DNA from: Bacteroidales bacterium | Lineage (GTDB): Bacteria; Bacteroidota; Bacteroidia; Bacteroidales; NBLH01 | Direction of reading: 5' to 3' | Length of the DNA stretch: 64,000 nucleotides | Assembly (NCBI GenBank): GCA_016937695.1 | Contig: JAFGWC010000047.1 | Coordinates: 11,529-75,528 of the forward strand | In this document: one piece after another, positions 1 through 64,000 of the stretch | How the letters are laid out: the number at the start of each line of letters is the position of its first letter | How positions within the stretch are numbered: position 1 is the first letter of the stretch | Notes under the pieces: model-generated | What the model saw: only the letters and a program-made list of their open reading frames with translations | The model's database searches: none | What the model was told of the DNA's origin: nothing | Program-made: the position numbers and the translations under genes

Positions 1-1
1 A

Positions 2-1252
2 ACAGGTAAATTTATTCTGACTTTATTTGAAGAAAAAAATTCGAAATATGTTGAACCTGAGCACGATATGATTTTCCTAAAATCAAATCTAAACCAATTT
101 TTATGGTATAGCGAAAGAGATGGTTTTGACCATTTATATTTATATGATACTTCAGAAAAACTAATAAAACAAGTAACTAAAGGAAATTGGGTTGTTACTG
201 ATTTTCTTGGATTTGATAAAGATGAAAAAAATATTTTTATCAGCTCTACTGCTGTTAGTCCAATTGAAAGACATACTTATATGGTAAATCTGAAATCGGG
301 AAAAATGCTGCAATTAACAAAAGAAAAAGGTACTCATAGTGTACAAATAAACAAAGCCAGTACTTTTATTTTAGATAGCTACACAAGCACTACTGTTCCA
401 CGAAAAGTTATTTTAAATGATATAAAAGGAAAATTAAATAAAGAAATTTTTAGTTCAGAAAACCCAATTAAAGATTACAAAATTGGTGAAATGACAATAA
501 GTACTTTAAAATCTGCTGATGGTAAAACAGATTTGTATTATCGAATGATTAAACCTGTTAATTTTGACCCTAACAAAAAATATCCTGTTATTGTTTATGT
601 TTATGGAGGTCCTCATGCTCAACTAGTTACAAATTCTTGGCTAGGTGGAACCGGACATTGGGATTATTTTATGGCAACCGAAGGATATATTATGTTTACT
701 CTTGATAACAGAGGCTCAGCAAACAGAGGTTTTGAATTTGAAAGTGTAATTCACAGATATTGCGGACAAAATGAAATGGCCGATCAAATGAAAGGAATAG
801 AATTTCTTAAAAGTCTTCCTTATGTAGATCAAGATAGAATTGGTGTTGACGGCTGGAGTTACGGTGGTTTTATGACAACTTCTTTAATGTTAAATCATCC
901 GGAAACCTTTAAAGTTGGTGTTGCTGGCGGCCCTGTTATCGATTGGAAATATTACGAAGTAATGTATGGCGAAAGATATATGGACACGCCACAAGACAAT
1001 CCTGATGGCTATGAAAAAACAAGCTTATTAAATAAAGCTGATAAACTTGAAGGCAGATTATTGATTATTCATGGAACAGTTGATCCTGTTGTAGTATGGC
1101 AAAATAGTCTCGATTTTATAAATAAATGCATTAAAAACGATAAACAAGTTGATTATTTTGTTTATCCAGGTCATGAACACAACGTAAGAGGAAAAGACAG
1201 AGTACATTTAATGAAAAAAATCACACGTTATTTTGATGATTTTTTGAAATAA
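2..1252 (+). CDS. Dipeptidyl-peptidase IV / S9B prolyl-oligopeptidase-family serine peptidase, C-terminal part (5' end lies outside the window)
   Basis: The frame is open from nt 2 with no stop, so the listed Met at 68 is internal. It has the GWSYGG nucleophile motif, later IHGTVDPVV (Asp) and GHEHN (His), and a propeller-like region before the alpha/beta-hydrolase domain. Confidence 0.85.
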   Translation, partial: TGKFILTLFEEKNSKYVEPEHDMIFLKSNLNQFLWYSERDGFDHLYLYDTSEKLIKQVTKGNWVVTDFLGFDKDEKNIFISSTAVSPIERHTYMVNLKSGKMLQLTKEKGTHSVQINKASTFILDSYTSTTVPRKVILNDIKGKLNKEIFSSENPIKDYKIGEMTISTLKSADGKTDLYYRMIKPVNFDPNKKYPVIVYVYGGPHAQLVTNSWLGGTGHWDYFMATEGYIMFTLDNRGSANRGFEFESVIHRYCGQNEMADQMKGIEFLKSLPYVDQDRIGVDGWSYGGFMTTSLMLNHPETFKVGVAGGPVIDWKYYEVMYGERYMDTPQDNPDGYEKTSLLNKADKLEGRLLIIHGTVDPVVVWQNSLDFINKCIKNDKQVDYFVYPGHEHNVRGKDRVHLMKKITRYFDDFLK

Positions 1253-1290
1253 TATTTTAGCAATAGAAAGTCTGAAAAGTTAACACAATT

Positions 1291-1323
1291 AAAAAACACG
1301 CATTAAATAATGCGTGTTTTTTT
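1291..1323. terminator. Bidirectional intrinsic terminator between the convergent peptidase and GH13 genes
   Basis: An 11-bp stem AACACGCATTA / TAATGCGTGTT flanked by an A-run and a T-run. Confidence 0.85.
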
Positions 1324-1331
1324 AATAAAAA

Positions 1332-1349
1332 CTAATTAAAAACCTAAAC
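1332..1349 (-). repeat. Third, weaker copy of the terminator-proximal motif (GTTTAGGTTTTTAATTAG) in the 3' UTR of the T9SS GH13 gene
   Basis: It overlaps the last base of the TAG stop and is followed 14 nt later by the terminator hairpin at 1295-1318. Confidence 0.4.
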
Positions 1350-4141
1350 TATTCAACAATAAAACTCATATTTTGCTTAAAATCAACACAATAAACACTC
1401 ATATAATAAATTCCGGGAGATAACTTTCTTCCATTATTTTCAATTAAATTTAATCTTATTTTACTATTCCCTGAATTTATTTCAGCCACTTTCACATTTT
1501 CAAGTTTTTTCCCAGAAATATCATAAATATCAATAAAAATATTTTTTAAATCTTTACTTGAATTAATTTCAATATTTACAAAATCACTAGCAGGATTAGG
1601 AAATATTTTAATATTTTCAGTTGCAATATTATTATCATTCATATTTTCAATATCATCAACAATATCAGGAGTCTGTAATTTAACTGTAGTATATAGCCTA
1701 TATTCGCCAGGTGCTAAATCAATTGTTGAATTTACATTTGATACATCAATTTCATCACCGCTAAAATATTCATACCATTTACCTGTATTTTGAAAATTTG
1801 GATTTATACTAATATATCTAACATCAAAATTGCCCAAAACAGTAACTTTCATGTCGCTTCCATTCAAGTGAATGCTTTTATGAGAACCAACAATATCAAT
1901 TGTAAAATCAGAAGTTTCAAAAACATCATGCTCTTTTTTCAAATTAATTAATGCACTATACGTTTGATATAATCTATATCTGTTTTCTACACCATAATAA
2001 TCCCATTTAACTGGCTTTTTACCAGTTCTTCCATTATAATCTATACTATAATCGTAACCCAATTCGCTAAATTGCCACATCATTTTAGGTCCTGGAATTG
2101 TAAAAAAGAAAAGCGCATCTAACTCCATTCTCGCTAATGCAGTATTAATTTCTTTTGTATTGTATGAGCTGGAATAATTTCCATAATGTAATGTTCTATA
2201 CATAAGTCGCTCTTCATCATGACTTTCCATATATGTTACCAAATGTTTATCTGTCCATGTTCTTGATAAGTATGATGCCCAAGACAAATCAGAATTAGCA
2301 TTATCTGTCCATCCCATTGCAGCTTCGCTGTATTTTTCATTCATATTTCCCCACAATAACAAACCATAAGCTGACAACTCTTTTTCTTCAGAATTATCAG
2401 TCAAATGTTCTAAAATTACATATGCATCAGAATTTACCGAAATTATCTTATCATACATTCTTTTCAAAATCGAAATTCGTGAAGCATCATAAGCCCATCC
2501 ATCACCAATTGTATTAGTAAATCCTTTTGTAAAATCAAATCTAAATCCATCAAATTTATATTCTGTTAACCAATATTCATTAACTCTATCAATAAAGTTT
2601 TGAGTGTATATACTAGTGTGATCAAAATCATAACCCCATGAATATGAAGTATTTGGCGAATCAACATTATACCATGGATTTTCGCTAGTAACTTTCCATG
2701 TATTTTTATCAAGATATAATTGTACTAATGGCGATTGACCGTAAGAATGATTTAAAACTATATCCATTATCACAGCAATACCATTTTGATGACAAACATC
2801 TATAAATTCTTTTAATTTATTTTTTGTGCCATAGGCCTTGTCTGGGGCAAAATAAAATGAAGGATTATAACCCCAACTAATATTTCCTTCAAATTCATTA
2901 ATAGGCATTAATTCTATTGCATTTACACCTAATCTTACTAAATATTGAATAGTATCAACTAAAGTTTGATAATCTTCTGCTTCGGTATAATTACCAACCC
3001 AAAGTTCATAAACAACTAAATCTTCAACTTTTGGTGATGTAAAATCATTTACCTGCCAGTTATAAGATACTTGATTTGTTTGAAAAACAGATGCAATTCC
3101 TTCGGTTTTTCCTGTAGGATATTCAATTAAATCAGGATAAACATCATTTACAATATAATGATCCATCCAAGGATCAGAAGTTTTTTCAGTATAAGGATCA
3201 GCAATTCTAATATCCTCATCTACAAGATATTGGAAAATATATTCTTGTCCTGATGTTAAACCGCTTAAAGTAATCCAATATCTCATTTCAGGGTCTGAAG
3301 CATTACTTGTAGTTCTTTTCATTAAATAAGCAGTATTTATTTCCCAATTATTAAAATCACCAATAGCATAAACACTAGTTTTAAATGGAGCGTGTAAAAC
3401 TAGTGTAACTGTTGTACTATTAATATAATTTATTCCATCAATAACACCAACAGGTAGAGCTTCTACAACTGAAACTTCTCTGACAATATAATGTCTAATA
3501 TCTTCAACACTTGAAGTAGCATCACTAGCAATAACTTTAATTTCATGAGTTCCACTTGCAGCAGCTGTAATGTTATGTATAAAACTTAATTCAGTTGTTG
3601 AATAATTAAATACATCATCAATATAAACTTCAACTTGGTCTGCAAAGCTGGCAGCAACTTGTATATCAAAACTACCATTGGCATCAACAAAAATATATTC
3701 TTCTTCAGGTTGTGTAATTGCTAATGCTAAGCCTTCTTCAAATACATCAACAAAAAAATCCGTAGTTTGAGGAGTTCCTGTCGAACTTCTAAAAACAAAA
3801 CATAATTCAGTTACAACATCACCATCTCCAACATTATAAAAACCATTTATAGAAGGAATTACATCCAGCTCATATAAATCTGTTCCTATTCTTGTAAGTT
3901 TTGGCTGTGTTGTATTATTTCCCCATGTTCCAATAACATTTGCCCAACTAACACCATCAATTGTAACTCCTGTATGTGCATATACATCACCTGTATATCC
4001 TTCCAATCCTGTTCCAATAGCATTAAATTTAATAGTAACTGCAGCATTTTGTGTTGGTAAACTTGGATTAGTTGTAATAGTTTGAGAAAAAGATATATTA
4101 GTAAAATAAATTGCTAATAAAATTGAGAATAATGTTTTCAT
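1349..4141 (-). CDS. Secreted GH13 alpha-glucan hydrolase (CBM48/E-set-like module plus catalytic domain) with a type-A T9SS C-terminal sorting domain
   Basis: The signal peptide ends SFS|Q. There is an AIGDFNNWE...YWITLSGL CBM48-like segment and GH13 regions DIVLNHS, GFRFDFTKG, VILEH and YMESHDE. The C-terminus KIFPNPASDFVNIEI...GIYYMSVY is typical of the Por secretion tail. Confidence 0.85.
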   Translation of the reverse strand: MKTLFSILLAIYFTNISFSQTITTNPSLPTQNAAVTIKFNAIGTGLEGYTGDVYAHTGVTIDGVSWANVIGTWGNNTTQPKLTRIGTDLYELDVIPSINGFYNVGDGDVVTELCFVFRSSTGTPQTTDFFVDVFEEGLALAITQPEEEYIFVDANGSFDIQVAASFADQVEVYIDDVFNYSTTELSFIHNITAAASGTHEIKVIASDATSSVEDIRHYIVREVSVVEALPVGVIDGINYINSTTVTLVLHAPFKTSVYAIGDFNNWEINTAYLMKRTTSNASDPEMRYWITLSGLTSGQEYIFQYLVDEDIRIADPYTEKTSDPWMDHYIVNDVYPDLIEYPTGKTEGIASVFQTNQVSYNWQVNDFTSPKVEDLVVYELWVGNYTEAEDYQTLVDTIQYLVRLGVNAIELMPINEFEGNISWGYNPSFYFAPDKAYGTKNKLKEFIDVCHQNGIAVIMDIVLNHSYGQSPLVQLYLDKNTWKVTSENPWYNVDSPNTSYSWGYDFDHTSIYTQNFIDRVNEYWLTEYKFDGFRFDFTKGFTNTIGDGWAYDASRISILKRMYDKIISVNSDAYVILEHLTDNSEEKELSAYGLLLWGNMNEKYSEAAMGWTDNANSDLSWASYLSRTWTDKHLVTYMESHDEERLMYRTLHYGNYSSSYNTKEINTALARMELDALFFFTIPGPKMMWQFSELGYDYSIDYNGRTGKKPVKWDYYGVENRYRLYQTYSALINLKKEHDVFETSDFTIDIVGSHKSIHLNGSDMKVTVLGNFDVRYISINPNFQNTGKWYEYFSGDEIDVSNVNSTIDLAPGEYRLYTTVKLQTPDIVDDIENMNDNNIATENIKIFPNPASDFVNIEINSSKDLKNIFIDIYDISGKKLENVKVAEINSGNSKIRLNLIENNGRKLSPGIYYMSVYCVDFKQNMSFIVE

Positions 4142-4172
4142 CAGAATATAATTTAATTGTTTTTATTTGGGC

Positions 4173-4269
4173 TCAAGGAACACCCTGACAATTTATCAAG
4201 GAATTTAGAGTCATCAAATGCTATAATATTAATCGTGTTTGTGCTTGTGCACTATCATGGGTGTTTCAT
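4173..4269 (-). promoter_or_regulatory. Conserved bipartite leader element, copy C
   Basis: Coding strand reads ATGAAACACCCATG, then 70 nt, then GGGTGTTCCTTGA, then 31 nt, then ATG of the T9SS GH13 gene. The A-rich tract AAATAAAAACAATTAAA aligns with copy A. Confidence 0.55.
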
Positions 4270-4299
4270 CTTTTGTATTTTTAATCATCTAAAATATTT

Positions 4300-4332
4300 A
4301 AACTTAGCAAGCCATAAAGACTTGCTAAGTTT
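4300..4332. other. Second hairpin (12-bp stem AAACTTAGCAAG / CTTGCTAAGTTT) between the SusF-like terminator and leader copy C
   Basis: The inverted repeat was read directly. No clear T-run follows on either strand. Confidence 0.5.
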
Positions 4333-4376
4333 AAATTTAAGCATTTTATTTAAAATACGTAATAATACATAAATAT

Positions 4377-4405
4377 AGAAAAGCCCATGAAATATGGGCT
4401 TTTCT
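4377..4405 (-). terminator. Intrinsic terminator after the SusF-like gene
   Basis: A 12-bp stem AGAAAAGCCCAT / ATGGGCTTTTCT with a 5-nt loop, 12 nt after the stop codon. Confidence 0.8.
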
Positions 4406-4416
4406 ATATAATTTAA

Positions 4417-5991
4417 CTATGGAGTAACACTACCAGTTCCTGTTCTAAAATTAAGCGAAATTGTTTGTCCAACTGTAACCGGGTATGCAGCAGGATCACC
4501 ACCATTTCCTCGAAATACAATATCATCATCAGTCCCATCAACATATAACATATTTACTTCTGCTCGCCACCAATCTCCTCCTAAATTCATGGTAGTTGCA
4601 TTAGCATACATTCTAAGATTGCTGCTACCTGAAACACTAACAAATTTGATGATTTCATTATCGTTATCAACTGTAAATGGATTTGCACCCATAGTCCAAT
4701 TTCCAAATACATCGCCCATTCCAAAAACTTGTGGTATAGTAACTTGTACAGTATTATTTTTCAAGTCAACAACAACCATATAATATCCTGCTGTACCAGG
4801 AACTGGAACATTATCACCACCTTTTGCATAAACACCATCGGCATCAGGAGTTCCTGTTATACCAAAATCACCACCACTCCATGCAGCTTGAGGTGCAAAT
4901 TTAAAACTTCCACCATCAAGCATCCAAACTATTTTCCAAAATAATTCAGGATGTCCATTTACAGGTATTAGTTTAAGTTCAGGAGTCCATCCCCAGCTAT
5001 TATCTAAACCATCACCAGTCATATATAATTCAGAAGGATATGTTGCAAACTCCATATCATCACCATAAGCAGTACCTATACTATTTGTAGCATAAGCTCT
5101 AGCATGATAAGTAGTATTTGCGATTAATCCTGTTATGTCAACTTCAAATGCACCAATAGTTCCTGCACTGGTTACGGTATTATCGCCAATTGTTGGATTT
5201 GCACTAATTCCCCAGCATATTCCCCTTTCGGTAATTGCTGCACCACCATCATAAGTAACTTCTCCACTGGCTTTTGCAGTTGTTTCTTCTGCTGTTGCTG
5301 TATTAGAAGTAACAACTGGGATTCCTGCAAGAGTTGTAAAAGAAAGTTCATCACTATATGTAGTTCCAGACTCATTAGTAGCATAAGCACGAACGTAATA
5401 TGTAGTTGCACTAATTAAATCTGTTAATGAACTAACAAATACTCCTATTCCTGTTCCATCTTCAGTCTTAAAATCTTCAGTTGTTGGAGTTGCACTTGTA
5501 CTCCAACATACACCTGCTTTAATTGTACCACCACCATCATTAGTTACATTTCCACCTGTAGTTGCAGTAATATCTGTAATATCTGTAATTTCTGCAATAG
5601 TAACCACAGGCAATCTTATTCCCGAAACAAAACTCATTGTATCTCCATATAATGTTCCACCACTATGAATTGCATACGCTCTGTAGTAATATTTTTGCAT
5701 ATATTCAAGATTCGACATTTTTGCTACGATCTCAGCTCCATCTTTTTCAGCAATTGATTTGTTTGCGTCAACTGTTGGTAATTCATCAATACCAAAACAA
5801 ATACCTTGTTCTGTAATAGATTCACTACCTTGTATAACAAATCCATGGCCAACGGCTGTACTATCTGTAATATCACTTATTGTCAGTGTTTCAATTATCG
5901 GGATAACATCTGCCTCTTCCTTTTTACAAGCAACAAATAACATAGCAGCTACTAAGAAAAAGGCTAAGCTATTTAATATATTTTTTTTCAT
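4417..5991 (-). CDS. SusF-like surface starch-binding lipoprotein (three tandem ~95-aa modules plus a SusE/F-type C-terminal binding module)
   Basis: The internal Met (MKKNILNSLAFFLVAAMLFVAC) gives a lipobox, so the start is moved from 6024 to 5991. Modules repeat as GICFG / GVCWS / GICWG ... YY.RAYA.N..GT.YG. The C-terminal FKFAPQAAWSGGDFG resembles SusE/SusF starch-binding domains. It lies downstream of SusCDE. Confidence 0.7.
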   Translation of the reverse strand: MKKNILNSLAFFLVAAMLFVACKKEEADVIPIIETLTISDITDSTAVGHGFVIQGSESITEQGICFGIDELPTVDANKSIAEKDGAEIVAKMSNLEYMQKYYYRAYAIHSGGTLYGDTMSFVSGIRLPVVTIAEITDITDITATTGGNVTNDGGGTIKAGVCWSTSATPTTEDFKTEDGTGIGVFVSSLTDLISATTYYVRAYATNESGTTYSDELSFTTLAGIPVVTSNTATAEETTAKASGEVTYDGGAAITERGICWGISANPTIGDNTVTSAGTIGAFEVDITGLIANTTYHARAYATNSIGTAYGDDMEFATYPSELYMTGDGLDNSWGWTPELKLIPVNGHPELFWKIVWMLDGGSFKFAPQAAWSGGDFGITGTPDADGVYAKGGDNVPVPGTAGYYMVVVDLKNNTVQVTIPQVFGMGDVFGNWTMGANPFTVDNDNEIIKFVSVSGSSNLRMYANATTMNLGGDWWRAEVNMLYVDGTDDDIVFRGNGGDPAAYPVTVGQTISLNFRTGTGSVTP

Positions 5992-6065
5992 ATTTTTAAT
6001 TTTAAATTGTTTTTCAATTGTCATGCATAAAAGAAAATGACTTTAAATGCATGACAATCTTTATA

Positions 6066-7097
6066 TTAATGCACTTCTTCTATTGTGCAACTACTACCAT
6101 GTTCAGGAACAACTCCATTATCATAAGCTATCCACAACTTAATATCGTATGTACCTGCTGTAAGAACAATGTCTTGAGAAGCGCCATGATTTCTTAAATT
6201 TGTAAGATCAGGATTTGTATTATCATCAACACCTAAGTTAAATTCATTTCCCCAATCTTCGTTATGTCTAAATTTAAAACCACCATCAGGCATTACAATA
6301 GCATCTTTATACCAGAATTTGCCATCAACATCATAATCCATAGCAATGTCAGGAGCTCCCCATCCATTTACAACACCAACTATTCCTACAAGATATTTTC
6401 CATTATTCATTGTTAGTGCATTTATATCTGCTTCTAATTTGTACCAACCTGCTTCAACAACAGTAATAGCAGGACCTCCATCAGATATTATTGTTCCATT
6501 TCCTCCATAAGTAACTCCTGCATCTGGGTCAGTCATTGTAAAAGTAGCACCAGCTTCAAACTTAATAAAACCAACATATTTACCATCTCCTGCTGCAGAT
6601 TGAATTTTCTGACTGGTTACTCCATCAATATTAATATCCAGTCTAGGTAAACCATATGGTGTAATAGCAACAGAATATACATCTGAATAAACATCATCTA
6701 TTTCTCCATCAACACCAGCAACAACACGAATCTCTATATCAGAAGAGATATCTTCTTTGATTAAATCAAGTAATTTACTATTAAAATTAGAAACAGTTAT
6801 TTCAAAATTGTTTGAATAATTAGTGCTAATATTAATTGCATTTTCAAAATCATTACCTTCAATATCAGCTTGCAAAGTATATGTAACAAGAGCATCAAAA
6901 CCAAAATTAGCATCATTACCAGCAAATATAATAGTATCTGTAGCATTATCTCTATCAAGCACTATAGTTACTGGCATATCTGCTAAAGTTGGAGCAGTTG
7001 GGCTTGGGTCTAATATTGCCCTAGTTTCTTCTTTCTCACAGGCAAAAAAACCAAATATGCCTATTAAAGATATATATATTAAAATATTTTTTTTCAT
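6066..7097 (-). CDS. SusE-like surface lipoprotein
   Basis: Lipobox FGFFAC. The N-terminal SusE-type segment follows directly after SusD. The C-terminal GWGAPDIAM...GGFKFRHNEDWG module matches the one in the neighbouring SusF-like protein. Confidence 0.7.
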   Translation of the reverse strand: MKKNILIYISLIGIFGFFACEKEETRAILDPSPTAPTLADMPVTIVLDRDNATDTIIFAGNDANFGFDALVTYTLQADIEGNDFENAINISTNYSNNFEITVSNFNSKLLDLIKEDISSDIEIRVVAGVDGEIDDVYSDVYSVAITPYGLPRLDINIDGVTSQKIQSAAGDGKYVGFIKFEAGATFTMTDPDAGVTYGGNGTIISDGGPAITVVEAGWYKLEADINALTMNNGKYLVGIVGVVNGWGAPDIAMDYDVDGKFWYKDAIVMPDGGFKFRHNEDWGNEFNLGVDDNTNPDLTNLRNHGASQDIVLTAGTYDIKLWIAYDNGVVPEHGSSCTIEEVH

Positions 7098-7115
7098 TTT
7101 TTAATAATTAAAAAA

Positions 7116-8717
7116 TTAATAACCATCATTTTGTTTAATATTTGGATTAGCTGCGATTTCAGAAGCAGGAATTGGGAATAAATTTCTAAAGCTTCCAGAA
7201 GCTTGACCTTCCATAGTATTACCTTTCCATGCCCATAAATAATCTGAAGTCGTAAATTTGCCAAAACGAATTAAATCAGTACGTCTTACAGCTTCCCAAT
7301 ATAATTCTCGGCCTCTTTCGTCAAGAATAAAATCAAGATCAATACTTGTTAAAGCTGTATAATCAGCAGGATCAAAACGATATTCCCTTAGTGTGTTTAT
7401 GTCTGATAATGCAGATCCAACACTACCACTATTTCTCAATGTAGCCTCTGCTCTCATTAAATAAGCATCAGCTAAACGGAAAATAGGAAAATCAGTTGAC
7501 ATATGGTCTGAATGATAATTATCTGCTTGAGATCCATCTGATTTTAGATTTGTGAATTTACGAATTTGAATTCCATCAGTGAAAGTTCCAACATTTTGAA
7601 TATCCCAATTAGTAAGTAAAGAAATTAAAACTCTGTTATCAGGAACAGAATTATATAATGGGTCAGCAATGTTCATAGGATAAGCTAATGTATCTACTAA
7701 TACATTTATGAATTGTTTAGTTGAACGGTTTCCACCCCATCCGCCTTCAGTACCAACATCAGCAGGATAAACACCGTTACCTTCACCACCATTTCCGGTA
7801 GCAGCATGAATTATATAAGTTGTACCTCCATATGATTGAGTATAAACTCCATCATAAGCAATTGCAAATATCATTTCAGGACTTGTATGATTATCTGAAG
7901 AAAACATTCTTTGGTAATCTGAATCTAATTCATAAGCACCAGAATTAATAACTTTAGTCGAATAATCAATGCAACCTGTCCATTCAGGAGTTCCGGTATA
8001 CACGCCAGCATTTAAATATAATCTTGCCAACAGCATCCATGCAGCAGCTTTATCTGCTCTTGGATACATAAATCCAGGTTCACCAAGTTTAGTTTCAATA
8101 TCTAACAATTCGCTTTCGATAAAATCAAATAATTCTGTTCTAGTAGTTTGCTTTGGTAAAAAACTTCCAATTCCATCTTCTTCAGTTATAAAAGCAGGAT
8201 TACCATACATATCAATTGCATGAAAATAAGCTAAAGCTCTAAGAAAACGTGCTTCTGCATTATATTGTTGTACTGTTTCATCGGAATTACCAGCTGTATT
8301 TCTAATAAACTCATTACAGATTGTAACAGAATAAATTATACGGCTGTACATTGCATTATTAAATACATCAGTTGGAGACCAAGTATGCCAATGAAAATCT
8401 TTAATTGTTTGATCATTCCATGCGCAAAGAGCTTCATCTGTAGTCAACTCTTGAAGCATCCATAATGCGCGAGAATATACTCCAAAACCGGCATCAATTC
8501 CAGAAATATCGCTAGCGCCATTCACGCCGTCTTGACCAGGAATAGCAAAAGAAGCATAAAGTTTAGCTAAAGTTTGTTCCAAAGCATCAGGATTATCTGA
8601 TAAATTACTTGAGACAATAGTGTTTTTGTCAAGCGGTGTTACATCCAAATCCTTGACACATGAGCTAAAAAAAGCTCCTGTAAGTATTACAAATACTATG
8701 AATTTAATATATTTCAT
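7116..8717 (-). CDS. susD: SusD/RagB-family glycan-binding lipoprotein
   Basis: The internal Met MKYIKFIVFVILTGAFFSSC gives a lipobox, and start 8717 avoids overlap with susC. Size is ~530 aa, with helical TPR-like repeats (FLRALAYFH, YLMRAEA). It lies immediately downstream of the TonB-dependent SusC. Confidence 0.85.
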   Translation of the reverse strand: MKYIKFIVFVILTGAFFSSCVKDLDVTPLDKNTIVSSNLSDNPDALEQTLAKLYASFAIPGQDGVNGASDISGIDAGFGVYSRALWMLQELTTDEALCAWNDQTIKDFHWHTWSPTDVFNNAMYSRIIYSVTICNEFIRNTAGNSDETVQQYNAEARFLRALAYFHAIDMYGNPAFITEEDGIGSFLPKQTTRTELFDFIESELLDIETKLGEPGFMYPRADKAAAWMLLARLYLNAGVYTGTPEWTGCIDYSTKVINSGAYELDSDYQRMFSSDNHTSPEMIFAIAYDGVYTQSYGGTTYIIHAATGNGGEGNGVYPADVGTEGGWGGNRSTKQFINVLVDTLAYPMNIADPLYNSVPDNRVLISLLTNWDIQNVGTFTDGIQIRKFTNLKSDGSQADNYHSDHMSTDFPIFRLADAYLMRAEATLRNSGSVGSALSDINTLREYRFDPADYTALTSIDLDFILDERGRELYWEAVRRTDLIRFGKFTTSDYLWAWKGNTMEGQASGSFRNLFPIPASEIAANPNIKQNDGY

Positions 8718-8736
8718 AACAATAAATATTTTAAAA

Positions 8737-11700
8737 TTAAAAATCAAGATTTAAACCTAACATAAAAGTTCGAGAACGAGGGTAAAAGTTATTATCTATA
8801 CCACCATCAACTTCTGGGTCTAAACCGGAATATTTTGTTATTGTAAATACATTTACGACAACAAAGCTCACTCTACCTTTTACCTTAGAAGCAAATATAT
8901 CTTTAAAGTTATATCCTAAGCTCATATTATCCATTTTAAAGAATGAAGCATTCTCAACATAGAAATCTGAAAAGTACTGAGAGTTGTTAAAATTAGTTTC
9001 AGAAATAGCACTAGGTAAGCTTCTCCAATATGCGTTATTATATAAGTTACCGTAAAATGCTTCAGAAGCGATATTATTATATGCATAATTACCCAAACTT
9101 AGTCTTCCCGAAAATGAAAAATCAAAGTCTTTATATGCAAATCTACTTGAGATTCCAATTAAGTAATCAGGTGTAGGACTCTTATATCTGTAAAAGTTAT
9201 TTAAATTTCCATCAACACTTCCTGTTTCGCCAGATAAATTAACATATGCACCTTCAACAGGCATACCATTTTCATCATAAACTTGTTGTAAAACAAAGAA
9301 TGAATTTGCTGGATAACCAACACTATTAATTTGGATGTTATTACCAGTTCCACCAGAAATTCCACCTGCTTGTACTCCAATATAAGTTGGATCGTCAGTT
9401 TTTAAAAGTTTTGTGATTTCATTTTTATTGTAAGTAAAATTTATACCTACATTCCAACTAAAATTATTGGTGACAATAGCTCGTCCATTTAATTCAATCT
9501 CAACACCTTTATTTTCTAGGCTACCAACATTTGTTGTCAAATAGTTAGAAAAATTGCTTCCGTTAGCAATTGCAATATTATTGATTAAATCATTAGTAAC
9601 GCGTTTGTATATGTCAACAGAACCAGTAATTCTATTTTTTAAAATACCAAAATCTAAACCAATATTTTGAGTTGTAGTTTCTTCCCATTTAATATCTGGA
9701 TCATAAGCATTTGGTCTTAAAGTTTTAACAAAAATAGGTGTTCCATCAGGATTTGTACCAATTTGATACATTGCAGATTCTTCACTGGAAAGTCTATATG
9801 TACCTAAAGCCGGATAATCATTATTAGTGATGTCTTGCTGTCCTGTAATACCCCAACCCAATCTTAATTTTAAAGCGCTAACAAATTTTACATTTGCCAT
9901 AAATTTCTCTTCATCAATTGACCATGCTGCTGCAAGAGATGGAAAAAGTCCCCATTTGTTATCCCCTATAAACTTCGACGAACCATCTTGACGTAAAGTT
10001 GCAGTTAATAAATAACGCCCTAAAAGATTATAATTTAGTCTGCCAAAAAATGAAACAAGATAATTTTCAGTTTCATAGCTTGAGTTTTGTGCCACAATTA
10101 ATTCAGTAGCACTAGGATTTGTTGCATCAACAACACTTCTATTATATAAACTTCCTTTTCTCCAATAATGTTGCCATGAATAACCTGCTGTAAAATCAAC
10201 ATTGTGAATTCCAAATTCTTTTTTATAATTAAAATAGAAATCAATTAACTCATTTTTTGTTTCTTGATTTTGATCTTGAATTTGTCCATATTGAGAACGT
10301 CTAGTCCAAACTGCAATAGTATCAACATAAATTGATCCTGTACTTTTTGTTGCATCAATACCAGCATTAAAATTTGCAGAAAGACCTTCTAAGAAAGGAA
10401 TTTTATAATCAACTTGCAAATTAGTAGCTCCCCTGTATACTTCTCCTTTATTATCAGTTAAATCAAGCATTGCAACAGGATTAGAAGCGGCAAGCTGGTT
10501 GTATTCACCATTTGGCTCACCATCTTGAGTCCATGTATAATATCCGCCATAGCGACTATTATTATTATTAACAGGTTGTGTAGGATCAAAAGCAACAGCT
10601 CCGCCTACGGCGCCGGTATTATTGAAATTACTTTTTGAATAAGAACCTTTACCATTAAAATTAATCTGTAAAGTATTGTCTAAAAAACTTGGATTCGCAT
10701 TAATACTTGTTGAATATCTGTTCATATCCGTTTTCTTTACAATACCGTTTTCATTTGAATAGCCTAATGAAACTCTGTAAGGAATATCATAAGCTTTACC
10801 AGACAAACTTAAATTATGACCTGTAGAAACAGAAGTTCTATATATTTGATCCTGCCAATCAGTATTTTCCGCACCAAGTCTAGATAATCCATCAAATGTT
10901 ATATTGTTTGTACCAAGTTTATCATAAGCTAAAGCTCTAAACTCATCACCTGTTAAAACATCCATTAATTTAGGAGCATAACTTAATGAAACATTACCAT
11001 TATAATTAATTTTCATTTTATCTGAACTACTCTTTTTAGTAGTTATTATTATTACACCATTTGATGCTCTTGAACCATATATTGCAGCAGCAGAAGCATC
11101 TTTTAATATAGTAAATGATTCAATATCATTTGGATTAATAAATGATAAAGGATTAGCTATCCCATCAATACTTTGATTACTTATTGGAATACCATCAATA
11201 ATTATTAATGGATCATTACTAGCAGATAAAGATGATCCGCCTCTGATTCTTATTTTTGAACCAGAACCGGGTGCTCCATTATTTGTAGTAATAACAACAC
11301 CGGCAGCTTTGCCCATTAATAAGTCCTGTGGCGAAGTAATGACTCCTTGATTAAAATCTTTAGATGTAATTGCACTAACAGATCCAGTAGCATCTTCTTT
11401 TTTAACAGTTCCATATCCAACAACAACAACCTCACCTAAACCAACATCAGAAGCTTTCAATTGAACAGCAATAAAATTAGAGGTCCCAATTGATAATTCT
11501 TGTTTTTCATAACCAATATAAGAAAAAATTAAAATATTAGCATCTATTGCCTGAATTTTAAAATTTCCATCAATATCAGTTATGGTACCAGTTGAAGTAC
11601 CTTTAATTGTAATATTAACCCCGGGAATGGGCATACCATCACCAGCATCTTTAACTTGACCTGAAATTTCTCGCTGCTGTCCATACATTACATTTGTAAT

Positions 11701-11757
11701 GACAGCCATAGCAAAAAACAACAAAAGTCGTTTAAACATACCATAAAAATTTTTCAT
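8737..11757 (-). CDS. susC: SusC/RagA-family TonB-dependent outer-membrane transporter
   Basis: The signal peptide ends YG|QQ. It has a carboxypeptidase-regulatory-like N-domain (ISGQVKD..GVNITIKGT..TDIDGNF), the GYGT TonB-box/plug region, ~1000 aa in total and a C-terminal aromatic residue (F). Confidence 0.9.
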   Translation of the reverse strand: MKNFYGMFKRLLLFFAMAVITNVMYGQQREISGQVKDAGDGMPIPGVNITIKGTSTGTITDIDGNFKIQAIDANILIFSYIGYEKQELSIGTSNFIAVQLKASDVGLGEVVVVGYGTVKKEDATGSVSAITSKDFNQGVITSPQDLLMGKAAGVVITTNNGAPGSGSKIRIRGGSSLSASNDPLIIIDGIPISNQSIDGIANPLSFINPNDIESFTILKDASAAAIYGSRASNGVIIITTKKSSSDKMKINYNGNVSLSYAPKLMDVLTGDEFRALAYDKLGTNNITFDGLSRLGAENTDWQDQIYRTSVSTGHNLSLSGKAYDIPYRVSLGYSNENGIVKKTDMNRYSTSINANPSFLDNTLQINFNGKGSYSKSNFNNTGAVGGAVAFDPTQPVNNNNSRYGGYYTWTQDGEPNGEYNQLAASNPVAMLDLTDNKGEVYRGATNLQVDYKIPFLEGLSANFNAGIDATKSTGSIYVDTIAVWTRRSQYGQIQDQNQETKNELIDFYFNYKKEFGIHNVDFTAGYSWQHYWRKGSLYNRSVVDATNPSATELIVAQNSSYETENYLVSFFGRLNYNLLGRYLLTATLRQDGSSKFIGDNKWGLFPSLAAAWSIDEEKFMANVKFVSALKLRLGWGITGQQDITNNDYPALGTYRLSSEESAMYQIGTNPDGTPIFVKTLRPNAYDPDIKWEETTTQNIGLDFGILKNRITGSVDIYKRVTNDLINNIAIANGSNFSNYLTTNVGSLENKGVEIELNGRAIVTNNFSWNVGINFTYNKNEITKLLKTDDPTYIGVQAGGISGGTGNNIQINSVGYPANSFFVLQQVYDENGMPVEGAYVNLSGETGSVDGNLNNFYRYKSPTPDYLIGISSRFAYKDFDFSFSGRLSLGNYAYNNIASEAFYGNLYNNAYWRSLPSAISETNFNNSQYFSDFYVENASFFKMDNMSLGYNFKDIFASKVKGRVSFVVVNVFTITKYSGLDPEVDGGIDNNFYPRSRTFMLGLNLDF

Positions 11758-11896
11758 TTCTTTTTAAATTTTTAGTTAGAAATAATTGAAAATTGATAAA
11801 TTAAAATTTAATTCTCTTAGGTTAAATTAACATTATCAAAAAAAAAATAGTTATTATATAATATAAATTATGCTTTTTTAACAAATTTTTACATTT

Positions 11897-11904
11897 CAAA
11901 CCTA
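11897..11904 (-). promoter_or_regulatory. Candidate Bacteroidota -7 promoter box (TAGGTTTG) for susC
   Basis: A perfect TAnnTTTG on the minus strand ~140 nt upstream of the susC ATG. No convincing -33 TTTG was seen. Confidence 0.3.
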
Positions 11905-11970
11905 AAAAAAAAAAGAATAAGTGCTGATAATTTTAACATTAAAGAAGCAAAAACTTAACGCAAACGAAAC

Positions 11971-11984
11971 CGCAATCGTTTGCA
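11971..11984. promoter_or_regulatory. LacI-type palindromic operator candidate (CGCAATCGTTTGCA) in the susC / lacI-family divergent region
   Basis: A 14-bp CG-centred palindrome matching the two sites upstream of the MFS operon. An extra half-site GCAAACG lies at 11960-11966, so GCAAACGA(8 nt)TCGTTTGC also forms an 8-bp inverted repeat. Confidence 0.5.
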
Positions 11985-12025
11985 TTTTTTTATAGAAATT
12001 TTATAAATCAATAATTATTTTAGTA

Positions 12026-12072
12026 TATTGTAAATAATAGCTTACAATACTTGAAAATATTTGATTTTCAAG
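12026..12072. repeat. Two adjacent inverted repeats (TATTGTAA-8-TTACAATA; CTTGAAAAT-5-ATTTTCAAG) upstream of the LacI-family gene
   Basis: Read directly from the sequence: 12026-12033/12042-12049 and 12050-12058/12064-12072. Confidence 0.6.
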
Positions 12073-12227
12073 TTCAAATAATAATTTTATCTGTTTGATT
12101 ATCTGATTATTACAACTCAAAAATTTATATTTATCAGATTTTGAACAATTTACAAACTTAGATGTATATTATTTTGTTTTCAATTAAAATTATATCTAAT
12201 TTAGTAAACTGCCAGTTTAAGACTAAT

Positions 12228-13250
12228 ATGAAAAAAAGACAGATTACAATTAAAGATATTGCAAAGGAACTTGGAATTTCTCCTTCTACAGTATCAAGAG
12301 CGCTTAAAGACCATCCTGATATCAGTATAAAAACTAAACTTGCAGTTAATGAATTGGCAACTAAGCTAAGTTATAAACCAAATGAAGTTGCACTGAGTTT
12401 AAGAAATAGTAAGAGCAACATTATTGGCGTAATTATTCCTGAACTAATACACCATTTTTTTTCTTCAGTTATAAGTGGAATAGATGATTTAGCATATTCA
12501 AACGGTTATAGTGTTATGATAGCCCAATCTAATGAGAACTATCTTAGAGAAGTTAAAGAAACTCAAGTTATGTATTCAAGTAGAGTTGCTGGTTTATTGG
12601 TTTCAGTTTCTAAGGAGACAAAGGATTTTGATCATTTTAGAAGCCTTGAAGCTAACGGACTTCCAATTGTTTTTTTTGATAGAGTTTGTAAAGAAATGAA
12701 AATTGATAAAGTAGTTGTTGATGATTTTGAAGGCGCTTATAAAGCTGTAGAATATCTTATAAAGACAGGTTGCAAAAAAATTGTTCATTTTGGAGCATCT
12801 CAGCACCTTATGATAGGCAGAAACAGGCAAAATGGTTATTTACATGCATTATTCAAATATGGTATTCCTATTGATGATAATTTGATTTTTAAATGCGATG
12901 ATTATGATGATTCCTGGTATTTAACTGAAAAACTTATAAAATCAGGGAATATCCCTGATGCTATTTTCGCTGTAAATGATGCTACCGCAATTGGTGCTCT
13001 TCAAGCTATTAGACATAATGGACTGAGAGTTCCTGAAGATATATCAATAATTGGATTTACTAATGGAAAAATTTCTACAATGACTGAACCGCCTCTTACA
13101 ACAATTGATCAACATGGATATGAAATGGGCCAAATTGCTGTAAGATTATTATTAAACAGATTAGAAAAAGAAGAAGAAGACTATGTGCCTGAAACTAAAG
13201 TTATTAAAACAGATTTAATAATTAGAAAATCAACACTTCCACTAAAATAA
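12228..13250 (+). CDS. LacI/GalR-family transcriptional regulator (likely maltodextrin regulator of this locus)
   Basis: The N-terminal HTH is MKKRQITIKDIAKELGISPSTVSRALKD, with a periplasmic-binding-protein-like core. The start is moved to the ATG at 12228, because the 22-aa extension from 12162 is hydrophobic and atypical. Confidence 0.9.
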   Translation: MKKRQITIKDIAKELGISPSTVSRALKDHPDISIKTKLAVNELATKLSYKPNEVALSLRNSKSNIIGVIIPELIHHFFSSVISGIDDLAYSNGYSVMIAQSNENYLREVKETQVMYSSRVAGLLVSVSKETKDFDHFRSLEANGLPIVFFDRVCKEMKIDKVVVDDFEGAYKAVEYLIKTGCKKIVHFGASQHLMIGRNRQNGYLHALFKYGIPIDDNLIFKCDDYDDSWYLTEKLIKSGNIPDAIFAVNDATAIGALQAIRHNGLRVPEDISIIGFTNGKISTMTEPPLTTIDQHGYEMGQIAVRLLLNRLEKEEEDYVPETKVIKTDLIIRKSTLPLK

Positions 13251-13586
13251 TAAAGCAATTTATATTTATCAAATTAGAAAAAATTATTACTAACCAAGGT
13301 TAAATATAATAAAAAGATAAATTAACAAATTCTTATATTGTTAAAAAGATTCAACCTGCTCAATTATTTTATTGTTAAGTTATTTAAATTCAGAGATATA
13401 ACAATAATAAAGTTTAACTGATTAATAATAATCTCATCACAAATTAAGAATAATAACGAAATAAATTCAATTATAATAAATAGAGCTCCGTTTAATAATA
13501 AAATAGTGTTTAATCTGCAATAAGTTTAATTCAAAAAAATTAAAAACCAATCATTTTTTGTAAAAATCCGCTATCAATAAAAATTT

Positions 13587-13600
13587 CGTAAACGTTTGCA
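13587..13600. promoter_or_regulatory. LacI-type operator candidate (CGTAAACGTTTGCA)
   Basis: A CG-centred near-palindrome in the 606-nt non-coding region upstream of the MFS/pgmB/GH65 operon. Confidence 0.5.
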
Positions 13601-13663
13601 ATTTTACAATTAAAATTAAAAATAAAAATAAACAAATTTATTTTAAAATTAATTAAATTTTGA

Positions 13664-13677
13664 TGCAAACGTTTGAA
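13664..13677. promoter_or_regulatory. LacI-type operator candidate (TGCAAACGTTTGAA)
   Basis: A near-perfect 14-bp palindrome 77 nt downstream of the first site. It shares the consensus yGcAAaCGTTTGcA with 11971 and 13587. Confidence 0.55.
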
Positions 13678-13724
13678 ACAATATTTTCAGCTTAAAATCA
13701 TTAATTATCAATAGGTTTTAATTG

Positions 13725-13764
13725 AAAAACTAATTTCACAAATTTGGAAATTAGTTTTTTTTTT
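13725..13764 (+). terminator. Strong intrinsic terminator-like hairpin inside the leader of the MFS operon
   Basis: A 13-bp perfect stem AAAAACTAATTTC / GAAATTAGTTTTT with a 9-nt loop, followed by a T-run. It lies ~90 nt upstream of the ATG at 13857 and downstream of both operator candidates. Confidence 0.65.
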
Positions 13765-13856
13765 CATTATTTGGTTGTCTCTCTTGGGTTAAATTTCATT
13801 ACAAAAATACTAATACATAAGTAAAACATTTCATACTTATTGTAAACTTCATATTT

Positions 13857-15557
13857 ATGACAATTAAACAAAAAAAACAGCTCAATTTCTGGCAGATATG
13901 GAATATGAGTTTTGGATTTCTAGGAATTCAATTTGGTTTTGCATTGCAAAATGCAAATGTTAGTAGAATTTTTGAGACTTTAGGTGCAAAAATTGAAGAT
14001 ATTCCAATATTATGGATTGCAGCACCTGTAACCGGCTTAATAATTCAGCCAATAATTGGCCATATGAGCGACAATACATGGGGAAAATTAGGTAGAAGAA
14101 GGCCATATTTTTTATTTGGTGCTATATTCGCTTCATTAGCATTACTTATAATGCCAAACTCGCCTACATTATGGATAGCTGCCGGAATGCTTTGGATAAT
14201 GGATGCATCAATAAATATATCAATGGAGCCATTTAGGGCATTTGTTGGCGATATGCTACCTTCAAAACAAAGAACAACCGGTTTTGCAATGCAAAGTTTC
14301 TTTATTGGTACAGGTGCAGTTGTAGCTTCATCCTTACCATATATTCTGACAAATTGGTTTGGTTTTGAAACTGTTTCTGAAAATGGGAATATTCCTCAAT
14401 CGGTTAAGTGGTCTTTTTATATTGGCGCCATAATATTTATTCTTTCAATATTATGGACTGTGTTTAGAACTAAAGAATATACACCGGAAGAACTTGCAGA
14501 ATTTAATGAAATTACATCTTCAGATGTAGAAAAAGGTGCAAATTCGAAAAAGTTAATTTATAATAAAATTGGTTTCGCTTCAATAGGAATTGGTTTAGTT
14601 CTGACTTTATTAATTACATATTTAAATTATGAAAGAGAACTATTTATTTTATCCTTGGGTTTATTATTATTTGGAATAACCGAAATTATTGCCGGCCAAC
14701 TTTCTAAAAACGATAAAAAAAGTGGCTTTATTGAAATAATAACTGATTTCAATTCAATGCCCAAAACAATGATTCAATTAGCTTTTGTTCAATTTTTTTC
14801 ATGGTTTGCATTGTTTGCAATGTGGATTTATACTACTTCAGGAGTAACATCTCATATATATGAAATGAAAGCAGATTCAGAATTAATCAATCAATTAGAA
14901 AATGCTTTAATCCAACAAGATATAACAAAATCAAGTAAAGAAGTATTTGAGATAAAATCTGATTTAGAAAGCTATAAAAATGAATTAGAAAAAAAATCTG
15001 AAGTTACATTAAGTATGAAAATAGTTAATTATTATCTAAATAATAATGAGACACTTGACGAAAAATCAATTTCCAAAATAAAAGAAATTGATAAGCAATA
15101 TAATTTAGGTGCAAATTGGGTTGGTGTATGTTTTTCAATTTATAATGGAGCAGCTGCAGTTTTTGCATTTCTCCTAATGTTTATGGCAAAAATAACCAAT
15201 AGAAAAATAACTCACTCAATTTCGCTTTTAGTTGGTGGAATAAGTTTGGCTTCAATTTATTTAATAAACGATCCTAAATTTTTATTAATCCCTTTTATTG
15301 GAATAGGATTGGCTTGGGCTAGCATTTTAGCAATGCCATATGCAATATTAACTGGCTCATTACCAGCAAATAAAATGGGAACTTATATGGGAATTTTTAA
15401 TTTCTTTATTGTTATTCCTCAAATTTTAGCCGCCAGCTTATTAGGTTTTTTTATTAAACAAATTTTTAACAGTCAGGCGATTTACGCACTTATTTTAGGT
15501 GGTATTTCAATGTTTATTGCTGCAATTCTGGTTGTATTTGTAAATGATAATAACTAA
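13857..15557 (+). CDS. MFS (GPH/SLC45-like) sugar:cation symporter, probable maltose/maltodextrin permease
   Basis: It has 12 hydrophobic segments and the N-terminal FWQIWNMSFGFLGIQFGFALQ...GHMSD..W...GRRRPYF motif typical of this family. It is the first gene of an operon with pgmB and GH65, and carries a ~85-aa hydrophilic central insert. Confidence 0.8.
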   Translation: MTIKQKKQLNFWQIWNMSFGFLGIQFGFALQNANVSRIFETLGAKIEDIPILWIAAPVTGLIIQPIIGHMSDNTWGKLGRRRPYFLFGAIFASLALLIMPNSPTLWIAAGMLWIMDASINISMEPFRAFVGDMLPSKQRTTGFAMQSFFIGTGAVVASSLPYILTNWFGFETVSENGNIPQSVKWSFYIGAIIFILSILWTVFRTKEYTPEELAEFNEITSSDVEKGANSKKLIYNKIGFASIGIGLVLTLLITYLNYERELFILSLGLLLFGITEIIAGQLSKNDKKSGFIEIITDFNSMPKTMIQLAFVQFFSWFALFAMWIYTTSGVTSHIYEMKADSELINQLENALIQQDITKSSKEVFEIKSDLESYKNELEKKSEVTLSMKIVNYYLNNNETLDEKSISKIKEIDKQYNLGANWVGVCFSIYNGAAAVFAFLLMFMAKITNRKITHSISLLVGGISLASIYLINDPKFLLIPFIGIGLAWASILAMPYAILTGSLPANKMGTYMGIFNFFIVIPQILAASLLGFFIKQIFNSQAIYALILGGISMFIAAILVVFVNDNN

Positions 15558-15617
15558 TAAATATCGAAGTATAATTTTTACAATTGTTAACAATTAGAGT
15601 ATAAATTAAAAAAATAA

Positions 15618-16265
15618 ATGAAAATTGAAGCTTGCATATTTGACCTTGATGGAGTTATTGTTGATACAGCAAAATATCATTATTTAGCATGGGAAAAACT
15701 GGCAAAAGAATTAGGATTTAACTTTTCTAAAAAAGATAACGAAAGACTAAAAGGTGTTTCAAGAATGCGTTCTTTAGATATTCTTTTGGAAATTGGAAAT
15801 CTGAATTTAAACAATTCTGAAAAAATAGAATTAGCTAAAAAAAAGAATAGCTGGTATGTCGAATATATTTCAAAAATGACTCCGGAAGAAATTTTACCTG
15901 GCGTGGTTTCTTTTCTTAAATCGCTAAAAGATAATGGTATAAAAACAGCTATTGGCTCTGCAAGTAAAAATGCACTTACCATTATAGAAAGAACCGACTT
16001 ATTAAAATATTTTGACACCATAATTGATGGAAATAAAGTGTCAGAAGCAAAGCCAAATCCGGAAGTATTTCTGAAAGCAGCTAAAGAGCTAAACATCAAA
16101 ATCGAAAATAGTATTGTTTTTGAAGATGCAAAGGCTGGAATTGAAGCTGCAAAAAATGGAGGATTTTATTGCATAGGAATTGGTTCAGCAGATATTCTCT
16201 ATAAAGCAAACAGAGTTATTCCTGATTTCAAAAATTTCACAATTGCTAATTTAGCTGTATTATAA
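15618..16265 (+). CDS. pgmB: Beta-phosphoglucomutase (HAD superfamily)
   Basis: It has the FDLDGVIVDT nucleophile motif, GSASKN and FEDAKAGIEAA, is ~215 aa, and sits adjacent to the GH65 phosphorylase. Confidence 0.85.
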   Translation: MKIEACIFDLDGVIVDTAKYHYLAWEKLAKELGFNFSKKDNERLKGVSRMRSLDILLEIGNLNLNNSEKIELAKKKNSWYVEYISKMTPEEILPGVVSFLKSLKDNGIKTAIGSASKNALTIIERTDLLKYFDTIIDGNKVSEAKPNPEVFLKAAKELNIKIENSIVFEDAKAGIEAAKNGGFYCIGIGSADILYKANRVIPDFKNFTIANLAVL

Positions 16266-16297
16266 GTAACTTATAATAAATGAATTAAAATAAAAAG

Positions 16298-18607
16298 ATG
16301 GATACATATTACAAATTAGATGAATGGAACATAATCGAAGAAGGATTTGATCCTGATCACCATAAAGCATCTGAAAGTATTTTTAGTATTGGAAATGGCA
16401 GATTTGGACAAAGAGCTAATTTTGAAGAAAATTACACAGGCCAAAGCCTTCAAGGAAATTATATTGCAGGCGTTTATTATCCAGATAAAACAAGAGTTGG
16501 CTGGTGGAAAAACGGATATCCAGAATATTTTGCAAAAGTATTAAATGCTGCAAATTGGATAGGAATTAATATCATTATTAATGGGCAGGAGCTTGATTTA
16601 CATAAATGTAAAATAGACAGCTTCAAACGTATACTTAACATGAAAGAAGGCTTTTTAGAAAGATTATTTACAGCCACTCTTGAAAATGGAAATAAGATAA
16701 AAGTACATGTAAAAAGATTTATTAGCCTTGCTGATAATCAAATAGCTGCAATTAAGTATTCTATTACACCTATAAATTTTGATGGAGAAATAACTTTTAT
16801 ACCATATATAGACGTTGATATTAAAAATGAAGATTCTAATTATGATGAAAAATTCTGGACTGAAGTTGAAAAAGAAAGCCTTTTAAAAGAAGGATATATT
16901 ATAGCTCGAACTAAAAAAACAAAGTTTCATGTTTGCACTGGTATGGTTTTTAATATTACCCAAGATCATGTTAGCGTTGATTTTAGCTCAGAATCTATTG
17001 AGAAAAAGAAATGTGTTGCCAACAAAACGACAATTAAATGTAAAAAAGATCAGGAAACTGTTATATACAAATATGTAGCAAACTTAACATCTGAATATCA
17101 TAAAAAGAAGAAACTTTTAACAAAAACTAAAAAATGTGTAAAAGATGCTGCAGATATAGGTTTCGAAATTTTATTAAATAATCAAATAAATGCTTGGAAA
17201 GAAAAATGGAAAGAAAGTGATATTATTATAGAAGGTGATATTTCAGCTCAACAAGGCATTAGATTTAATATTTTTCAATTAAACCAAACATACACCGGCG
17301 ACGATCCAAGGCTAAATATTGGTCCAAAAGGATTTACAGGAGAAAAATATGGTGGCAGTACATATTGGGATACTGAAGCTTATTGTTTGCCATTTTATCT
17401 TAGCACTGCAGATAATAATGTTGCCAGAAACTTGCTTAAATACAGATACAATCATCTTGAAAAAGCAATCGAAAATGCTGAAAAACTAGGCTTTACTGAC
17501 AATGCAGCACTTTATCCAATGGTAACGATGAATGGAGAAGAATGCCATAACGAATGGGAAATAACATTTGAGGAAATTCATAGAAACGGTGCTATGGCTT
17601 ATGCAATTTATAACTACATAAATTATACAGGCGATAGTTCTTATCTTGCCGATTATGGACTAGAAGTATTAATTGCAATATCAAAATTTTGGGCACAAAG
17701 AGTAAATTATTCCAATAATAAAAAACAGTATGTAATTCTTGGTGTTACAGGACCAAACGAATATGAAAATAACGTAAATAATAATTGGTATACAAATTAT
17801 ATTGCAAGTTGGACATTAAAATACACTCTTGAAAGCATTGAATTTGTAAAAAAATCATCACCTGAAAATTATAAAAGGATAGTTGAAAAATGGAATTTTA
17901 ACGAAGCAAAAGAAAAAGAATATTGGAAAGATATTATTGCTAAAATGTACTTACCAAAAGATGAAAATCTGAATATTATTTTGCAACAAGATGGTTATTT
18001 AGACAAAGAACAAAATTTAACTAAGGATTTAGATATAAACATAAGACCAATAAACCAAAACTGGTCATGGGACAAAATCTTGCGTTCAGTTTTTATTAAA
18101 CAGGCAGATGTATTACAAGGCATTTTTCTTTTTGAAAAAGACTTTGACAATGAAACCATTACCAGAAATTTTAATTTTTATGAAGAAAGAACAGTTCATG
18201 AATCCTCTTTATCGGCATGTATACATTCAATTATTGCATCTAAAATAGGAAAACAAGATAAAGCGTATGAACTATATTTACAAACAGCCAGGCTTGATTT
18301 AGATGATTACAATAAAGAAGTTGATGAAGGATGCCATATAACAAGTATGGCTGGAACATGGATGTCAATTGTTAATGGATTTGGCGGCATAAGAGTTATT
18401 GATAACAAATTGCACTTAAATCCATATATTCCTAAACAATGGAAAAGCTATTCTTTTAAAATTAGATTTAGAGAACATCTTTTAAATATAAAAGTTACTA
18501 AAAAAGCTTTAGAAATTTATAATAATTCAGAAAATCATATTAATATATCAGTTAAAAATCAAGATATTAGAATAAATTCAGAAGAGAATTTAATATTATC
18601 ATTATAA
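16298..18607 (+). CDS. GH65 maltose (kojibiose-type) phosphorylase
   Basis: The protein is ~770 aa. The N-terminus WNIIEEGFDP..ESIFSIGNG..G.R and central GFTGEKYGGSTYWDTE / HESSLS motifs are characteristic of GH65. It is paired with pgmB. Confidence 0.85.
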   Translation: MDTYYKLDEWNIIEEGFDPDHHKASESIFSIGNGRFGQRANFEENYTGQSLQGNYIAGVYYPDKTRVGWWKNGYPEYFAKVLNAANWIGINIIINGQELDLHKCKIDSFKRILNMKEGFLERLFTATLENGNKIKVHVKRFISLADNQIAAIKYSITPINFDGEITFIPYIDVDIKNEDSNYDEKFWTEVEKESLLKEGYIIARTKKTKFHVCTGMVFNITQDHVSVDFSSESIEKKKCVANKTTIKCKKDQETVIYKYVANLTSEYHKKKKLLTKTKKCVKDAADIGFEILLNNQINAWKEKWKESDIIIEGDISAQQGIRFNIFQLNQTYTGDDPRLNIGPKGFTGEKYGGSTYWDTEAYCLPFYLSTADNNVARNLLKYRYNHLEKAIENAEKLGFTDNAALYPMVTMNGEECHNEWEITFEEIHRNGAMAYAIYNYINYTGDSSYLADYGLEVLIAISKFWAQRVNYSNNKKQYVILGVTGPNEYENNVNNNWYTNYIASWTLKYTLESIEFVKKSSPENYKRIVEKWNFNEAKEKEYWKDIIAKMYLPKDENLNIILQQDGYLDKEQNLTKDLDINIRPINQNWSWDKILRSVFIKQADVLQGIFLFEKDFDNETITRNFNFYEERTVHESSLSACIHSIIASKIGKQDKAYELYLQTARLDLDDYNKEVDEGCHITSMAGTWMSIVNGFGGIRVIDNKLHLNPYIPKQWKSYSFKIRFREHLLNIKVTKKALEIYNNSENHINISVKNQDIRINSEENLILSL

Positions 18608-18618
18608 ATTTAACAAAA

Positions 18619-20991
18619 ATGAAAAAACTAAGTTTAATTTTTATTTTACCCATTATCTTGTTTTCATGTAACAATAATGATTTTAAGATTAAAAATCCTG
18701 AGAACAGCGATATTTACGGATTAACAATTCCTGTAAAACTAGATTTTAAAAGCACAATTATACATTTAACTGATTTTTTTGTTGAACCAAAAGTTATTGA
18801 TTCTATTAGTTTAAATAATTTTTTTGAAATAAAACAAGACACAGTAAATAATACTATAATTATTAATCAACTTACTGATAATGTGCCGTTTATTAGCGAA
18901 CTTAAATTTTTCGTCAAAGAAAAAAAATATTCGGTTCTGCTTTTTAAAAACCAGAAAAAAAATATTGTTGTTAAATATGAAAGTGCAGATAATAATATTA
19001 AAAAAGTTGGAATTGCAGGCGAAATGAACGGTTGGAATCCTGACAGTTTAAAATTCATAAAAAAAGATAGTATTTGGGAAGCAAATATGCTCTTAAATCC
19101 CGGAAAATTCCAATATAAAATTGTTGTTGATGGAAAATGGATGCTTGACCCAAATAACAATGATTCAACCGACAATGGAAATGGCGCATATAATTCGGTT
19201 TTAACAGTTGGGAGTAAAAAAGGTTTAAAACCCGAAATTTATTCTGTTAATTCTAATAAAAATCAAATTTTAATTGAATCAGAAAATGATATTTCAGAAA
19301 TATTTGCTCTTTGGCAAAACCATTTGATTCCAATTAAAAAATCAAATAATAAGAATAGATTTAGAATTATTTTACCTAAAAATATCGACGAAATCGAGAA
19401 ATCTTTTATACGAATTTGGGCTTATAACGAAAATGGTATTTCAAACGATATTTTAATCCCTATATTAAAAGGTAAAGTAATTGAAAATACAGAACAACTT
19501 ACTAGAAAAGACAAGCATTCTTTTATTATGTATTTTATGATGGTAGATAGGTTTTTTGACGGCGATTCAACAAATAATAAACCTGTAAAAGATCCTGAAA
19601 TATCACCAAAAGCTAATTTCTATGGTGGTGATTTACAGGGAATTAAGTCCAAAATAGAATCAGGGTATTTTTCATATTTAGGAATTAATACAATTTGGGT
19701 ATCTCCTATTGTGCAAAATCCTTTAGGCGCTTATGGACAATATCCGAATCCGAAAACAAAATTTTCTGCATATCATGGTTACTGGCCAATTTCTTCAACA
19801 AAAGTTGATGACAGATTTGGTGGCGAACAAGGCTTAAAAGATTTAATTGATATAGCTCATGATAAAAACATAAACATTTTAGTTGATTATGTTGCAAACC
19901 ATGTTCATAAAGAGCATCCAATTTATATAAATCATCCGGATTGGGCTACGAGTTTATATTTACCGGATGGAACAATGAATACTGAGAAATGGGACGAGCA
20001 CAGACTAACCACTTGGTTTGATGTTTTTTTACCCACATTAGATTTTTCAAAACCTGAAGTAGTTGATGCCTTAACTGATTCAGCTTTATTTTGGTTCGAA
20101 AATTATCAAATTGATGGATTTAGGCACGATGCAACAAAACATATTCCAGAAAAATTTTGGCGTACTCTAACTTACAAATTAAAAAAACGTATTATGATTC
20201 CTAATAACAGAGACGTTTTTCAGATTGGGGAAACTTATGGAAGTCCTGAATTAATAAGCAGTTATGTCAATTCCGGCGAATTGGAAGGACAATTCGACTT
20301 TAATGTATACGATGCGGCAGTAAGTGCATTCGCAAATACTAATTCAAATTTCGAAAATCTTAATAACAGGATATTAGAAAGTTTAAAATATTACGGATAT
20401 CATAATTTAATGGGTTATATAACCGGAAATCAAGATAGAGCAAGATTTATTTCATATGCAGATGGTTCTGTTTCGTTTGCCGAAGATGCAAAATATGCCG
20501 GTTGGACAAGAAACATTCAAATAAAGGATACTGTTGGTTATCAGAAACTTGCAGAACTGACAGCCTTTATGATGACAATTCCCGGAATTCCAGTAATTTA
20601 TTATGGTGATGAAATTGGAATGCCTGGTGGAAACGATCCGGATAATAGAAGAATGATGAAGTTTGATAATCTTAATCAAAATCAAAAAAATCACCTTAAT
20701 AATATCAAAAAACTAATAAATCTTAGAAAAAATAAAATTTCATTAGTTTATGGCGATTTTAAAACTATTAAAATTGAAAAAGATATTTATGCTTTTATAA
20801 GAACTTATTTTGATAAAACAGCAATAATAATTTTCAATAAAAGCTCTGTTAATCAAGATATTACAATAGATATTTCTAAAAGAGTTAATCTAAAAAAACT
20901 TTCATCTAATTTTAATTCAGAATTTAAATTAGATGAAAATATTTTAAAAATAAATTTAAAAGCAAATTCTTTTGAGATATTAACTAATTAG
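18619..20991 (+). CDS. GH13 alpha-glucan hydrolase lipoprotein with an N-terminal CBM48/E-set-like module
   Basis: Lipobox ILFSC. It has GIAGEMNGWNP...FQYKIVVDGKW, and GH13 regions DYVANHV, DGFRHDATKH, GETYG and GNQDRARF. Confidence 0.8.
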   Translation: MKKLSLIFILPIILFSCNNNDFKIKNPENSDIYGLTIPVKLDFKSTIIHLTDFFVEPKVIDSISLNNFFEIKQDTVNNTIIINQLTDNVPFISELKFFVKEKKYSVLLFKNQKKNIVVKYESADNNIKKVGIAGEMNGWNPDSLKFIKKDSIWEANMLLNPGKFQYKIVVDGKWMLDPNNNDSTDNGNGAYNSVLTVGSKKGLKPEIYSVNSNKNQILIESENDISEIFALWQNHLIPIKKSNNKNRFRIILPKNIDEIEKSFIRIWAYNENGISNDILIPILKGKVIENTEQLTRKDKHSFIMYFMMVDRFFDGDSTNNKPVKDPEISPKANFYGGDLQGIKSKIESGYFSYLGINTIWVSPIVQNPLGAYGQYPNPKTKFSAYHGYWPISSTKVDDRFGGEQGLKDLIDIAHDKNINILVDYVANHVHKEHPIYINHPDWATSLYLPDGTMNTEKWDEHRLTTWFDVFLPTLDFSKPEVVDALTDSALFWFENYQIDGFRHDATKHIPEKFWRTLTYKLKKRIMIPNNRDVFQIGETYGSPELISSYVNSGELEGQFDFNVYDAAVSAFANTNSNFENLNNRILESLKYYGYHNLMGYITGNQDRARFISYADGSVSFAEDAKYAGWTRNIQIKDTVGYQKLAELTAFMMTIPGIPVIYYGDEIGMPGGNDPDNRRMMKFDNLNQNQKNHLNNIKKLINLRKNKISLVYGDFKTIKIEKDIYAFIRTYFDKTAIIIFNKSSVNQDITIDISKRVNLKKLSSNFNSEFKLDENILKINLKANSFEILTN

Positions 20992-21030
20992 TAAATAGAA
21001 TATTAAGTTAAACTTAACAAAAAACATAAA

Positions 21031-22407
21031 ATGAAAAAATTATTATTATTCCTTTTTTTACTAGGCATTTTAAACTCCTGTAATACAGGCGTTTCTGAAA
21101 ATAATAAAGAAAGTAACGATTCAATTCAGAAAATTGCATTAAAACATCCTGATTGGATAAAAGATAAAAATATTTATGAAGTAAATATCAGACAATATAC
21201 TAAAGAAGGAACCATAAAAGAGTTTCAAAAACATTTACCACGCTTAAAAGAAATGGGCGTTGATATTCTATGGCTAATGCCAATAAATCCAATTGGCAAA
21301 AAAAACAGAAAAGGAACTTTAGGCAGCTATTATTCAGTTAAGGATTATTATGCTGTAAATGAGGACTTTGGAACGATGCAAGATTTTAAAAATCTTGTGT
21401 CTGAGGCTCATAAATTAAAAATGTACGTAATTATTGATTGGGTTGCAAATCACACAGCATGGGACAATCCATGGGTAACCGAACATCCGGAATATTATAC
21501 AAAAGACAGCCTTGGAAATTTTATACCCCCTATTGGTACAGATTGGTCTGATGTTCTTGACTTAAATTATGATAATGACAGTTTAAGAAAAGAAATGATA
21601 AATGCTTTAAGTTTTTGGGTTAAACAAGCTGATATTGACGGCTACAGATGCGATGTAGCTTCATGGTTACCAATCGATTTTTGGAACAGAGCAAGAAAAG
21701 AATTAGACGAAATTAAACCTGTTTTTATGCTAGCCGAATCTGAAGATAAAAATATTTTTTACCAAGCTTTTGACATGGGATATGCATGGAATCTTCATCA
21801 CATAATGAATGAAATTTCCAAAGGGAATAATAATGCTAAGGATATTTCAAACTATTTTGTAAAAGACAGTATTGAGTTTCCCGAAAATTCGATAAAAATG
21901 AATTTTACTAGTAATCATGATGAAAATTCATGGAACGGAACTGTATTTGAAAGAATGCCGGAATCATACAAAACATTTGCCGTATTGTCTGCAACAGTTC
22001 CAGGTATGCCATTGATTTACAGCGGACAAGAAGTTAGTTTAAACAAAAGACTTGAATTTTTTGAAAAAGATCAAATTGATTGGAACTCTGAAAATAATTT
22101 ATCGGAATTTTACAAAACTTTATTAAATTTTAAAAAAGGACATTCTGCACTTTGGAATGGAAATTTTGGCGGCTCAATGAAATTAATAAAAACTAATAAT
22201 CCTGAAAAAGTATTTGCATTTATACGAGAAAAAAACAATGATATAGTATTAATAATTAGCAACTTAAGTAAAGAAGACCTAATAGTTGATTTAGACAGTA
22301 CTTTATCAGAAAATAACTTTAAAGAATTGTTTTCTGATAAAAAATTCCAAACAAAGGAACTAAAATTATCAGCTTGGGAATACAATATTTTTTATATTCA
22401 GAAATAA
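21031..22407 (+). CDS. GH13 alpha-amylase lipoprotein
   Basis: Lipobox ILNSC. GH13 regions DWVANHTAWD, DGYRCDVA, MLAESED and FTSNHDENSW are present. Confidence 0.85.
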   Translation: MKKLLLFLFLLGILNSCNTGVSENNKESNDSIQKIALKHPDWIKDKNIYEVNIRQYTKEGTIKEFQKHLPRLKEMGVDILWLMPINPIGKKNRKGTLGSYYSVKDYYAVNEDFGTMQDFKNLVSEAHKLKMYVIIDWVANHTAWDNPWVTEHPEYYTKDSLGNFIPPIGTDWSDVLDLNYDNDSLRKEMINALSFWVKQADIDGYRCDVASWLPIDFWNRARKELDEIKPVFMLAESEDKNIFYQAFDMGYAWNLHHIMNEISKGNNNAKDISNYFVKDSIEFPENSIKMNFTSNHDENSWNGTVFERMPESYKTFAVLSATVPGMPLIYSGQEVSLNKRLEFFEKDQIDWNSENNLSEFYKTLLNFKKGHSALWNGNFGGSMKLIKTNNPEKVFAFIREKNNDIVLIISNLSKEDLIVDLDSTLSENNFKELFSDKKFQTKELKLSAWEYNIFYIQK

Positions 22408-22475
22408 TGGTACAATTGTTCAAAGATACAATGATGTAATGATATAATAATTTAATAATAAAATATCTAAAAAAA

Positions 22476-24317
22476 ATGAAATTTAAAATACTTTTAGTCT
22501 CACTATTTATATTAATGATAATGAATGCATTAGCACAAGAAATTAAGCGAGTAGAACCACCAAATTGGTGGATTGGAATGGAAAATCCAAATGTACAGCT
22601 CCTTATATATGGCGATAATATTGCAGAATTAAATGTTTCTATAAAAAATAAAGATTTAAAACTTCTTAAAGTAAATAAAACTGAAAACAAAAATTATTTA
22701 TTTTTAGATTTAGAAATCAGCAAAACAGCAAAAGCCGGAATAATTAATATAAACTTCAAAAAAGAAAATAAAAGTTTTAACTATGAATATGAACTAAAAA
22801 AAAGAGAAAATAATCCTGATAATCATAAAGGATTTTACAGTTCAGATGCAATATATTTAATTATGCCCGATAGATTTTCAAACGGAAATCCGGAAAACGA
22901 CAATGTTGAAGGCATGCTAGAAAAAGCAGACAGAAACAATCCTGATGGAAGACATGGTGGTGATTTACAAGGAATTAGAAACAATTTGAAATATATTTCA
23001 GATTTAGGATTTACTGCAATCTGGATAAATCCTGTGCTTGAAAACAACATGCCCAGAACAACATATCATGGTTATGCGATTACAGATTTTTACAAAATAG
23101 ACCCAAGACACGGTTCAAATCAAGACTATAAGCAATTAGTAGATGAAAGTCATAAAAACGGCTTAAAAGTTATAATGGATATGGTTTTTAACCATTGTGG
23201 CTCTTCACATTGGTGGATGAAAGATTTACCATCAAAAGATTGGTTACATCAATTTCCTGAATTTACAAGAACAAATTATCGTGCGCCAGTAGTTTCAGAT
23301 CCTTACAGCTCAGAAATTGACGATAAATTAATTGAAAAAGGCTGGTTTGATATTACAATGCCTGATTTAAATCAGGATAATAAATTTCTTGCTAACTATT
23401 TAATACAGAATAGTATATGGTGGATTGAATATTCCGGAATTGACGGAATTAGAATGGATACTTATCCTTATCCAGAAAAAAACATGATGGCTAATTGGGT
23501 TAAAGCTGTTTTAAAAGAATATCCAAAATTTAATATTGTTGGCGAAACATGGCTTCAAAAAGAAAGCATGACAGCATATTGGCAAAAAGATGCAAAAAAC
23601 AAAGATGGTTATAACTCTCATTTACCAAGCGTTACAGATTTTCCTATTCATTTTTCATTAATAAAAGCCTTAAATAACGAAGATACATGGACAGGCGGAA
23701 TAATGGAACTTTATTACGTACTTGCTCAGGATTTTGTTTACACAAATCCAAATTTAAATTTGATATTCCCTGATAATCATGACTTAAGAAGAATTTATTC
23801 TAGCTTAAATCATAATTATAATAAATTTAAAATTGCAATGGCATTTATTTTAACTACAAGAGGAATACCGCAAATTTATTATGGAACAGAAATTTTAATG
23901 GATGGAAATGATTTTGACGGTCATGGACAAATCAGACAAGACTTTCCGGGCGGTTGGAAAGGAGATAAAATTAACGCTTTTAAGCAAGAGAATTTGAGTA
24001 AAGAAAAAATTGAAGCATTCAATTATGTTAAAAAACTGCTTAATTGGCGAAAAAATAAAGATGTTATCCATAATGGAAAACTAAAGCATTTTATTCCTGA
24101 AAATAGTGTTTATGTTTATTTTAGATATACTGAAAATCAGGCAGTTATGATTATTATTAATAAAAACAATTCTAAATTAGTTAATACTAAAAGATTTTCA
24201 GAAATCCTGAATAAATACTCAAAAGCAGTAGATATTATTAGTGATGAAAAAATTACTGATTTAGAAAATATTTGGATGGAAGGTTTATCTGTTAGAATAT
24301 TAGAATTAGAAAAATAA
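22476..24317 (+). CDS. Periplasmic GH13 neopullulanase/cyclomaltodextrinase-like enzyme (SusA-like)
   Basis: The signal peptide ends ALA|QE. The N-terminal RVEPPNWWIGM module (cyclomaltodextrinase N-domain type) is followed by DMVFNHCG, DGIRMDTYPY, GETW and PDNHDLRR. Confidence 0.8.
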   Translation: MKFKILLVSLFILMIMNALAQEIKRVEPPNWWIGMENPNVQLLIYGDNIAELNVSIKNKDLKLLKVNKTENKNYLFLDLEISKTAKAGIININFKKENKSFNYEYELKKRENNPDNHKGFYSSDAIYLIMPDRFSNGNPENDNVEGMLEKADRNNPDGRHGGDLQGIRNNLKYISDLGFTAIWINPVLENNMPRTTYHGYAITDFYKIDPRHGSNQDYKQLVDESHKNGLKVIMDMVFNHCGSSHWWMKDLPSKDWLHQFPEFTRTNYRAPVVSDPYSSEIDDKLIEKGWFDITMPDLNQDNKFLANYLIQNSIWWIEYSGIDGIRMDTYPYPEKNMMANWVKAVLKEYPKFNIVGETWLQKESMTAYWQKDAKNKDGYNSHLPSVTDFPIHFSLIKALNNEDTWTGGIMELYYVLAQDFVYTNPNLNLIFPDNHDLRRIYSSLNHNYNKFKIAMAFILTTRGIPQIYYGTEILMDGNDFDGHGQIRQDFPGGWKGDKINAFKQENLSKEKIEAFNYVKKLLNWRKNKDVIHNGKLKHFIPENSVYVYFRYTENQAVMIIINKNNSKLVNTKRFSEILNKYSKAVDIISDEKITDLENIWMEGLSVRILELEK

Positions 24318-24333
24318 AAATTATATTACATAA

Positions 24334-24376
24334 AAAAGCTGTCTAAAATTATATTTCAGACAGCTTTTTATTTTTA
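24334..24376 (+). terminator. Intrinsic terminator ending the glucan-catabolic operon
   Basis: An 11-bp stem AAAAGCTGTCT / AGACAGCTTTT followed by a T-run, 17 nt after the stop codon. Confidence 0.8.
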
Positions 24377-24660
24377 ATCTATTAACACAAATCATTAACC
24401 AAACCATTTATGAAAAAAAACAAGACCCTATTTTATAAGAGTTATATCTTTAACGAAAACTAATTAAAGAATATTTTAAAATTCAAATATTTTTTTTGTT
24501 TTTATTAAAAAAAATGGCAACAATCTAAAATTTTGAATTAAAATAAAAATATATTATGTTAATTATCAATTAATTATATGTTTTTTTTTGATTTAAGAAA
24601 TTTTAAATAACTAAATTAAGTTTTTCTCTATAAATACTTTAATATTCTTTCAGTAAAAAA

Positions 24661-25746
24661 CTATTTCCCAAGTTCATATCTAATTCCTATACTAAATCCT
24701 ATAGCTCTTATTGATGTTTTATCCTGAATACCAATTGTACTCAAAAAATCAGATTGATATTGAGGCTCTGTAAATCCAATATCTGTTAAGCCATATTCAA
24801 AATAAAATCCAAAATCAGCATGCATTTTTTTTCCCATTTTATAGCTTAAACCTAAATTAGCCATTAACGAAAAATTAACAGACTCATATTTTGATATTTC
24901 TTGATCTAATGTTGTATTAATATTTTCAAATCCATATTCAGGTAAGTCATACAAAACGATATGATAATCAGGATAATAAGCTTGAGTTTCTGATTTTATA
25001 TCTGCGCTAATATAAGTATCAAATATATACATAAATCTTAATCCAAAATCTGCGTAAAAGCCTATTTTTTTATGCTGCCTTATTTGATATTTTAAAACTA
25101 AAGGAATAGAAACAACTTTAATATCTGTAGTTTCGTTTACTATATCAGCAATATTGTACAAAAAATATTTATCGCCGTCTTTATCTATTCTTTCAATATA
25201 ATTTTCACCAAAATTATTAAAAGTTCCTAAGTGCTGATTTGATTTGTATGAGCCAATTGCAACACCTGTTCCAAGTCCAATATTAGTTGTAATAAAGTAA
25301 CTAAAATTTAATTCAATCATTGCATTCATGCGGCTTTCCAAATTCCATTCAGGGCTGTCGTTAACAGCAGAATTGTAAAATTTTGAACTTATTGGTCTAA
25401 AATAAAATCCAACACTAATTGGATTAGGATTTTGCATTGGTAAATACTCCATTTTAACTAATATTCTATCAATATCTCCAATTGGCGCTTCTTTTGTTTT
25501 CATCCCTGAAAAGGAAAAAATTAAAGCTTTTGAAAAATCAAAAACCTCAATTCTGTATTCGCCATCTGCACCTGTAATAGTCATAATCGAAGGATAATCT
25601 TGTACTGAAATATTAACTCCGGCAAGCGGATTTCCCATTAAATCAGTAACTTGCCCTGTTAAAACACGTTCTTGAGCTTTTGCTTTTCCAATAATTAAGA
25701 TTAAGATTAAAAATAAGCTGAGTTTGTTTAGTTGGTTTAGATTCAT
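24661..25746 (-). CDS. Outer-membrane beta-barrel protein with an N-terminal carboxypeptidase-regulatory-like domain
   Basis: The signal peptide ends AKA|QE. The LTGQVTD..GNPLAGVNISV..TGADGEYRI CRD-type domain is followed by alternating amphipathic strands rich in G/Y/F. It lies 33 nt downstream of the propeller gene. Confidence 0.6.
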   Translation of the reverse strand: MNLNQLNKLSLFLILILIIGKAKAQERVLTGQVTDLMGNPLAGVNISVQDYPSIMTITGADGEYRIEVFDFSKALIFSFSGMKTKEAPIGDIDRILVKMEYLPMQNPNPISVGFYFRPISSKFYNSAVNDSPEWNLESRMNAMIELNFSYFITTNIGLGTGVAIGSYKSNQHLGTFNNFGENYIERIDKDGDKYFLYNIADIVNETTDIKVVSIPLVLKYQIRQHKKIGFYADFGLRFMYIFDTYISADIKSETQAYYPDYHIVLYDLPEYGFENINTTLDQEISKYESVNFSLMANLGLSYKMGKKMHADFGFYFEYGLTDIGFTEPQYQSDFLSTIGIQDKTSIRAIGFSIGIRYELGK

Positions 25747-25779
25747 AAAATATTTTGTTTTGTTATTTTATTAAAAAAG

Positions 25780-28626
25780 TTAATTTACAATCATTTTTTT
25801 AGAAAAACAAAATTTATTGTTTATATAAACATCAACATAATAAATTCCATTCAAATTATGGGTTATAAATAAATTAATAGTTTTTTTATTTTCATTTTTT
25901 TCAAAATAATTTGTTTGAATAATTTTTCCGCCGGAATCTCTAATATAAATAATTCCCTGGCCAATAGCATCATTGTTAATTTCAAGATTAATAATATCGC
26001 TTGTAGGGTTTGGAAATATTTTAATATCATTTGTACCGATTTCAATAAAATCAGAATATCCTATGCAATTAAATTCTGTAGTAACTTGTAAAGAATATGT
26101 TCCGTTTCTATCTGAATTAGTAGGTATATTATAGAACTGTTTATTGGCGCCTTCAATATTCATTTCATTTTTAATCCACTGATAATGAGCTTGTCCGGAA
26201 TCCACACAAATAAGTAAATTATCGCCTTTTCTTAATATTTCAGGAATAACATTTGGCACAATATTTACAGGAAACCTTGATGTAACAGAGCATCCAATAT
26301 CAATTAATGTTTCGGTTAAATTAACACTTGCATTTTCGTTTGCGCCATACCAATCGACATAAATTGTTTCTAAATTATTTTCTTGTGTGATATTTCCACC
26401 ATCAATCCACCAATAATACTCTTTCTCGCTATCATAATTAACATAATAATTAATATTTTGCGAGTTTTCGCAAATTGTTGAGGCTCCTCTAATTTCTGAT
26501 AGCTCAACAACATTCACAAATATCTCAATATCAGCAGTTTGAGATTCAATTCCATCGCTAACTGTAACTATATATTTTGTAATTTGATCTGGGCTAACAC
26601 CAATATCTTTATCATTTGAACTAAATCCTACAGGCTCTGATGTCCATATATAAGTAAAATTTCCAAATCCACCACTTGGGTCTGCTGAAAGTGAAACTTC
26701 TTCTCCCTTACAAATATTTGTTTTGTCGTAAGTTATAGTCAAAGTTATGGGATCTGTTTCTATTTTTGATAATCCGCCCCATTGACCGCCAGACCATATT
26801 GCATTTCTTGAGGCATCAAAATATACTGCACTGATATAGCTTGATGCAAGTCCTTGATCTGTAGTTACTTTAGTCCAGTTTGTTCCATTAAAAATAGAAA
26901 TTACGCCATTTTTAGTTCCAAAATGTTTCACATCAGAATAATCAACATATACAGATGTTACTTCATTTCCGGCTAAACCGCTATTGCTTGTTTTGTATAT
27001 TATCCAATTAGTTTCATTATAGTATGCAACTCCTTCCGAACTGCCAATCCACACGCCTTTTCCTCCTGCGCTTTTTTCTGCATCTATTTTACTTAAATAG
27101 GCGCCTGAAGTAAAACCAATATTTATCAGACTATATGTTTTCCAAATCGTACCGTCAAATTCTGTAACGCCGTATGGATGTAAAAACCAAATATGATTAT
27201 TTATATCAACAGCGATTGAAACTACTTCGTTGTTTAGTAGTCCATCAGTTGTTGTATAATTTGTCCATGAAGTTCCATCATAAAAAGAAACACCGACATT
27301 GGTTCCGAACCATTTGTATCCATTTTTATCAATTGCAACACTTCTCACATTGTCATCTATTATGCTGCTATTCAAATGATTATAAGTTATCCATGTAGTA
27401 TAATCATAAAATCCGACACCATAATCTGTTGCACACCAAATTTCACCTGATACAATATCAATATCTCTAACAATATTGCTTGGTATTTCCGGCGGCATTC
27501 CTGTAATCTTTTGATTATTCCATGTAGTATTTCCATCAAAAATACTAAGTCCGCCGCCTTCTGTTGCAATAAGGACATTTCCGCTTCCATTAACTAAAAT
27601 ATCGTTAATATCGCTTTTTGGCAGATTTTCTGGTTCAACATAAGGCATAGGAATTCCCGTAACTGAATAATCAGTTGCTTTTTGAACTCCATTTCCTAAT
27701 TGTTCAAAACCAGCCCAGCCTGCGCCTGTATCATCGCATGCAAAAACTCGTATATCGTTTAAAATCCACATTGCGCTCCATGGCTCCCATGTTCCAGTTT
27801 CATAATAATAAACTCCCAATTGCGTTGCAGCACTTGGCTTTCCATCATTATTAAAAGTTATATCTGTAACAAAATTATTAGTAAAACCATTATAATTAGA
27901 CCAAGCACCATCATATCTTGAAACTCCGCCACCGGCAGTGCCTACATATATAATTCCTTGTCGAGCAGCAACAGAAGTTAAATTATAACCTGAAATATTC
28001 ATTTGAGTTTGAGTGTACATTTGCCATGAATTATTACTTCCGTTAAAAACAAATAACGAATTTGGTGTAGCACAATAAACCATGTATCCATCGGCATAAA
28101 TATCAACAACATCAGAAATTGTATGTCCATTTCCATCATCAGAATAATGTACAAAATTGTTTGAGCTAGAATATCTTCTTACTCCATCAGGCGAAGCAAA
28201 CCAAACGGAATTATCACCTTCAACAGTAATTGCATTTACATGATTGTTCATATTGCTGTTTTCAGAATTATAAATAATCCAATCCGTTCCATTATAGAAT
28301 GTTACACCATTATCAAAAGACCCAAACCATTTATTTCCCAAATTATCTATTGCGATTGAAATAATAAAATTACTTGATAAACCATTAACATTTTCTTTAT
28401 TATATTTTACTTGTGTTTCGCCTGAAGATAAACTAAGATTTACTACTCCGCTTTTTGTTCCCAGCCAAATAGTATTTTCGGTTGAACTGCCTGATATAGT
28501 GTCAATTGCAATTGCAAACACATCGTTATAATTATAATAATTTGTTATGTTTGGCTGTGATTTTAAGTTTGAGTTAATTATTAAATAAAAAAATGTTAAA
28601 ATAATAAGTAATCTTCTATTTTTCAT
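25780..28626 (-). CDS. T9SS-secreted protein: ~2 beta-propellers of 'two-component regulator propeller' repeats, Ig-like modules and a type-A sorting domain; no kinase or regulator domains
   Basis: The signal peptide ends LKS|QP. It has many W.GT..G...Y/F repeats (IWLGTKSGV, KWFGSFDNGV, VWFASPDGV, KWFGTNVGV and others) and the C-terminal KIFPNPTSDIINLEI...GIYYVDVY. Confidence 0.8.
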   Translation of the reverse strand: MKNRRLLIILTFFYLIINSNLKSQPNITNYYNYNDVFAIAIDTISGSSTENTIWLGTKSGVVNLSLSSGETQVKYNKENVNGLSSNFIISIAIDNLGNKWFGSFDNGVTFYNGTDWIIYNSENSNMNNHVNAITVEGDNSVWFASPDGVRRYSSSNNFVHYSDDGNGHTISDVVDIYADGYMVYCATPNSLFVFNGSNNSWQMYTQTQMNISGYNLTSVAARQGIIYVGTAGGGVSRYDGAWSNYNGFTNNFVTDITFNNDGKPSAATQLGVYYYETGTWEPWSAMWILNDIRVFACDDTGAGWAGFEQLGNGVQKATDYSVTGIPMPYVEPENLPKSDINDILVNGSGNVLIATEGGGLSIFDGNTTWNNQKITGMPPEIPSNIVRDIDIVSGEIWCATDYGVGFYDYTTWITYNHLNSSIIDDNVRSVAIDKNGYKWFGTNVGVSFYDGTSWTNYTTTDGLLNNEVVSIAVDINNHIWFLHPYGVTEFDGTIWKTYSLINIGFTSGAYLSKIDAEKSAGGKGVWIGSSEGVAYYNETNWIIYKTSNSGLAGNEVTSVYVDYSDVKHFGTKNGVISIFNGTNWTKVTTDQGLASSYISAVYFDASRNAIWSGGQWGGLSKIETDPITLTITYDKTNICKGEEVSLSADPSGGFGNFTYIWTSEPVGFSSNDKDIGVSPDQITKYIVTVSDGIESQTADIEIFVNVVELSEIRGASTICENSQNINYYVNYDSEKEYYWWIDGGNITQENNLETIYVDWYGANENASVNLTETLIDIGCSVTSRFPVNIVPNVIPEILRKGDNLLICVDSGQAHYQWIKNEMNIEGANKQFYNIPTNSDRNGTYSLQVTTEFNCIGYSDFIEIGTNDIKIFPNPTSDIINLEINNDAIGQGIIYIRDSGGKIIQTNYFEKNENKKTINLFITHNLNGIYYVDVYINNKFCFSKKMIVN

Positions 28627-28657
28627 CTGTTTATTTTTAAATTGTTTTTAATTTGCC

Positions 28658-28754
28658 AGATGGAACATCCACTATCTCAGGCATTTGTATGTTTAGAATC
28701 TGTTCGTAATAATCATGTCCTAGTGTCAAAATTTACTTGGCATGGTTGTTTCAT
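28658..28754 (-). promoter_or_regulatory. Conserved bipartite leader element, copy A (block 1 at 28658-28670, block 2 at 28741-28754)
   Basis: Coding strand reads ATGAAACAACCATG, then 70 nt, then GGATGTTCCATCT, then 31 nt, then ATG. Homologous blocks occur at 58943-59005 and 4173-4269. Confidence 0.6.
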
Positions 28755-28995
28755 CATACTAATTTTAAATATTACTGCATAAGTATAAAAATAATCAAAA
28801 AATAATAAAATACAATGCAATTTATAATTGAAATATCAATATTGTTTATTTAATGGATATAATATTATTCATTCATTATATTTTCATGTTAGAATTTTAA
28901 TAAAAACTCATAACTAAACTACATTTATTAAAATATTCTAAATTTATAAAAATTGAATATGCTTTTATTTTTAAAAATTACAAATTACATTATTT

Positions 28996-29787
28996 TTATA
29001 CCGCTTTTCGCCTTTTAATAATTGATGAAAAAATTCTAGGCATACATCTTTTTAAATAAATACCAACCATTTCGGGTCCGCCAATATTTACTTCTTCTTT
29101 CTTGTTTTTAATTGCCTTAATAATTTTTTCAGCTAAAATTTCAGGCAACATTCCATTTTCAGAGTTTTCGTCCATTGAGTTTTGAGCAGTTCCGTCGGCA
29201 GTAATAGCATTTACAGAAACATTGGTTTTAACATATCCCGGACAGATTATTGTAACAAATATATTTTCTTTCCAAACTTCTGCTCTCAAAGAGTCGAAAA
29301 ATCCATGCAAAGCATGTTTTGATGCAGAATAAGCTGAACGTAAAGCTGTTCCTATTTTGCCTGCTACACTGCTTATTACAATTATATGTCCTGTTTTTCT
29401 ACTGAGCATATTTGGAAGCACAGCTTTTGTTAATGCAATGGTTCCAAAATAATTAACATCCATAATTTTTTTATCAATATTTAAATGTGTTTCGCTAACT
29501 AATGAACGCTGACTAATTCCGCCATTATTTATTAAATAATCGATTTTACCGAAAAAGCTAAATGCTTGGTTTGCTTTTTCTTCAATAACATCGTGATTTT
29601 CTAAATCTAGCTGTATAATTCTTATGTTTTCAATATTTTTACAGTTATTTTTAACTCTTTCAAGTTCATCAATTCGCCTTGCTGAAATAATTATTTTAGC
29701 ATTCCTTTTATTAAATTCATATACTAAAGCTTCACCAATTCCTGATGATGCTCCTGTTATCCAAACTACTTTTTCTTTAAATATCAT
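28996..29787 (-). CDS. Short-chain dehydrogenase/reductase (SDR)
   Basis: It has TGASSGIGEA (the TGxxxGxG Rossmann motif), NNGG, and S...YSASK (the YxxxK catalytic motif). Confidence 0.85.
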   Translation of the reverse strand: MIFKEKVVWITGASSGIGEALVYEFNKRNAKIIISARRIDELERVKNNCKNIENIRIIQLDLENHDVIEEKANQAFSFFGKIDYLINNGGISQRSLVSETHLNIDKKIMDVNYFGTIALTKAVLPNMLSRKTGHIIVISSVAGKIGTALRSAYSASKHALHGFFDSLRAEVWKENIFVTIICPGYVKTNVSVNAITADGTAQNSMDENSENGMLPEILAEKIIKAIKNKKEEVNIGGPEMVGIYLKRCMPRIFSSIIKRRKAV

Positions 29788-29849
29788 ATTAATATCCTTA
29801 TATTTTATTACAAATTTTATTTACTAATTGTTACCTAATTAAATATTTA

Positions 29850-30314
29850 TTATAATTTACTAATTGTTATTCCGAATTCCCCAATTCTGGTAACAACCTC
29901 ATTATCAATATTATGTTGTATTTCTATTTTATATTTACCTGTTTTATTAATAATTTGCTTATCGATAAAAACATAATCTATATCCCAATAATCTCCCATT
30001 CCTTCACCCAAATATTTTAAATCCTCAGAAATAATTTGAATACTTATTTCTTTAGTAAAAGTTTGTCCATCAGTGTTTGTAATATTTAAATTTAAATGCA
30101 AATATTTATATGGAAATCCTGTAAAATATCTAATATTAAATATAAACTTATAGCTTAGGTTTGTGCTTGTAATTTCAGGTTCAAAAGTCAAAATTTTAGA
30201 TTTTTCCCATTGATAATTGTCAAACGCATAAACTTCATGAAAAATTTTATTTTTATCACAAGAAAATAATAATAATAAAATTATTATACCTATAAAAACT
30301 CTTGATTTAACCAT
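29850..30314 (-). CDS. gldH: GldH-like gliding-motility/T9SS-associated lipoprotein
   Basis: A ~154-aa protein with lipobox LLFSC. Overall pattern (W.K...L.F.....Y...F..RY...FPY..L.L...) and size match my memory of the GldH family. No alignment was possible. Confidence 0.5.
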   Translation of the reverse strand: MVKSRVFIGIIILLLLFSCDKNKIFHEVYAFDNYQWEKSKILTFEPEITSTNLSYKFIFNIRYFTGFPYKYLHLNLNITNTDGQTFTKEISIQIISEDLKYLGEGMGDYWDIDYVFIDKQIINKTGKYKIEIQHNIDNEVVTRIGEFGITISKL

Positions 30315-30323
30315 ATTTCACAT

Positions 30324-31433
30324 TTATATTTTTTCTATTAATTTTATTTGAAATAGTTTAGGCCAATATTTTCCTGTTACAAATAATCTATCTCCCTTTT
30401 TATCATAGGCAATTCCATTTAAAACATCGGTTGATTTTTCATAATCTTTTTGAGGGAGAATTCCGCTTAAATCTATATATGCTTTAACTTTTCCTGTTTT
30501 GGCTTCAATAATTGCAATTTTGTTTGTAGTATAAATATTTGCATATATTTCACCATTTATATATTCAAGCTCATTTAAACTTTTTACAAATGTCTTATTA
30601 TCATATACTTCCAACTTATCAACCTGCGAATATGATTCTGTGTCTAAAAAATAAAGTTTATTTGTTCCATCGCTCATTATCAGATTATTTTCGTTGTCTG
30701 TTAAGCCCCAACCTTCTGTTTGATAATTAAACTTCATTAAAAGTTTAAAACTTTCTTTATCATAAATAAAACCTGTATACGACTGCCAGCTAAGTTGAAT
30801 AATTTTATCTTTAAAAATAGTAATTCCTTCACCAAAAATTTCAGGAGCTATTGTAAAAGACTGTATAACATCTCCACTTGCTAATTGTACTTTTCGCAAA
30901 GTAGATTCTCCTCTTTGTCCTGTTGCTTCGTATAAAAATCCGTCTAAATAAACTAATCCTTGCGTATATGCAGCTCTATCATGGTTAAAGGTATTTATAA
31001 CTTTGTACGAATATTCTTTTGGAATTATATCAGAAAGCATTGTAACAGATAATTTACTGGTTGAGTTTCCTGTTTTATAAAACGTTCTCACTTTAAAATC
31101 TATTCTGCCAACTCGCGAATCAATTGAATTCCAATCTATTACAGCCGGCAGTTCGTTTTTTGTTTCAATTAAATTATTATTTACATAAAACTTAACAGAA
31201 TCAATTTCAATAGTATCCTTATTTTCGATTGAAAACTTTAGGATTTCGCCTATTTTATGTTTATCACTTTTATTTTCGTTTAATATTTTAAATTCAATAT
31301 TTAATTCGTCTGCATTGCTTTTACTATTTACATTCTCAACTAAATTTGAATTTGTGTCTTTATTACTTTTATTGTTACTGCATGAAACAATAAAAAATAT
31401 CAAAACAACTAAAATGTATATTAATCTTCTCAT
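30324..31433 (-). CDS. Glutaminyl-peptide cyclotransferase (beta-propeller, plant/bacterial type) lipoprotein with an extra N-terminal Ig-like module
   Basis: Lipobox IVSCS. The motifs YTQGLVY.DG.LYE.TG..G.S.LR, FGEGIT, EGWGLT, MSDG...L.F.D and LNELEY..G..YAN are as in glutamine cyclotransferase propellers. Confidence 0.8.
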   Translation of the reverse strand: MRRLIYILVVLIFFIVSCSNNKSNKDTNSNLVENVNSKSNADELNIEFKILNENKSDKHKIGEILKFSIENKDTIEIDSVKFYVNNNLIETKNELPAVIDWNSIDSRVGRIDFKVRTFYKTGNSTSKLSVTMLSDIIPKEYSYKVINTFNHDRAAYTQGLVYLDGFLYEATGQRGESTLRKVQLASGDVIQSFTIAPEIFGEGITIFKDKIIQLSWQSYTGFIYDKESFKLLMKFNYQTEGWGLTDNENNLIMSDGTNKLYFLDTESYSQVDKLEVYDNKTFVKSLNELEYINGEIYANIYTTNKIAIIEAKTGKVKAYIDLSGILPQKDYEKSTDVLNGIAYDKKGDRLFVTGKYWPKLFQIKLIEKI

Positions 31434-31443
31434 AACTATATAT

Positions 31444-31944
31444 TTATAAATTCTGCAAATCTTTAGGTTTAATTAGCCATTCTAAACTTCCTGTTCCAAA
31501 TTTTAGTTTAGACCATTTTTTAATATCAAAATTAATAGACGCAATAGCTGCTGTTGACATAACAATATATGGTCTGTTGTTTATTAAATAAGAAACTAAA
31601 CTTTCCATTGTAGGATTATGTCCCACTATCATAATTCTGCTAAATTTATCATCAACAGATTTCACAAATTCAACAATATCATCAATATAGCCGGAATAAA
31701 AATTTCTTTCGAAAATAATATCATTTTCAATTCCTATTTTTTTTGCAAATAATTGAGCTGTAGATTTAGCTCTATTAGCAGGCGATGAAATAATAATTTG
31801 AGGTAATTTGTCTAATCTAATTATTTCTTCAGCCATAAGAGGCGCAGCTTTATTTCCTCTATCGTTTAAAGGTCTGTCAAAATCCGACAGGTTTGAATTC
31901 TCCCAATCAGATTTTGCATGTCGCATTATTAATAAATTTTTCAT
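31444..31944 (-). CDS. sixA: SixA-type phosphohistidine phosphatase (histidine phosphatase superfamily)
   Basis: It has LIMRHAKS (the RHG/RHA motif), is ~166 aa, and has VGHNP near the C-terminal third. Confidence 0.75.
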   Translation of the reverse strand: MKNLLIMRHAKSDWENSNLSDFDRPLNDRGNKAAPLMAEEIIRLDKLPQIIISSPANRAKSTAQLFAKKIGIENDIIFERNFYSGYIDDIVEFVKSVDDKFSRIMIVGHNPTMESLVSYLINNRPYIVMSTAAIASINFDIKKWSKLKFGTGSLEWLIKPKDLQNL

Positions 31945-32238
31945 GATTTTAGTGTTTGTATATTACTGATTATCAACAATTAAATAAATTTGCAGAAAAC
32001 TATTATATGATTATGAGCAATTTTAGTTTTATTTTTTAAAATTAATCTGCAAAATTAGAAAAAATCAAATACTTATCCATAAAAAGGAAAAAATAGTATT
32101 TTTAATTGATTTTTTTTAAAGAATTAATAATTTTTAATTATATTTTGTGTTATAATTAAATCAGTGTAGTTTTACATATTAATTAAATATGTAAAGATAC
32201 TATTGTCTTTTTTAAGTAATTATATTTAAACATTCAAT

Positions 32239-33780
32239 ATGCTAAAAATAATTATTAAAAATATTTTTTTTATAATTCTGATAAATAATTACAGTTTTCA
32301 ATTATCTGCAAATAAGATAGTTATATCAAATGTTTCAATTGAAGGCAATAATTTAAATGAAAAATATACATTTATAAAACTTGATGTTAATGGCGAAAAC
32401 GCTTGGCATTCTTCAATAAATGCACAAAATTGGAACTCTATATGGTTATTTGCAAAATATAGAGTAAATAATGGCAATTGGCAACATGCTTTGCTTAGTA
32501 AAATTGATTCTGAACATATAAACTCTAATGGTTTAATAACTGATGCTCAACAAGATGGCACTGGAGTTTTTATTTATTATTCAACAGCAGGCGATGTTAA
32601 TTTTAATACTTATAATATTACCGATTTAAAGTTAAGATGGAATTACGGAGAAAACGGATTAAACGGTGATGAAACAGATATTGACATACAAGTATTTGGT
32701 ATTGAAATGATTTACATACCACAAAACAGTTTTTATATAGGCTCAGGAGGAAATGAAAATAATCATTTTTACACTTATCCAAATTCAAACACTCCATATC
32801 AAATTACTAATGAAAATGAAATAAATGTTGGAACAAATTCTGGAAATTTATATTACAATAGCAATGATGGGCCTTTTAATGAAGGCGGCGATCAATCAGG
32901 ACCAATTCCACAAGAATTTCCTAAAGGATATAATGCATTTTACATAATGAAATACGAAATCAGCCAAGAACAATATGTTGATTTTTTAAATACATTAACT
33001 AGGACAGAACAAGAAGAAAGAGTAAACATCAGTTTCACATACGTTTTAAGTTCAACAAACGGAATGCAAAACAGAAACGGAATAAAAAGTCTTTCTCTTG
33101 GAGCAGTTGACGATCCTTTATTTTTTTATTGCGATTATACATCAGGAACACAAAACGATATAAACGATGGACAAAATATTGCATGCAATTTTTTAAGCTG
33201 GGATGATGGTTTAGCATATCTTGATTGGTCTGGTTTACGCCCAATGACAGAACTTGAATTTGAAAAAGCATGCAGAGGAACACTTGACCCGGTTTCAAAC
33301 GAATACGCATGGGGATCATTAGATTTAACAATTGTTAGTTCAACAATAAACAATAATGGCGAAACAAGCGAAGTAGTTGATAATCAAGGAAATGGACTTT
33401 GCAATTTTGATATTGATGACGAAGGCGGAATAGATGCACCAATTAACGCACCATTAAGATGCGGATATGCAGCAACAAGTTCAACAAACAGAATACAGTC
33501 AGGCAGTTCTTATTATGGTGTTATGGAATTATCAGGAAATCTTTCAGAACATTGTGTTTCTGTTGGAAGTTCAGCTGGAAGAACATTTACAGGAAATAAT
33601 GGTGATGGAAATATCTCAACATCAACAAATTGGCCAAATTTTCATGCTTCCGGTGGCAGAGGCGGTAATTTTACAAGAGATTATACAAGACTTCAAATTT
33701 CTGACAGAAGTAGAGCAACAATAGCTAGCAATAATAAATTTTCAAATGCCGGATGGCGAGGAGTTAGAAATGCAGAATAA
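32239..33780 (+). CDS. Exported FGE-sulfatase (SUMF1/GldJ/GldK-like fold) domain protein with a distinct N-terminal domain
   Basis: It has a signal peptide and the motifs FYIMKYEISQEQYVDFLN, SWDDGLAYLDWSGLRPMTELEFEKACRG, YGVMELSGNLSEHC and the C-terminal GWRGVR, all typical of the FGE-sulfatase fold. Confidence 0.7.
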   Translation: MLKIIIKNIFFIILINNYSFQLSANKIVISNVSIEGNNLNEKYTFIKLDVNGENAWHSSINAQNWNSIWLFAKYRVNNGNWQHALLSKIDSEHINSNGLITDAQQDGTGVFIYYSTAGDVNFNTYNITDLKLRWNYGENGLNGDETDIDIQVFGIEMIYIPQNSFYIGSGGNENNHFYTYPNSNTPYQITNENEINVGTNSGNLYYNSNDGPFNEGGDQSGPIPQEFPKGYNAFYIMKYEISQEQYVDFLNTLTRTEQEERVNISFTYVLSSTNGMQNRNGIKSLSLGAVDDPLFFYCDYTSGTQNDINDGQNIACNFLSWDDGLAYLDWSGLRPMTELEFEKACRGTLDPVSNEYAWGSLDLTIVSSTINNNGETSEVVDNQGNGLCNFDIDDEGGIDAPINAPLRCGYAATSSTNRIQSGSSYYGVMELSGNLSEHCVSVGSSAGRTFTGNNGDGNISTSTNWPNFHASGGRGGNFTRDYTRLQISDRSRATIASNNKFSNAGWRGVRNAE

Positions 33781-33808
33781 TATCTTTTTGAGCTAAAATA
33801 TTGAAAAT

Positions 33809-35848
33809 ATGAGTTTTAAATATAAAGAAATAAAAAATATATTCATTTTAATGATTTTGCATTCTGTATTTATTTTTTTTAATACAGAATTAGCTCAAAG
33901 TCAATTTTATTTTGGTGGAGATGGCGATGGACATTCGAAAGAAACTGCCGATAATGTTAATTTTTCAACAATATCAGAATCGATTAATGTGCTTAGTGTT
34001 AGCTCTTTAAATAACAATAATACATACGGAATAGGTGAAATAATAAGAATAACAGTAACATTTTCTGGAAACGTAACAGTAACTGGAAATCCGAGAATTT
34101 TACTAGAAACAGGCTCAAATGATCGTTATGCAACATACAATTCAGGAAGCGAAAGCTCAATTTTAATATTTACTTATACAATCCTTCAAGGAGATATTAG
34201 TTCAGATTTAGATTACAATAATATAAACTCAATTGATTTAAACGGCGGTTCTATAATTGATGAAAATGGATTATATGCATGTTTAACATTAGCAGAACCA
34301 GGTACAACTAATTCATTATCAGCAAATAAAGACATTGTTATTGATGGAATAAAACCAATAGCAACAATAGATTTAAATCCGCTTCAAAATTCAATTACAA
34401 ATACATCGCCAATAAAATTCAGAATAACATTTAGCGAAAATGTAACAGATTTTGATGAAAATGATGTGAACTTATCAGGAACTGCAAATCCACAAAATGT
34501 AAATATAACAGATTTAAATCAAAGAGAATTTATTGCAGAAATAAGCGGAATGTTAAATGACGGAACAGTTGTTATAAACGTTCCTGCTGATATTTGTCTT
34601 GACAGAACTGCAGGAAATAATAATGGAACAAGCATAATAACACACAATACCGTAGTTTACGACACAAATAAACCGGAAGTTGATATAACTTTAGACGCAA
34701 CACAATCCACGCCATCGAATAGCACAGTTATTAATTTTAATGCTAATTTTTCTGAAACAGTTAATAATTTTGACAATAGTTCAGTTGAATTATCAGGAAC
34801 TGCAAATCCAACAACAGTAGATGTTAGAGGCGGACCTTTAAACTACACAATTGAAGTAAGTGGAATGACAAACGACGGAACAGTTTTAATTAATATTCCT
34901 GCCGATCAATTAACAGATAATGCAGGAAATTTAAATTTAGCATCAAATAATATTCAAAATCAAGTAATTTACGACACAGAAAAGCCTGAAATAACTATTA
35001 GTTCTACAGAAACAAGCCCAACAAGCCTAGTTTTAATACCATTTTCTGTTGATTTTACTGAAGAAGTAACAAATTTTGATATAAATGATATTGAAATTAC
35101 AAATGGCAGTATTGATAATTTAAATTCAGTAATTTCAAATAAAAAATGGACAGGCGAAATAACACCAATATCAGAAGGAATAATTAGTTTGCAAATATCT
35201 GATAATAAAGCATTTGACTTAGCAACAAATGGAAATATCGCCTCAAATATATTTGAAATTGAATATCTAAATTTTAACAATGCACCAGAAATTCTAAATC
35301 AAACTTTTTATATTAACGAAGATATTGAAAATGGTTTTATAGTTGGTAATATTATTGCTAATGATATTGATGGCGATGATATATTATTTAATATAAAATC
35401 AGGCAATATTGACAATATTTTTGATATTGATACTTATAGTGGAGAAATATCTGTAATTAACTCTGAATCAATAAATTACAACATTACTGCAAAATATGAA
35501 TTAACAATTGAAGTTGAAGATAACAATTCAAACAGTAAAAAGTCGGAAGCATTAATAACAATAAATATAATTGATGTTGAAGATAATTTTGAAGCAAATA
35601 ATGTTTTTACACCAAACAGCGAAAAAAATAGACTTTGGAAAATAAAAGATGTAGAAAAATATACTGATTTTGAATTAATAATCAGAAATAATTCAGGAAT
35701 TATTGTTTATAAAACAAAAGCTTATAAAAATGATTGGAACGGTACTTATAACAATAAACCTTTACCAACCGGAACGTATTACTATATTTTATCAAATTTA
35801 ATAACAAAAAAAACATATTCGGGTTTTATTAATTTAATAAATGAATAA
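33809..35848 (+). CDS. Surface adhesin-like protein: tandem Ig-like domains, a cadherin-like repeat and a type-B T9SS C-terminal domain (CHU_C / gliding-associated CTD)
   Basis: The signal peptide ends LA|QS. Three ~105-aa repeats carry (F/V)(T/N)(D/N)FD..(D/S)(V/I)(N/E)L(S/T)G(T/S) motifs. The cadherin-like NNAPE...ANDIDGDD...IDVEDN is followed by the C-terminal NVFTPN....N..W.I......F.L.I.N..G..VY.......WNG......LP.GTYYY. Confidence 0.8.
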   Translation: MSFKYKEIKNIFILMILHSVFIFFNTELAQSQFYFGGDGDGHSKETADNVNFSTISESINVLSVSSLNNNNTYGIGEIIRITVTFSGNVTVTGNPRILLETGSNDRYATYNSGSESSILIFTYTILQGDISSDLDYNNINSIDLNGGSIIDENGLYACLTLAEPGTTNSLSANKDIVIDGIKPIATIDLNPLQNSITNTSPIKFRITFSENVTDFDENDVNLSGTANPQNVNITDLNQREFIAEISGMLNDGTVVINVPADICLDRTAGNNNGTSIITHNTVVYDTNKPEVDITLDATQSTPSNSTVINFNANFSETVNNFDNSSVELSGTANPTTVDVRGGPLNYTIEVSGMTNDGTVLINIPADQLTDNAGNLNLASNNIQNQVIYDTEKPEITISSTETSPTSLVLIPFSVDFTEEVTNFDINDIEITNGSIDNLNSVISNKKWTGEITPISEGIISLQISDNKAFDLATNGNIASNIFEIEYLNFNNAPEILNQTFYINEDIENGFIVGNIIANDIDGDDILFNIKSGNIDNIFDIDTYSGEISVINSESINYNITAKYELTIEVEDNNSNSKKSEALITINIIDVEDNFEANNVFTPNSEKNRLWKIKDVEKYTDFELIIRNNSGIIVYKTKAYKNDWNGTYNNKPLPTGTYYYILSNLITKKTYSGFINLINE

Positions 35849-37484
35849 AATTATATTTAATAAAAATAGAACTATTATAAAAATATTAAAAAATATTTTT
35901 GTATTTATTATCATTACTTTTTACAGTAATATTGTCATTTCGCAAACAATATTAAACAGCAATTTGTATTTTATTAATAAATATCAACTAAATCCGGCTT
36001 ATACAGGTTCAGAAGGTTCGCTATATTCTTTTTTAAATTATAGAAATACAAGCTCTTTTGTTGAAGGAGCTCCTGTTTTTTTCAGCTTATCGTTACACTC
36101 TCCTTTTTTTGATAATATGGGCGCAGGATTAAGATTTTCAAATACAAAAGAAGGCTTATTTAACAATACTAATGCTTTTATAGATTATAGATATAAAGTT
36201 AATTTTAAAGCCCAACAAAGTATCAGTTTTGGAATATCTGCAGGTTTGGAATCGAACAAAATGGATTATGGATTAATAATAGCTGAAAACCAAGCTGCTA
36301 TTATTGATGTTGCTTCAAAAAATTATGTAGGAACAAATTTTGAAACTTCGGCCGGCATTTCTTATAAATTTAAAAATTTAGATTTAGGATTTTCTATTCC
36401 ACAACTATTTGAGAATAAGAATATTATTGGTCTTTCTTATGTAACAATTGCCAATTATAATTATCAATTAAAAAATAATAATATTGAACTAAAACCATCT
36501 TTATTATTTGTAAAAAATCCAAAATCATTAGTTTTATACGATATAAATCTACAAACAATTTGGAAAAAACAATATTGGCTTGGAATTTCGTATAAAAACA
36601 GGCCAGGTTTTGTTTTTTCGGCAGGATTAAGTTTTATAAATTTAAACATTGGATATGCAATTGAAATTGGAACCGAAAAATATTCAAACATTTTTAATCA
36701 AATTCATGAAATAAGCATTGCTTATAATTTTAAAAAAAAGATAAAATCGCCAAATGATAGCCTTTTTGTAAATAATAATTTATTAATAATCAAGAATACA
36801 ATCTCAATAAAAAAAGACAGTTCTGCAAAATCAGAAAAAAATATTACCAAAAGCATAAATAATACAGATTCAACAACAATAAAATCAGTAGAAAATATTA
36901 TTATAAACAAATCTGAAAATACCGACGATATTAATAAAACTAAATTTAAAGAAACAGGTAACGGAGTTTATATACTTCACAATTCGGTAAGCGATACAAA
37001 TAATTTTGAAAATCAATCAGTTGATAGTCTTGTAATTAATTCAATGCTTGATGATATTGAAAATAAAAAAACGAATAATTTAAAAGAAAATTTAGATACA
37101 CTTGAATATGTTGAAGTAGGAAACGGAATTTACAGAATAAAAAACAATAAAACCAATCAATATATTGATTTTAAAAACGATAGCATAAGCGAAGAAATAT
37201 TAAATTCTGTAATTTTTGAAGAAAAATCTAATAAAACTCAAAAAAAGCAAGCAACAAATAAAATTCAATATACATTAAAAATACATATTGATAATTCAAA
37301 TCAAGTAATTTTGTACGAACCGAAAATATCAGAAAAAATACATCCGAAAATAAATAAAGAAGGAAAAATAGATTACTATTACGGAAAATATAATAATATC
37401 GAAGAAGCAAAAAAACAAATTGAAATTCTGAAAAAATCGGGTATTAAAAATGCCGAAATTGAAACAATTAATCCAAATAAATAA
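35841..37484 (+). CDS. PorP/SprF-family T9SS outer-membrane protein fused to a long low-complexity linker and a C-terminal SPOR-like domain
   Basis: The start overlaps the adhesin stop (ATGAATAA). The N-terminal ~300 aa carry the PorP/SprF hallmark (YQLNPAYTGSEG..., beta-strand pattern). The last ~70 aa, YTLKIHI...IDYYYGKYNNIEEAKKQIEILKKSGIKNAEI, fit the SPOR beta-alpha-beta-beta-alpha-beta pattern. Confidence 0.7.
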   Translation: MNKIIFNKNRTIIKILKNIFVFIIITFYSNIVISQTILNSNLYFINKYQLNPAYTGSEGSLYSFLNYRNTSSFVEGAPVFFSLSLHSPFFDNMGAGLRFSNTKEGLFNNTNAFIDYRYKVNFKAQQSISFGISAGLESNKMDYGLIIAENQAAIIDVASKNYVGTNFETSAGISYKFKNLDLGFSIPQLFENKNIIGLSYVTIANYNYQLKNNNIELKPSLLFVKNPKSLVLYDINLQTIWKKQYWLGISYKNRPGFVFSAGLSFINLNIGYAIEIGTEKYSNIFNQIHEISIAYNFKKKIKSPNDSLFVNNNLLIIKNTISIKKDSSAKSEKNITKSINNTDSTTIKSVENIIINKSENTDDINKTKFKETGNGVYILHNSVSDTNNFENQSVDSLVINSMLDDIENKKTNNLKENLDTLEYVEVGNGIYRIKNNKTNQYIDFKNDSISEEILNSVIFEEKSNKTQKKQATNKIQYTLKIHIDNSNQVILYEPKISEKIHPKINKEGKIDYYYGKYNNIEEAKKQIEILKKSGIKNAEIETINPNK

Positions 37485-37613
37485 AATTAAAACTGTAAAT
37501 TAATATAGTCAAAATTTATCACAAATTTTAAATTCTTAATTTTTAAATTATCTTTGTTAGCATAATAAATCAGTTTAGATTTTGTATCTTACTATTAATT
37601 TTCTTTACACAAT

Positions 37614-39617
37614 ATGTATAATATTTTAAATAAAAGAAATAATTTAATAATTATTTTTCTTTTTTTTGTTTATAGTCTAAGTGCTCAAGACGGCTATTTT
37701 CAATTAAGAGGACGAATATTTCACAATAAAGAAAAATTAGGAAATGTATTTATAAAAGTATATGAAAATTCAAAACTTATAGATTCTACTTATACGACTG
37801 CACAAGGAGCATTTAGCTTTAAATTTAAATTAAACAGCAATTTTTTAGTTGAATTCAGTAAAAATCCATTTGTTACAAAAAAAATTATTGTAAATACAGA
37901 AGTTCCAGAATCAAAAAAATCAAAATTTTTTGATATATTCTTTGCCATGGTAATTGATGATAAAGAGAATGCCGATATGCGTTCGCTAGCAGGATTACCG
38001 GTTTCTAAATATTATTACGATGATATAATTGGAAGCTTTACAGCCAAAAAAATTAGTGCTGATGAAGTTAAAATCGAAAAAACAGATAGTTCAAAAATTA
38101 AAGAATTAGAAAACGAACTTAAAAGAAAAATTGCAGAAATTGATGCCGAAAAATTAAAATTATCTAATTCAAAAAAAACTAGTTATGATGCAGAACAAAT
38201 TATTAATAATGCAAAAAAAGAAGCTGATAGTATTATAAAAGAAGCAAATAAAAAATCAATTGCAATTATACAAAAAGCACAAAAAGATACTGTAAAAATA
38301 AGTCAATCATTAAATATAATAAATAAAGAAATTTCAACTGATGATTTTAAAAAATTATCAGTTAACGAAGAAGAATTTAGAAATAAAGAAAAAGTTAAAA
38401 CAGTAGAAGAAAAAATTAAGACATTAAATAAAATTGCCAATAAATCAGAATCAGAAAAACTTGATATAAAAAAGAACAGACTGGAAATTAGAAAAGAGCT
38501 AATGGATGTTGCCAGATATGAACTGGAAATTGACAGACTAAATGCAAAAACCAAAGAAGACAGTGCTAGAATAGAACAAAGAGAATCTCAGCTAAGCTTT
38601 ATGGAACTTGAAATGAAAACTGCTGAGCAAGAAATTGAAAATGCAAGAAAAGAAATAAAACTTAAAGACTTGGTAATTAAGAACAAAAACATAATGTTAA
38701 TTTCATTTCTTATCGGTTCTATTCTTTTAGTTGTTCTGATATTGGTTATTTATATAAACTATAGAGATAAAAAGAAAATAAATAAAATACTTGAAGATCA
38801 GAATATTGAATTAGAAAAACAATACAATAAAATTAAATCGCAAAACCATCAGATAATGGCAAGTATTAACTACGGAAAACGTATTCAAGATGCAATACTT
38901 CCTTCTGATAAGTTACTAAGTCATTTTTTTAATAACTCATTTGTTTATTTTAAACCAAGAAACATAGTAAGTGGAGATTTTTATTGGTTCTCGGTTCATC
39001 AAGATAATTTATTTTTAGCGGCTGTTGATTGTACAGGTCATGGAGTTCCAGGAGCGTTTATGTCATTGATTGGCAATTCATTACTAAATCATATCGTAAA
39101 TGAAAGAGGAATTTACAAACCTTCAGACATATTAAAAGAGCTCAATATTGGAGTGAATAAAGCATTAAGTCAAAGCAAATCTGGCGATGATGACCATGAA
39201 GACGGAATGGATATAACACTGTGTAAATTTGATAAAAAGAACAATAATATTGAATTATCTTGTGCCAATCATGTTGCATATATTGTAAAAGGCGAAGAAA
39301 TTACTGAAATTGAAGGCGATGAAATTTCGATAGGTGAAATATATTCGCAAAAAGATGATGTTGAATTCACAAACCATATATTACCAATTGATAAAGACTC
39401 TACACTTTATATGTTTTCAGATGGATTTCAAGATCAATTAGGCGGTGAAAATGGAAAGAAATTCATGACCAAAAAGTTAAAACAGTTATTTATTGATAAT
39501 CAGAACATTAAACCCGAAAATCAAATAAATAATATCAATTCAGCATTTGAAAATTGGAAAGCTGATAATAAACAAACAGATGATGTTTTAATAATGGCTG
39601 TAAAATTAGATTTTTAA
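37614..39617 (+). CDS. Membrane PP2C (SpoIIE-family) phosphatase with a periplasmic CRD-like domain and a long K/E-rich coiled coil
   Basis: The signal peptide ends SA|QD, and there is a TM segment MLISFLIGSILLVVLILVIYI. PP2C motifs SGDFYWF, DCTGHGVPGAF, DGMD and SDGF.DQ.GG are present. Confidence 0.8.
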   Translation: MYNILNKRNNLIIIFLFFVYSLSAQDGYFQLRGRIFHNKEKLGNVFIKVYENSKLIDSTYTTAQGAFSFKFKLNSNFLVEFSKNPFVTKKIIVNTEVPESKKSKFFDIFFAMVIDDKENADMRSLAGLPVSKYYYDDIIGSFTAKKISADEVKIEKTDSSKIKELENELKRKIAEIDAEKLKLSNSKKTSYDAEQIINNAKKEADSIIKEANKKSIAIIQKAQKDTVKISQSLNIINKEISTDDFKKLSVNEEEFRNKEKVKTVEEKIKTLNKIANKSESEKLDIKKNRLEIRKELMDVARYELEIDRLNAKTKEDSARIEQRESQLSFMELEMKTAEQEIENARKEIKLKDLVIKNKNIMLISFLIGSILLVVLILVIYINYRDKKKINKILEDQNIELEKQYNKIKSQNHQIMASINYGKRIQDAILPSDKLLSHFFNNSFVYFKPRNIVSGDFYWFSVHQDNLFLAAVDCTGHGVPGAFMSLIGNSLLNHIVNERGIYKPSDILKELNIGVNKALSQSKSGDDDHEDGMDITLCKFDKKNNNIELSCANHVAYIVKGEEITEIEGDEISIGEIYSQKDDVEFTNHILPIDKDSTLYMFSDGFQDQLGGENGKKFMTKKLKQLFIDNQNIKPENQINNINSAFENWKADNKQTDDVLIMAVKLDF

Positions 39618-40349
39618 AATTTCGTCTAAAAGTTTCGGCAATACTTCACCTGCTTTTCCTTCAATAAACATATCAGTTATCGAATTAGTATAACTTGAGT
39701 TTTCCACATTAATTTCAATAATTTTAGCACCATTTTCTTTAGCTCTGTGCGGAATAAGAGATGCAGGCATTATTTCGCCGGTAGTACCAACAACTAAAAA
39801 AACATCAGCATTATAAGCAGCTTCAAACGATAATCTATTAGCAGGTTCAGGAATTCCTTCGCCAAAAAAAATAAAATTGGGTTTTAAAACAGAATTGCAC
39901 TTCTTACAAAAAGGCGGAAGTGTATTTAAATCAACATCTTTAGATAAATACTTTTCAGCACATTTTTCACAAACCATTGTTTGAGAAGTTCCATGATATT
40001 CAAACACCGTTTTACTTCCTGCTTCCTGATGCAAATTATCAATATTCTGAGTAATTACAGATTTAATAATTCCTGATTTTTCCATTTCAGCTATTGCAAA
40101 ATGAGCAGAATTAGGCTTGGCTTTTCCAAAAAAATCATAAAATAATTCATTTATAACTTTCCATGCCTCAAGTGGTTTTGCATGAAAATAGTTGATATCC
40201 AATACTATAGGATTATATTTACTCCATAAACCTGTTTTTCCTCTAAAAGGCGGAATACCGCTTTCAACTGAAATTCCTGCACCTGTAAATGCTACAGCAT
40301 ATTTAGAGTTTTTTAAAAATTTAGCCGCTTCGTGTATATTATCCATCAT
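39606..40349 (-). CDS. NAD-dependent protein deacylase (Sir2/CobB family)
   Basis: It has GAGISVESGIPPFRG, TQNIDNLH and HG, plus a Zn ribbon (CEKC...CKKC), in ~247 aa. The 3' end overlaps the convergent PP2C gene by 12 nt. Confidence 0.85.
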   Translation of the reverse strand: MMDNIHEAAKFLKNSKYAVAFTGAGISVESGIPPFRGKTGLWSKYNPIVLDINYFHAKPLEAWKVINELFYDFFGKAKPNSAHFAIAEMEKSGIIKSVITQNIDNLHQEAGSKTVFEYHGTSQTMVCEKCAEKYLSKDVDLNTLPPFCKKCNSVLKPNFIFFGEGIPEPANRLSFEAAYNADVFLVVGTTGEIMPASLIPHRAKENGAKIIEINVENSSYTNSITDMFIEGKAGEVLPKLLDEILKI

Positions 40350-40585
40350 TATTTTCTTGATTTATAAAAATATTTCTAAGAATACTAAAATCTATATTTT
40401 ATAAGGAATTAATTTTAAAGCTAAATATACAAAAAAATAGCCATAAGGCACAATTCCTTATTTAAACCCCTAAAAACACTTAATTAAGTCTATTTTAATC
40501 TTTTATGTTTATTTAAAGATTAACTATATCTCAAAACTTTAACAATTTTTAAGAAGTATTCAATGAATTTAACATAAAACCAGTT

Positions 40586-40593
40586 TATCTTTG
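40586..40593 (+). promoter_or_regulatory. Candidate -7 promoter box TATCTTTG immediately upstream of the left motif/terminator module
   Basis: A perfect TAnnTTTG ending 5 nt before the conserved GGTTTAGG. Confidence 0.35.
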
Positions 40594-40598
40594 CTGCA

Positions 40599-40660
40599 GG
40601 TTTAGGTTAGTAATTAAGTAAAGAATTCGAGCAACTTCAAAAAGGTTGCTCTTTCTTTTT
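40599..40660 (+). ncRNA. Left 'GGTTTAGGTTAnTAATT + intrinsic terminator' module (candidate ~60-nt small RNA, or a terminator-linked repeat)
   Basis: The motif is at 40599-40615 and the hairpin GAGCAAC(9 nt)GTTGCTC at 40629-40651, followed by TTTCTTTTT. No plus-strand gene lies upstream for it to terminate. Confidence 0.35.
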
Positions 40661-40727
40661 GGGTAAAATCAAAATTAATTACATTTTTTGCAAAACATTT
40701 AAATTTTAAATAATACAAATAAAACTT

Positions 40728-41138
40728 CTACAGAGACTTAAATATTCTTGCTAAAGAAAATCCTGGTGCTTTCATATCTAAATCAAGAAAATAACCAAAA
40801 GGAGTTTGAGCTGTTTGATAATCAGCATTTTGCAATCTTGATTCAGCCATATTAAAAAGCTCTTTTGTAAATTCAGGATTTGCTTTACTTTCTGATAAAT
40901 GTGCAAATGAGTGAAGTACAACAAATTTAGTATTATTTTTACTGGCTGCCCATTTTAAATTCTTAACCAATTTTTTTTCAATTCCAACAATATCTTCTTC
41001 GTCTTTTTCTTCAGCTTGTATAAACGCTACAATACAATTCTCAAAATCATCACCTTCAGTAACATTTTCGGCAGCTTCTAGATTTTTTAATGTTAGTTTA
41101 TAAGAAAATTTTTCTGAAAAAATCATTAACAACTTCAT
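40728..41138 (-). CDS. Free-standing homologue of the archaeal threonyl-tRNA synthetase N-terminal editing domain (tRNA-Thr_ED / DTD-like fold)
   Basis: The 136-aa protein aligns along its length with the archaeal ThrRS editing domain as I recall it: MK.L.I.S..F, C.V.FI.AE..DE, VV....FAHLS......PE, and PFG.F......K..G.SL.R. Confidence 0.65.
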   Translation of the reverse strand: MKLLMIFSEKFSYKLTLKNLEAAENVTEGDDFENCIVAFIQAEEKDEEDIVGIEKKLVKNLKWAASKNNTKFVVLHSFAHLSESKANPEFTKELFNMAESRLQNADYQTAQTPFGYFLDLDMKAPGFSLARIFKSL

Positions 41139-41185
41139 AAATTAAAATTTAAATTGATATTTTTAATATTTTCAATTATTGATAT

Positions 41186-41230
41186 AAAAAAAGGGCGGGT
41201 AACCAATCCGCCCAATTATTAACCTAAACC
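41186..41230 (-). ncRNA. Right 'GGTTTAGGTTAATAATT + intrinsic terminator' module, in the 5' region of the ThrRS-editing-domain homologue
   Basis: On the minus strand, the motif (41230-41214) abuts the hairpin GGGCGG(9 nt)CCGCCC (41213-41193), followed by T7 (41192-41186). It lies 48 nt upstream of the ATG at 41138. Confidence 0.35.
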
Positions 41231-41278
41231 CTATTATGAAAAAATCTTATTTAATAAAATAAAATTTTCAACTTTAAA

Positions 41279-41286
41279 CAAATTTA
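41279..41286 (-). promoter_or_regulatory. Candidate -7 promoter box TAAATTTG (minus strand) upstream of the right module
   Basis: A perfect TAnnTTTG on the minus strand. A start ~7 nt downstream would give an ~85-nt transcript up to the terminator at 41186. Confidence 0.3.
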
Positions 41287-41425
41287 ATGCATCCTAAACT
41301 TATGTCAAATTATATTCTATTAAAAAATGTTAAATGATAATGTATTTTTTGAAATTTTCATTTTTAAATAATTTTCATTCTTAAATAAAATATTTAACTT
41401 TGAGATAAATCAATAAAATATAAAA

Positions 41426-42268
41426 ATGAAGTGGACAAATTATCACAGTCATACAAGTTTTAGTGATGGAAAAGGTGAAGCAGAACTATATGCAATATCT
41501 GCAATAGAACATAAAATGTACGCTTATGGATATTCTTGTCATTCGCCGGTTCCATTTTACAGCGGTTGGAACATGAAATTTGAAAATCTGCTTGCATATA
41601 TTAATGAGATAAAGAGATTAAAAATTAAATATCAGGATAAAATAAAAATATTTCTTGGAATGGAAATAGACTATATCAAAAACATTATTGGTATAAATAA
41701 TTTCAAACATTTAAACTTAGATTATACTATCGGCGGCGTTCATTTTTTAGGTTTTTTTGATGATGGAAGTGCTTGGGATTATGATGGAGGAAAAATCAAA
41801 TATGAAAAAGGCCTAAAAGAACTTTTCAATAACGATATTAAATCACTTGTTAAATATTATTACGAACAAGTTAATAATATGATTATTGATGAAAAACCAG
41901 ATATTGTTGCACATTTAGATTTGATAAAAAAATATAACAAAGGCAATTTTTTTTTCGATGAAAATGAAAAATGGTACAAAGATTTAGTTTTTGAAACTCT
42001 GAATATAATCTCAAAAAGCGATTCTATTTTAGAAGTTAATACAAGAGGCGTTTTAAAAGGATTAAATGAAGAGTTTTACCCTTCAAATTTTGTTTTAGAC
42101 AAGTGCAAAGAACTAAATATAAAAATGTGCATTAATGCAGATACACACAATCCAACAGATGTAATGGCTTTGTTGCCGGAAGTAAGAAATTTATTGATTG
42201 ACAAAGGATTTAAAGAGTTTTATATTTTTGATGAAAAAGGCTGGGAACCGATAGGAATTGAGAATTAA
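41426..42268 (+). CDS. PHP-domain histidinol-phosphatase-family (HisJ-like) phosphoesterase
   Basis: It has the N-terminal YHSHTSFSDGKG, later GGVHF, AHLD and NADTHNP metal-ligand motifs, in ~280 aa. Confidence 0.75.
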   Translation: MKWTNYHSHTSFSDGKGEAELYAISAIEHKMYAYGYSCHSPVPFYSGWNMKFENLLAYINEIKRLKIKYQDKIKIFLGMEIDYIKNIIGINNFKHLNLDYTIGGVHFLGFFDDGSAWDYDGGKIKYEKGLKELFNNDIKSLVKYYYEQVNNMIIDEKPDIVAHLDLIKKYNKGNFFFDENEKWYKDLVFETLNIISKSDSILEVNTRGVLKGLNEEFYPSNFVLDKCKELNIKMCINADTHNPTDVMALLPEVRNLLIDKGFKEFYIFDEKGWEPIGIEN

Positions 42269-42330
42269 AAATTAGGAATTAAAAACTTGGAACTTAAAAC
42301 CAGAAGCTACATATTAAAAAATATAAAAAA

Positions 42331-43368
42331 GTGCAGATAGATTTTCATTACAATACAATAAGAGTTTTGATGGAAAAAGTTGGTTTTTCATCTGAAGATT
42401 CTCAGATAATAGCATATTCTTGTCAATTTGTAGATGATGCTGTTGATCATGAAGAGATGAATGTAAATGGAAGATTAGATATTTTGCATAAACGATTTTC
42501 AAATAAAACATTCAATCCTGTTTGCACAGCTCATAAAGGACTGCAATTTTTAAAAGGATTTAAAAAAGATGTTCAAGATAGAATATATATTCCCTTTCAT
42601 TTTTTAGCAGATTTAGATGAATTAAAAAGTGAAAATGATTCATTTATTGTAAACCCAAATGGTAATTTAGCTAAAAATTTGGTTCTTTTAGCTAAAACGG
42701 AATTAAGTAAAACCACAGGCGAAGAAAGAATAATGAATTTAGTAAGATTGGGAATTGCAATACATACATATTCAGACACTTGGGCTCACCAAGGATTTTC
42801 GGGTCGCCACAATTCAGTTGAAAACGATATTGAGGATATTGAATTATATCAAGAAGGAAAATGGGAAAAGATTTCGTTTATTAACAATCTGGAATACAAC
42901 TCATTGCCAGATATTGGTCATGCCGAAGCCGCAAGTTATCCGGATCAATCGCATCTTAAATGGAGATATCGAAAACTTAGTACAAACACTATTATAGAAA
43001 GAGATAATTCCAAAATTTTTCTTGAAGCTGCTGAAAATATTTTTAACATATTTATAGGTATAAATAAAAAATCAGAATGGGAATCTTTAAAAACAAAACT
43101 GAATGAATGTTTCTTATTTTACAGCGATTCACTTGACGAGAAATTCAATAAATTTCAAAAAGTTTTTCCTGAAATTGGATTTTATTACGATTCAAAACAA
43201 TGGCATAACGAAGCATTAAGTGTTGTAAAACCCAATAATATTGTGAAAAAAATTAAAGAAGATAAGCCAAATTATATTTTGGGAAGCGATAAAAAATGGT
43301 TTTATTTTCATCTTGCAGCTCTAGAGCAAAGAGAATTTATAATTAAATTTCTTCAATTTCAGAAATAA
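42331..43368 (+). CDS. Conserved hypothetical protein with a His-rich motif (IAIHTYSDTWAHQGFSG) reminiscent of zinc phospholipase-C-like folds; GTG start predicted
   Basis: There is no signal peptide. The ORF opens with GTG at 42331, and an alternative ATG lies at 42370. H/D-rich motifs FHYN, DDAVDH, HTYSDTWAH and DIGHAEA are present. Confidence 0.4.
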   Translation: MQIDFHYNTIRVLMEKVGFSSEDSQIIAYSCQFVDDAVDHEEMNVNGRLDILHKRFSNKTFNPVCTAHKGLQFLKGFKKDVQDRIYIPFHFLADLDELKSENDSFIVNPNGNLAKNLVLLAKTELSKTTGEERIMNLVRLGIAIHTYSDTWAHQGFSGRHNSVENDIEDIELYQEGKWEKISFINNLEYNSLPDIGHAEAASYPDQSHLKWRYRKLSTNTIIERDNSKIFLEAAENIFNIFIGINKKSEWESLKTKLNECFLFYSDSLDEKFNKFQKVFPEIGFYYDSKQWHNEALSVVKPNNIVKKIKEDKPNYILGSDKKWFYFHLAALEQREFIIKFLQFQK

Positions 43369-43371
43369 AAA

Positions 43372-43395
43372 AAAGCCGATTCTAAAATCGGCTTT
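43372..43395. terminator. Bidirectional intrinsic terminator between convergent genes
   Basis: A 10-bp stem AAAGCCGATT / AATCGGCTTT with a 4-nt loop, an A-run before and T-rich sequence after. Confidence 0.8.
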
Positions 43396-43417
43396 ATAGA
43401 TTTTTTTTGAAAATTTC

Positions 43418-45265
43418 TTATATTCTAAGTCCAAAAACCACAATATCATCAATTTGATCATGATCTGTTCCCATCCAATCTATAATAGTTTGATTAAGAA
43501 TTTCTCTTTGTTCTTTCATTGGTTTTTTATAATTTTCAATTAATAATTCTTTAAATTTCTTTGTTTTAAATTTTTGCCCAAGTTCGCCACCAAACTGGTC
43601 TATATAACCATCTGAAAAAGTATAAAGACAATCATTTTTTTGTAATTGAAATTTATGATTAGTAAAATCTTTTTCTACAATATAAACAGAAATTGGCTGC
43701 CTGTCAGCTTTTAAATGAATGAGCTCCTCAGCACCTTCCCGTAAAATATAAAGTGGATTATACGCTCCGGAAAATTGCAACTCAAGTGTCTCAGAATTAA
43801 TAATATACAAGGCTATATCCATTCCGTCTTTTGTTTCATCTTCTCTTCCCCTTTGACCTAAGGATTTTTTCACTTTATTTCTTAATCTGTTTAATAATTC
43901 TCCTGCATTATCAAGACTTCTCGGACTAACTATTTCATTCAAAAAAGAAGTCCCAAGCATACTCATAAAAGCTCCGGGAACGCCATGTCCAGTACAATCA
44001 GCAACAGCAACAATAATAAAGTTTTTAATTTCGCTAACCCAATAAAAATCACCACTTACAATATCTCTGGGTTTTAATAATATAAAATATTCTTTTAATA
44101 TCTGATTTATATACTCATCCGAAGGGAAAATTGCTTTTTGAATTCTTTTTGCATAATTAATACTATCAACAATATCTTCTTTTTGTTTTAATGCTATATC
44201 TCTTTGAATTTCAATTTCTTCTTTCTGAGTTTCAATTTCTTCATTTTGTTCTTGTATTTCTGCATTTCTTTCCAATAATTGCTCCGATTGAGCTGAAATT
44301 TCTTCGCTTTTTTCTATAATTTCTGCGTTTTGTAATGCTAAAAGTTTATTTGCTTTTCGCTTTGCTCTATAAAGGCTAAATATTATGATTAAAAATATTA
44401 ATATTACTGTAAAAAAAACCGTAAATGCCATTAACCATTGACGTTGCAACTTAACTTGTTCTTTTTGCTTTTGAATTTTTTCTTCTTTAATTTTTTTATC
44501 AATATACAATTGTCCAATTTCTTCACTTTTTTTAATAGTATCTTGTACTAAATCACTTTTCTCATTTTTTACAACAGTTAATGTGCTATCTACAATATTT
44601 AACTGCATTTTTTTTTCTTCACTCTCCTTTACTGCAGATTCATACTTTGTTTCTAGTATATTAATTTTTTGTTTTTCATATGTAATTTTAGTAGATCCTT
44701 TATAACTATTAAACTCTTGTAAATATTCAAATGCAGCTTTATAATTATTTTGACTTGCATATATTTTAACAACTGATTCATATAATTTACAAACAAGACT
44801 TGGATATTTAACGGCTCTTGCTTCCTTAAGTATTTCTTCATAAATAGAAAGAGCTTTTTTAGTTTTACCGTTAGCTTCATATGCTGAACCAATATTATAA
44901 TAAGTTTTTAATTTAGAAATATTATGACCAAGCAATTTTCTTAACTCTAATTCTTTTTCGTAATATTTTATTGCAGATTTATAATTTTCTTGTTTAAAAT
45001 ATGCAGTTCCAATCATGTTTAACGAATTAGCTTGCATATTCTTATCATTCATTTTTTTGGCAAGTTCATAAGCTTTATTGCCATACTTAAGGCTTTTTTC
45101 TGTTGATATTGGTAAATATTCTTTCGATAGTTTATACAGAATCTCATTTTTCTCTATTTCTTCTGCTGTTTGCAATTTTTTTTCAAGAATTTCTATACTT
45201 TGCTGTGCATTTGAAAATAAATAAAAAAATATTATTGATAAAAAAAGAAGTGAAATTTTTCGCAT
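43418..45265 (-). CDS. Membrane PP2C (SpoIIE-family) phosphatase with a periplasmic TPR sensor region and coiled coil
   Basis: The signal peptide ends NA|QQ. It has TPR-like repeats (A...Y.KA...), a TM segment LMAFTVFFTVILIFLIIIFSL, and PP2C motifs SGDFYWV, DCTGHGVPGAF, DGMD and SDGY.DQFGG. Confidence 0.8.
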   Translation of the reverse strand: MRKISLLFLSIIFFYLFSNAQQSIEILEKKLQTAEEIEKNEILYKLSKEYLPISTEKSLKYGNKAYELAKKMNDKNMQANSLNMIGTAYFKQENYKSAIKYYEKELELRKLLGHNISKLKTYYNIGSAYEANGKTKKALSIYEEILKEARAVKYPSLVCKLYESVVKIYASQNNYKAAFEYLQEFNSYKGSTKITYEKQKINILETKYESAVKESEEKKMQLNIVDSTLTVVKNEKSDLVQDTIKKSEEIGQLYIDKKIKEEKIQKQKEQVKLQRQWLMAFTVFFTVILIFLIIIFSLYRAKRKANKLLALQNAEIIEKSEEISAQSEQLLERNAEIQEQNEEIETQKEEIEIQRDIALKQKEDIVDSINYAKRIQKAIFPSDEYINQILKEYFILLKPRDIVSGDFYWVSEIKNFIIVAVADCTGHGVPGAFMSMLGTSFLNEIVSPRSLDNAGELLNRLRNKVKKSLGQRGREDETKDGMDIALYIINSETLELQFSGAYNPLYILREGAEELIHLKADRQPISVYIVEKDFTNHKFQLQKNDCLYTFSDGYIDQFGGELGQKFKTKKFKELLIENYKKPMKEQREILNQTIIDWMGTDHDQIDDIVVFGLRI

Positions 45266-45370
45266 GGGTTATTTTTTAATTTACTATAACAATTACCGAA
45301 CAAATATAATTTAAATAAAAATAAATTAATATTTATCAGTCAATTAAATATTTATTTTGGTAAAAATCTT

Positions 45371-45410
45371 ATAAAAAAATAGCTTTGAGTGATAATCTAC
45401 TCAAAGCTAT
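45371..45410 (-). terminator. Intrinsic terminator after the 66-aa ORF
   Basis: A 12-bp stem ATAGCTTTGAGT / ACTCAAAGCTAT followed by T7 on the minus strand. Confidence 0.75.
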
Positions 45411-45431
45411 TCTATACTTTTATTTAAAAAA

Positions 45432-45632
45432 CTAAATTAATCCTTTGTGAAGCATTTCAATAATATTATCTACAACTTCTTTTCTTGGAGTAAATAAAGT
45501 TTTCTCAAAAAAATTGTTTAAAAATTTGGAATCTCTCTTTTCTTCATCATCTTTTTTATCAAAATCAATTAAAAAATTTTCATCTTCATTAAGATTATTT
45601 AAAGAAAAAAATAAATTGTAAAAGTTTTTCAT
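45432..45632 (-). CDS. Small acidic hypothetical protein (66 aa)
   Basis: A stand-alone ORF in an otherwise non-coding gap, followed by its own strong terminator. It has no recognisable motif. Confidence 0.4.
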   Translation of the reverse strand: MKNFYNLFFSLNNLNEDENFLIDFDKKDDEEKRDSKFLNNFFEKTLFTPRKEVVDNIIEMLHKGLI

Positions 45633-45916
45633 AGGCCAAAGTGTAAATTATTAAATCTTTTATTTGAAAACGCAATTAAATTATTTTTATTATTAAATGA
45701 TATAATTTGATTAACATTTTTTTTAAATGATAAAATTGAATTTTAATTAAACAAATTAAAGCACCTAATAAATTATTTAAATAAGTGCTTATTACTTTCT
45801 ATTTTGCAGAAAATGAGCAATTTAGTAAATTTCAGAATCAAAATAAAAAAACTTTACTAAATATCATTTTCAAAGTATATTTTCTTGTGTTTGCTTTTTT
45901 GATAAACAATCTAATT

Positions 45917-48184
45917 CTATATGTCAAAATCTTTTTGAATTATAACTTGTTCTACTCCTTTTATATTTCTAAGTTTTTCTACAAGATTATTAATTACTTC
46001 ATTATCAGCAATATATATATCAACCATGCCATAAAATTTATTATGTAATGTATCAAAATGGAGCGATTTTATATTAATATCAAGTTCAACTGCAATTATA
46101 GAAGTTACTTTGTTCGCTAATCCTGCTATATCTTCGCCTGTAAGTTCAATTCTATATAGTTTTGAGGCAATTTCTTGAGCTGTCCATTTTGCTTTTATTA
46201 TTTCCTTACATTCCTGATTAATGTCAGATTTAAGCTCCTTACAATTTGATTTATGGATACAAATTTTTCCTTCATCACTTTCACAACCAATTACTTCATC
46301 GCCCGGAATAGGATTACAGCAAGAAGCTATTTCAATAAAAGAATTTAACTTTAACTCATCAATTTTAATTTTAGATTCCTTATGTTCAAGAGTTTTCAAT
46401 AAATCAGTTTCTGAAAACTGTAATTTCCAGTATTTTACAAATTTATTTGTAGATTTTTCTTTTATTATTTTAATTAATACAATTTTATCAATTGTTTCGT
46501 TACCAATTTGAAGATATAAATCCTTTTTAGTTGATAAATTAAAATATTTTAGCGTTTTTTTTAAAATTTTAAAATCAATAATGATTTTATTTTTTGCGAT
46601 GAGATATTTAAATGCTTTTTTCCCTTCTCTGATGTAATATTGTTTTTCTTCATTAAAAACTTTGCTTAGAGCTTTTTTAGCTTTGTTTGTAACAACATAA
46701 TTAAACCACTTTTCAACCGGTCTTTGATTGCTTGATGTTAAAACCTCAACAATATCGCCACTGCTAAGTTGATAATTTACAGGAACAACAGTTCTTCCAA
46801 TTTTTGCACCAATACATGATAAAGCTATATCGCTATGAATTTCAAAAGCAAAATCTAAAACAGTAGCGTCTTTTGGCAAAGTAATAATTTTACCTTTTGG
46901 TGTAAATACAAGTATTTCAGATGAAAATAAATTTATATTAAAACTATCAAAAAAATCTAAAGTACTTTCTGAGTTTCCGTTTAATTTGTCTTTTATTTCG
47001 CCAATCCAAACATCTAGTTCAGATTTTTTATCTTCAATACCTTTATATTTCCAATGAGATGCAAATCCCATTTCGGCAATTTCATTCATTCGTTTAGAGC
47101 GAATTTGTACTTCAACCCATCTGTTTTGAGGACTTAAAACGGTTAAATGTAAAGCTTCATAACCATTTTGTTTAGGTTGAGTTATCCAATCTCTTATCCT
47201 TCCTGGATTAGCTTTTTCGTATATTTTTGTAACGCTTGAATATATTTTCCAACATTCTTCAATTTCTTTTTCAGGTGAACTTGGATTAAAAACAATTCTG
47301 ATAGCAAATAAATCATAAACTTCTTCGAATCTAATATTTTTCTTTTGCATTTTAGACCAAACAGAATAAATTGATTTTGCTCTTCCATCTATCTCGAAAT
47401 CAATATTTTGTAAGCTTAAAGATTTAATAATTGGTAATGAAAAATTAGTTATAAACTGAATCCTTTTTTTTTCTGTACCTGAAATTTTACTTGCTATTTC
47501 ATTGTAGATTTCGGGATGTTTAAATTTTAAACTTAAATCTTCAAGTTCGGTTTTTATATTATATAAACCAAGCCTATGTGCTAATGGAACATAAACATAT
47601 AAAGATTCCGCAACTGTTTTTAATTGTTTTTTTTCTGAATATTCTTTAATTGTTCGCATATGATGCAAACGGTCGGCTATTTTTATAAATATAACTCTAA
47701 TATCTGCAGAAAGAGTTAAAAGTATTTTTCTAAAAGCTTCTGCTTGTACAATATTCTGACTATCAATTACTTCTCTTATTTTGGTTAAACCAGATAAGAT
47801 TGAGGCAATTTTATCGCCAAAAATAGTTTTAATGTCTTCAATTTGGATGTCTGTTTCATCAACAATATCGTGCAAAAGCGCAACTATTGCTGATTTAGTG
47901 CCAAGTCCGATATCATTAACTACAATTTTAGCAACATTTATTGAGTGTTCTATATAATATTCTGAAGGATTTTTTTTAATTCCTTTAAATGCGTTATTTG
48001 CAAAATAAAAAGCTTTCCATAATAATTCTTGATCTTCATTCTTCTTTAATCTTCTGCATTTAGTAATAAAATCTTTAAATTTTTGTATACTTTCTTTTTC
48101 AACATTTTCATACTCATCATTTATTTTTTTGTCTGAAAAAAGTTCTTTATCCTGACTTTTTATTTCTTTTTCAACTACGCTCAT
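45917..48184 (-). CDS. Long RelA/SpoT homologue 1: intact (p)ppGpp synthetase motifs, partly divergent hydrolase motifs, plus TGS, Zn-finger and ACT/RRM regions
   Basis: Hydrolase region: H..HD is present, but LLHDIVDET replaces HDxxED and ADRLHHMRT replaces DRLHNMRT. Synthetase motifs are intact: GRAKSIYSVWSKM, YDLFAIRIV, GRIRDWI, GYEALHLTV, EVQIRS and ASHWKYK. TGS is VFTPKG..ITLPKDATVLDFAF and the Zn finger is CCNPIPGD. Confidence 0.85.
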   Translation of the reverse strand: MSVVEKEIKSQDKELFSDKKINDEYENVEKESIQKFKDFITKCRRLKKNEDQELLWKAFYFANNAFKGIKKNPSEYYIEHSINVAKIVVNDIGLGTKSAIVALLHDIVDETDIQIEDIKTIFGDKIASILSGLTKIREVIDSQNIVQAEAFRKILLTLSADIRVIFIKIADRLHHMRTIKEYSEKKQLKTVAESLYVYVPLAHRLGLYNIKTELEDLSLKFKHPEIYNEIASKISGTEKKRIQFITNFSLPIIKSLSLQNIDFEIDGRAKSIYSVWSKMQKKNIRFEEVYDLFAIRIVFNPSSPEKEIEECWKIYSSVTKIYEKANPGRIRDWITQPKQNGYEALHLTVLSPQNRWVEVQIRSKRMNEIAEMGFASHWKYKGIEDKKSELDVWIGEIKDKLNGNSESTLDFFDSFNINLFSSEILVFTPKGKIITLPKDATVLDFAFEIHSDIALSCIGAKIGRTVVPVNYQLSSGDIVEVLTSSNQRPVEKWFNYVVTNKAKKALSKVFNEEKQYYIREGKKAFKYLIAKNKIIIDFKILKKTLKYFNLSTKKDLYLQIGNETIDKIVLIKIIKEKSTNKFVKYWKLQFSETDLLKTLEHKESKIKIDELKLNSFIEIASCCNPIPGDEVIGCESDEGKICIHKSNCKELKSDINQECKEIIKAKWTAQEIASKLYRIELTGEDIAGLANKVTSIIAVELDINIKSLHFDTLHNKFYGMVDIYIADNEVINNLVEKLRNIKGVEQVIIQKDFDI

Positions 48185-48227
48185 ATGCTTTAATAGTCAA
48201 TAATTGCTTTAATACAATATAACAAAA

Positions 48228-48270
48228 TTTGATGTAAAATAAAAGCAAAATATATATATTTTACATCAAA
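48228..48270. other. 13-bp perfect inverted repeat (TTTGATGTAAAAT-17-ATTTTACATCAAA) 44 nt upstream of the RSH-1 start
   Basis: Read directly. On the minus strand it is followed by ATTTTGTTAT. Confidence 0.5.
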
Positions 48271-48444
48271 CTAATAAATTACTTGATTTATTAAACATCA
48301 TTAATTAAAGTGAAAAATATTACAAATTTAAACTTATGATAATCAACTAGTTACAATTAAATTAGGTTTTGGTTTAGATTTTTTGAGATATTTTATAAAT
48401 CTGCATTACTTATTTTTTGTAAGTAATTAGTATACTGATAATTA

Positions 48445-48479
48445 GTCATTAAAAATATTAGAAGTTTATTTTTAATGAC
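48445..48479. other. 13-bp perfect AT-rich inverted repeat (GTCATTAAAAATA-9-TATTTTTAATGAC) ~100 nt downstream of RSH-2
   Basis: Read directly. It is a possible weak terminator of the RSH-2 operon. Confidence 0.4.
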
Positions 48480-48577
48480 CAATTACTAATCTATACTTTA
48501 TAATCACCTATCAATCAATACAATACAAATAATTTTACGCATCACAAAGTATTTAAACTATAGCGTTCAATTTAAAA

Positions 48578-50806
48578 TTAAAATTTTACTCTCTCTACGC
48601 TAGTAATGCCTTTAACTTTTTTTATTTTAAGAATTAATTTATTCAAAGATTTTAAGTTTGACACATACAAAACAACATTTCCCTCATATATTCCATTATT
48701 GCTTTCAACAAAAATTGATTTCATATTTACATCCATGTCATTTGAAATAATGCTTGTAATATCCAATAATAGATTTTTTCTATCAACCCCACTAATTTCA
48801 ATTTTTGCAGGATAAATATGCAGTTTATGTTCTCCCCAAATTACACGAGCTGTAGATTTACCATGTTCTGCGCTAATTTTAATTGCAGTTTCGCAATTTA
48901 TTTGATGAACAATTATTTCACCATTTTCATTTTTAAATGCTATTGATTTATCTTCAGGAATAGGATTACAACAATCGGCAATTACATAATTTTTTTCAGT
49001 TCCTGATTCGTTTATAATATATGGATGTTTATGGCTAAAATTCAATGATAATTCAACAGAATCATCACTTGTTTTAAATTTGAAAATTGATGGAATAAGG
49101 TTATTAAAAAAACTGGTTGATGTAACTGCTCTAAATCCTTTAATTAGTTCTTCATCGCTAATTAATTTTTTAGCTAAATTAAAAAATAAATGTTCTTCAT
49201 TTTTTAAAGTCAATTGTTTCAATAATTTATCTAATGAAAAATCACTTGAAACTATATGTAAAGAATCCATAATATGAAAATATTTATTTTTACCAATTGT
49301 AATATTTTCTTTATTTTCCTTTTTAAAATAGTTTTTCAGATTTAGTTTTGCTCTGGCTGTAACAACCGATTTTAACCATGATTTATCAGGTTTTGATATT
49401 TTAGAGTCAATTATTTCTACTTGATCGGCACTATTTAAAACATACAAATGATTTACTAATTTTTTATTAACCTTTGCGGCCATAAAATTCAAACCCAAAT
49501 CAGTATGAATTTGAAATGCAAAATCTAAAACTGTTGATCCTTTTGGTAATTTAATAATTTTGCCTTTTGGAGTAAAAACATAAATTTCGGAAATGTATAA
49601 GTTTAATTTAAAATTATCTAGAAACTCTAAAGCGTTTTTCCCGGGATTAATAAGCTGATTACCAACTTCTTGAATCCACTTTTCTCTTTCACTTAAATCT
49701 TCTTTGCCTTCATTCTGTTTTTCTGATGAATAACCTCTTTCAGCAATATCTGACATTCTTTTACTTAATATTTGGATTTCATTCCAATTTCCGTCTTCAC
49801 GCATAATGTCAACAATTAAAGCTTCAAAACCATTTGCTTTAGGGTTTTTCACTAAATCCTGCAAACTTCCGCTTCGTGCCATAAAAATATTTGTTATAAT
49901 TTCATATATTTTATAGCATTGGCTTCTTTCTGTTTTTTCATTATCACTTTCAAAAATTAATCTTAACGAATAAAAATTGTGAATGTCTTCAAATGCAAAA
50001 TGTTTATCCTTCATCTTTGTCCATGTAGCATAAAGAGACTTTCGTATTCCTACAATTTTAAATTCAATATTTTCATTTTTTAATAATTGCTTAACTTTAT
50101 TTTCAAATTTATTTAGCAATTTAGTCCTATTATCTTCTGTTGCCTCAATAATTTGCATTAAATTTTTATAATCATCAGGCAAATAGTACTTAAAACTTAA
50201 ATCTTCAAGCTCTCTTCCAATTTTATTTAAGCCAAGTCTTCTGGCCAAAGGTGCATAAACGTATAAAGTTTCGCCGGCTTTTACAATTTGTCTGTTTTCA
50301 GGCATTCCTTGAAGCGTTCTCATATTATGAAGCCTGTCTGAAAGTTTTATTAAAATTACTCTAATATCTTTATGAATTGACATTAGCATTTTTCTAAAGG
50401 TCTCAGCCTGAAGGTTTTGCTCTGCATCATAAACATTTGTAATTTTTGTTAAACCATCAATAATAGACGCTATTTTTTCGCCAAAATGATTTTGTACAAT
50501 TTCTAAAGAAATATCATCATTATCTTCAACAATATCGTGCATTAAAGCACACATTACAGAGTTAACTCCTAAACCTATTTCTTTAACCACTATTTTTGCA
50601 ACTTCTATTGGATGCATAATAAAAGCCTCGCCTGTTCCGCGTTTGGTTCCTTTGTGTGCATCGTATGCAAAATTAAATGCTTTTATAATAAGTTTCCTAT
50701 TTTCTCCTTCATTACATCTTGGGCAAAGCTCCAACAATTCGAGAAATGCATCCCGAACTTCCTTTTCACCTTTTATCTCTATATCAGAAGCTTTATTATT
50801 CATCAA
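48578..50806 (-). CDS. Long RelA/SpoT homologue 2: canonical hydrolase motifs, degenerate synthetase domain (predicted hydrolase-only)
   Basis: The hydrolase motifs are canonical: GEAFIMHP, LMHDIVED and SDRLHNMRT. The synthetase positions are eroded: GIRKSLYATWTKM, IHNFYSLRL (Asp to Asn), GSLQDLV (RxKD lost), GFEALIVDI (His lost), EIQILS (Arg lost) and YSSEKQNE in place of AAHW.YK. TGS, CCNPIPED and the ACT-like end are retained. Confidence 0.8.
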   Translation of the reverse strand: MMNNKASDIEIKGEKEVRDAFLELLELCPRCNEGENRKLIIKAFNFAYDAHKGTKRGTGEAFIMHPIEVAKIVVKEIGLGVNSVMCALMHDIVEDNDDISLEIVQNHFGEKIASIIDGLTKITNVYDAEQNLQAETFRKMLMSIHKDIRVILIKLSDRLHNMRTLQGMPENRQIVKAGETLYVYAPLARRLGLNKIGRELEDLSFKYYLPDDYKNLMQIIEATEDNRTKLLNKFENKVKQLLKNENIEFKIVGIRKSLYATWTKMKDKHFAFEDIHNFYSLRLIFESDNEKTERSQCYKIYEIITNIFMARSGSLQDLVKNPKANGFEALIVDIMREDGNWNEIQILSKRMSDIAERGYSSEKQNEGKEDLSEREKWIQEVGNQLINPGKNALEFLDNFKLNLYISEIYVFTPKGKIIKLPKGSTVLDFAFQIHTDLGLNFMAAKVNKKLVNHLYVLNSADQVEIIDSKISKPDKSWLKSVVTARAKLNLKNYFKKENKENITIGKNKYFHIMDSLHIVSSDFSLDKLLKQLTLKNEEHLFFNLAKKLISDEELIKGFRAVTSTSFFNNLIPSIFKFKTSDDSVELSLNFSHKHPYIINESGTEKNYVIADCCNPIPEDKSIAFKNENGEIIVHQINCETAIKISAEHGKSTARVIWGEHKLHIYPAKIEISGVDRKNLLLDITSIISNDMDVNMKSIFVESNNGIYEGNVVLYVSNLKSLNKLILKIKKVKGITSVERVKF

Positions 50807-50812
50807 TTTTTT

Positions 50813-52366
50813 TTAATAAATTAAATTTATTTGACCTGATTTTTCAATTAATTCGTTATTTTTTGTTCTATATTTTAGATGATAAACATAAGTTCCCTTT
50901 TTACATATTTGCCCATTTAAACTTCCATCCCAAGATTCCATAGAATTATTACTTTTGAAAACGATTTCTCCCCAACGATTGTAAACCACTAAACTATAAT
51001 CATTTACAAAAGAAATTACTGGTTTAAAACTTCTATTTTCATCTTTTGCACTATAAGGATTAAATGCTGTTGGAATATAAATTACAGTTTCCTGATGTGC
51101 ACATGAAATATTTGATTTACTAATTCCTACAATCCCATAAGGATTTCCAGAACCTTCAGTAGCTTCAATATAATAGCAAAAATGACCTTTTGTTGCATTT
51201 CCGTTTAATTCGGGCTGAACAAATTCTGTTACATCATCCTTATAAACAGTATCGTTTGAACTTAATTGTTCAATTAGCTGAAAATCAGCTTCATCTACAC
51301 TTCTATAAATTTTATAGTTATCAACACCTCCAAGCCATGTTTTATATTTTGTCCAATTTAAAATATTAATTTTAGAATTATCTTTATTAGCATATGCTTC
51401 TAACAAAATATTATGGGCAATATTGCTTTCTTTAGACTTAATATTACAAGTATTTAGAGAAATTACTTTATAGTATAAAATTTCTTGAGATGCTTTAATA
51501 TAATCGGTATAATAAATTTCTGCAATTCCGGCAGGAAAAGCTGCTAATGTGTCATAAGTTCCATAAATTGAATCGGATTTAAGCAAAACATATGAATTTA
51601 AAATTGCATTTTCATCTACAGTAAAGGACAAATCTACTTTTTGATATGAATTAATGCTTGCAAAATCGGCATTCATTATTGCAGGTCGTACAGGCATTGT
51701 TGTTGTAACTAACTGAATATTAGAGCTTGACTGTAAAGAATTATCTATATTAAATACTTGGATAAAATAATAATAATCGACATTTGCATCAACATTTGAA
51801 TGTATAAACGCTGTGTCTTGCGAACTTACTTCATTTAATAAAACAGGAATATCAGCAATATTATTTTTATAATAAATTCTGTAACCGCCAATATCGGTTC
51901 CAAAATTTTTAAAAGCAGACCAGTAAATAGTATTTTGTTCCAGACATAAATCAAAATCAACAGGATACAAATATAAAGTAGAAGCTTTTCCGCTCATATT
52001 GCTATATTCAATAACGCCTGCATCATCTTTAAAAGCTGCAATTCGGTATGTTTCAACTCCTAATTCGGGTTCGGCAATTCCAAAATCTGTTCCGTTATCA
52101 ATATAAGTTGTTTGATTTCTATCGTTTATAGTTGCAATTGTATTAAAACTACCTTCAACAACGCCTGTTTCGCCAAAAATTTGTCTTTTAATAATATATC
52201 CGTCTATTAATAAAGGTGAATTTACATGCCAGTTAATAGTTACTTTCTGACTTGTTAGATCAACTGTAACATTATCAATAACAGGTATTTCAACGCTTTG
52301 TGCAAATAAAATATCTGCGAAAGCGAATTGCAAAATAATATATATGATTGTAATATTTTTAATCAT
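50813..52366 (-). CDS. FN3/Ig-like repeat surface protein with a type-B T9SS C-terminal domain
   Basis: The signal peptide ends FA|QS. The C-terminus is AFNPYS...N..FKP......YSLVVYNRWGEIVF.......WDG......C..GTYVY. Confidence 0.7.
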   Translation of the reverse strand: MIKNITIIYIILQFAFADILFAQSVEIPVIDNVTVDLTSQKVTINWHVNSPLLIDGYIIKRQIFGETGVVEGSFNTIATINDRNQTTYIDNGTDFGIAEPELGVETYRIAAFKDDAGVIEYSNMSGKASTLYLYPVDFDLCLEQNTIYWSAFKNFGTDIGGYRIYYKNNIADIPVLLNEVSSQDTAFIHSNVDANVDYYYFIQVFNIDNSLQSSSNIQLVTTTMPVRPAIMNADFASINSYQKVDLSFTVDENAILNSYVLLKSDSIYGTYDTLAAFPAGIAEIYYTDYIKASQEILYYKVISLNTCNIKSKESNIAHNILLEAYANKDNSKINILNWTKYKTWLGGVDNYKIYRSVDEADFQLIEQLSSNDTVYKDDVTEFVQPELNGNATKGHFCYYIEATEGSGNPYGIVGISKSNISCAHQETVIYIPTAFNPYSAKDENRSFKPVISFVNDYSLVVYNRWGEIVFKSNNSMESWDGSLNGQICKKGTYVYHLKYRTKNNELIEKSGQINLIY

Positions 52367-52387
52367 TTTATTTTTTTAATAATTTTT

Positions 52388-53674
52388 TCACAAATCACCT
52401 GCCAAAACTTGAGTAAAAATATCTGTTTGCAAGTATTTATTTGCAAGCTCCATAATATTTTCAGGTGTTATAGTTTTTAATGTTTGTATATAATCATCAA
52501 AATATTTATAAGTTAAACCAAATTGAAGAAGGTTGAGAAAAATCTCAGATTGATTAAAATGCCCATCAAATGCTCTTAATATTTCTCCCATCATATAATT
52601 TCTAACCAACTCTAATTCAGATTCTTGAACCTTTATTTCTTTAATAGTTTTAATTTCTTTATATATTTCTTCAATTGCTTTTTCTTCAAATCCTTTTGGA
52701 ATATTTGCTGAAATAATAAAAATACCTGATTTTAAAAGAGAATTTATATATGAATAAATTCCATAAGTTAAAGCTTTTTTCTCTCTTAAATTTAGCATTA
52801 ATCTTGAACCAAAATATCCACCAAAAATTTCATTTAGAACGTTTAATCCTAAAAAATCAGGATGAGTTTTAGTAATTGTTCTGCATCCTATAACTAAGCT
52901 CGTTTGAACTGCATCTTTTTTATTAAGTATAATTTTTTGATTTTTTTGCTCAATAAAACTATAATTTGCTTTTTTTATATTATTTGTATTTTTCCAATCT
53001 GTTTTTCCAAATTTATCATTTAAAATTTTAAAAGTTTCATTATTCGTTTTTCCTGAAATTACAATTGTACAATTATCAGAACTATAAAAACGTTTATGAA
53101 AGTCTTTTAGTTTATCGATTTTAAGTTTTTTGAAATCTTCTATTTTTAAAACTTGCCCATAAGGATGTTTATTGCCAAAAACAGCTTCATAAAAGCTATT
53201 ATGTGCAATATATTCAACTTTTTCTTGGCTAACAATAAATTGTTGTTTTTCGTTTTGTAAATCGATTAGAAATTCATTCTTAGGAAAAGTTGGGTTTTTA
53301 ATTATATCTTCAACAATTTCAACCGATTGCTCAAAAAAAGATGTTAATGAATAAAGAACAACGCTTGAAAAATGCTTTCCACTTTCTAAGCTAACATAAG
53401 AACCATAAAAATCAAGTTTTTCAGCAATTTCTGATGAGCTTTTTGATTTTGTTGATTGAATTAACATTGAATTAGTGAAGCTTGGAATTAATATATTTTC
53501 AGACTCGCATGTTCCGGCTTTAAAGCTTATTTCCAGTTTAATAACATCCTGATAATCAGAGTTTAACTCATAAACCTCAATGCCATTATCCAACAAATGT
53601 TTATTAATATCAATATAATTGAGCTTATCAATTAAATTGAATTTCGGCGATATTTTTCTGTTAAGGTTAGCCAT
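52388..53674 (-). CDS. M16 (pitrilysin/insulinase) family homologue lacking the HxxEH zinc motif (non-catalytic type)
   Basis: Length and fold pattern are M16-like (two-lobed, ~428 aa). The position of HxxEH reads IPSFTNSML, and no HxxEH occurs anywhere in the protein. Confidence 0.6.
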   Translation of the reverse strand: MANLNRKISPKFNLIDKLNYIDINKHLLDNGIEVYELNSDYQDVIKLEISFKAGTCESENILIPSFTNSMLIQSTKSKSSSEIAEKLDFYGSYVSLESGKHFSSVVLYSLTSFFEQSVEIVEDIIKNPTFPKNEFLIDLQNEKQQFIVSQEKVEYIAHNSFYEAVFGNKHPYGQVLKIEDFKKLKIDKLKDFHKRFYSSDNCTIVISGKTNNETFKILNDKFGKTDWKNTNNIKKANYSFIEQKNQKIILNKKDAVQTSLVIGCRTITKTHPDFLGLNVLNEIFGGYFGSRLMLNLREKKALTYGIYSYINSLLKSGIFIISANIPKGFEEKAIEEIYKEIKTIKEIKVQESELELVRNYMMGEILRAFDGHFNQSEIFLNLLQFGLTYKYFDDYIQTLKTITPENIMELANKYLQTDIFTQVLAGDL

Positions 53675-53679
53675 TTTTA

Positions 53680-54387
53680 TTAGTGCCCTGTATAAACAGC
53701 TTCTTCACCTTGAATATCGTCTGATTTAAATTGAAAACCAAGTCTTTTACCTGTTTGTATTGCCGATTTTTGATTTTTTTGCTGAACCAACTCTAAAGAA
53801 ATAATTTTCATATTGTCGTATGGTGGAACAAGTAAATCGAATTCAAGCACATATTGTAATGAAGATTCAATTACTTCTTTTAGCGCATTTTTATCAATTG
53901 TAGCAACTCCAAAATCTTTATAAAGAGAACTCATTTGTCTTTTTCCTTCAACAAAATAATGAAAATCTTTATTGATAAATAATCTGCCAACCAGATAACC
54001 TAAATCAGATTCTCTATTGTATTTGAAAGAATCGGAAAGAAAATTATATATGTTAATAATTCCACAATAAGTTCCCATTACATTTTTTTGAGCATACGGT
54101 GTTTTCCAAATTTGATGTTCCTTATTAAATTCAAAAACATTTGAATGCATATTGAATAAAATCATATCTCCGGCAAATTTTAAAGCGCATTGAAAACTGC
54201 CTCTATCAATAAATTTAATCCAAGGTTTTCCTTTTACATTTCCAATTTTTTTACTGTATGAATCAGCAATTTCAATCAAAACATTTTTTAACTGATTAAA
54301 AATTTCTAATGTATTAGAGAAAACCTGCTGCTTCATTTCGGCTTTTTCTGTTAATTTTTTAATAATTAAGTCTTCCTTTTTTATCAT
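53680..54387 (-). CDS. Hypothetical cytoplasmic protein (235 aa), first gene of the four-gene cluster ending in RSH-2
   Basis: There is no signal peptide and no motif I recognise. It lies 5 nt upstream of the M16 homologue. Confidence 0.5.
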   Translation of the reverse strand: MIKKEDLIIKKLTEKAEMKQQVFSNTLEIFNQLKNVLIEIADSYSKKIGNVKGKPWIKFIDRGSFQCALKFAGDMILFNMHSNVFEFNKEHQIWKTPYAQKNVMGTYCGIINIYNFLSDSFKYNRESDLGYLVGRLFINKDFHYFVEGKRQMSSLYKDFGVATIDKNALKEVIESSLQYVLEFDLLVPPYDNMKIISLELVQQKNQKSAIQTGKRLGFQFKSDDIQGEEAVYTGH

Positions 54388-54478
54388 GATTCTATCAATT
54401 TTTATAGTTATAAAGATAAAATTTATCTTTGATTGAATAAAAGATTATCAAATGTATTTTAAAAATTGTTTATTTAAC

Positions 54479-54510
54479 AAAAAAAGACTGCCTAAAACGA
54501 CAGTCTTTTT
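54479..54510 (-). terminator. Intrinsic terminator after proS
   Basis: The stem is AAAAGACTG / CAGTCTTTT, with a T-run on the minus strand. Confidence 0.7.
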
Positions 54511-54533
54511 ATTAGAAATTTATAACTCATTAA

Positions 54534-56009
54534 TTAATATGCTTTTGCAAATATCACTCTCCTTTTCGAAGGTTTTCCTGTAAAAATACATTTTCCGTCT
54601 TCTTCTTCGGCATCAATAGGTATACATCTTATTGTTGCTTTAGTTTCGGCTTTAATTTTTTCTTCGGTTTCTGGTGTTCCGTCCCAATGAGCTAAAATAA
54701 AACCACCTTTATTTTCAAGAATATCCTTAAATTCCTGATATGAATTTGTTTTAAAAGTATTTTCTTCTCTGAATTTATGAGCTTTATTGTATATATTTTC
54801 CTGAATATCAGCAAGTAAACCTGAAATTGTATCAGCAATATTATCTTGAGAATATATTTTCTTTTCTAATGTATCTCTTCTGGCAATTTCAACATTATTT
54901 TGCTCAAGATCTCTTGGTCCAATTGCAATTCGAACGGGAACACCTTTAAGTTCATATTCTGCAAATTTATGTCCCGGACGATGAGTATCTCTTCCATCAT
55001 ATTTTACAGTAATATCTTTTGCTCTTAATAAAGCCATTATTTCGTTAGCTTTATTTGTGATTTTATCTAATTCTTCTTGACTTTTATAAATAGGAACAAT
55101 TACTACTTGAAAAGGTGCTAATTTTGGCGGCAAAACAAGTCCGTTATCATCAGAATGAGCCATAATTAGTGCGCCCATTAATCTAGTAGAAACACCCCAT
55201 GATGTTGCCCAAACATAATCAAGTTTGCCTTCTTTATCAGTAAATTTAACATCAAAAGCTTTAGCAAAATTTTGACCTAAAAAATGAGAAGTCCCTGATT
55301 GTAAGGCTTTTCCATCTTGCATTAATGCTTCAATAGAGTATGTTTCTAAAGCGCCGGCAAATCTTTCATTTTCGGATTTTGTACCTTTAATTACAGGTAA
55401 AGCCATAAAATTTTCGGCAAATTCGGCATAAACATTAACCATTTTAATTGTTTCTTCAATTGCTTCGGCTTTGGTTGCATGAGCAGTATGTCCTTCTTGC
55501 CACAAAAACTCAGAAGTTCTGAGGAAAAGTCTTGTTCGCATTTCCCATCTAACAACATTTGCCCATTGATTAATTAAAATAGGTAAATCTCTGTAAGATT
55601 GAATCCAGTTTTTATACGAATTCCAGATTATTGTTTCAGAAGTTGGTCTAACAATTAATTCTTCTTCCAATTTTGCATCAGGATCAACTTCTACACCTTT
55701 TCCATCAGCTGTAGCTTTTAATCTGTAATGAGTAACAACAGCACATTCTTTTGCAAAACCTTCAACATGTTTGGCCTCTTTACTAAAAAAAGATTTAGGA
55801 ATAAAAAGCGGGAAATATGCATTTTCATGACCAGTTTCTTTAAACATTTTGTCTAATTGCGCTTGTATTTTTTCCCAAATCGCAAAACCATATGGTTTAA
55901 TTACCATACTTCCTCTTACAGCTGAATTTTCAGCTAAATCTGCCTTAACAACTAAATCGTTGTACCATTGCGAATAATTTTCACTTCTTTTTGTAATTCC
56001 TTTTGACAT
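54534..56009 (-). CDS. proS: Prolyl-tRNA synthetase (archaeal/eukaryote-like class II type, without an insertion editing domain)
   Basis: The ~491-aa protein has class II motifs ([26 protein letters not shown]), an anticodon-binding domain and a C-terminal zinc-binding-type domain ending ...AKAY. Confidence 0.9.
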
Positions 56010-56168
56010 AATCTAATAGATAATTATCTTTGATTTTTTATTTTATAATGCAAAAATGCTGATATTTTGTTGTATTTTTACTTAACTACACATATAATTT
56101 CAAAATTCTTGTTTTAAATTAAGACTGCAAAAATAAACAAAACTTTGTAAAAGCCTAATCAAAAATTT

Positions 56169-56459
56169 ATGAGAAAAAGTAATGCAACAACACTTGGTCA
56201 AGCAATAAGAGCTTATTTAAAGGCATTAGGACTTGATAATAAATTAAAAGAAAGAAGTTTAATAAATTCTTGGGAAGAAACATTGGGTAAAAATGTGGCT
56301 AATGCAACAAGTAATATTTATATTTATGATCAAAAATTATTTGTTGAATTAAATTCATCGATAATAAGAAACGAGCTTTTTATGATGAAATCTGCAATTA
56401 TGGATTCTTTAAATAAAAAAGCAGGCGAAATTATAATAAAAGATATTATACTTAAATAA
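56169..56459 (+). CDS. DUF721 (DciA-like) small protein
   Basis: The 96-aa protein has LGQAIRAYLKALGLD....E....SWEE.LG pattern, typical of Bacteroidota DUF721 proteins. Confidence 0.6.
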   Translation: MRKSNATTLGQAIRAYLKALGLDNKLKERSLINSWEETLGKNVANATSNIYIYDQKLFVELNSSIIRNELFMMKSAIMDSLNKKAGEIIIKDIILK

Positions 56460-56495
56460 TTCACAATTAAATATTTACAATAAAATAAAATAAAA

Positions 56496-56690
56496 ATGAA
56501 AAGAATATTTTACATTGCAAGTTTAGCAACAATAACAATCTTGATGTCTTGCGGAAGTCCATGCGAGAAGAAAAAATGTAGTGATTTTAAAACTCAAGAA
56601 GAAGCTCAGGAAGTTTATGAATCGGATAAAGATTGCTATAAAAATCTTGACAGAGACGGCGATGGAAAAGCTTGTGAAAGTTTACCTTAA
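56496..56690 (+). CDS. Small lipoprotein with an Excalibur calcium-binding domain
   Basis: Lipobox LMSCG. It has C.DF.TQEEAQ..Y.......LDRDGDG.ACE. Confidence 0.75.
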
Positions 56691-56766
56691 TTTTTAATTA
56701 TAGTATAAATTCGAAATAAAATAATTTTAAGTTTTAATTATCGAAAAATTATTGACTGAAAAATAT

Positions 56767-56828
56767 TGTTAAATTTCTGAATTATTAAATTACTAATAGA
56801 CAGCGTTTTACAATTCAGAAATTTAACA
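56767..56828. terminator. 17-bp perfect inverted repeat (TGTTAAATTTCTGAATT-28-AATTCAGAAATTTAACA) between convergent genes; probable bidirectional terminator
   Basis: Read directly. T-rich sequence follows on both strands. Confidence 0.5.
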
Positions 56829-56839
56829 TTTCATTCATC

Positions 56840-58912
56840 TTAATTACTTAATATTTTAGCTTCAACACGTCTGTTTTCTTGTCGTCCGGCTTCGGTTTTA
56901 TTTGTTGCTACAGGAAATTTAAAATATAAACCAACAGCTTTTAAGTTTGCATCTTTAACGCCTTGTCCTTTTAAATAATTAACTACTGATTTTGCTCTTG
57001 CCAGCGATAATCTGGTATTTACAGCTTTTGAACCTCTGTTATCTGTATGTCCGGATATTTCAAGAACTAAATTTGGGTATTTTTCAAACATTTTTGCAAG
57101 TCTGTTTAACTCAGAAAAAGACTCTGAACGCAAAGTTGATTTTCCGCTATCGAAAAAAGTATTGTAAAGAATAATTTTTGAACCAGGCGTCATTGGTTGT
57201 AAAGCAATATTTTTATAAATCTCGTTAAATCCGCTTGCCGCAGGAACAATAAAGTACTCTGAATGAAACATATAGCCATCAGCATTAACAGACATACCAT
57301 AATTTTTTCCTGTAGGTAAATTTACTGTATATGCGCCGGTATTTATATTAGATTTTACTTTTTTTAATAATTTTCCGTTTGCATTATCAACTATCTCTAT
57401 ATCAGACTCTAATGGTTTTCCTGTATTAAAGCCGGTTACTGTTCCTTTAACAATTGTCATTTCGGTGTATGTAATTTTTAAAGGTTCTTCATAAAATCCG
57501 TCATATACAGGATTAACCAAACTTGCAATTAAATCAATATCATCATTAGTTAAAAGAGGTTTTTCCGGTCCTAATAAAACAACATGATAAATATCTAATT
57601 GTCCTATTCCATCTTCGCGTGAACTTGAATAATAAGCATCTCTGTTATTTTTTTGGATATTAAAAAATAAATCATCATCAGGACTATTAATAGGTATTCC
57701 CATATTTTCAGGCTCATTCCACTCACCATCAATCATTTCTGATTTAAAAATATCATATCCACCAATTGTATTATGTCCTTTAGAACTGAAATACATAAAT
57801 TTTTCATCTGACGTTATATAAACGGAAGCTTCGTCATATTCTGTATTTATAGTAGCACCAATATTTTTGGGTTTCGACCATTTATTTGAGTTTTCAGGAA
57901 GTTCTGTTACATAAATATCTCTTCCACCTAAATTATTTTTATCAATATTACTAACAAAATACATTTTTTTTCCATCAGCAGTAAAACAAATTGAAGATTC
58001 GTTAGATTTATTACTATTTACTTTCTGTGATATTTCATGTATATTTTTCCATCTTCCATCATTTTGTGTTGCAGAATATAAATCGCCACCATCTTCTCTT
58101 CCTCGATAAATAATTAATTTTTCACCATCTTCTGATAATTCAACAGCTGCATCATTCCATTTTGTATTTATAGGTTCGCCAATGTTAGTAGCACTTTCCC
58201 ACTTTTTTCCATCCTTTTTAGAAACATAAATATCTTCATAAAATTTATCATCAATTGGGTTTAGTCTGTCTTTTTCTTCGCCTCTTCTTGAAGTAAATAT
58301 CATATAATCGCCATCTGTTGATAAAACTGCATTATAATCATCATAAACAGAATTTAACTCTTCATCAATATCATCAACTAATGCTCTGGTAATATTTTTT
58401 TCAATTTTCAATCCATTTTCACATTCACTTATATATTTATCAATTATTGGATTAAATTTTTTTTCTTGACTTTTTGTCAATGCATCTTTATAAGAACTAT
58501 ATTCGATAATTGCTTTGTTAAATTCTGAATTTAAATGTAAAGCTCTTGCTAATAAAAATGAGCTTTTTGGATGCACATTAAATTTTAATTCAATAGCTTT
58601 TTGTATAAATTTTAAAGATTTAGTTTTAGGATAAGATCTCAAATATGAAATCCCTAATAATAAATTCAATTCAGCATTTTCAGAATTATATTTGTATGCT
58701 TCTTCATAAAATTTTACAGCTTTTAAGTAACTTCCTGCACGATGTTGAAAAAACTGAAAATTTCCCTTAGAAATATTATCCCAAGCCGTTTTAAAGCCTT
58801 CTTCTGTAACTTTAAATTCTTTTTTATTTACATATATTCTTTCTTGAGAATAAGAATTTAAATTAAATATAAATAATAATATAATCGAAATAATAAATTT
58901 AGTTAATTTCAT
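56840..58912 (-). CDS. PorE-like T9SS-associated protein: TPR, TolB-type PD40 beta-propeller, carboxypeptidase-regulatory-like domain and an OmpA_C peptidoglycan-binding domain
   Basis: The signal peptide ends YS|QE. It has TPR-like helices and PD40 repeats (LSTDGDYMIFTS, LSEDGEKLIIY, FTADGKKMYFVS, ITSDEKFMYFSS). The CRD is VKGTVTG..TGKPL.S.IEIVD and the OmpA_C motif is GHTDN.GS...N..LS..RA..V..YL. Confidence 0.7.
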   Translation of the reverse strand: MKLTKFIISIILLFIFNLNSYSQERIYVNKKEFKVTEEGFKTAWDNISKGNFQFFQHRAGSYLKAVKFYEEAYKYNSENAELNLLLGISYLRSYPKTKSLKFIQKAIELKFNVHPKSSFLLARALHLNSEFNKAIIEYSSYKDALTKSQEKKFNPIIDKYISECENGLKIEKNITRALVDDIDEELNSVYDDYNAVLSTDGDYMIFTSRRGEEKDRLNPIDDKFYEDIYVSKKDGKKWESATNIGEPINTKWNDAAVELSEDGEKLIIYRGREDGGDLYSATQNDGRWKNIHEISQKVNSNKSNESSICFTADGKKMYFVSNIDKNNLGGRDIYVTELPENSNKWSKPKNIGATINTEYDEASVYITSDEKFMYFSSKGHNTIGGYDIFKSEMIDGEWNEPENMGIPINSPDDDLFFNIQKNNRDAYYSSSREDGIGQLDIYHVVLLGPEKPLLTNDDIDLIASLVNPVYDGFYEEPLKITYTEMTIVKGTVTGFNTGKPLESDIEIVDNANGKLLKKVKSNINTGAYTVNLPTGKNYGMSVNADGYMFHSEYFIVPAASGFNEIYKNIALQPMTPGSKIILYNTFFDSGKSTLRSESFSELNRLAKMFEKYPNLVLEISGHTDNRGSKAVNTRLSLARAKSVVNYLKGQGVKDANLKAVGLYFKFPVATNKTEAGRQENRRVEAKILSN

Positions 58913-58942
58913 CTGTTTATATTTTTAATATTTTTATAGGTT

Positions 58943-59005
58943 AGATGGAACATCCTTGAAAATCAATCCCTTTCGTGTTGATTTTTTTCTACATGTATGT
59001 TTCAT
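58943..59005 (-). promoter_or_regulatory. Conserved bipartite leader element, copy B
   Basis: Coding strand reads ATGAAACATACATG, then 36 nt, then GGATGTTCCATCT, then 30 nt, then ATG of the PorE-like gene. Confidence 0.6.
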
Positions 59006-59071
59006 ATTTATTTTATAATTCATCAATTAAAATTTGAATATATTTTTAGTAACTTACTGTTAATAAGCAAA

Positions 59072-60121
59072 TTAATTACATCCTTTTTTAAATAATTCCG
59101 GATTTTCAACACCAAGTTCAATTGCTTTATTCCAATCCTGACAAGCACCTTCAAAATCTCTTAACATTTCTTTAGCATTACCTCTGTTTGCATAAGCTTG
59201 ATTGTAATTATTATCTATACTTATTGCTTTATTAAAGTTATTTAAAGCATCTTCATATTTTTTTTGTTTCATAAAAACTATTCCAAGACTGTTATATGCA
59301 AATTTATATTTAGGATTTAACTTTATTGCTTTTTCCAAATCATTTATGGCTTCCTCATATTTTTCTTTTTCGGTATACACAATAGCTCTATTGTTGTATG
59401 CAATAAAATAATTTGCATCAATTTTTAATGCATTTGTATATTCGTCTATAGCTCCATTTAAATCTTTAAGTTCTTTTTTGGCATTTCCCATACTGTTATA
59501 TGCAATATACAATTTTGGATTAATGCTTAAAGCTTTTCTGTAATCTAATATTGCGCCATCATAATTTTTCAAAATCATTTTTACACTAGCTCTGTCATTA
59601 TATGCATATGCATATTCTTTGTCAATTCTAATTGCTTCAGAAAATTCTTTTAATGCTCCTTGGTAATCATTTAGCATAAATTTAACAACTCCCAAATAAT
59701 AATAAACCTTAGCATCGATTAAACCATAATTTATAGCATTTTCTATATCAAGTTTAGCATTAGCAAAATCGTTGGTATAAAGTTTTACAAGGCCTCGGCT
59801 AAAAAATGCCTTATCATATTTAGGTTTTAATTTAATAGCTTCGTTGTAATCATTTATTGCTTCTTTATACTTTTTTAGTTCAACATTAGCATTTGCTCTG
59901 TTATAAAATGCCTGATAAAAGTTATTTTTATGTTTTATGGCATTTGTATAAGCCACAATAGCATCTTCAAAATTACCGATATTATATTTTTCAATACCCT
60001 TATTAAATTCAAGTTCAGCTTCTTGATTATCAGCAACAACAAAATTTTCATCAATATTTTGTGATTTAACATTTAAAACAATCAAAAAACTTATTACTAA
60101 ATATAAAAATATTTTCCTCAT
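59072..60121 (-). CDS. Exported TPR-repeat protein
   Basis: The signal peptide ends KS|QN. About nine 34-aa repeats follow, with the A..Y..AI...P.Y..AY.NRG pattern. Confidence 0.8.
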   Translation of the reverse strand: MRKIFLYLVISFLIVLNVKSQNIDENFVVADNQEAELEFNKGIEKYNIGNFEDAIVAYTNAIKHKNNFYQAFYNRANANVELKKYKEAINDYNEAIKLKPKYDKAFFSRGLVKLYTNDFANAKLDIENAINYGLIDAKVYYYLGVVKFMLNDYQGALKEFSEAIRIDKEYAYAYNDRASVKMILKNYDGAILDYRKALSINPKLYIAYNSMGNAKKELKDLNGAIDEYTNALKIDANYFIAYNNRAIVYTEKEKYEEAINDLEKAIKLNPKYKFAYNSLGIVFMKQKKYEDALNNFNKAISIDNNYNQAYANRGNAKEMLRDFEGACQDWNKAIELGVENPELFKKGCN

Positions 60122-60425
60122 CTTTTTTTGGATTTATAAAAACTTTTAATTTCTAATTTAAATTATTTCGAGTAAACTTTTAAACATATTTATTGTCAAA
60201 TAATAAATTCTTATCATACAAATTTAAATTTTTATTGTTTAAGATACAAAATGATAAAACTTTTATGTTTTTAAAACCTTACTTTTTCAAGAAAAAAAGG
60301 AATATTAGTAAATTTTTAATAAAATATTTTCACTTTTACTTGTCTTTTTGTTAATTATTATTTACTTTAGCATAAAATTTAATAATTGATTAAACCTATT
60401 TATTTTATAACTAAAAAATAAACCA

Positions 60426-60956
60426 ATGACAATCACAAGAATTATTTTAACAACAATTATTAGTTTGTCTATATTTTTTAACTATAATTCTTCGGCTCAA
60501 AATTCTGCTGATATAAAAAATCTGGAAACGGTAATAAATTTAGCAAAATTTATAGAATGGCCACAAATTTCAGAAAATAATTTGACAAAGAAAATATTAT
60601 ATATAATTACAGATGAAAATACTCCAATAAATTATGAGTTGCAAACACGTTCAAAATTTAATTATAAAAACTGGCAAGTGATATGCAGTCAAACAATAAA
60701 TAATATACCAAAAGGCTCTGTTATTTTTTTAATGACTAAGAAAAACAAAAAGATTGAAAAAATCATAAAAATATCTCAATCGAAAGAAATATTAACTATA
60801 TCGGATAATTTAGATGGTTTTTGCCTTATTGGAGGAATGATTAATATAAAAAAACAAGCAGAAAATACAAAAATTGAAATAAATTATAAAGAAATTAATA
60901 ATAAAAATATGCAAATTAGTTCAAAATTATTAGCTTTAGCTAAAATTTATGATTAA
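60426..60956 (+). CDS. YfiR-like (DUF4154) periplasmic protein, copy 1
   Basis: The signal peptide ends SA|QN. Motifs LAKFIEWPQ, VIFLM, LTISDN..F...GGMINI, I.INY and ISSKLLALAKI are present. Confidence 0.7.
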   Translation: MTITRIILTTIISLSIFFNYNSSAQNSADIKNLETVINLAKFIEWPQISENNLTKKILYIITDENTPINYELQTRSKFNYKNWQVICSQTINNIPKGSVIFLMTKKNKKIEKIIKISQSKEILTISDNLDGFCLIGGMINIKKQAENTKIEINYKEINNKNMQISSKLLALAKIYD

Positions 60957-61440
60957 TATGAAAGACGAAAAACTTGAACCTGAACTAATAAAATCAGCAT
61001 ACATTAATAATATTACAAAATTCATAGAATGGCCTCAAAATGCTTTTAATTTTAGTATGTCGCCCTTTATTTTAGGCATATTTGGCAACGAACAATTAAT
61101 TCCACACTTATCTCTCACATTAAGAAATAAAAAAATAAAAGGTCGCAATTGGAAATTAGAGCTCTACCACACACCTGAGGAAATAAAACATTGCCATTTA
61201 ATTTTTTTAAGCCACTTGAAAAACAGTGAAATTGAATATCTTATCGATTATTTAAAAAACAAACATATTTTAACTATTGGCGATAATATAAAAAACTTTT
61301 GTGAAATTGGCGGAATGATTAACTTAATTGGCGAAATTCCAAATTTGGGATTTGAAATAAACCAAAAAGTTATACAAAAGGAAGAGCTGAATATTAGTTC
61401 TGAATTATTAGATTTAGCAATATTAATTGATAGTTTTTAA
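60949..61440 (+). CDS. YfiR-like (DUF4154) protein, copy 2, without a recognisable signal peptide
   Basis: The motifs ITKFIEWPQ, HLIFLS, LTIGDN..F...GGMINL, FEINQ and ISSELLDLAILI are present. The N-terminus MINMKDEKLEPELIK is hydrophilic. The start overlaps the copy 1 stop by 8 nt. Confidence 0.65.
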   Translation: MINMKDEKLEPELIKSAYINNITKFIEWPQNAFNFSMSPFILGIFGNEQLIPHLSLTLRNKKIKGRNWKLELYHTPEEIKHCHLIFLSHLKNSEIEYLIDYLKNKHILTIGDNIKNFCEIGGMINLIGEIPNLGFEINQKVIQKEELNISSELLDLAILIDSF

Positions 61441-61443
61441 ATA

Positions 61444-63315
61444 ATGAATTTCATTAATAATTTATCGATAAGAATAAAAATAATAATTCTTATTGTAGTT
61501 ATAAGTACAATAAATATAGTTTTCGCATCTTTTTCATATTTTAGTTACGATAAAAAAGATTATTACAAAGAAATTATTGATAAACTTAATATTTTATCAG
61601 ACATAATAGGTGAAAGCAATTCTGCCACAATGCTTTTTAAAGATTATAAAATTGCTAATGAATACATTTCGTCCTTAAAAGTTGACAAAAATATATTACA
61701 AGCAAATATTTTTCTTTCAGATTCAACTAAACTCGCAAATTACACTTCAAAATTTAAAAGCTTAAAAACAGAAAAAAAATATGATTTCTCAATCAAAAAA
61801 GACACAATAATTTTTTATGATGATATTATTACAATCAATAAACCGATAGAATTTGATTTTGATTACATTGGAACAGTTAGAATTGAATATAGTTTAGCCG
61901 GATACGATGAAAAAGTTAATCGATATATCAGAATAATTTTTATAATTCTATCTATTTCAATTATAGCAGCTACAATTCTAGCTTTTATATTTCAAAAAAT
62001 AATAACAAAACCAATATTTGGACTTTACAATACAATGAATAAAATATCAAGAAAAAAAGATTATTCTATTCGTTCAAAAAACACAACAAAAGATGAAATC
62101 GGAAAACTTTCAGATGGTTTTAACACAATGATTCATCAAATTGAAAAACAAAATAATGAACTAAATACTGCAAAAGAAAATGCAGTTTCTTCTCTCAAAG
62201 CAAAAGAACGATTTCTTGCAAATATGACTCATGAATTACGAACACCTCTAAATTCAATTATCGGTTTATCAAGTCTTATTGAAGAAACAAGTTTAAATAA
62301 CGAACAAAAAAATTATCTCAGCAATATAAAATCTTCATCATCACATCTTTTATCAATTATTAACGATTTGCTCGAATTTTCAAAACTTGGCTCAGGAAAA
62401 TTAAATTTTGAAAAGCGTGAATTTACAATCCGTTCAACCATCGACAGAATAAAAGATTCTATGAAGTTTGAGCTTGATAAAAGAAATCTTGAATTTAAAA
62501 CTGCAATTGATGACTCAGTGCCTCATTTGCTTATTGGTGATGAATACAGATTAAATCAAGTTTTAATTAACCTAATTGGAAATGCTATAAAATTTACACC
62601 TAAAGGAAGCATAACTCTAACGATTAAAGTACTTTTTGAAACTGAATCAAAATCAAATTTGGAATTTAAAGTTATTGATACAGGAATTGGTATAAAACCA
62701 GACAGACAAAAAATTATTTTCGACAGTTTCACCCAAGAAAGCTTTGGAACATCAAGAGAATATGGCGGAACCGGTTTAGGTTTATCTATTACAAAAGAAC
62801 TTATCGAACTTCAAGGCGGTGAAATTAGAGTTGAAAGTGAAAAAAATAAAGGAAGTTCATTTATTTTTATAATCCCATTTCAAAAAAAATTAATAACCGA
62901 CTCATTTGTAAATTATAAAAAAAATTATGCACCTGAAAACATTAAAATATTAGTTGTTGATGATAACGAAATGAACCTTTTATTCACTAAATCATTACTG
63001 ATTAAAAGAAATTTTATGGTAGAAACTTCAAATAATGGAATCGAAGCCTTAGAGAAAATTAATACAGGAAATTTTAATTTATTGTTGCTTGATTTATATA
63101 TGCCAGAAATGGATGGTTATCAAATAAGTAAAAAAATTCGCTCTTTAGATAATGAAAATTTAAAAAATATTCCTATAATTGCAATAACTGCAGCTGCTAC
63201 AATAAGCGAAATAAAAAAATGCTTTAAATTTGGCATGAATGATTATCTTACAAAACCAGTTGACAATGAAGTTTTAATTTCAAAAATATTGGCAATATTA
63301 CATATTAAAGAATAA
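61444..63315 (+). CDS. Hybrid sensor histidine kinase (TM, periplasmic domain, TM, HAMP, HisKA, HATPase, receiver)
   Basis: The H-box is MTHELRTPLNSI and the N-box NLIGNAIKFT, with DTGIGI and GGTGLGLSI. The receiver region is VVDDNEMN...LLDLYMPEMDGY...TKP. Confidence 0.9.
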   Translation: MNFINNLSIRIKIIILIVVISTINIVFASFSYFSYDKKDYYKEIIDKLNILSDIIGESNSATMLFKDYKIANEYISSLKVDKNILQANIFLSDSTKLANYTSKFKSLKTEKKYDFSIKKDTIIFYDDIITINKPIEFDFDYIGTVRIEYSLAGYDEKVNRYIRIIFIILSISIIAATILAFIFQKIITKPIFGLYNTMNKISRKKDYSIRSKNTTKDEIGKLSDGFNTMIHQIEKQNNELNTAKENAVSSLKAKERFLANMTHELRTPLNSIIGLSSLIEETSLNNEQKNYLSNIKSSSSHLLSIINDLLEFSKLGSGKLNFEKREFTIRSTIDRIKDSMKFELDKRNLEFKTAIDDSVPHLLIGDEYRLNQVLINLIGNAIKFTPKGSITLTIKVLFETESKSNLEFKVIDTGIGIKPDRQKIIFDSFTQESFGTSREYGGTGLGLSITKELIELQGGEIRVESEKNKGSSFIFIIPFQKKLITDSFVNYKKNYAPENIKILVVDDNEMNLLFTKSLLIKRNFMVETSNNGIEALEKINTGNFNLLLLDLYMPEMDGYQISKKIRSLDNENLKNIPIIAITAAATISEIKKCFKFGMNDYLTKPVDNEVLISKILAILHIKE

Positions 63316-63321
63316 CATAAA

Positions 63322-63654
63322 ATGATTGATTTAAGCTATTTAATAAAGACCACGAACAATGACAAAGAAGTCATTATGCAATTAATTGATATTTTTAAAT
63401 CTCAGCTTCCTGAATTAAAAGAAAATATAATAGATGCTTATAAAAATAAAAATTGGACTGCTTTAAAAGAAGCTTCGCATAAAGCAAAAAATTCTTTCCA
63501 AATGATGGGTTTAGAAAAAACTGCATCTAAACTTAAACAAATCGAAATTGAGTGTACTGACAATAATAATCCAAATATAGACTCTCATATAAAAAGTTTT
63601 TTAGCTGATTTCGAATTAATAACTTTAGAAGTAAAAAATGGAATAGAGATTTAA
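63322..63654 (+). CDS. Hpt (histidine phosphotransfer) protein
   Basis: The 110-aa protein has a four-helix pattern with ASHKAKNSFQMMGL. Confidence 0.75.
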   Translation: MIDLSYLIKTTNNDKEVIMQLIDIFKSQLPELKENIIDAYKNKNWTALKEASHKAKNSFQMMGLEKTASKLKQIEIECTDNNNPNIDSHIKSFLADFELITLEVKNGIEI

Positions 63655-63781
63655 TTTTTAATTCATCAAATATTTTCTAAACTTCGCACATAATTAATTG
63701 CTAAACAGCAACTTAAAAACTAAAAAATAATCGTTTCAGCAAAACAAAGTAAAACTCATTTTGTATAAAAACTTATTAATT

Positions 63782-63789
63782 TAACTTTG
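63782..63789 (+). promoter_or_regulatory. Candidate -7 promoter box TAACTTTG for the downstream TonB-dependent receptor
   Basis: A perfect TAnnTTTG 29 nt upstream of the ATG at 63818. Confidence 0.4.
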
Positions 63790-63817
63790 CAGGCTAAATT
63801 TAAAAAACTACATCAAA

Positions 63818-64000
63818 ATGAGAATTTCACACAAAAAAAAATCTAATGTTGAATTATATTTCAACAAATGGAGCAGAAAAAAAAACTCTGCATTTTTATC
63901 ATTAAATAAAATTATTAAAATTTCTGTTTTAACAATTAGCTACTTTATGCTAAACGCATTTACAACCTTTGCTCAAACAGATACAATTAAAATTGATGAG
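63818..64000 (+). CDS. TonB-dependent receptor, N-terminal fragment (continues beyond the window)
   Basis: The frame is open from the ATG at 63818 to the window end. The signal peptide ends FA|QT and is followed by DTIKIDE, the usual TonB-box/plug lead-in. It is not in the supplied ORF track because it has no stop. Confidence 0.55.
   Translation, partial: MRISHKKKSNVELYFNKWSRKKNSAFLSLNKIIKISVLTISYFMLNAFTTFAQTDTIKIDE

Follow-up and report, generated by a model that had tools for sequence, protein, structure and literature searches.

A start-codon unit of about 100 nucleotides, dispersed through Bacteroidota, that may be a non-autonomous insertion element on ATGAAA starts

The DNA analysed here (the window, a 64-kb stretch of a contig from a Bacteroidales bacterium) carries on its minus strand three genes that are preceded by related leader sequences, referred to below as copies A, B and C. 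An initial annotation had described two conserved blocks in each of these leaders, and we found both at the positions given there, with the same block-to-block spacing of 70, 36 and 70 nt in copies A, B and C, respectively. The domains of the downstream genes are likewise those that had been named. The parts of the three copies, including the arms of the RNA helices P1 to P3 considered below, are as follows.

28621-28754, minus strand: copy A, whole unit, ATGAAAC ... CAGATGAAA; long class, core of 93 nt
28741-28754, minus strand: copy A, block 2, made up of the left ATGAAA (putative former start codon) and the 5' arm of P1
28671-28740, minus strand: copy A, interior, with the small P2 hairpin CAAG..UUUUG, the conserved ACAC..CAUGAUUAU and an extra module of ~35 nt that is typical of the long class
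28662-28670, minus strand: copy A, block 1, GGATGTTCC, the 3' arm of P1
28657-28662, minus strand: copy A, anti-start CAUCUG, complementary to CAGAUG at 28629-28624 (P3, 6 bp)
28630-28656, minus strand: copy A, A-rich linker, by its position profile a putative element-borne translation-initiation region
28621-28629, minus strand: copy A, right end CAG + ATGAAA, whose ATG at 28626 starts the gene at 25780-28626
25780-28626, minus strand: gene A, host gene outside the element; Reg_prop beta-propeller with a type-A CTD (Por_Secre_tail)
58907-59005, minus strand: copy B, whole unit; canonical class, with a 59-nt core
58992-59005, minus strand: copy B, block 2, read in the sequence and matched exactly by the motif
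58947-58955, minus strand: copy B, block 1, likewise read and matched exactly
58942-58947, minus strand: copy B, anti-start CAUCUA, 5/6 paired with CAGAUG at 58915-58910
58907-58915, minus strand: copy B, right end CAG + ATGAAA, with the start codon (58912) of the gene at 56840-58912
56840-58912, minus strand: gene B, host gene; PD40 and OmpA domains (PorE-like)
4136-4269, minus strand: copy C, whole unit; long class
4256-4269, minus strand: copy C, block 2, read in the sequence and matched exactly by the motif
4177-4185, minus strand: copy C, block 1, GGGTGTTCC, read and matched in the same way
4136-4141, minus strand: copy C, right ATGAAA, with the start codon (4141) of the gene at 1349-4141
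1349-4141, minus strand: gene C, host gene; alpha-amylase with a type-A CTD (Por_Secre_tail), the last gene of a starch PUL

The recurrence of these blocks exceeds what is expected by chance in the window. Block 2, ATGAAACAnnCATG, and block 1, GGRTGTTCC, each have three exact matches in the 64 kb, all within copies A, B and C; when one mismatch is allowed, block 2 has four matches compared to a mean of 0.71 in shuffled sequences, and the combined pattern, matched three times in the window, was not encountered in any of 100 dinucleotide shuffles. A covariance model (CM) trained on 48 copies from outside the window recovered only copy B (73.7 bits, E 1.2e-11), copy A (43.9 bits, E 5e-06) and copy C (40.6 bits), the next-best match on the sense strand scoring 17 bits. 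Copy A can be aligned with long-class units from other genomes. In copy C, P1 is perfect and the anti-start (CUUGAG) is degenerate, as is P3, the mismatches of which were flagged in the model alignment. Folded individually, the three window copies are no more stable than shuffled sequences (z -0.4 to -0.8), so the structural support comes only from the comparison between copies.

That comparison draws on at least 132 instances of the pattern in at least about 68 genomes of Bacteroidota and Chlorobiota, counts that cover only copies carrying the block sequences, which were fixed in advance for the scan. Among the matches listed for GTDB species genomes, at least 120 stretches were found, all but two of them from Bacteroidota or Chlorobiota. 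Carriers that can be cultured include Galbibacter orientalis DSM 19592, Yeosuana aromativorans, Sinomicrobium oceani and a Mariniflexile sp. The PLSDB plasmids contained no match to the pattern, and the IMG/VR viral contigs contained eight, a single one of which (L132) is recognised by the CM; three 46-nt matches in this set (L128, L130 and L131) represent one conserved sequence, downstream of which the features of the unit are missing. A search of the window against Rfam 15 gave no match at the gathering score, the E-value mode applied to four loci and two isolated units gave nothing meaningful, and full-text literature searches with the motif strings and related concepts returned nothing relevant to the unit. 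In agreement with the initial annotation, which did not recognise a described element, a start-codon unit of ~100 nt that is widespread in Bacteroidota has apparently not been described so far.

The unit extends from ATGAAAC to ...nnnATGAAA over about 95-165 nt, with 26 to >80 nt between the blocks. Every copy is flanked by a direct ATGAAA repeat, which may represent either a target duplication or a shared core, and the inverted arms are subterminal and located on one side only. The base of P1 is an invariant AUGAAAC/GUUCCAU with one A.C mismatch; looser copies display other P1 stems, such as CGCCC/GGGCG, tandem GA/GA, and CC/GG. A helix between the two blocks, with compensatory changes, had been proposed from the three window copies, and it is borne out across the family: of 72 units, 43 have U-A and 24 have C-G as the variable pair, and 4 are unpaired at this position. 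The suggested complementarity between the block 1 side and the start-codon region was also recovered, CAU and the next three nucleotides being paired, with at least eight complementary triplet types, so that the anti-start CAUnnn is complementary to n'n'n'AUG at the gene start; at one locus with a GUG start (L021), the corresponding pair is CAC/GUG. As proposed as well, block 2 resembles the start region, its ATGAAAC being a look-alike of the ATGAAA start.

When the start codons were picked by the ORF alone, 85.6% of cells were paired, compared to 25-40% with a slid partner. The covariation score, 0.205, was attained in 0 of 500 shuffles (0.107 when shuffled), and 56 of 93 units matched, whereas permutations gave 13 on average and 24 at most. 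Furthermore, G.U pairs number 103 on the sense strand and 27 on the opposite strand. Covariation in a larger alignment, which the initial annotation had itself named as a test, is present for both P1 and P3 and supports a conserved secondary structure. For the inner hairpin P2, support from pair counts is moderate, with five or more consecutive pairs in 51% of the units compared to 22% with permuted partners. The AUG of the start is predicted to be paired (median unpaired probability 0.05), the stretch ACAC..AAUGAUUAU is conserved and single-stranded, and ~22 of the 132 units listed carry optional stems, all at the same junction, GUUCC^CAU, with P3 kept. Taken as one sequence, block 1 and the anti-start (CATGGRTGTTCCATCTG) correspond, apart from one mismatch, to the reverse complement of the junction of right and left ends, CAG-ATGAAACAYCCATG, which is the arrangement displayed by tandem arrays. 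The A-rich linker resembles a translation-initiation region of Bacteroidota. Nearly all units point in the direction of an ORF and are fused to it; at three loci (L020, L091 and L119), there is no gene at the 3' ATG. A conserved leader peptide was considered and rejected, as an MKHP-stop mini-ORF is present in 53% of the units but its frame and stop position vary, and upstream AUGs almost never read in frame into the gene.

Several lines of evidence suggest that the units have been inserted. The metagenome-assembled genome CAZOSQ01 has near-identical copies at five unrelated loci; the identity covers 163 nt, opening exactly at ATGAAAC and closing at ...TTATGATGAAA, with unrelated flanks on either side. 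Seven copies in JBMFQE01, all before unrelated genes, are 91-96% identical. At orthologous sites in related genomes, the unit is absent: syntenic orthologs of gene B have intergenic regions of 15-77 nt, where the window has 159 nt; those of gene A, likewise syntenic (in the order SDR, propeller, OMP), start with ATGAAA and have no unit; and JBNKJW01 carries a unit elsewhere (L090) and none at its gene B ortholog (L122). The relatives of gene A seen in the metagenome scan were distant paralogs only, with at most 31% identity. Tandem arrays that mix different subfamilies (L015 and L117) suggest repeated insertion at the same type of site. Over the 25 nt upstream of block 2, the base profile, which peaks in A at -12/-11, equals that of control genes starting with ATGAAA, and at three loci (L049 and L084, and L132 from a viral contig) the TGA stop of the upstream gene overlaps the ATGA of block 2. 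Finally, in CAXXMN01, an IS110-family element is inserted exactly at the ATGAAA junction of the unit and regenerates the linker and ATGAAA.

We consider it moderately probable that the three window sequences belong to an insertion element that is dispersed and non-autonomous, measures about 95-165 nt and has spread through Bacteroidota on ATGAAA. Under this model, the left hexamer would be the former start codon of the gene, still preceded by the native A-rich initiation region, whereas the right hexamer, supplied or regenerated by the element along with an A-rich initiation region of its own, would be the start codon in present use. Insertion might be site-specific at ATGAAA, single-strand or RNA-guided, and performed by a putative enzyme, with the self-complementarity of the ends serving in the recognition of both ends and target. 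The mRNA would fold into P1 and a P3 helix, the latter occluding the new AUG, and because of this occlusion the element would probably lower translation of the host gene, whichever gene that is, or make it conditional. About 1 Mb of flanking sequence contained neither a mobilising enzyme nor any transposase or recombinase whose ends match those of the units, and no TnpA or TnpB gene was found near the units. A long autonomous version, consisting of ATGAAAC and an arm followed at 0.1-8 kb by the matching arm and GTTCC, was sought in this sequence and not found.

The CAXXMN01 insertion sequence suggests a specific version of the insertion-element explanation, namely, that the units are miniature IS110/IS1111 derivatives, consisting of left and right ends only and mobilised in trans through a DEDD recombinase and its bridge or seek RNA. 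This insertion sequence has the same layout, from ATGAAAC and the left end to the right end, with a linker and GGATGAAA; by eye, its left end, ATGAAAC-CCTCATGC, is similar to block 2, and its 3' part, GTGGATGAAACTGGCCTAATTAACT, is similar to block 1 and the linker of the local units. However, the flanking units are ~88% identical to each other whereas the copies of the insertion sequence are >99% identical, which indicates that the units are targets of the insertion sequence rather than parts of it. It was found in only one of the about 68 listed unit-bearing genomes, and an IS110 element was accordingly rejected as a general mobiliser; we regard the derivation of the units from such elements as quite improbable.

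The interpretation originally offered, a leader linked to type IX secretion (T9SS) that co-regulates cargo and components, for example under PorX/PorY/SigP-type control, is largely refuted and in our view barely credible. All three downstream genes are indeed T9SS-linked, as had been noted; four further T9SS-linked genes of the window, however, have no unit, namely, two CHU_C cargo genes (33809-35848 and 50813-52366), PorP/SprF (35841-37484) and glutaminyl cyclase (30324-31433), and orthologous T9SS genes in related genomes have none either. The copies thus precede three of the about seven T9SS-linked genes among ~40 genes in total, a coincidence that is unlikely to be due to chance alone when ATGAAA starts are left out of account. 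Elsewhere, the proposed enrichment upstream of T9SS genes disappears, the copies being scattered over gene families: among the matches listed, the genes downstream of outside copies represent 165 Pfam families, none of them seen more than three times, and range from DHFR, PGK and DXR to TonB receptors and an insertion sequence, with the Por_Secre_tail CTD in 2 of 112 downstream proteins. No coherent regulon was found downstream of the units, and specificity for T9SS genes is not supported. Signal-peptide-like N-termini occur in 44.6% of the unit genes and 45.7% of control genes with a Met-Lys start, compared to 26% among all ORFs; the seeming association with secreted proteins is fully accounted for by the fact that ATGAAA (Met-Lys) starts are typical of signal-peptide genes.

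Binding of a protein to double-stranded DNA, whether at inverted half-sites recognised by a transcription factor or at a promoter of the ECF type whose -35 box would be TGAAAC, appears highly improbable too. The blocks do form inverted repeats, and TGAAAC is reminiscent of ECF -35 boxes, but the arms covary instead of being conserved, the spacing between them is as variable as given above, pairing reaches the start codon, and the wobble bias is that of the sense strand. Neither TAnnTTTG nor any other box was found at a constant distance, and a fixed promoter with a TAnnTTTG box upstream of block 2 was rejected.

A genuine class of cis-regulatory RNA, that is, a translational switch answering a global cue or a protein, deserves more weight, although we hold it to be rather unlikely. 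In such a switch, the CAU after block 1 would alternate between two partners, the 5' look-alike of the AUG, with which it closes P1 at its base, and the real start, which it sequesters; the conserved A.C mismatch would hold these two states in balance. Duplication or a mobile carrier could account for the spread of the units, and this explanation is compatible with a mobile origin. The covariation of three helices, the sense-strand G.U bias, the conserved single-stranded stretch, the predicted pairing of the start codon and the near-universal orientation and fusion of copies to ORFs are all in accord with it, as are the optional stems that preserve P3. Indeed, the invariance of AUGAAAC/GUUCCAU across the phylum, the hairpins at a fixed junction, the covarying stems and the G.U bias would be more usual in a functional RNA under selection than in a plain MITE. 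Against it stand the diversity of downstream families among the matches listed, the absence of the unit at orthologous sites, the near-identity of paralogs within genomes, which extends to loops and linker, and the loci with no gene at the 3' ATG, as well as the partial degeneration of the window copies (copy C without P3), single-copy folds equal to shuffles and the absence of a matching Rfam family. The unit might also combine the two functions, being both a self-propagating, phylum-wide start-codon cassette specific for ATGAAA and a common translational switch, which we consider doubtful. The internal guide GUUCCAU-nnn would then pair with the target and with the ends of the unit for integration, the initiation region of the gene would be replaced by that of the element, and the anti-AUG would toggle between decoy and real AUG around the conserved A.C mismatch.

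If the insertion-element explanation is correct, many Bacteroidota genomes host small elements placed precisely on start codons, where the old start codon stays as a fossil and the element sets the initiation region and the accessibility of the start codon, in housekeeping and envelope genes alike. This would be relevant to the tuning of translation in a phylum that does not use Shine-Dalgarno sequences. For mobile-DNA biology, it would provide a start-codon-specific target and a guide-like self-complementarity, in an element that is itself used by an IS110-family element. If the unit is cassette and switch in one, dozens of unrelated genes per genome would be under a single post-transcriptional control, and a new class of mobile elements would coincide with a new class of cis-regulators. 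In annotation, the duplicated ATGAAA hexamers and the short upstream ORFs could misdirect start-codon calls. The inference of regulons from motifs also calls for caution, given that, within 64 kb, a repeat mimicked a secretion-specific motif.

Resemblances to several small regulatory motifs were weighed and dropped. By eye, a CsrA-type GGA site is missing from the GGGUG variants, and to our knowledge CsrA is absent from the phylum; the hammerhead core is excluded by the lack of GAAA after stem II, again by eye, and likenesses to a T-loop and to a CRISPR repeat were discarded on the same kind of inspection. With translational riboswitches and RNA thermometers, the unit shares a helix over the start codon, in this case a predicted one, and a CAU common to P1 and P3, but it is insertion-like, has no ligand-type regulon and belongs to no Rfam 15 family. 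Integron attC sites are similar in the imperfect inverted repeat with ..AAC / GTT.. boxes, the conserved mismatch and the intergenic location just upstream of the next ORF; however, ATGAAAC / GTTCCAT does not fit RYYYAAC/GTTRRRY, and the neighbours of the unit are housekeeping genes in conserved synteny, with neither cassettes nor an integrase context.

Among small mobile repeats, Correia elements of Neisseria, ERIC and RUP/BOX are, like the unit, small, non-autonomous, co-transcribed with neighbouring genes and hairpin-folding, and can alter expression; for the unit, co-transcription and the effect on expression are predicted. Unlike the unit, they have terminal inverted repeats, with target duplications that are variable or of two nucleotides, and they neither join start codons nor rebuild an initiation region. 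REP/REPIN sequences (RAYT, TnpA_REP) are likewise short, hairpin-forming, multi-copy and non-coding, with inverted arms around a spacer and near-identical populations within genomes, and both they and the units are landing sites of IS110/IS1111-family elements. The units differ in lacking the GT[AG]G (or CGTC) foot, the base of their hairpin being AUGAAAC/GUUCCAU, in lying on start codons in the orientation of the gene, whereas REPs occupy 3' or extragenic space, and in termini that recur throughout the phylum, whereas REPs are lineage-specific. A published table of REPs (Quentin et al. 2018, PMC6006769) does not have ATGAAAC among its entries, and a RAYT/REP link was rejected on this ground.

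The remaining likenesses are to guided systems. IS110/IS1111 elements with bridge or seek RNAs insert site-specifically into a repeated sequence and share a core at both junctions, as the units may do, but the units are ~100 nt long and non-coding and have no recombinase, the DEDD domains PF01548 and PF02371 being found in the CAXXMN01 insertion sequence only. Compared to IS200/IS605 elements, the unit has one hairpin rather than separate hairpins at the left and right ends, its pairing is canonical, 6-9 bp long and located about 25 nt from the hairpin, and no TnpA or TnpB is nearby. Both have a subterminal hairpin; the unit would also insert, as these elements do, beside a fixed short sequence with no variable target duplication, and it has a putative internal guide segment that would pair, like theirs, with the sequence cleaved or targeted at the ends.

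The two sequence blocks that the initial annotation had reported on the minus strand upstream of three genes are real: their coordinates were reproduced, and so was their spacing to the start, the start codons lying 31, 30 and 31 nt past the 13-nt version of block 1 used there (copies A, B and C, respectively). In the window, which comes from a Bacteroidales MAG with a G+C content of about 27%, exact matches to block 1 and to block 2 (three each) are all located at these copies, and the combined pattern has three matches versus none in 100 shuffled sequences. The repeats themselves, here called units, are structured, about 100 nt long, and run from ATGAAAC to ...nnnATGAAA; a covariance model trained on 48 of them detects solely copies A, B and C in the window. 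The core of copy B falls into the commonest length class (56-60 nt); that of copies A and C falls into a 92-94-nt class, which has an extra module inside.

Features of the window
28754-28741 (A), 59005-58992 (B), 4269-4256 (C), minus: block 2, ATGAAACAnnCATG, left ATGAAA plus the 5' arm of helix P1
28670-28662 (A), 58955-58947 (B), 4185-4177 (C), minus: block 1, GGRTGTTCC, 3' arm of P1
25780-28626, minus: gene A, Reg_prop propeller with Por_Secre_tail
56840-58912, minus: gene B, PD40+OmpA protein
1349-4141, minus: gene C, alpha-amylase with Por_Secre_tail
1349-24317: starch-utilisation locus; SusC-like, SusD, SusE, SusF/E-like and CTD-amylase genes on the minus strand, LacI-family regulator, MFS transporter, GH65 phosphorylase and three GH13 enzymes on the plus strand
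4378-4400, minus, upstream of copy C: terminator-like hairpin AGCCCAUAUUUCAUGGGCU, then a U-run
4290-4322, minus, upstream of copy C: second terminator-like hairpin, AAACUUAGCAAG...CUUGCUAAGUUU
33809-37484: type-B (CHU_C) T9SS cargo gene, then an overlapping PorP/SprF gene; no unit
45917-50806: tandem RelA/SpoT-homolog genes (755 and 742 aa), both HD_4 + RelA_SpoT + TGS + ACT
50813-52366: second CHU_C gene; no unit

The two terminator-like hairpins separate copy C from the SusF/E-like gene, suggesting a dedicated promoter for gene C immediately upstream of block 2.

Parts of the unit, 5' to 3'
AUGAAAC
5' arm of P1
P2, a small hairpin
conserved single-stranded stretch, ACAC..(G)AAUGAnUAU
3' arm of P1
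GUUCC
AU-nnn (together with the C that ends GUUCC, the CAU-nnn anti-start)
ACC, then an A-rich linker of about 22 nt
n'n'n'-AUG-AAA

Both pairings proposed in the initial annotation, between the two blocks and with the start-codon region, gained support from the larger set of units, as did its idea that block 2 is a decoy of that region. The variable pair of P1 covaries (among 72 units, U-A in 43, C-G in 24, and 4 unpaired); looser copies carry alternative stems (CGCCC/GGGCG, C-GA-GC/GC-GA-G, CC/GG), and even there AUGAAAC and GUUCC are invariant. In 56 of 93 units, which were not selected for pairing, the exact reverse complement of the anti-start triplet directly precedes an ATG 20-48 nt downstream (helix P3), whereas 2000 permutations of the partners gave 13 units on average and 24 at most. 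When the start codon was picked by the downstream ORF alone, 85.6% of cells were paired versus 25-40% with a slid partner. The covariation score of P3 is 0.205 versus 0.107 +/- 0.007 after shuffling, the observed value being attained in none of 500 shuffles, and there are at least 8 complementary triplet types, one of them CAC opposite a GUG start (L021). The inner hairpin P2 is moderately supported, an uninterrupted run of 5 or more pairs occurring in 51% of the units compared to 22% with permuted partners. Thermodynamic prediction places P1 beside P3 with both formed, the start AUG having a median unpaired probability of 0.05; the net energy of P3 is estimated at roughly -3 to -4 kcal/mol. 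One feature missed by the initial annotation is that CATGGRTGTTCCATCTG, formed by block 1 and the anti-start together, is also the reverse complement of the junction CAG|ATGAAACAYCCATG except at one A.C mismatch; this junction is formed wherever unit follows unit, as in the tandem arrays L015, L043, L051, L067 and L113.

The data show an insertion that lies between two ATGAAA hexamers, has defined boundaries and covarying helices, and occurs in multiple copies in a lineage-specific manner. Four genomes with 60-72% protein identity to gene B share the order DUF4154, DUF4154, TPR gene, OmpA gene, with unit-free intergenic spacers of 15-77 nt versus 159 nt in the window; one of these genomes carries a unit at another locus (L090) and none at the ortholog (L122). 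Two syntenic orthologs of gene A (49% and 38% identity, order SDR then propeller-CTD, the former followed, as in the window, by an OMP gene) lack the unit and start with ATGAAA after an ordinary A-rich leader. The MAG CAZOSQ01 contains five copies almost identical over 163 nt at unrelated loci, with identity extending from exactly ATGAAAC to ...TTATGATGAAA between unrelated flanks, and three of the five have no gene at the right-end ATG; JBMFQE01 contains seven copies that are 91-96% identical. The tandem arrays L015 and L117 combine different subfamilies and therefore reflect several insertions, not duplication in place. In the 25 nt preceding block 2, the base profile is that of genuine ATGAAA gene starts, of which the linker of the unit itself shows a sharpened form, and in L049, L084 and the viral L132 the TGA of the upstream gene overlaps the ATGA of block 2, like a coupled native start. 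At the right end, 50 of 59 units have AAA as codon 2, and 30% have C as the seventh base, compared to 14% of controls. The unit is most likely a non-autonomous insertion element.

As either a rival or a complement to this reading, the unit may be a functional RNA: its structure is conserved, wobble pairs are biased to the sense strand (103, versus 27 A.C-type pairs), and optional hairpins occur at one fixed junction, GUUCC^CAU. There, approximately 22 units among the 132 listed, from several subfamilies and genomes, carry a GC-rich palindrome, CCTGyCTGCC-N4-GGCAGrCAGG (directly after GTTCC in L002, L003, L013, L022, L025, L031, L032, L046, L048, L052, L099, L104, L106, L116 and L117), with the anti-start pairing preserved, and the Flavobacteriaceae copies L053, L070 and L115 have CCTGTGCTGAGCGCAGTCGAAGCATG instead. 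Either the palindrome is another small repeat that has a site preference of its own, or the unit structure includes it as an optional stem.

The Prolixibacteraceae MAG CAXXMN01 harbors a 1.5-kb IS110-family element (PF01548 + PF02371, DEDD_Tnp_IS110 + Transposase_20) that follows three different units (L011:1876-3407; also L076 and L113), each time placed precisely behind their right-hand ...TATATTCnGATGAAAC, and is in tandem in two loci. The IS copies are >99% identical among themselves, compared to about 88% for the flanking units. The IS right end supplies the linker and GGATGAAA anew, and therefore the host gene retains its start codon. Thus, the right-end junction of the unit is a recognisable multi-copy target, and ATGAAA regeneration is a workable strategy for elements landing on start codons. 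The 3' non-coding region of this IS contains three segments with GGATGAAA, which are candidates for bridge/seek-RNA guides.

When one genome per GTDB species was scanned with a strict two-block pattern, which fixes the block sequences, at least 120 stretches matched. The matches listed stem from about 68 assemblies, several of which have 6-10 copies each, and all but two stretches come from Bacteroidota or Chlorobiota, including Bacteroidales, Marinilabiliales, Flavobacteriaceae, Cytophagales and Chitinophaga; the two exceptions, from Rhodoferax and a Lachnospiraceae contig, were unrecognised by the later covariance model. There are at least 132 unit instances, with a core most often of 56-60 nt, and the covariance model recovered additional, more divergent copies in the fetched loci. 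One subfamily (L002, L007, L012, L022, L104, L117) has a conserved linker of about 80 nt after block 1, ATCCGCTCGATAATGACTGTTAAAAGCTAGAAGGTAATGT..., and its right end, read in L117, is still GCGGATGAAA, fitting its anti-start AUCCGC. One genuine unit lies on a viral contig (L132:7805-7917, IMG/VR 3300006226_001713) between an endolysin-like gene and a gene for a small membrane protein; the remaining viral matches, 46 nt long, were unrecognised by the covariance model, and the three that were read (L128, L130, L131) are one conserved sequence. No match was found among PLSDB plasmids or Rfam 15 families, and full-text literature searches for the motif strings and related concepts returned nothing relevant. 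The unit is a structured repeat, fused to start codons across the phylum, that has apparently not been described before.

The proposal that the blocks mark a T9SS-linked regulon was not supported. Among the matches listed, the 112 distinct downstream proteins from outside the window match 165 Pfam families, none with more than three proteins and Por_Secre_tail with two, and among the host genes are unmistakably cytoplasmic housekeeping genes as well as one for an IS transposase. Within the window, four T9SS-linked genes (two CHU_C cargo genes, PorP/SprF and glutaminyl cyclase) lack the unit, and none of them starts with ATGAAA. The link to secretion is only apparent because unit-associated genes match control Met-Lys starts in signal-peptide-like N-termini (44.6% and 45.7%, respectively, versus 26% of all ORFs).

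Under the model that we favor, the unit would integrate site-specifically at ATGAAA, and the internal GUUCCAU-nnn, which is complementary to the left junction as well as to the right end of the unit, would allow ends and target to be recognised in a reaction that is single-stranded or guided by RNA. In mRNA, the same complementarity would give P1 and P3, the latter masking the new AUG. Such masking by a predicted helix should lower or condition translation in Bacteroidota, which rely on unstructured A-rich leaders, not on Shine-Dalgarno pairing (Baez et al. 2019, PMC6847099). No mobilising enzyme for the units was identified in the fetched loci.

The units work like MITE/REP-type repeats, but they lack the GTAG foot that defines REP/RAYT, do not show the defining features of attC, and appear to have no classical terminal inverted repeats. 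IS200/IS605 elements employ pairing between guide and cleavage site, and IS110/IS1111 elements employ bridge/seek RNAs; by analogy, GUUCCAU-nnn of the unit may be likened to both.

Follow-up and report, generated by a model that had tools for sequence, protein, structure and literature searches.

A stand-alone tRNA-Thr-ED gene of the bacterial HS-type branch in a Bacteroidales genome, with a predicted rebuilt acyl pocket

The DTD-like fold belongs to textbook translational proofreading; much of the catalysis is contributed there by the RNA substrate itself. Three jobs have been characterised for this fold: those of DTD, of the N-terminal domain (NTD) in the archaeal threonyl-tRNA synthetases (ThrRS), as well as of the animal DTD paralogue ATD. 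In the ThrRS editing domain of Pyrococcus abyssi (PabNTD), the residues within 6 A of the scissile bond are Pro80, Phe81, Ala82, His83, Tyr120, Lys121 and, from the partner subunit, Glu134' (Ahmad et al. 2015, PMC4491819). Activation of the nucleophilic water falls to the 2'-OH of A76, and the main-chain N of Phe81 and Ala82 provides the oxyanion hole (PMC4491819). His83 and Lys121 are not catalytic, the role of Lys121 being to position the water, and the side chains of Tyr120 and Glu134 are dispensable for activity and specificity, the E134A and Y120A mutants being active (PMC4491819). The K121M mutant, in which the water is displaced, is nearly inactive yet binds its substrate tightly, and DTD has a natural Met at the equivalent position; archaeal NTDs also deacylate Gly-tRNA(Gly) (PMC4491819).

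Stand-alone homologues of this domain without the anticodon-binding domain have been described as 'tRNA-Thr-ED' (Mukai et al. 2017, mBio 8:e00561-17, PMC5424206, Text S1 and Fig. S4). They are widely distributed among prokaryotes, and conserve the residues that recognise aminoacyl-adenosine except Glu135 (Mj) / Glu134 (Pab), the selector of the amino-acid moiety; hydrolysis of aminoacyl- or hydroxyacyl-tRNA was independently proposed for the group (PMC5424206). The focus of that work was on SepCysS-linked archaeal members, which are most like the ThrRS domain. No assay of a tRNA-Thr-ED member appears in it or in a full-text literature search, and neither the paper nor its supplements mentions a link to sirtuins. 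NCBI names these proteins 'threonyl-tRNA synthetase editing domain-containing protein'.

The gene analysed here lies in the window, by which we mean the whole 64,000-nt stretch of DNA that was analysed, on contig C77 of a Bacteroidales genome of 3.95 Mb (27.8% G+C, 99.6% completeness). It is present in one copy in that genome, and its immediate surroundings are:

39606..40349, minus strand: gene for a Sir2-family NAD-dependent protein deacylase (CobB / Sir2-Af2-like), 247 aa
40538..40660, plus strand, convergent with the tRNA-Thr-ED gene: flank module copy 1, a terminator-like site
40728..41138, minus strand: stand-alone tRNA-Thr-ED gene, HS-type bacterial branch, 136 aa
41186..41334, minus strand, in the direction of the gene: flank module copy 2, about 50 nt upstream of the ATG

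The original prediction held that the 136-aa product resembles the archaeal ThrRS editing domain from end to end, and proposed a profile search and a structural superposition as checks; both bear it out. Pfam PF08915 (tRNA-Thr_ED) matches the protein with an E-value of 4.5e-37 and 127.6 bits (cut-off 30.2), residues 1-135 aligning with profile positions 1-136 of 137. It was the sole family matched in the Pfam scan, DTD (PF02580) and DTD2 (PF04414) giving no match at E <= 1. In NCBIfam, residues 1-132 correspond to the first 134 positions of the archaeal ThrRS and crenarchaeal Ser-tRNA(Thr) hydrolase models, with scores far under the whole-protein cut-offs, as expected since the 136-aa protein is one domain alone. 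Among solved structures, sequence comparison retrieved, end to end and with E-values of 1e-12 to 1e-4, the ThrRS editing domains of P. abyssi (1Y2Q, 2HL1, 3PD2-5), M. jannaschii (4RRF) and A. pernix (ThrRS-2, 4RR6). An AlphaFold2 model built on an alignment of 41 family members has a pLDDT of 95.9, and its top Foldseek match is PabNTD itself (1y2q; E 6e-16, TM 0.94, rmsd 1.4 A); over 1y2q and its ligand complexes, TM is 0.94-0.96 and rmsd 1.1-1.4 A. DTD structures rank far lower (TM ~0.63).

The start codon of the gene corresponds to the nearly invariant Met1 of the family, and relatives carry orthologues of identical length. Compared with seven of these orthologues, dN/dS is 0.04-0.19, dS being saturated; the gene is under purifying selection. 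It is a bona fide member of the catalogued stand-alone tRNA-Thr-ED family, in its bacterial HS-type branch (defined below). Like the published group, it encodes a single domain that keeps the residues recognising adenosine, with Arg at the Glu135 (Mj) position; unlike the archaeal members on which attention was focused, it is bacterial and HS-type, and has no SepRS/SepCysS, tRNA-Cys or sulfur-gene context.

What sets the protein apart is its active site. In a HMMER alignment to PabNTD, the N-terminal I-H-S-D reads I-F-S-E, PFG-Y-Y-K (W-Y-K in most archaea) reads PFG-Y-F-L, K-G-H-P reads P-G-F-S, and the His of AHLS is retained, all as initially proposed; to these the alignment adds a substitution that had gone unlisted, Glu134 to Arg131. 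The series equivalent to the PabNTD residues around the scissile bond is Ser77, Phe78, Ala79, His80, Phe117, Leu118 and Arg131': Tyr79-Pro80 is replaced by His-Ser, Tyr120 by Phe117, Lys121 by Leu118, His130 by Phe127, and Glu134 by Arg131. The protein has the Pfam family, the fold, the F-A-H-L-S motif and the P-F-G loop in common with the archaeal domains, F78-A79-H80-L81-S82 corresponding to the oxyanion-hole residues Phe81/Ala82 and to His83 of PabNTD. Unlike them, it is unfused to a synthetase or anticodon-binding domain, has new near-invariant Trp63 and Lys67 residues, and has its pocket residues replaced; three hallmarks of ThrRS editing, Lys121, the cross-subunit Glu134 and Tyr120, are all absent. 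Judged from the alignment, the protein retains the scaffold for substrate-assisted catalysis; all of the side chains that shape the aminoacyl pocket are changed, and a cation takes the place of the anionic clamp of the alpha-ammonium.

The substituted positions had been labelled catalytic. The substitutions are real, but the label is overstated, since catalysis in PabNTD uses the tRNA 2'-OH and main-chain amides; for the same reason, the lost side chains alone do not make the protein non-catalytic. The accompanying suggestion of an altered specificity is a sensible reading, because active-site positions are substituted.

The changes are not an isolated peculiarity of this gene and constitute instead the invariant signature of a large bacterial family. 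A cluster search of 1.84 billion 50%-identity representatives returned 454 clusters at E <= 0.001. The top ranks belong to stand-alone proteins some 136 aa long, and ThrRS-fused forms come in from about E 1e-12 on; the family counts 4548 protein clusters of similar length. We aligned 85 representatives and sorted them by the two residues that precede F-A-H-L: 62 sequences are HS-type and 19 are YP-type. All long, ThrRS-length proteins fall among the latter, and most HS-type proteins have the stand-alone length. The two types differ as follows (numbering of the 136-aa protein):

Position 63: variable in YP-type; Trp in HS-type (57/62)
Position 67: variable in YP-type; Lys in HS-type (57/62)
Position 76: Tyr in YP-type; His in HS-type (62/62)
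Position 77: Pro in YP-type; Ser in HS-type (62/62)
Position 117: Tyr in YP-type (19/19); variable in HS-type
Position 118: Lys in YP-type (19/19); Leu, Cys or Asn in HS-type (Lys 0/62)
Position 127: His in YP-type (18/19); variable in HS-type
Position 131: Glu in YP-type (15/19); Lys or Arg in HS-type (57/62)

Common to both types are E43, D46, an aromatic residue at 78, H80, L81, P113-F114-G115 and G126. Within the HS-type, F78 and H80 are each retained in 61/62 sequences, L81 in 62/62, and P113-F114-G115 in most. Ala is the commonest residue at position 79 in both types (36/62 in HS-type, the others being T, S or N; 16/19 in YP-type); at that position it is the main-chain amide that matters. 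The sequences thus indicate a family signature, in which the pocket changes are systematic rather than a local oddity. A maximum-likelihood tree separates the bacterial stand-alone clade from the ThrRS domains with 100% SH-aLRT; to either side of the outgroup root, the separating branch measures about 3.5 changes per site. The absence of a synthetase body, pointed out from the start for this single-copy 136-aa ORF, extends to the family: a search of longer proteins found no Sir2 or ThrRS fusion and no stable fused form, its yield being three odd fusions (one methyltransferase fusion cluster and two singletons).

A pattern scan with one genome per species found the gene in at least 586 species. 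Within the window's phylum it is rare and patchy: in the survey of Bacteroidota that had been called for, an even sample of 401 genomes, 4 have it. Its frequency rises close to the window's genome, where 12 of 41 relatives carry it, among them 6 of the 11 further members of the genus. Among the matches listed, the closest are MAGs titled Bacteroidota or Bacteroidales. The record titles listed include, within Bacteroidales, Prolixibacteraceae, Lentimicrobiaceae and Paludibacter, and, elsewhere, 'Chlorobiota', Cloacimonadota, Zixiibacteriota, Aminicenantes, Atribacteria and Desulfobacter/Deltaproteobacteria; some carriers are in culture, such as Prolixibacter, Draconibacterium and Maribellus. 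In two further phyla, designated by a genome of each, the gene occurs in 12-13 of 121 sampled genomes (G439, titled Cloacimonetes or Cloacimonadota) and in 35 of 301 (G440, titled Deltaproteobacteria). Near-identical clades of the protein tree mix phyla, which points to horizontal transfer.

The question arises as to what such a protein does. With moderate confidence, we read the gene as encoding a predicted acyl-tRNA ester hydrolase with a rebuilt acyl pocket and a substrate other than Ser-tRNA(Thr), the exclusion of Ser-tRNA(Thr) following from the rebuilt pocket. The protein is probably homodimeric. The 2'-OH of A76 of the tRNA would activate a water molecule, and the main-chain amides of Phe78 and Ala79 would form the oxyanion hole, with the neighbouring His80 kept. 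The acyl pocket would be lined by Phe117, Leu118, Phe127, His76-Ser77 and the cross-subunit Arg131, and the invariant new His76-Ser77 pair may itself be part of the chemistry. The putative substrate would be an acyl-tRNA without a free cationic alpha-amine, for example one whose acyl moiety is hydroxyacyl, N-blocked or acidic. That the protein is catalytically competent, that it acts on tRNA, and which kind of acyl group it removes are what we infer. Against this assignment, Leu at the Lys121 position could mean low or no activity, though DTD has Met there, and the variability of positions 117 and 118 would fit poorly with one sharply defined acyl side chain.

If the loss of the Lys121 and His130 equivalents is given more weight, the fold may have been kept and hydrolysis lost, leaving a non-catalytic binder of the tRNA 3'-end (or of a nucleotide); the archaeal K121M mutant, tightly binding and nearly inactive, provides a model for it (PMC4491819). 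We consider this unlikely. The strict conservation of H-S-F-A-H-L (H76 and S77 62/62, H80 61/62) is what is expected of an active site, and an invariant new His-Ser pair beside the position of the scissile bond suggests that the chemistry was rebuilt rather than lost.

The host genome bears on two other readings, both within the predicted realm of tRNA deacylation. As had been anticipated, the bacterium has a bacterial-type ThrRS with its own editing domain: the 648-aa enzyme contains TGS and tRNA_SAD domains, and both editing-site motifs, H-S-S-A-H (H-x-x-x-H) and C-R-G-P-H (C-x-x-x-H), are intact. A canonical DTD is encoded elsewhere in the genome (at C78, E 4.7e-57). The host's own ThrRS editing site and DTD are redundant with the gene; with both at hand, neither classical DTD-fold job is vacant.

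An ordinary trans-editor would clear Ser-tRNA(Thr) as a backup to the ThrRS site, for instance when the editing cysteine is inactivated by oxidation. The homologous archaeal domain has just this activity, and it tolerates some single substitutions, since PabNTD remains active and specific in its E134A and Y120A mutants (PMC4491819). However, the water-positioning Lys121 is here a Leu, with Lys in none of the 62 HS-type representatives, and the clamp of the alpha-amine has become a cation in 57 of the 62. The cis-editing site of the host ThrRS is intact, and presence in 4 of 401 genomes of the phylum would be odd for a general fidelity factor. We therefore judge this explanation improbable.

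We give least credence to the reading as a second chiral proofreader, which would deacylate D-aminoacyl-tRNA or Gly-tRNA, and regard it as very improbable. The protein has the fold in common with DTD, and archaeal NTDs are able to deacylate Gly-tRNA(Gly) (PMC4491819). Like DTD and ATD, it stands alone and may be presumed to act on the 3'-aminoacyl-adenosine of tRNA, and like DTD it has a non-polar residue at the NTD Lys121 position (Met in DTD, Leu here). Unlike DTD, with which it has 12-14% identity, it is structurally distant and has no match to the Pfam DTD family, nor does its sequence contain a cross-subunit Gly-cisPro-type motif. Moreover, the canonical DTD is already there, and no racemase is found among the neighbours of the clade.

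We examined the gene neighbourhoods of the best 80 of the at least 586 species matches. No tRNA gene is found in the window or in 30 related loci, and none of the conserved neighbours in the related loci is a gene for a tRNA, an aminoacyl-tRNA synthetase or another part of translation, so that gene context offers no independent support for a tRNA substrate. In Prolixibacteraceae, a DEAD-box helicase gene lies downstream in the sirtuin's stead, and in other Bacteroidales MgsA is encoded beside the gene in divergent orientation; both are lineage-specific synteny, and were set aside as conserved partners. An uncharacterised UbiE/CpaM-like SAM methyltransferase adjoins the gene in 19 loci and is the second recurrent neighbour; the records of these loci bear the titles Cloacimonadota, Zixiibacteriota or Deltaproteobacteria, or the loci belong to the samples of G439's and G440's phyla. 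Its copies are 42% identical across phyla (E 5e-69), and the host genome contains no orthologue. The idea of a defence system found no support in PADLOC, which had no match for the tRNA-Thr-ED protein and for the sirtuin gave marginal partial matches alone (E 6e-6 to 7e-4 over about 35 residues), and was rejected.

The first recurrent neighbour is the sirtuin. In the window it is the next gene downstream, on the same strand, after a spacer of 378 nt. Its best PDB match is Sir2-Af2 of A. fulgidus (1ma3, E 1.2e-60); it passes NCBIfam NF001753 (262.7 bits, cut-off 243), falls under the cut-off of 320 of its best NCBIfam match NF040867 (CobB), and is matched by PF02146 in a search of its own genome. 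A sirtuin directly downstream of the gene was found as follows:

Window's order: 9/12 loci; one more locus offers too little sequence to decide
Sampled phylum of G439: 9/13 loci, seven with a gap of 0 nt and the other two with gaps of -1 and 5 nt
Sampled phylum of G440: two loci, L133 (identical in place with L096) and L136
Another class of the window's phylum: 1/3 loci (L013, L014, L015)

Mapped on the protein tree, the linkage requires three or more changes across branches with good support, and is therefore old or recurrent. This synteny is a new observation and a modest lead; the linkage is neither obligate nor family-wide.

Sirtuins release O-acyl-ADP-ribose, in which the acyl group is esterified to the 2'- or 3'-OH of the ribose; chemically, its hydrolysis is equivalent to the deacylation of aminoacyl-tRNA. 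The tRNA-Thr-ED protein and its neighbour could form a functional pair, the DTD-fold esterase having been re-tooled to hydrolyse an acyl-ribose ester, in the simplest case 2''/3''-O-acyl-ADP-ribose, or otherwise another acyl-ribose or acyl-nucleotide ester linked to protein deacylation. Several observations favour this scenario. The next gene downstream, on the same strand, encodes a Sir2-Af2-like sirtuin, a placement that recurs in three phyla and takes at least three changes on the protein tree; the amine clamp is lost, the pocket is hydrophobic (F117, L118, F127), and cations are conserved at positions 131 and 134; and crystal structures of Plasmodium DTD with bound ADP are among the Foldseek matches. 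If true, it would provide a non-macrodomain route to clear O-acyl-ADP-ribose and the first non-tRNA substrate for the DTD-like fold. Macrodomain O-acetyl-ADP-ribose deacetylases of the YmdB/MacroD type are often functionally tied to sirtuins. Under the sirtuin-coupled reading alone, the protein would resemble them as a small acyl-ribose esterase encoded beside a sirtuin; it differs in its unrelated fold, and the host's macrodomain gene lies elsewhere in the genome.

The counter-evidence leads us to doubt the pairing. The linkage is confined to a sub-clade at least about 55% identical to the 136-aa protein: Prolixibacteraceae lack it, as do the divergent members in G440's phylum, which are 36-47% identical. 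An orthologous sirtuin is present in each of 8 relatives that have no tRNA-Thr-ED gene, and SIR2 is near-universal in the phylum of G439 (105 of 121 sampled genomes, against 12-13 with the gene), which rules out an obligate coupling. The host genome encodes a macrodomain protein in addition to two Sir2-family genes, and macrodomains are present in about 10 of the 12 gene-carrying genomes of the G439-phylum sample; there is thus no complementary distribution, and the gene is no substitute for a missing macrodomain. The acylated ribose of O-acyl-ADP-ribose, moreover, has no base to fill the conserved adenosine pocket. Given the restricted sub-clade, the sirtuins found without the gene, the co-occurring macrodomains and the want of a fusion, we treat functional coupling as a lead, not a finding, and as having little chance of being correct.

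In the window itself, the 378 nt between the two genes contain a terminator-like module, so that they may not be co-transcribed, which also speaks against the pairing. Two inward-pointing copies of this module bracket the tRNA-Thr-ED gene. Its order is a TTTAACA...TTAACATAA box, GGTTTAGGTTA(A/G)TAATT, a GC-rich hairpin whose sequence differs between the copies, and a T-run. Copy 1, aligned with copy 2 and with the same position in loci L005 and L002, contains the TTTAACA..TTAACATAA box and GGTTTAGGTTAGTAATT, followed by a GC hairpin (40629-40651) and by a T-run. Copy 2, read from the sequence, has the same box followed by GGTTTAGGTTAATAATT (41230-41214), a GC hairpin (41213-41193) and a T7 run (41192-41186). 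BLASTN gives 16/17 identity between the copies, and the 11-mer GGTTTAGGTTA occurs at three sites of the 3.95-Mb genome, one in each module and one inside a coding region. Two other species (L005/L019 and L002) have the same module between gene and sirtuin. Scanned against Rfam at E <= 10, the interval 39500-42500 yielded chance-level matches alone, with no riboswitch, T-box or leader and no match for the module, which looks like a small transcription unit and would be a candidate small RNA.

The kind of gene described here is known: both the family and its altered Glu were already published (Mukai et al. 2017), and together with the NCBI naming this makes the gene one more member, with no new principle attached. 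We regard the HS-type proteins as a fourth branch of the DTD fold, large, mostly bacterial, and with an invariant pocket that appears to have been rebuilt. Finding the substrate of that branch would add a quality-control, detoxification or non-tRNA activity to the fold, and the contribution of the present gene is a testable lead, the recurrent sirtuin partner, together with relatives that can be cultivated.

The tRNA-Thr-ED gene is flanked on both sides by the same module, present in two copies that point inward, and this module is also found between the tRNA-Thr-ED gene and the sirtuin gene in two other species:

40538-40660 (+), flank module copy 1, facing the tRNA-Thr-ED gene
41186-41334 (-), flank module copy 2, facing the tRNA-Thr-ED gene
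L005:1131-1494, flank module of another species
L002:1121-1264, flank module of another species

Each copy comprises a TTTAACA..TTAACATAA box, GGTTTAGGTTA(A/G)TAATT, a GC hairpin, whose sequence differs between the two copies, and a T-run. Of the three occurrences of the core 11-mer in the genome that contains the window, two lie within the two modules. No match to the module was found in Rfam; it may encode a small RNA or constitute a cis-antisense unit.

Upstream of the tRNA-Thr-ED gene, in divergent orientation, lie DUF6765 and HisJ-family genes, and two large paralogous proteins sharing a C-terminal block were recognized by eye:

41426-42268 (+), DUF6765 protein (full-length match, E 4.5e-67)
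42331-43368 (+), HisJ-family PHP histidinol-phosphatase-like gene (TIGR01856, E 3e-42)
37614-39617 (+), large paralogous protein 1
43418-45265 (-), large paralogous protein 2

The paralogues, again judged by eye, have a signal or TPR region at the N-terminus, a long coiled coil and a membrane span in addition to the C-terminal block; in relatives, this block is also found next to the sirtuin (neighbour cluster 7). In one relative (L009, G019:C136:1506-1838), the sirtuin gene that follows the tRNA-Thr-ED gene is disrupted and present as a fragment of 107-118 aa containing an in-frame TGA, while the tRNA-Thr-ED gene is intact and sits on a long branch.

A UbiE/CpaM-like SAM methyltransferase gene repeatedly adjoins tRNA-Thr-ED genes, at 19 loci, namely 17 loci and these two:

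L083:1538-2200, UbiE/CpaM-like SAM methyltransferase
L129:1805-2587, UbiE/CpaM-like SAM methyltransferase

In loci titled Cloacimonadota or Zixiibacteriota it is the upstream neighbour, and in those sampled from the phylum of G440 (a genome whose record is titled Deltaproteobacteria) the downstream one; copies from different phyla share 42% identity. One metagenomic cluster (P0272, 283 aa) fuses the two proteins. The genome containing the window has no orthologue of this methyltransferase.

Long frames (655, 1157 and 656 aa) that begin with the tRNA-Thr_ED match occur in two of the genomes sampled from G440's phylum:

L120, G596:C1:1979586-1979993, tRNA-Thr_ED at frame start
G596:C1:1775727-1776143, tRNA-Thr_ED at frame start
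L123, G635:C242:170-586, tRNA-Thr_ED at frame start

Here the domain forms a fusion with a large body, which may be an archaeal-type ThrRS or some other synthetase that a bacterium has acquired.

Follow-up and report, generated by a model that had tools for sequence, protein, structure and literature searches.

A tandem pair of long RelA/SpoT homologues in Bacteroidales with a probable division of (p)ppGpp synthesis and hydrolysis

The tandem locus

The window, the whole stretch of 64,000 nt that was analysed, contains two long RelA/SpoT homologues (RSH), both full-length and encoded in tandem on the minus strand, with RSH-2 lying upstream and RSH-1 downstream. The ORFs and their Pfam and TIGR00691 matches bear out the sequence-only reading, which had not given the strand. 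The features are as follows:

45917..48184, minus strand: RSH-1, 755 aa (ORF, Pfam and NCBIfam matches, PDB alignment)
47039..47386, minus strand: RSH-1 synthetase domain, residues 267-382 (RelA_SpoT 114 bits, motif table)
47564..48013, minus strand: RSH-1 HD domain, residues 58-207 (residue map)
48185..48577, minus strand: spacer between RSH-2 and RSH-1, 393 nt, AT-rich (sequence)
48578..50806, minus strand: RSH-2, 742 aa counted from TTG (ORF, Pfam and NCBIfam matches)
48590..49585, minus strand: RSH-2 regulatory C-terminal half, with TGS (408-466), helical region, zinc finger (612-638) and ACT/RRM (665-739)
49709..50050, minus strand: RSH-2 putative pseudo-synthetase domain, residues ~253-366 (motif alignment)
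50228..50680, minus strand: RSH-2 HD (hydrolase) domain, residues 43-193 (HD_4 132.7 bits, residue map)
50813..52366, minus strand: CHU_C protein gene, 517 aa, CHU_C type IX secretion signal (Pfam; ORF spacing)

RSH-2 has ATG as its second codon, and the database protein identical to it is 741 aa long; its true start is therefore probably the ATG at 50803, giving 741 aa. Both proteins match HD_4, RelA_SpoT, TGS and ACT_4 (Pfam) and pass the cut-off of TIGR00691 spoT_relA (NCBIfam, E 1e-152 to 1e-158), and they share 38% identity across 727 residues. The CHU_C gene stops 6 nt ahead of RSH-2.

Folding of the spacer gives a hairpin at ~48434-48490 (-14.5 kcal/mol, z -3.0) and another at ~48226-48272 (-18.9 kcal/mol), which is followed by UUUUGUU. 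There is also one TAAATTTG box at 48323-48330, its frequency not being above chance expectation. In the source genome the two RSH genes are kept apart by these 393 nt with hairpins, so that their co-transcription is no more than a possibility.

Catalytic sites and their conservation

The motifs of both proteins were aligned to PDB structures of Rel, RelA and SpoT. All motifs quoted in the sequence-only reading are present and, when aligned to B. subtilis Rel (PDB 6yxa), fall on canonical catalytic positions. Its deviations were correctly quoted, but the list was incomplete, missing K71 and the HP to HS change in RSH-1 and F62 in RSH-2.

RSH-2 possesses the motifs IMHP, HDIVED, DRLHNMRT, GIRK, IHNFYSLR, SLQD, NGFEALI, EIQILS, SSEKQNE and CCNPIPED. 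Its HD domain has R56, H65, H90-D91, E94-D95, K154, D157-R158, N161 and T164, the sole deviation being F62 in place of Tyr Y51 of Acinetobacter baumannii SpoT (SpoT_Ab). In the synthetase region GRxK is GIRK, the Mg-binding Asp is N278, RxKD is SLQD, the Tyr is F327, the His is I331, QIRT is QILS and HWxYK is gone, with E343 and Q345 retained; the replaced positions in RelSeq numbering are D264, R241, R295, Y308, H312, R327 and HW.YK. K251, R269, Q325 and the His and Tyr of HW.YK, which played no part in defining the RSH classes, are invariant in all 138 canonical sequences. The domain scores 60 bits against Pfam RelA_SpoT, as against 114 bits for RSH-1, and in an AF2 model (pLDDT 82) the N-terminal half superimposes on the S. 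aureus Rel N-terminal domain (PDB 7oiw) with a TM of 0.91; from this Pfam match and the model, the synthetase fold is predicted to persist. The C-terminal half matches TGS (68 bits) and ACT_4 (65 bits), and the Cys and His columns of the zinc finger CCNPIPED...H...C are invariant in alignment A4. By its residues, RSH-2 is thus assigned to type [Hs], with a predicted intact hydrolase site and a predicted dead synthetase site.

In SpoT_Ab, Ala substitution of R45, Y51, E82, D83 or N147 inactivates the enzyme, and the pseudo-SYNTH is a regulatory domain (PMC9974481). Given the Phe at the Y51 equivalent, which is common among [Hs] proteins and rare in canonical enzymes, the hydrolase of RSH-2 may be weakened or altered, and as Y51A is inactivating it could even be supposed that RSH-2 is inert at both sites, acting only as a regulator or ribosome-binding decoy while the alarmone is removed by unrelated enzymes, e.g., Nudix. 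This is very improbable, however, since every other HD residue is in its canonical state and no part of the protein is better conserved than this domain, at 82-84% identity across the genus. The Phe also preserves the ring and recurs in 21 of 58 [Hs] proteins compared with 2 of 96 canonical enzymes, and many genomes have no RSH hydrolase except the [Hs] protein beside two synthetases.

RSH-1 carries HDIVDET, DRLHHMRT, GRAK, YDLFAIR, GRIRD, NGYEALH, EVQIRS, SHWKYK and CCNPIPGD. Its catalytic synthetase motifs are complete, at positions invariant across the 138 canonical sequences. In its HD domain all metal ligands (H80, H105-D106, D171) are present, together with Y77, K168, R172 and T178; the guanine-stacking Arg is K71, ED is D109-E110, the Asn is H175 and HP is HS. 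Three of these changes (R to K, ED to DE, N to H) affect hydrolase positions essential in SpoT_Ab. The signature HD[IV]xDET plus DRL[HY]HMRT is common to 8 of 8 genus orthologues and to L077. The residues point to a protein with a complete synthetase site and a hydrolase domain that is altered yet conserved.

As dS is saturated, constraint is expressed as identity and dN within the genus, a dN/dS ratio not being valid here. The pseudo-synthetase of RSH-2 has 75-77% identity and dN of 0.012-0.09, and the HD domain of RSH-1 80% identity and dN of 0.04-0.11, equal to the predicted active HD of RSH-2, which gives 75-80% and 0.01-0.11 for both altered domains together. By comparison, the pseudo-HD of a third homologue (RSH-3, see below) has 50% identity and dN of 0.35-0.42, evolving 4-8 times faster. 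The altered domains of RSH-1 and RSH-2 are about as conserved as active ones, and the earlier description of the pair as showing reciprocal motif decay does not hold.

Across the [Hs] clade the replacements are themselves conserved (N at the Mg-binding Asp in 35 of 48, F at Tyr308 in 27/48, L or M at Arg327 in 36/48), as are the retained E323 (37/48), Q325 (39/48), D298 (44/48) and KS serine (45/48). These residues and the low dN of both remodelled domains would agree with new ligand sensors, in which GDP/GTP or ATP would still be bound in the Asp-to-Asn pocket of RSH-2, and (p)ppGpp in the altered HD pocket of RSH-1, so that each enzyme would be under allosteric control by the other's substrate or product. 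We consider this unlikely, as the phosphate- and base-binding R241, R295 and H312 are lost, the only tested analogue, the SpoT_Ab pseudo-SYNTH, binds neither GDP nor pppGpp (PMC9974481), and interdomain packing explains the conservation equally well.

Phylogeny, gene order and the third homologue

The [Hs] proteins form one clade (UFBoot 99 / SH-aLRT 98), which spans at least nine Bacteroidales families, includes RSH-2 and is still recovered when the synthetase columns are removed (aLRT 96). Their partners form a second clade (UFBoot 85 / SH-aLRT 98) with RSH-1 inside and the partner from genome G027 outside. Together with canonical Rel[HS], the two clades fall into a group supported at 100/100, and the RelA-like clade (100/100) stands apart from it. 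The node joining the [Hs] and partner clades is a polytomy, and the two may or may not be sisters that stem from a single duplication. The same-strand order of [Hs] gene then partner is repeated in g1, L077, G027, G033, G289, G173 and G110, the partner usually lying directly downstream, and tblastn of the neighbours (six genomes) finds a homologue of the CHU_C gene as the immediate upstream neighbour of [Hs] in four families. RSH-1 and RSH-2 are both intact and are conserved in 11 other genomes of the genus (59-65% identity). The duplication is thus old and common to several uncultured Bacteroidales families. The core of the proposed subfunctionalisation after duplication is supported by the residue pattern, phylogeny and gene census, but not as a local event, since both paralogues belong to old clades found across families.

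The ED diad is altered in the partners of every lineage (DET, ETD, QET, SIT, NKT), or the HD motifs are wholly lost. In G033, G289 and G026 the partner has no HD motifs at all, which leaves the [Hs] protein, next to two synthetases, as the sole RSH hydrolase candidate. These data bear on whether only RSH-2 is specialised, RSH-1 remaining a bifunctional Rel in which the swapped Asp-Glu diad, Lys and His support hydrolysis, so that the cell has two hydrolases. Hydrolysis of (p)ppGpp, or of a related nucleotide, could indeed persist in RSH-1, as its substitutions are chemically conservative, its metal ligands and the other four retained residues are in place, and its HD domain is under no less constraint than an active one. 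Against this, RSH-1 differs simultaneously at three of the five sites where an exchange for Ala abolishes hydrolysis by SpoT_Ab (PMC9974481), the R45 equivalent is Arg in 95 of 96 canonical [HS] sequences, and the HD losses and ED changes among sister partners suggest that hydrolysis became dispensable early in the clade. A bifunctional RSH-1 is accordingly given a minor, though appreciable, chance.

The earlier picture of two RSHs is also to be corrected, as the genome has three. RSH-3, on contig C139, is long, RelA-like and has a predicted dead hydrolase domain. Only three genes bear HD_4, each a long RSH, and no small alarmone hydrolase was found among them, nor was a canonical bifunctional [HS] enzyme found in the gene census of the source genome. 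By sequence RSH-3 corresponds to the synthetase-only member of the pair that is standard in Bacteroidales, and the tandem pair therefore occupies the usual place of the bifunctional enzyme.

Bacteroidia are known for two long RSHs derived from duplication (PMC3153485; PMC6994654), and the sequence-only reading had itself named membership of the characterised pair as a result that would overturn it. That the tandem genes are this pair (BT3998-like bifunctional plus BT0700-like synthetase), or else a recent duplicate nearing pseudogenisation, is hardly credible. The BT0700-like [hS] member is RSH-3, in its separate 100/100 clade, canonical [HS] is missing from the genome, and two intact genes shared by the genus and placed in family-spanning clades do not resemble a recent duplicate. 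The tree and the gene census together refute the ordinary pair, and the sequence-only reading thus stands on this point.

Proposed division of activities and comparison with known systems

The pair is probably an old tandem duplicate of the bifunctional Bacteroidales Rel-type (p)ppGpp synthetase/hydrolase, with the activities divided between the copies. Sequences, residue states, clade structure, conservation and the gene census were established directly, and from these we infer the enzymatic activities and regulation of all three proteins. RSH-2 would be the dedicated (p)ppGpp hydrolase of the cell, with an intact Mn-dependent HD site and a synthetase site unable to bind Mg-ATP or activate the 3'-OH, its pseudo-synthetase fold and TGS/zinc-finger/ACT half being retained as a regulatory scaffold, as in Acinetobacter SpoT[Hs]. 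RSH-1 would be a (p)ppGpp synthetase whose HD domain binds metal and is kept for intramolecular control; its hydrolysis is probably weak or absent, because the catalytic geometry appears lost (R to K, ED to DE, N to H). The earlier proposal of a hydrolase-only RSH-2 and a synthetase-dominant RSH-1 fits the residue pattern, phylogeny and census. With the unlinked RelA-like RSH-3 as second synthetase, a three-enzyme alarmone system would result, with one regulated hydrolase and two synthetases under separate regulation, whereas most Bacteroidales have two enzymes. This would be an independent repeat of RSH subfunctionalisation, apparently undescribed, as no description of such an [Hs]/partner split in Bacteroidota was found in the literature.

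The sequence-only reading had thought it unusual for a long RSH to combine a dead synthetase with intact regulatory domains, but hydrolase-only long RSHs are already established in the Moraxellaceae SpoT[Hs] (PMC3153485, PMC9974481). Like A. baumannii SpoT (PDB 7QPR), RSH-2 has an intact HD domain, a seemingly non-catalytic pseudo-synthetase in which the Mg-binding Asp and base- and phosphate-binding residues are replaced, and TGS, helical, zinc-finger and RRM-ACT regions, and it coexists with a synthetase-only RelA-type paralogue. Its origin is independent, however, as it nests among Bacteroidales Rel[HS] and not proteobacterial SpoT, and it matches 7QPR more weakly than Rel structures. The replacements also differ, RSH-2 having D to N and an unchanged catalytic Gln, and SpoT_Ab D to S plus Q to T. 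SpoT_Ab has been tested biochemically, and for RSH-2 the activities are predicted. Unlike in Moraxellaceae, a bifunctional ancestor seems to have split into two adjacent genes with a RelA-like enzyme already present, giving three long RSHs.

The standard Bacteroidales pair consists of bifunctional BT3998/PGN_1757 and synthetase-only BT0700/PGN_0465; it should be mentioned that the names Rel and RshB carry opposite senses in PMC3153485 and PMC6994654. Phylum and superfamily are shared, RSH-3 falls in the synthetase-only clade with a diverged HD domain, and the bifunctional lineage gave rise to RSH-1 as well as RSH-2. The difference is that the bifunctional [HS] enzyme is absent here, with the [Hs] and partner tandem in its place.

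RSH-1 and RSH-3 resemble RelA[hS] of Beta- and Gammaproteobacteria in being long, with an active-looking synthetase and a non-canonical HD domain as regulatory module. The RelA[hS] pseudo-HD lacks the HD motif and Mn binding, whereas RSH-1 has lost none of the metal ligands and is slow to evolve, which would place it at most at an early or arrested stage of the RelA[hS] path. Plant RSH1, a eukaryotic, plastid-targeted protein, is likewise a long RSH regarded as hydrolase-only through synthetase-site substitution, there by a single key residue and with no tandem partner. In RSH-2, by contrast, the synthetase site is remodelled wholesale and the gene stands in tandem with its partner.

The tandem genes and their catalytic sites

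Both long RelA/SpoT homologues (RSH) described by the sequence-only reading are present with a full domain set. RSH-2 lies upstream of RSH-1 in the direction of transcription, with 393 nt of AT-rich DNA between the two.

48578-50806, minus strand: RSH-2, a 742-aa open reading frame from the listed TTG
45917-48184, minus strand: RSH-1, a 755-aa open reading frame

The start of RSH-2 is likely to be at 50803, because an ATG directly follows the TTG and the identical recorded protein has 741 aa. Each protein is matched by the Pfam models HD_4, RelA_SpoT, TGS and ACT_4 and carries the CCNPIP zinc-finger motif, with hydrolase (HD), synthetase (SYNTH), TGS, helical/Zn-finger and ACT/RRM regions in one chain of ~700-750 aa, as is required of a long RSH. 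Both also exceed the TIGR00691 cut-off of 499 bits (527 and 506 bits), and they share 38% identity over their full length. The motif strings reported for them were all found and sit at the canonical catalytic positions when aligned with solved Rel and RelA structures.

The synthetase domain of RSH-1 is canonical. In RSH-2 the Arg of GRxK (R241 in RelSeq numbering) is replaced by Ile, the Mg-binding Asp by Asn (N278), RxK by SLQ, the synthetase Tyr by Phe (F327), the synthetase His by Ile (I331) and the Arg of QIR (R327) by Leu, and the HWxYK motif is absent. In this respect RSH-2 fits the [Hs] class (predicted hydrolase-only, synthetase dead), the catalytic and substrate-binding residues of its synthetase being gone and the fold kept. 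K251, R269, Q325 and the His and Tyr of HWxYK, which are invariant among 138 canonical relatives, were left out of the class definition. The replacement residues are themselves kept across the [Hs] clade, with Asn in 35/48, Phe in 27/48 and Leu or Met in 36/48 proteins. The N-terminal half of the AlphaFold model of RSH-2 (pLDDT 82) superposes on the Staphylococcus aureus Rel catalytic fragment with a TM of 0.91, so that the fold is predicted to be kept despite the loss of the synthetase site. Against the compact tau-state of SpoT and against ribosome-bound RelA the full-length AF2 model reached a TM of only 0.40-0.50; it matches neither, and no conformation can be inferred from it.

Hydrolase residue states were benchmarked on the Ala-scan of Acinetobacter baumannii SpoT[Hs] (SpoT_Ab), in which hydrolysis needs R45, Y51, E82, D83 and N147 individually (PMC9974481).

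Table. Hydrolase-site residues of SpoT_Ab and their equivalents
SpoT_Ab R45: RSH-2 R56; RSH-1 K71
SpoT_Ab Y51: RSH-2 F62 (changed); RSH-1 Y77
SpoT_Ab H54: RSH-2 H65; RSH-1 H80
SpoT_Ab H78-D79: RSH-2 H90-D91; RSH-1 H105-D106
SpoT_Ab E82-D83: RSH-2 E94-D95; RSH-1 D109-E110 (swapped)
SpoT_Ab D143: RSH-2 D157; RSH-1 D171
SpoT_Ab N147: RSH-2 N161; RSH-1 H175

The hydrolase set of RSH-2 (guanine-stacking Arg, Tyr, His, HD, ED, Asp and Asn) is complete apart from the Tyr, which is F62. Phe occupies the Y51-equivalent position in 21/58 [Hs] proteins as against 2/96 canonical bifunctional [HS] proteins, and may mark an alteration of the hydrolase site that is peculiar to the specialised enzymes. The codon of F62 lies at about 50621-50623, and Phe is found there in all 11 genus orthologues. 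RSH-1 retains the metal ligands and the Tyr, with three of the five positions essential in SpoT_Ab altered (R to K71, ED to DE at 109-110 and N to H175). A RelA-type pseudo-hydrolase of the [hS] class, the reverse of [Hs], would be without the Mn ligands and HD motif; RSH-1 is not of this type, as H80, H105-D106 and D171 are all present.

A third long RSH and the origin of the pair

Exactly three genes in the whole assembly (3.95 Mb, 99.6% complete) are matched by the Pfam models for synthetase and hydrolase. The two-gene picture first drawn therefore stands for the tandem pair but not for the genome, which holds a third long RSH (RSH-3) on contig C139. The synthetase site of this 720-aa protein is perfect, and HD, ED and DRLHN are missing from its N-terminal domain. 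Bacteroidia are described as having one bifunctional RSH and one with a diverged hydrolase domain (PMC3153485), represented by the bifunctional BT3998/PGN_1757 and the synthetase-only BT0700/PGN_0465, both assignments being inferred from sequence (PMC6994654). RSH-3 falls inside the synthetase-only [hS] clade (BT0700/PGN_0465 type, RshB sensu PMC3153485; 100/100) and RSH-1 and RSH-2 outside it. By sequence, RSH-3 is the synthetase-only member of the standard Bacteroidales pair; the canonical bifunctional enzyme is absent from the genome and the tandem pair occupies its place. That the tandem might simply be the standard Bacteroidota pair, a possibility which would have undone the original interpretation, was checked by phylogeny and gene census and is rejected, the synthetase-only member being RSH-3, outside the tandem.

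In a careful tree of 63 proteins (supports as UFBoot / SH-aLRT), the [Hs] clade (17 rows, 99/98), the clade of RSH-1-type paralogues, here termed partners (12 rows, 85/98), and canonical Rel[HS] together form one 100/100 group, and the RelA-like clade is also supported at 100/100. With the synthetase columns deleted the [Hs] clade is still recovered (aLRT 96); it is therefore no artefact of convergent loss, and a convergent origin of the [Hs] proteins is ruled out. A recent duplication is likewise rejected, since the [Hs] and partner clades extend across several Bacteroidales families. Nor does RSH-2 belong to the SpoT orthologous group of Beta- and Gammaproteobacteria, which descends from the proteobacterial RelA/SpoT duplication, as the clade of RSH-2 is confined to Bacteroidales and nests with the Rel[HS] of that order.

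The trio is present in all 11 other genomes of the host genus, and the altered motifs recur there as G[IV]RK, IHNFQTxRL, GSLQD, NGFEALIVD and EVQILS for the RSH-2 type and HD[IV]xDET and DRL[HY]HMRT for the RSH-1 type. Two long RSHs are found in most other families of the order, and in several an [Hs] protein is accompanied by a partner with altered or erased hydrolase motifs. When 301 genomes representing 148 families of the order were searched by profile and the motifs of the matches then read, [Hs] proteins were placed in at least nine families. Members were confirmed by motif, and the numbers of families are minimum values, because profile score alone fails to separate the classes, a canonical protein scoring 141.9 bits and a true [Hs] protein 140.7 with the pseudo-synthetase profile. 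No comparably strong [Hs] profile match was obtained in ~293 genomes from other Bacteroidota orders.

The [Hs] family is large and diverse: when a library of 1.8 billion proteins was clustered at 50% identity, 43 of the 150 best-matching cluster representatives were [Hs], and so were nearly all of the 15 nearest representatives. The named [Hs] records all come from uncultured 'Bacteroidales bacterium' or 'Bacteroidetes bacterium' MAGs and are annotated as GTP pyrophosphokinase or bifunctional, automatic labels that are probably mistaken throughout the [Hs] clade. A single-sequence search of genome contigs with RSH-2 gave no related loci, and a search with a six-sequence alignment gave only seven, all in uncultured Bacteroidales MAGs. 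Two further genomes apparently record independent losses of the synthetase site, in proteins that lie outside the main [Hs] clade. One (G038:C25, locus L076) encodes a 640-aa HD-intact protein with synthetase-site loss alongside normal [HS] and [hS] enzymes; in the other, which has only two long RSHs, the synthetase is partly eroded (G039:C56, locus L035; DREPRS, IYDLIIITI, EVRIRS).

Gene order, neighbourhood and constraint

The order [Hs] then partner, with both genes on one strand, occurs in the host genus, at locus L077 (a 6.4-Mb JGI contig on which the partner has the DET/HH/HS signature of RSH-1) and in genomes G027, G033, G289, G173 and G110. Spacer lengths among relatives run from 29 to about 560 nt. 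The [Hs] gene and its partner are neighbours in G139 as well, though divergently oriented, and four other genomes have the partner away from the [Hs] gene. The ED diad of the partner is altered in every lineage, to DET, ETD, QET, SIT or NKT, or the whole HD site is lost. Two AT-rich hairpins are predicted in the spacer.

48226-48272: 16-bp stem, -14.5 kcal/mol, z -3.0, followed by UUUUGUU and ending ~40 nt ahead of the RSH-1 start
about 48434-48490: stem of ~20 bp, -18.9 kcal/mol, beginning ~90 nt past the RSH-2 stop

These could be terminators, attenuators or repeat elements. Scans for sigma-70 promoters, terminators and the Bacteroidetes TAnnTTTG box gave nothing above chance.

RSH-2 closes a tight row of four minus-strand genes spaced 5, 21 and 6 nt apart. 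The surrounding features are as follows.

50813-54387, minus strand: genes before RSH-2, in order an unknown 235-aa protein, an M16_C-only peptidase homologue and a CHU_C type IX secretion-signal protein
43418-45265, minus strand, downstream of RSH-1: 615-aa protein combining TPR repeats and a membrane segment with a SpoIIE/PP2C phosphatase domain
42331-43368, plus strand: 345-aa protein with an end-to-end DUF6765 match (E 4.5e-67)

When this neighbourhood was compared between the window and loci L037, L043, L086, L088, L090 and L092, four families (f1, f100, f23 and f129) proved to have a homologue of the CHU_C protein, 23-57% identical, immediately upstream of [Hs]. An M16 homologue comes after the [Hs] gene in f129. 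A 37%-identical homologue of the SpoIIE/PP2C protein lies ~3.5 kb from [Hs] in G071 (L091), which may be coincidence.

Table. Mean within-genus identity of RSH domains
RSH-2 HD: 0.82
RSH-2 pseudo-synthetase: 0.75
RSH-1 HD: 0.80
RSH-1 synthetase: 0.81
RSH-3 pseudo-HD: 0.50
RSH-3 synthetase: 0.85

In dN, the RSH-2 pseudo-synthetase lies at 0.012-0.09 (closer pairs), the RSH-1 HD at 0.04-0.11 and the RSH-3 pseudo-HD at 0.35-0.42; only dN and identity were compared, as dS is saturated (above 1) even in the closest pairs and dN/dS is unusable. From these values the RSH-2 pseudo-synthetase and the RSH-1 HD are judged to be fixed, constrained states showing no erosion. The 'reciprocal motif decay' initially proposed is not borne out, and the idea that the tandem genes are pseudogenes is rejected.

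Predicted functions and comparison with SpoT[Hs]

With its synthetase residues replaced, RSH-2 cannot plausibly synthesise (p)ppGpp. It is most likely a dedicated (p)ppGpp hydrolase, because no other HD_4 protein occurs in the host genome and most [Hs] genomes, the partner HD is completely dead in several [Hs] genomes, and active alarmone synthetases require a hydrolase in the cell, spoT being essential in relA+ E. coli (restated in PMC9974481). In some [Hs]-bearing genomes, short HD_4 open frames (181-223 aa) that resemble small alarmone hydrolases were identified, at G008:C114, G008:C64, G010:C110, G026:C149, G071:C180 and G210:C137, and none in the host genome (G000), G001, G033, G037, G110, G139, G173 and G258. 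By analogy with SpoT_Ab, RSH-2 is most likely regulated via its retained pseudo-synthetase and C-terminal domains. RSH-1 is rather likely to be a synthetase with weak or no hydrolysis, and is not placed more firmly because its changes are conservative and the domain constrained; RSH-3 would be a second synthetase. The subfunctionalisation first suggested thus holds for RSH-2 as a putative hydrolase-only enzyme, on residues and census, and for RSH-1 as a likely synthetase-dominant one, with loss of hydrolysis less sure. Such a split of a bifunctional enzyme would place synthesis and hydrolysis under separate regulation. It is also conceivable, though improbable, that the two altered sites are matched sensors, the conserved Asp-to-Asn pseudo-synthetase pocket of RSH-2 reading GDP/GTP (or ATP) and the likewise conserved Asp-Glu/His pocket of RSH-1 reading (p)ppGpp, in a reciprocal feedback switch that sets alarmone levels independently of a ribosome-linked RSH-3; if true, the linkage of [Hs] to type IX secretion cargo in four families could tie the switch to envelope or secretion status.

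Long RSHs have been sorted into 13 subfamilies (PMC7229694). Full-text searches of an incomplete literature library revealed no account of an [Hs] long RSH from Bacteroidota. Full partition of synthesis and hydrolysis between two long RSHs is documented and structurally studied only in Moraxellaceae. The tandem pair offers an independent evolutionary replicate of this partition in a different phylum, in which both split products still adjoin, the partner hydrolase site is seen at graded stages across families from DE-swapped to fully erased, and the pseudo-synthetase has a conserved signature of its own. It can thus be asked whether Rel subfunctionalisation is repeatable, which contacts between domains have to persist when one site dies and why three long RSHs are maintained, with heterologous expression as the route of study since the host organisms are uncultured. 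As far as sequence can tell, the tandem case works like that of Moraxellaceae SpoT[Hs]. However, RSH-2 lies outside the SpoT group and originated inside Bacteroidales Rel, its replacement residues differ, and the Bacteroidales split leaves both products in tandem, with three long RSHs as the result.
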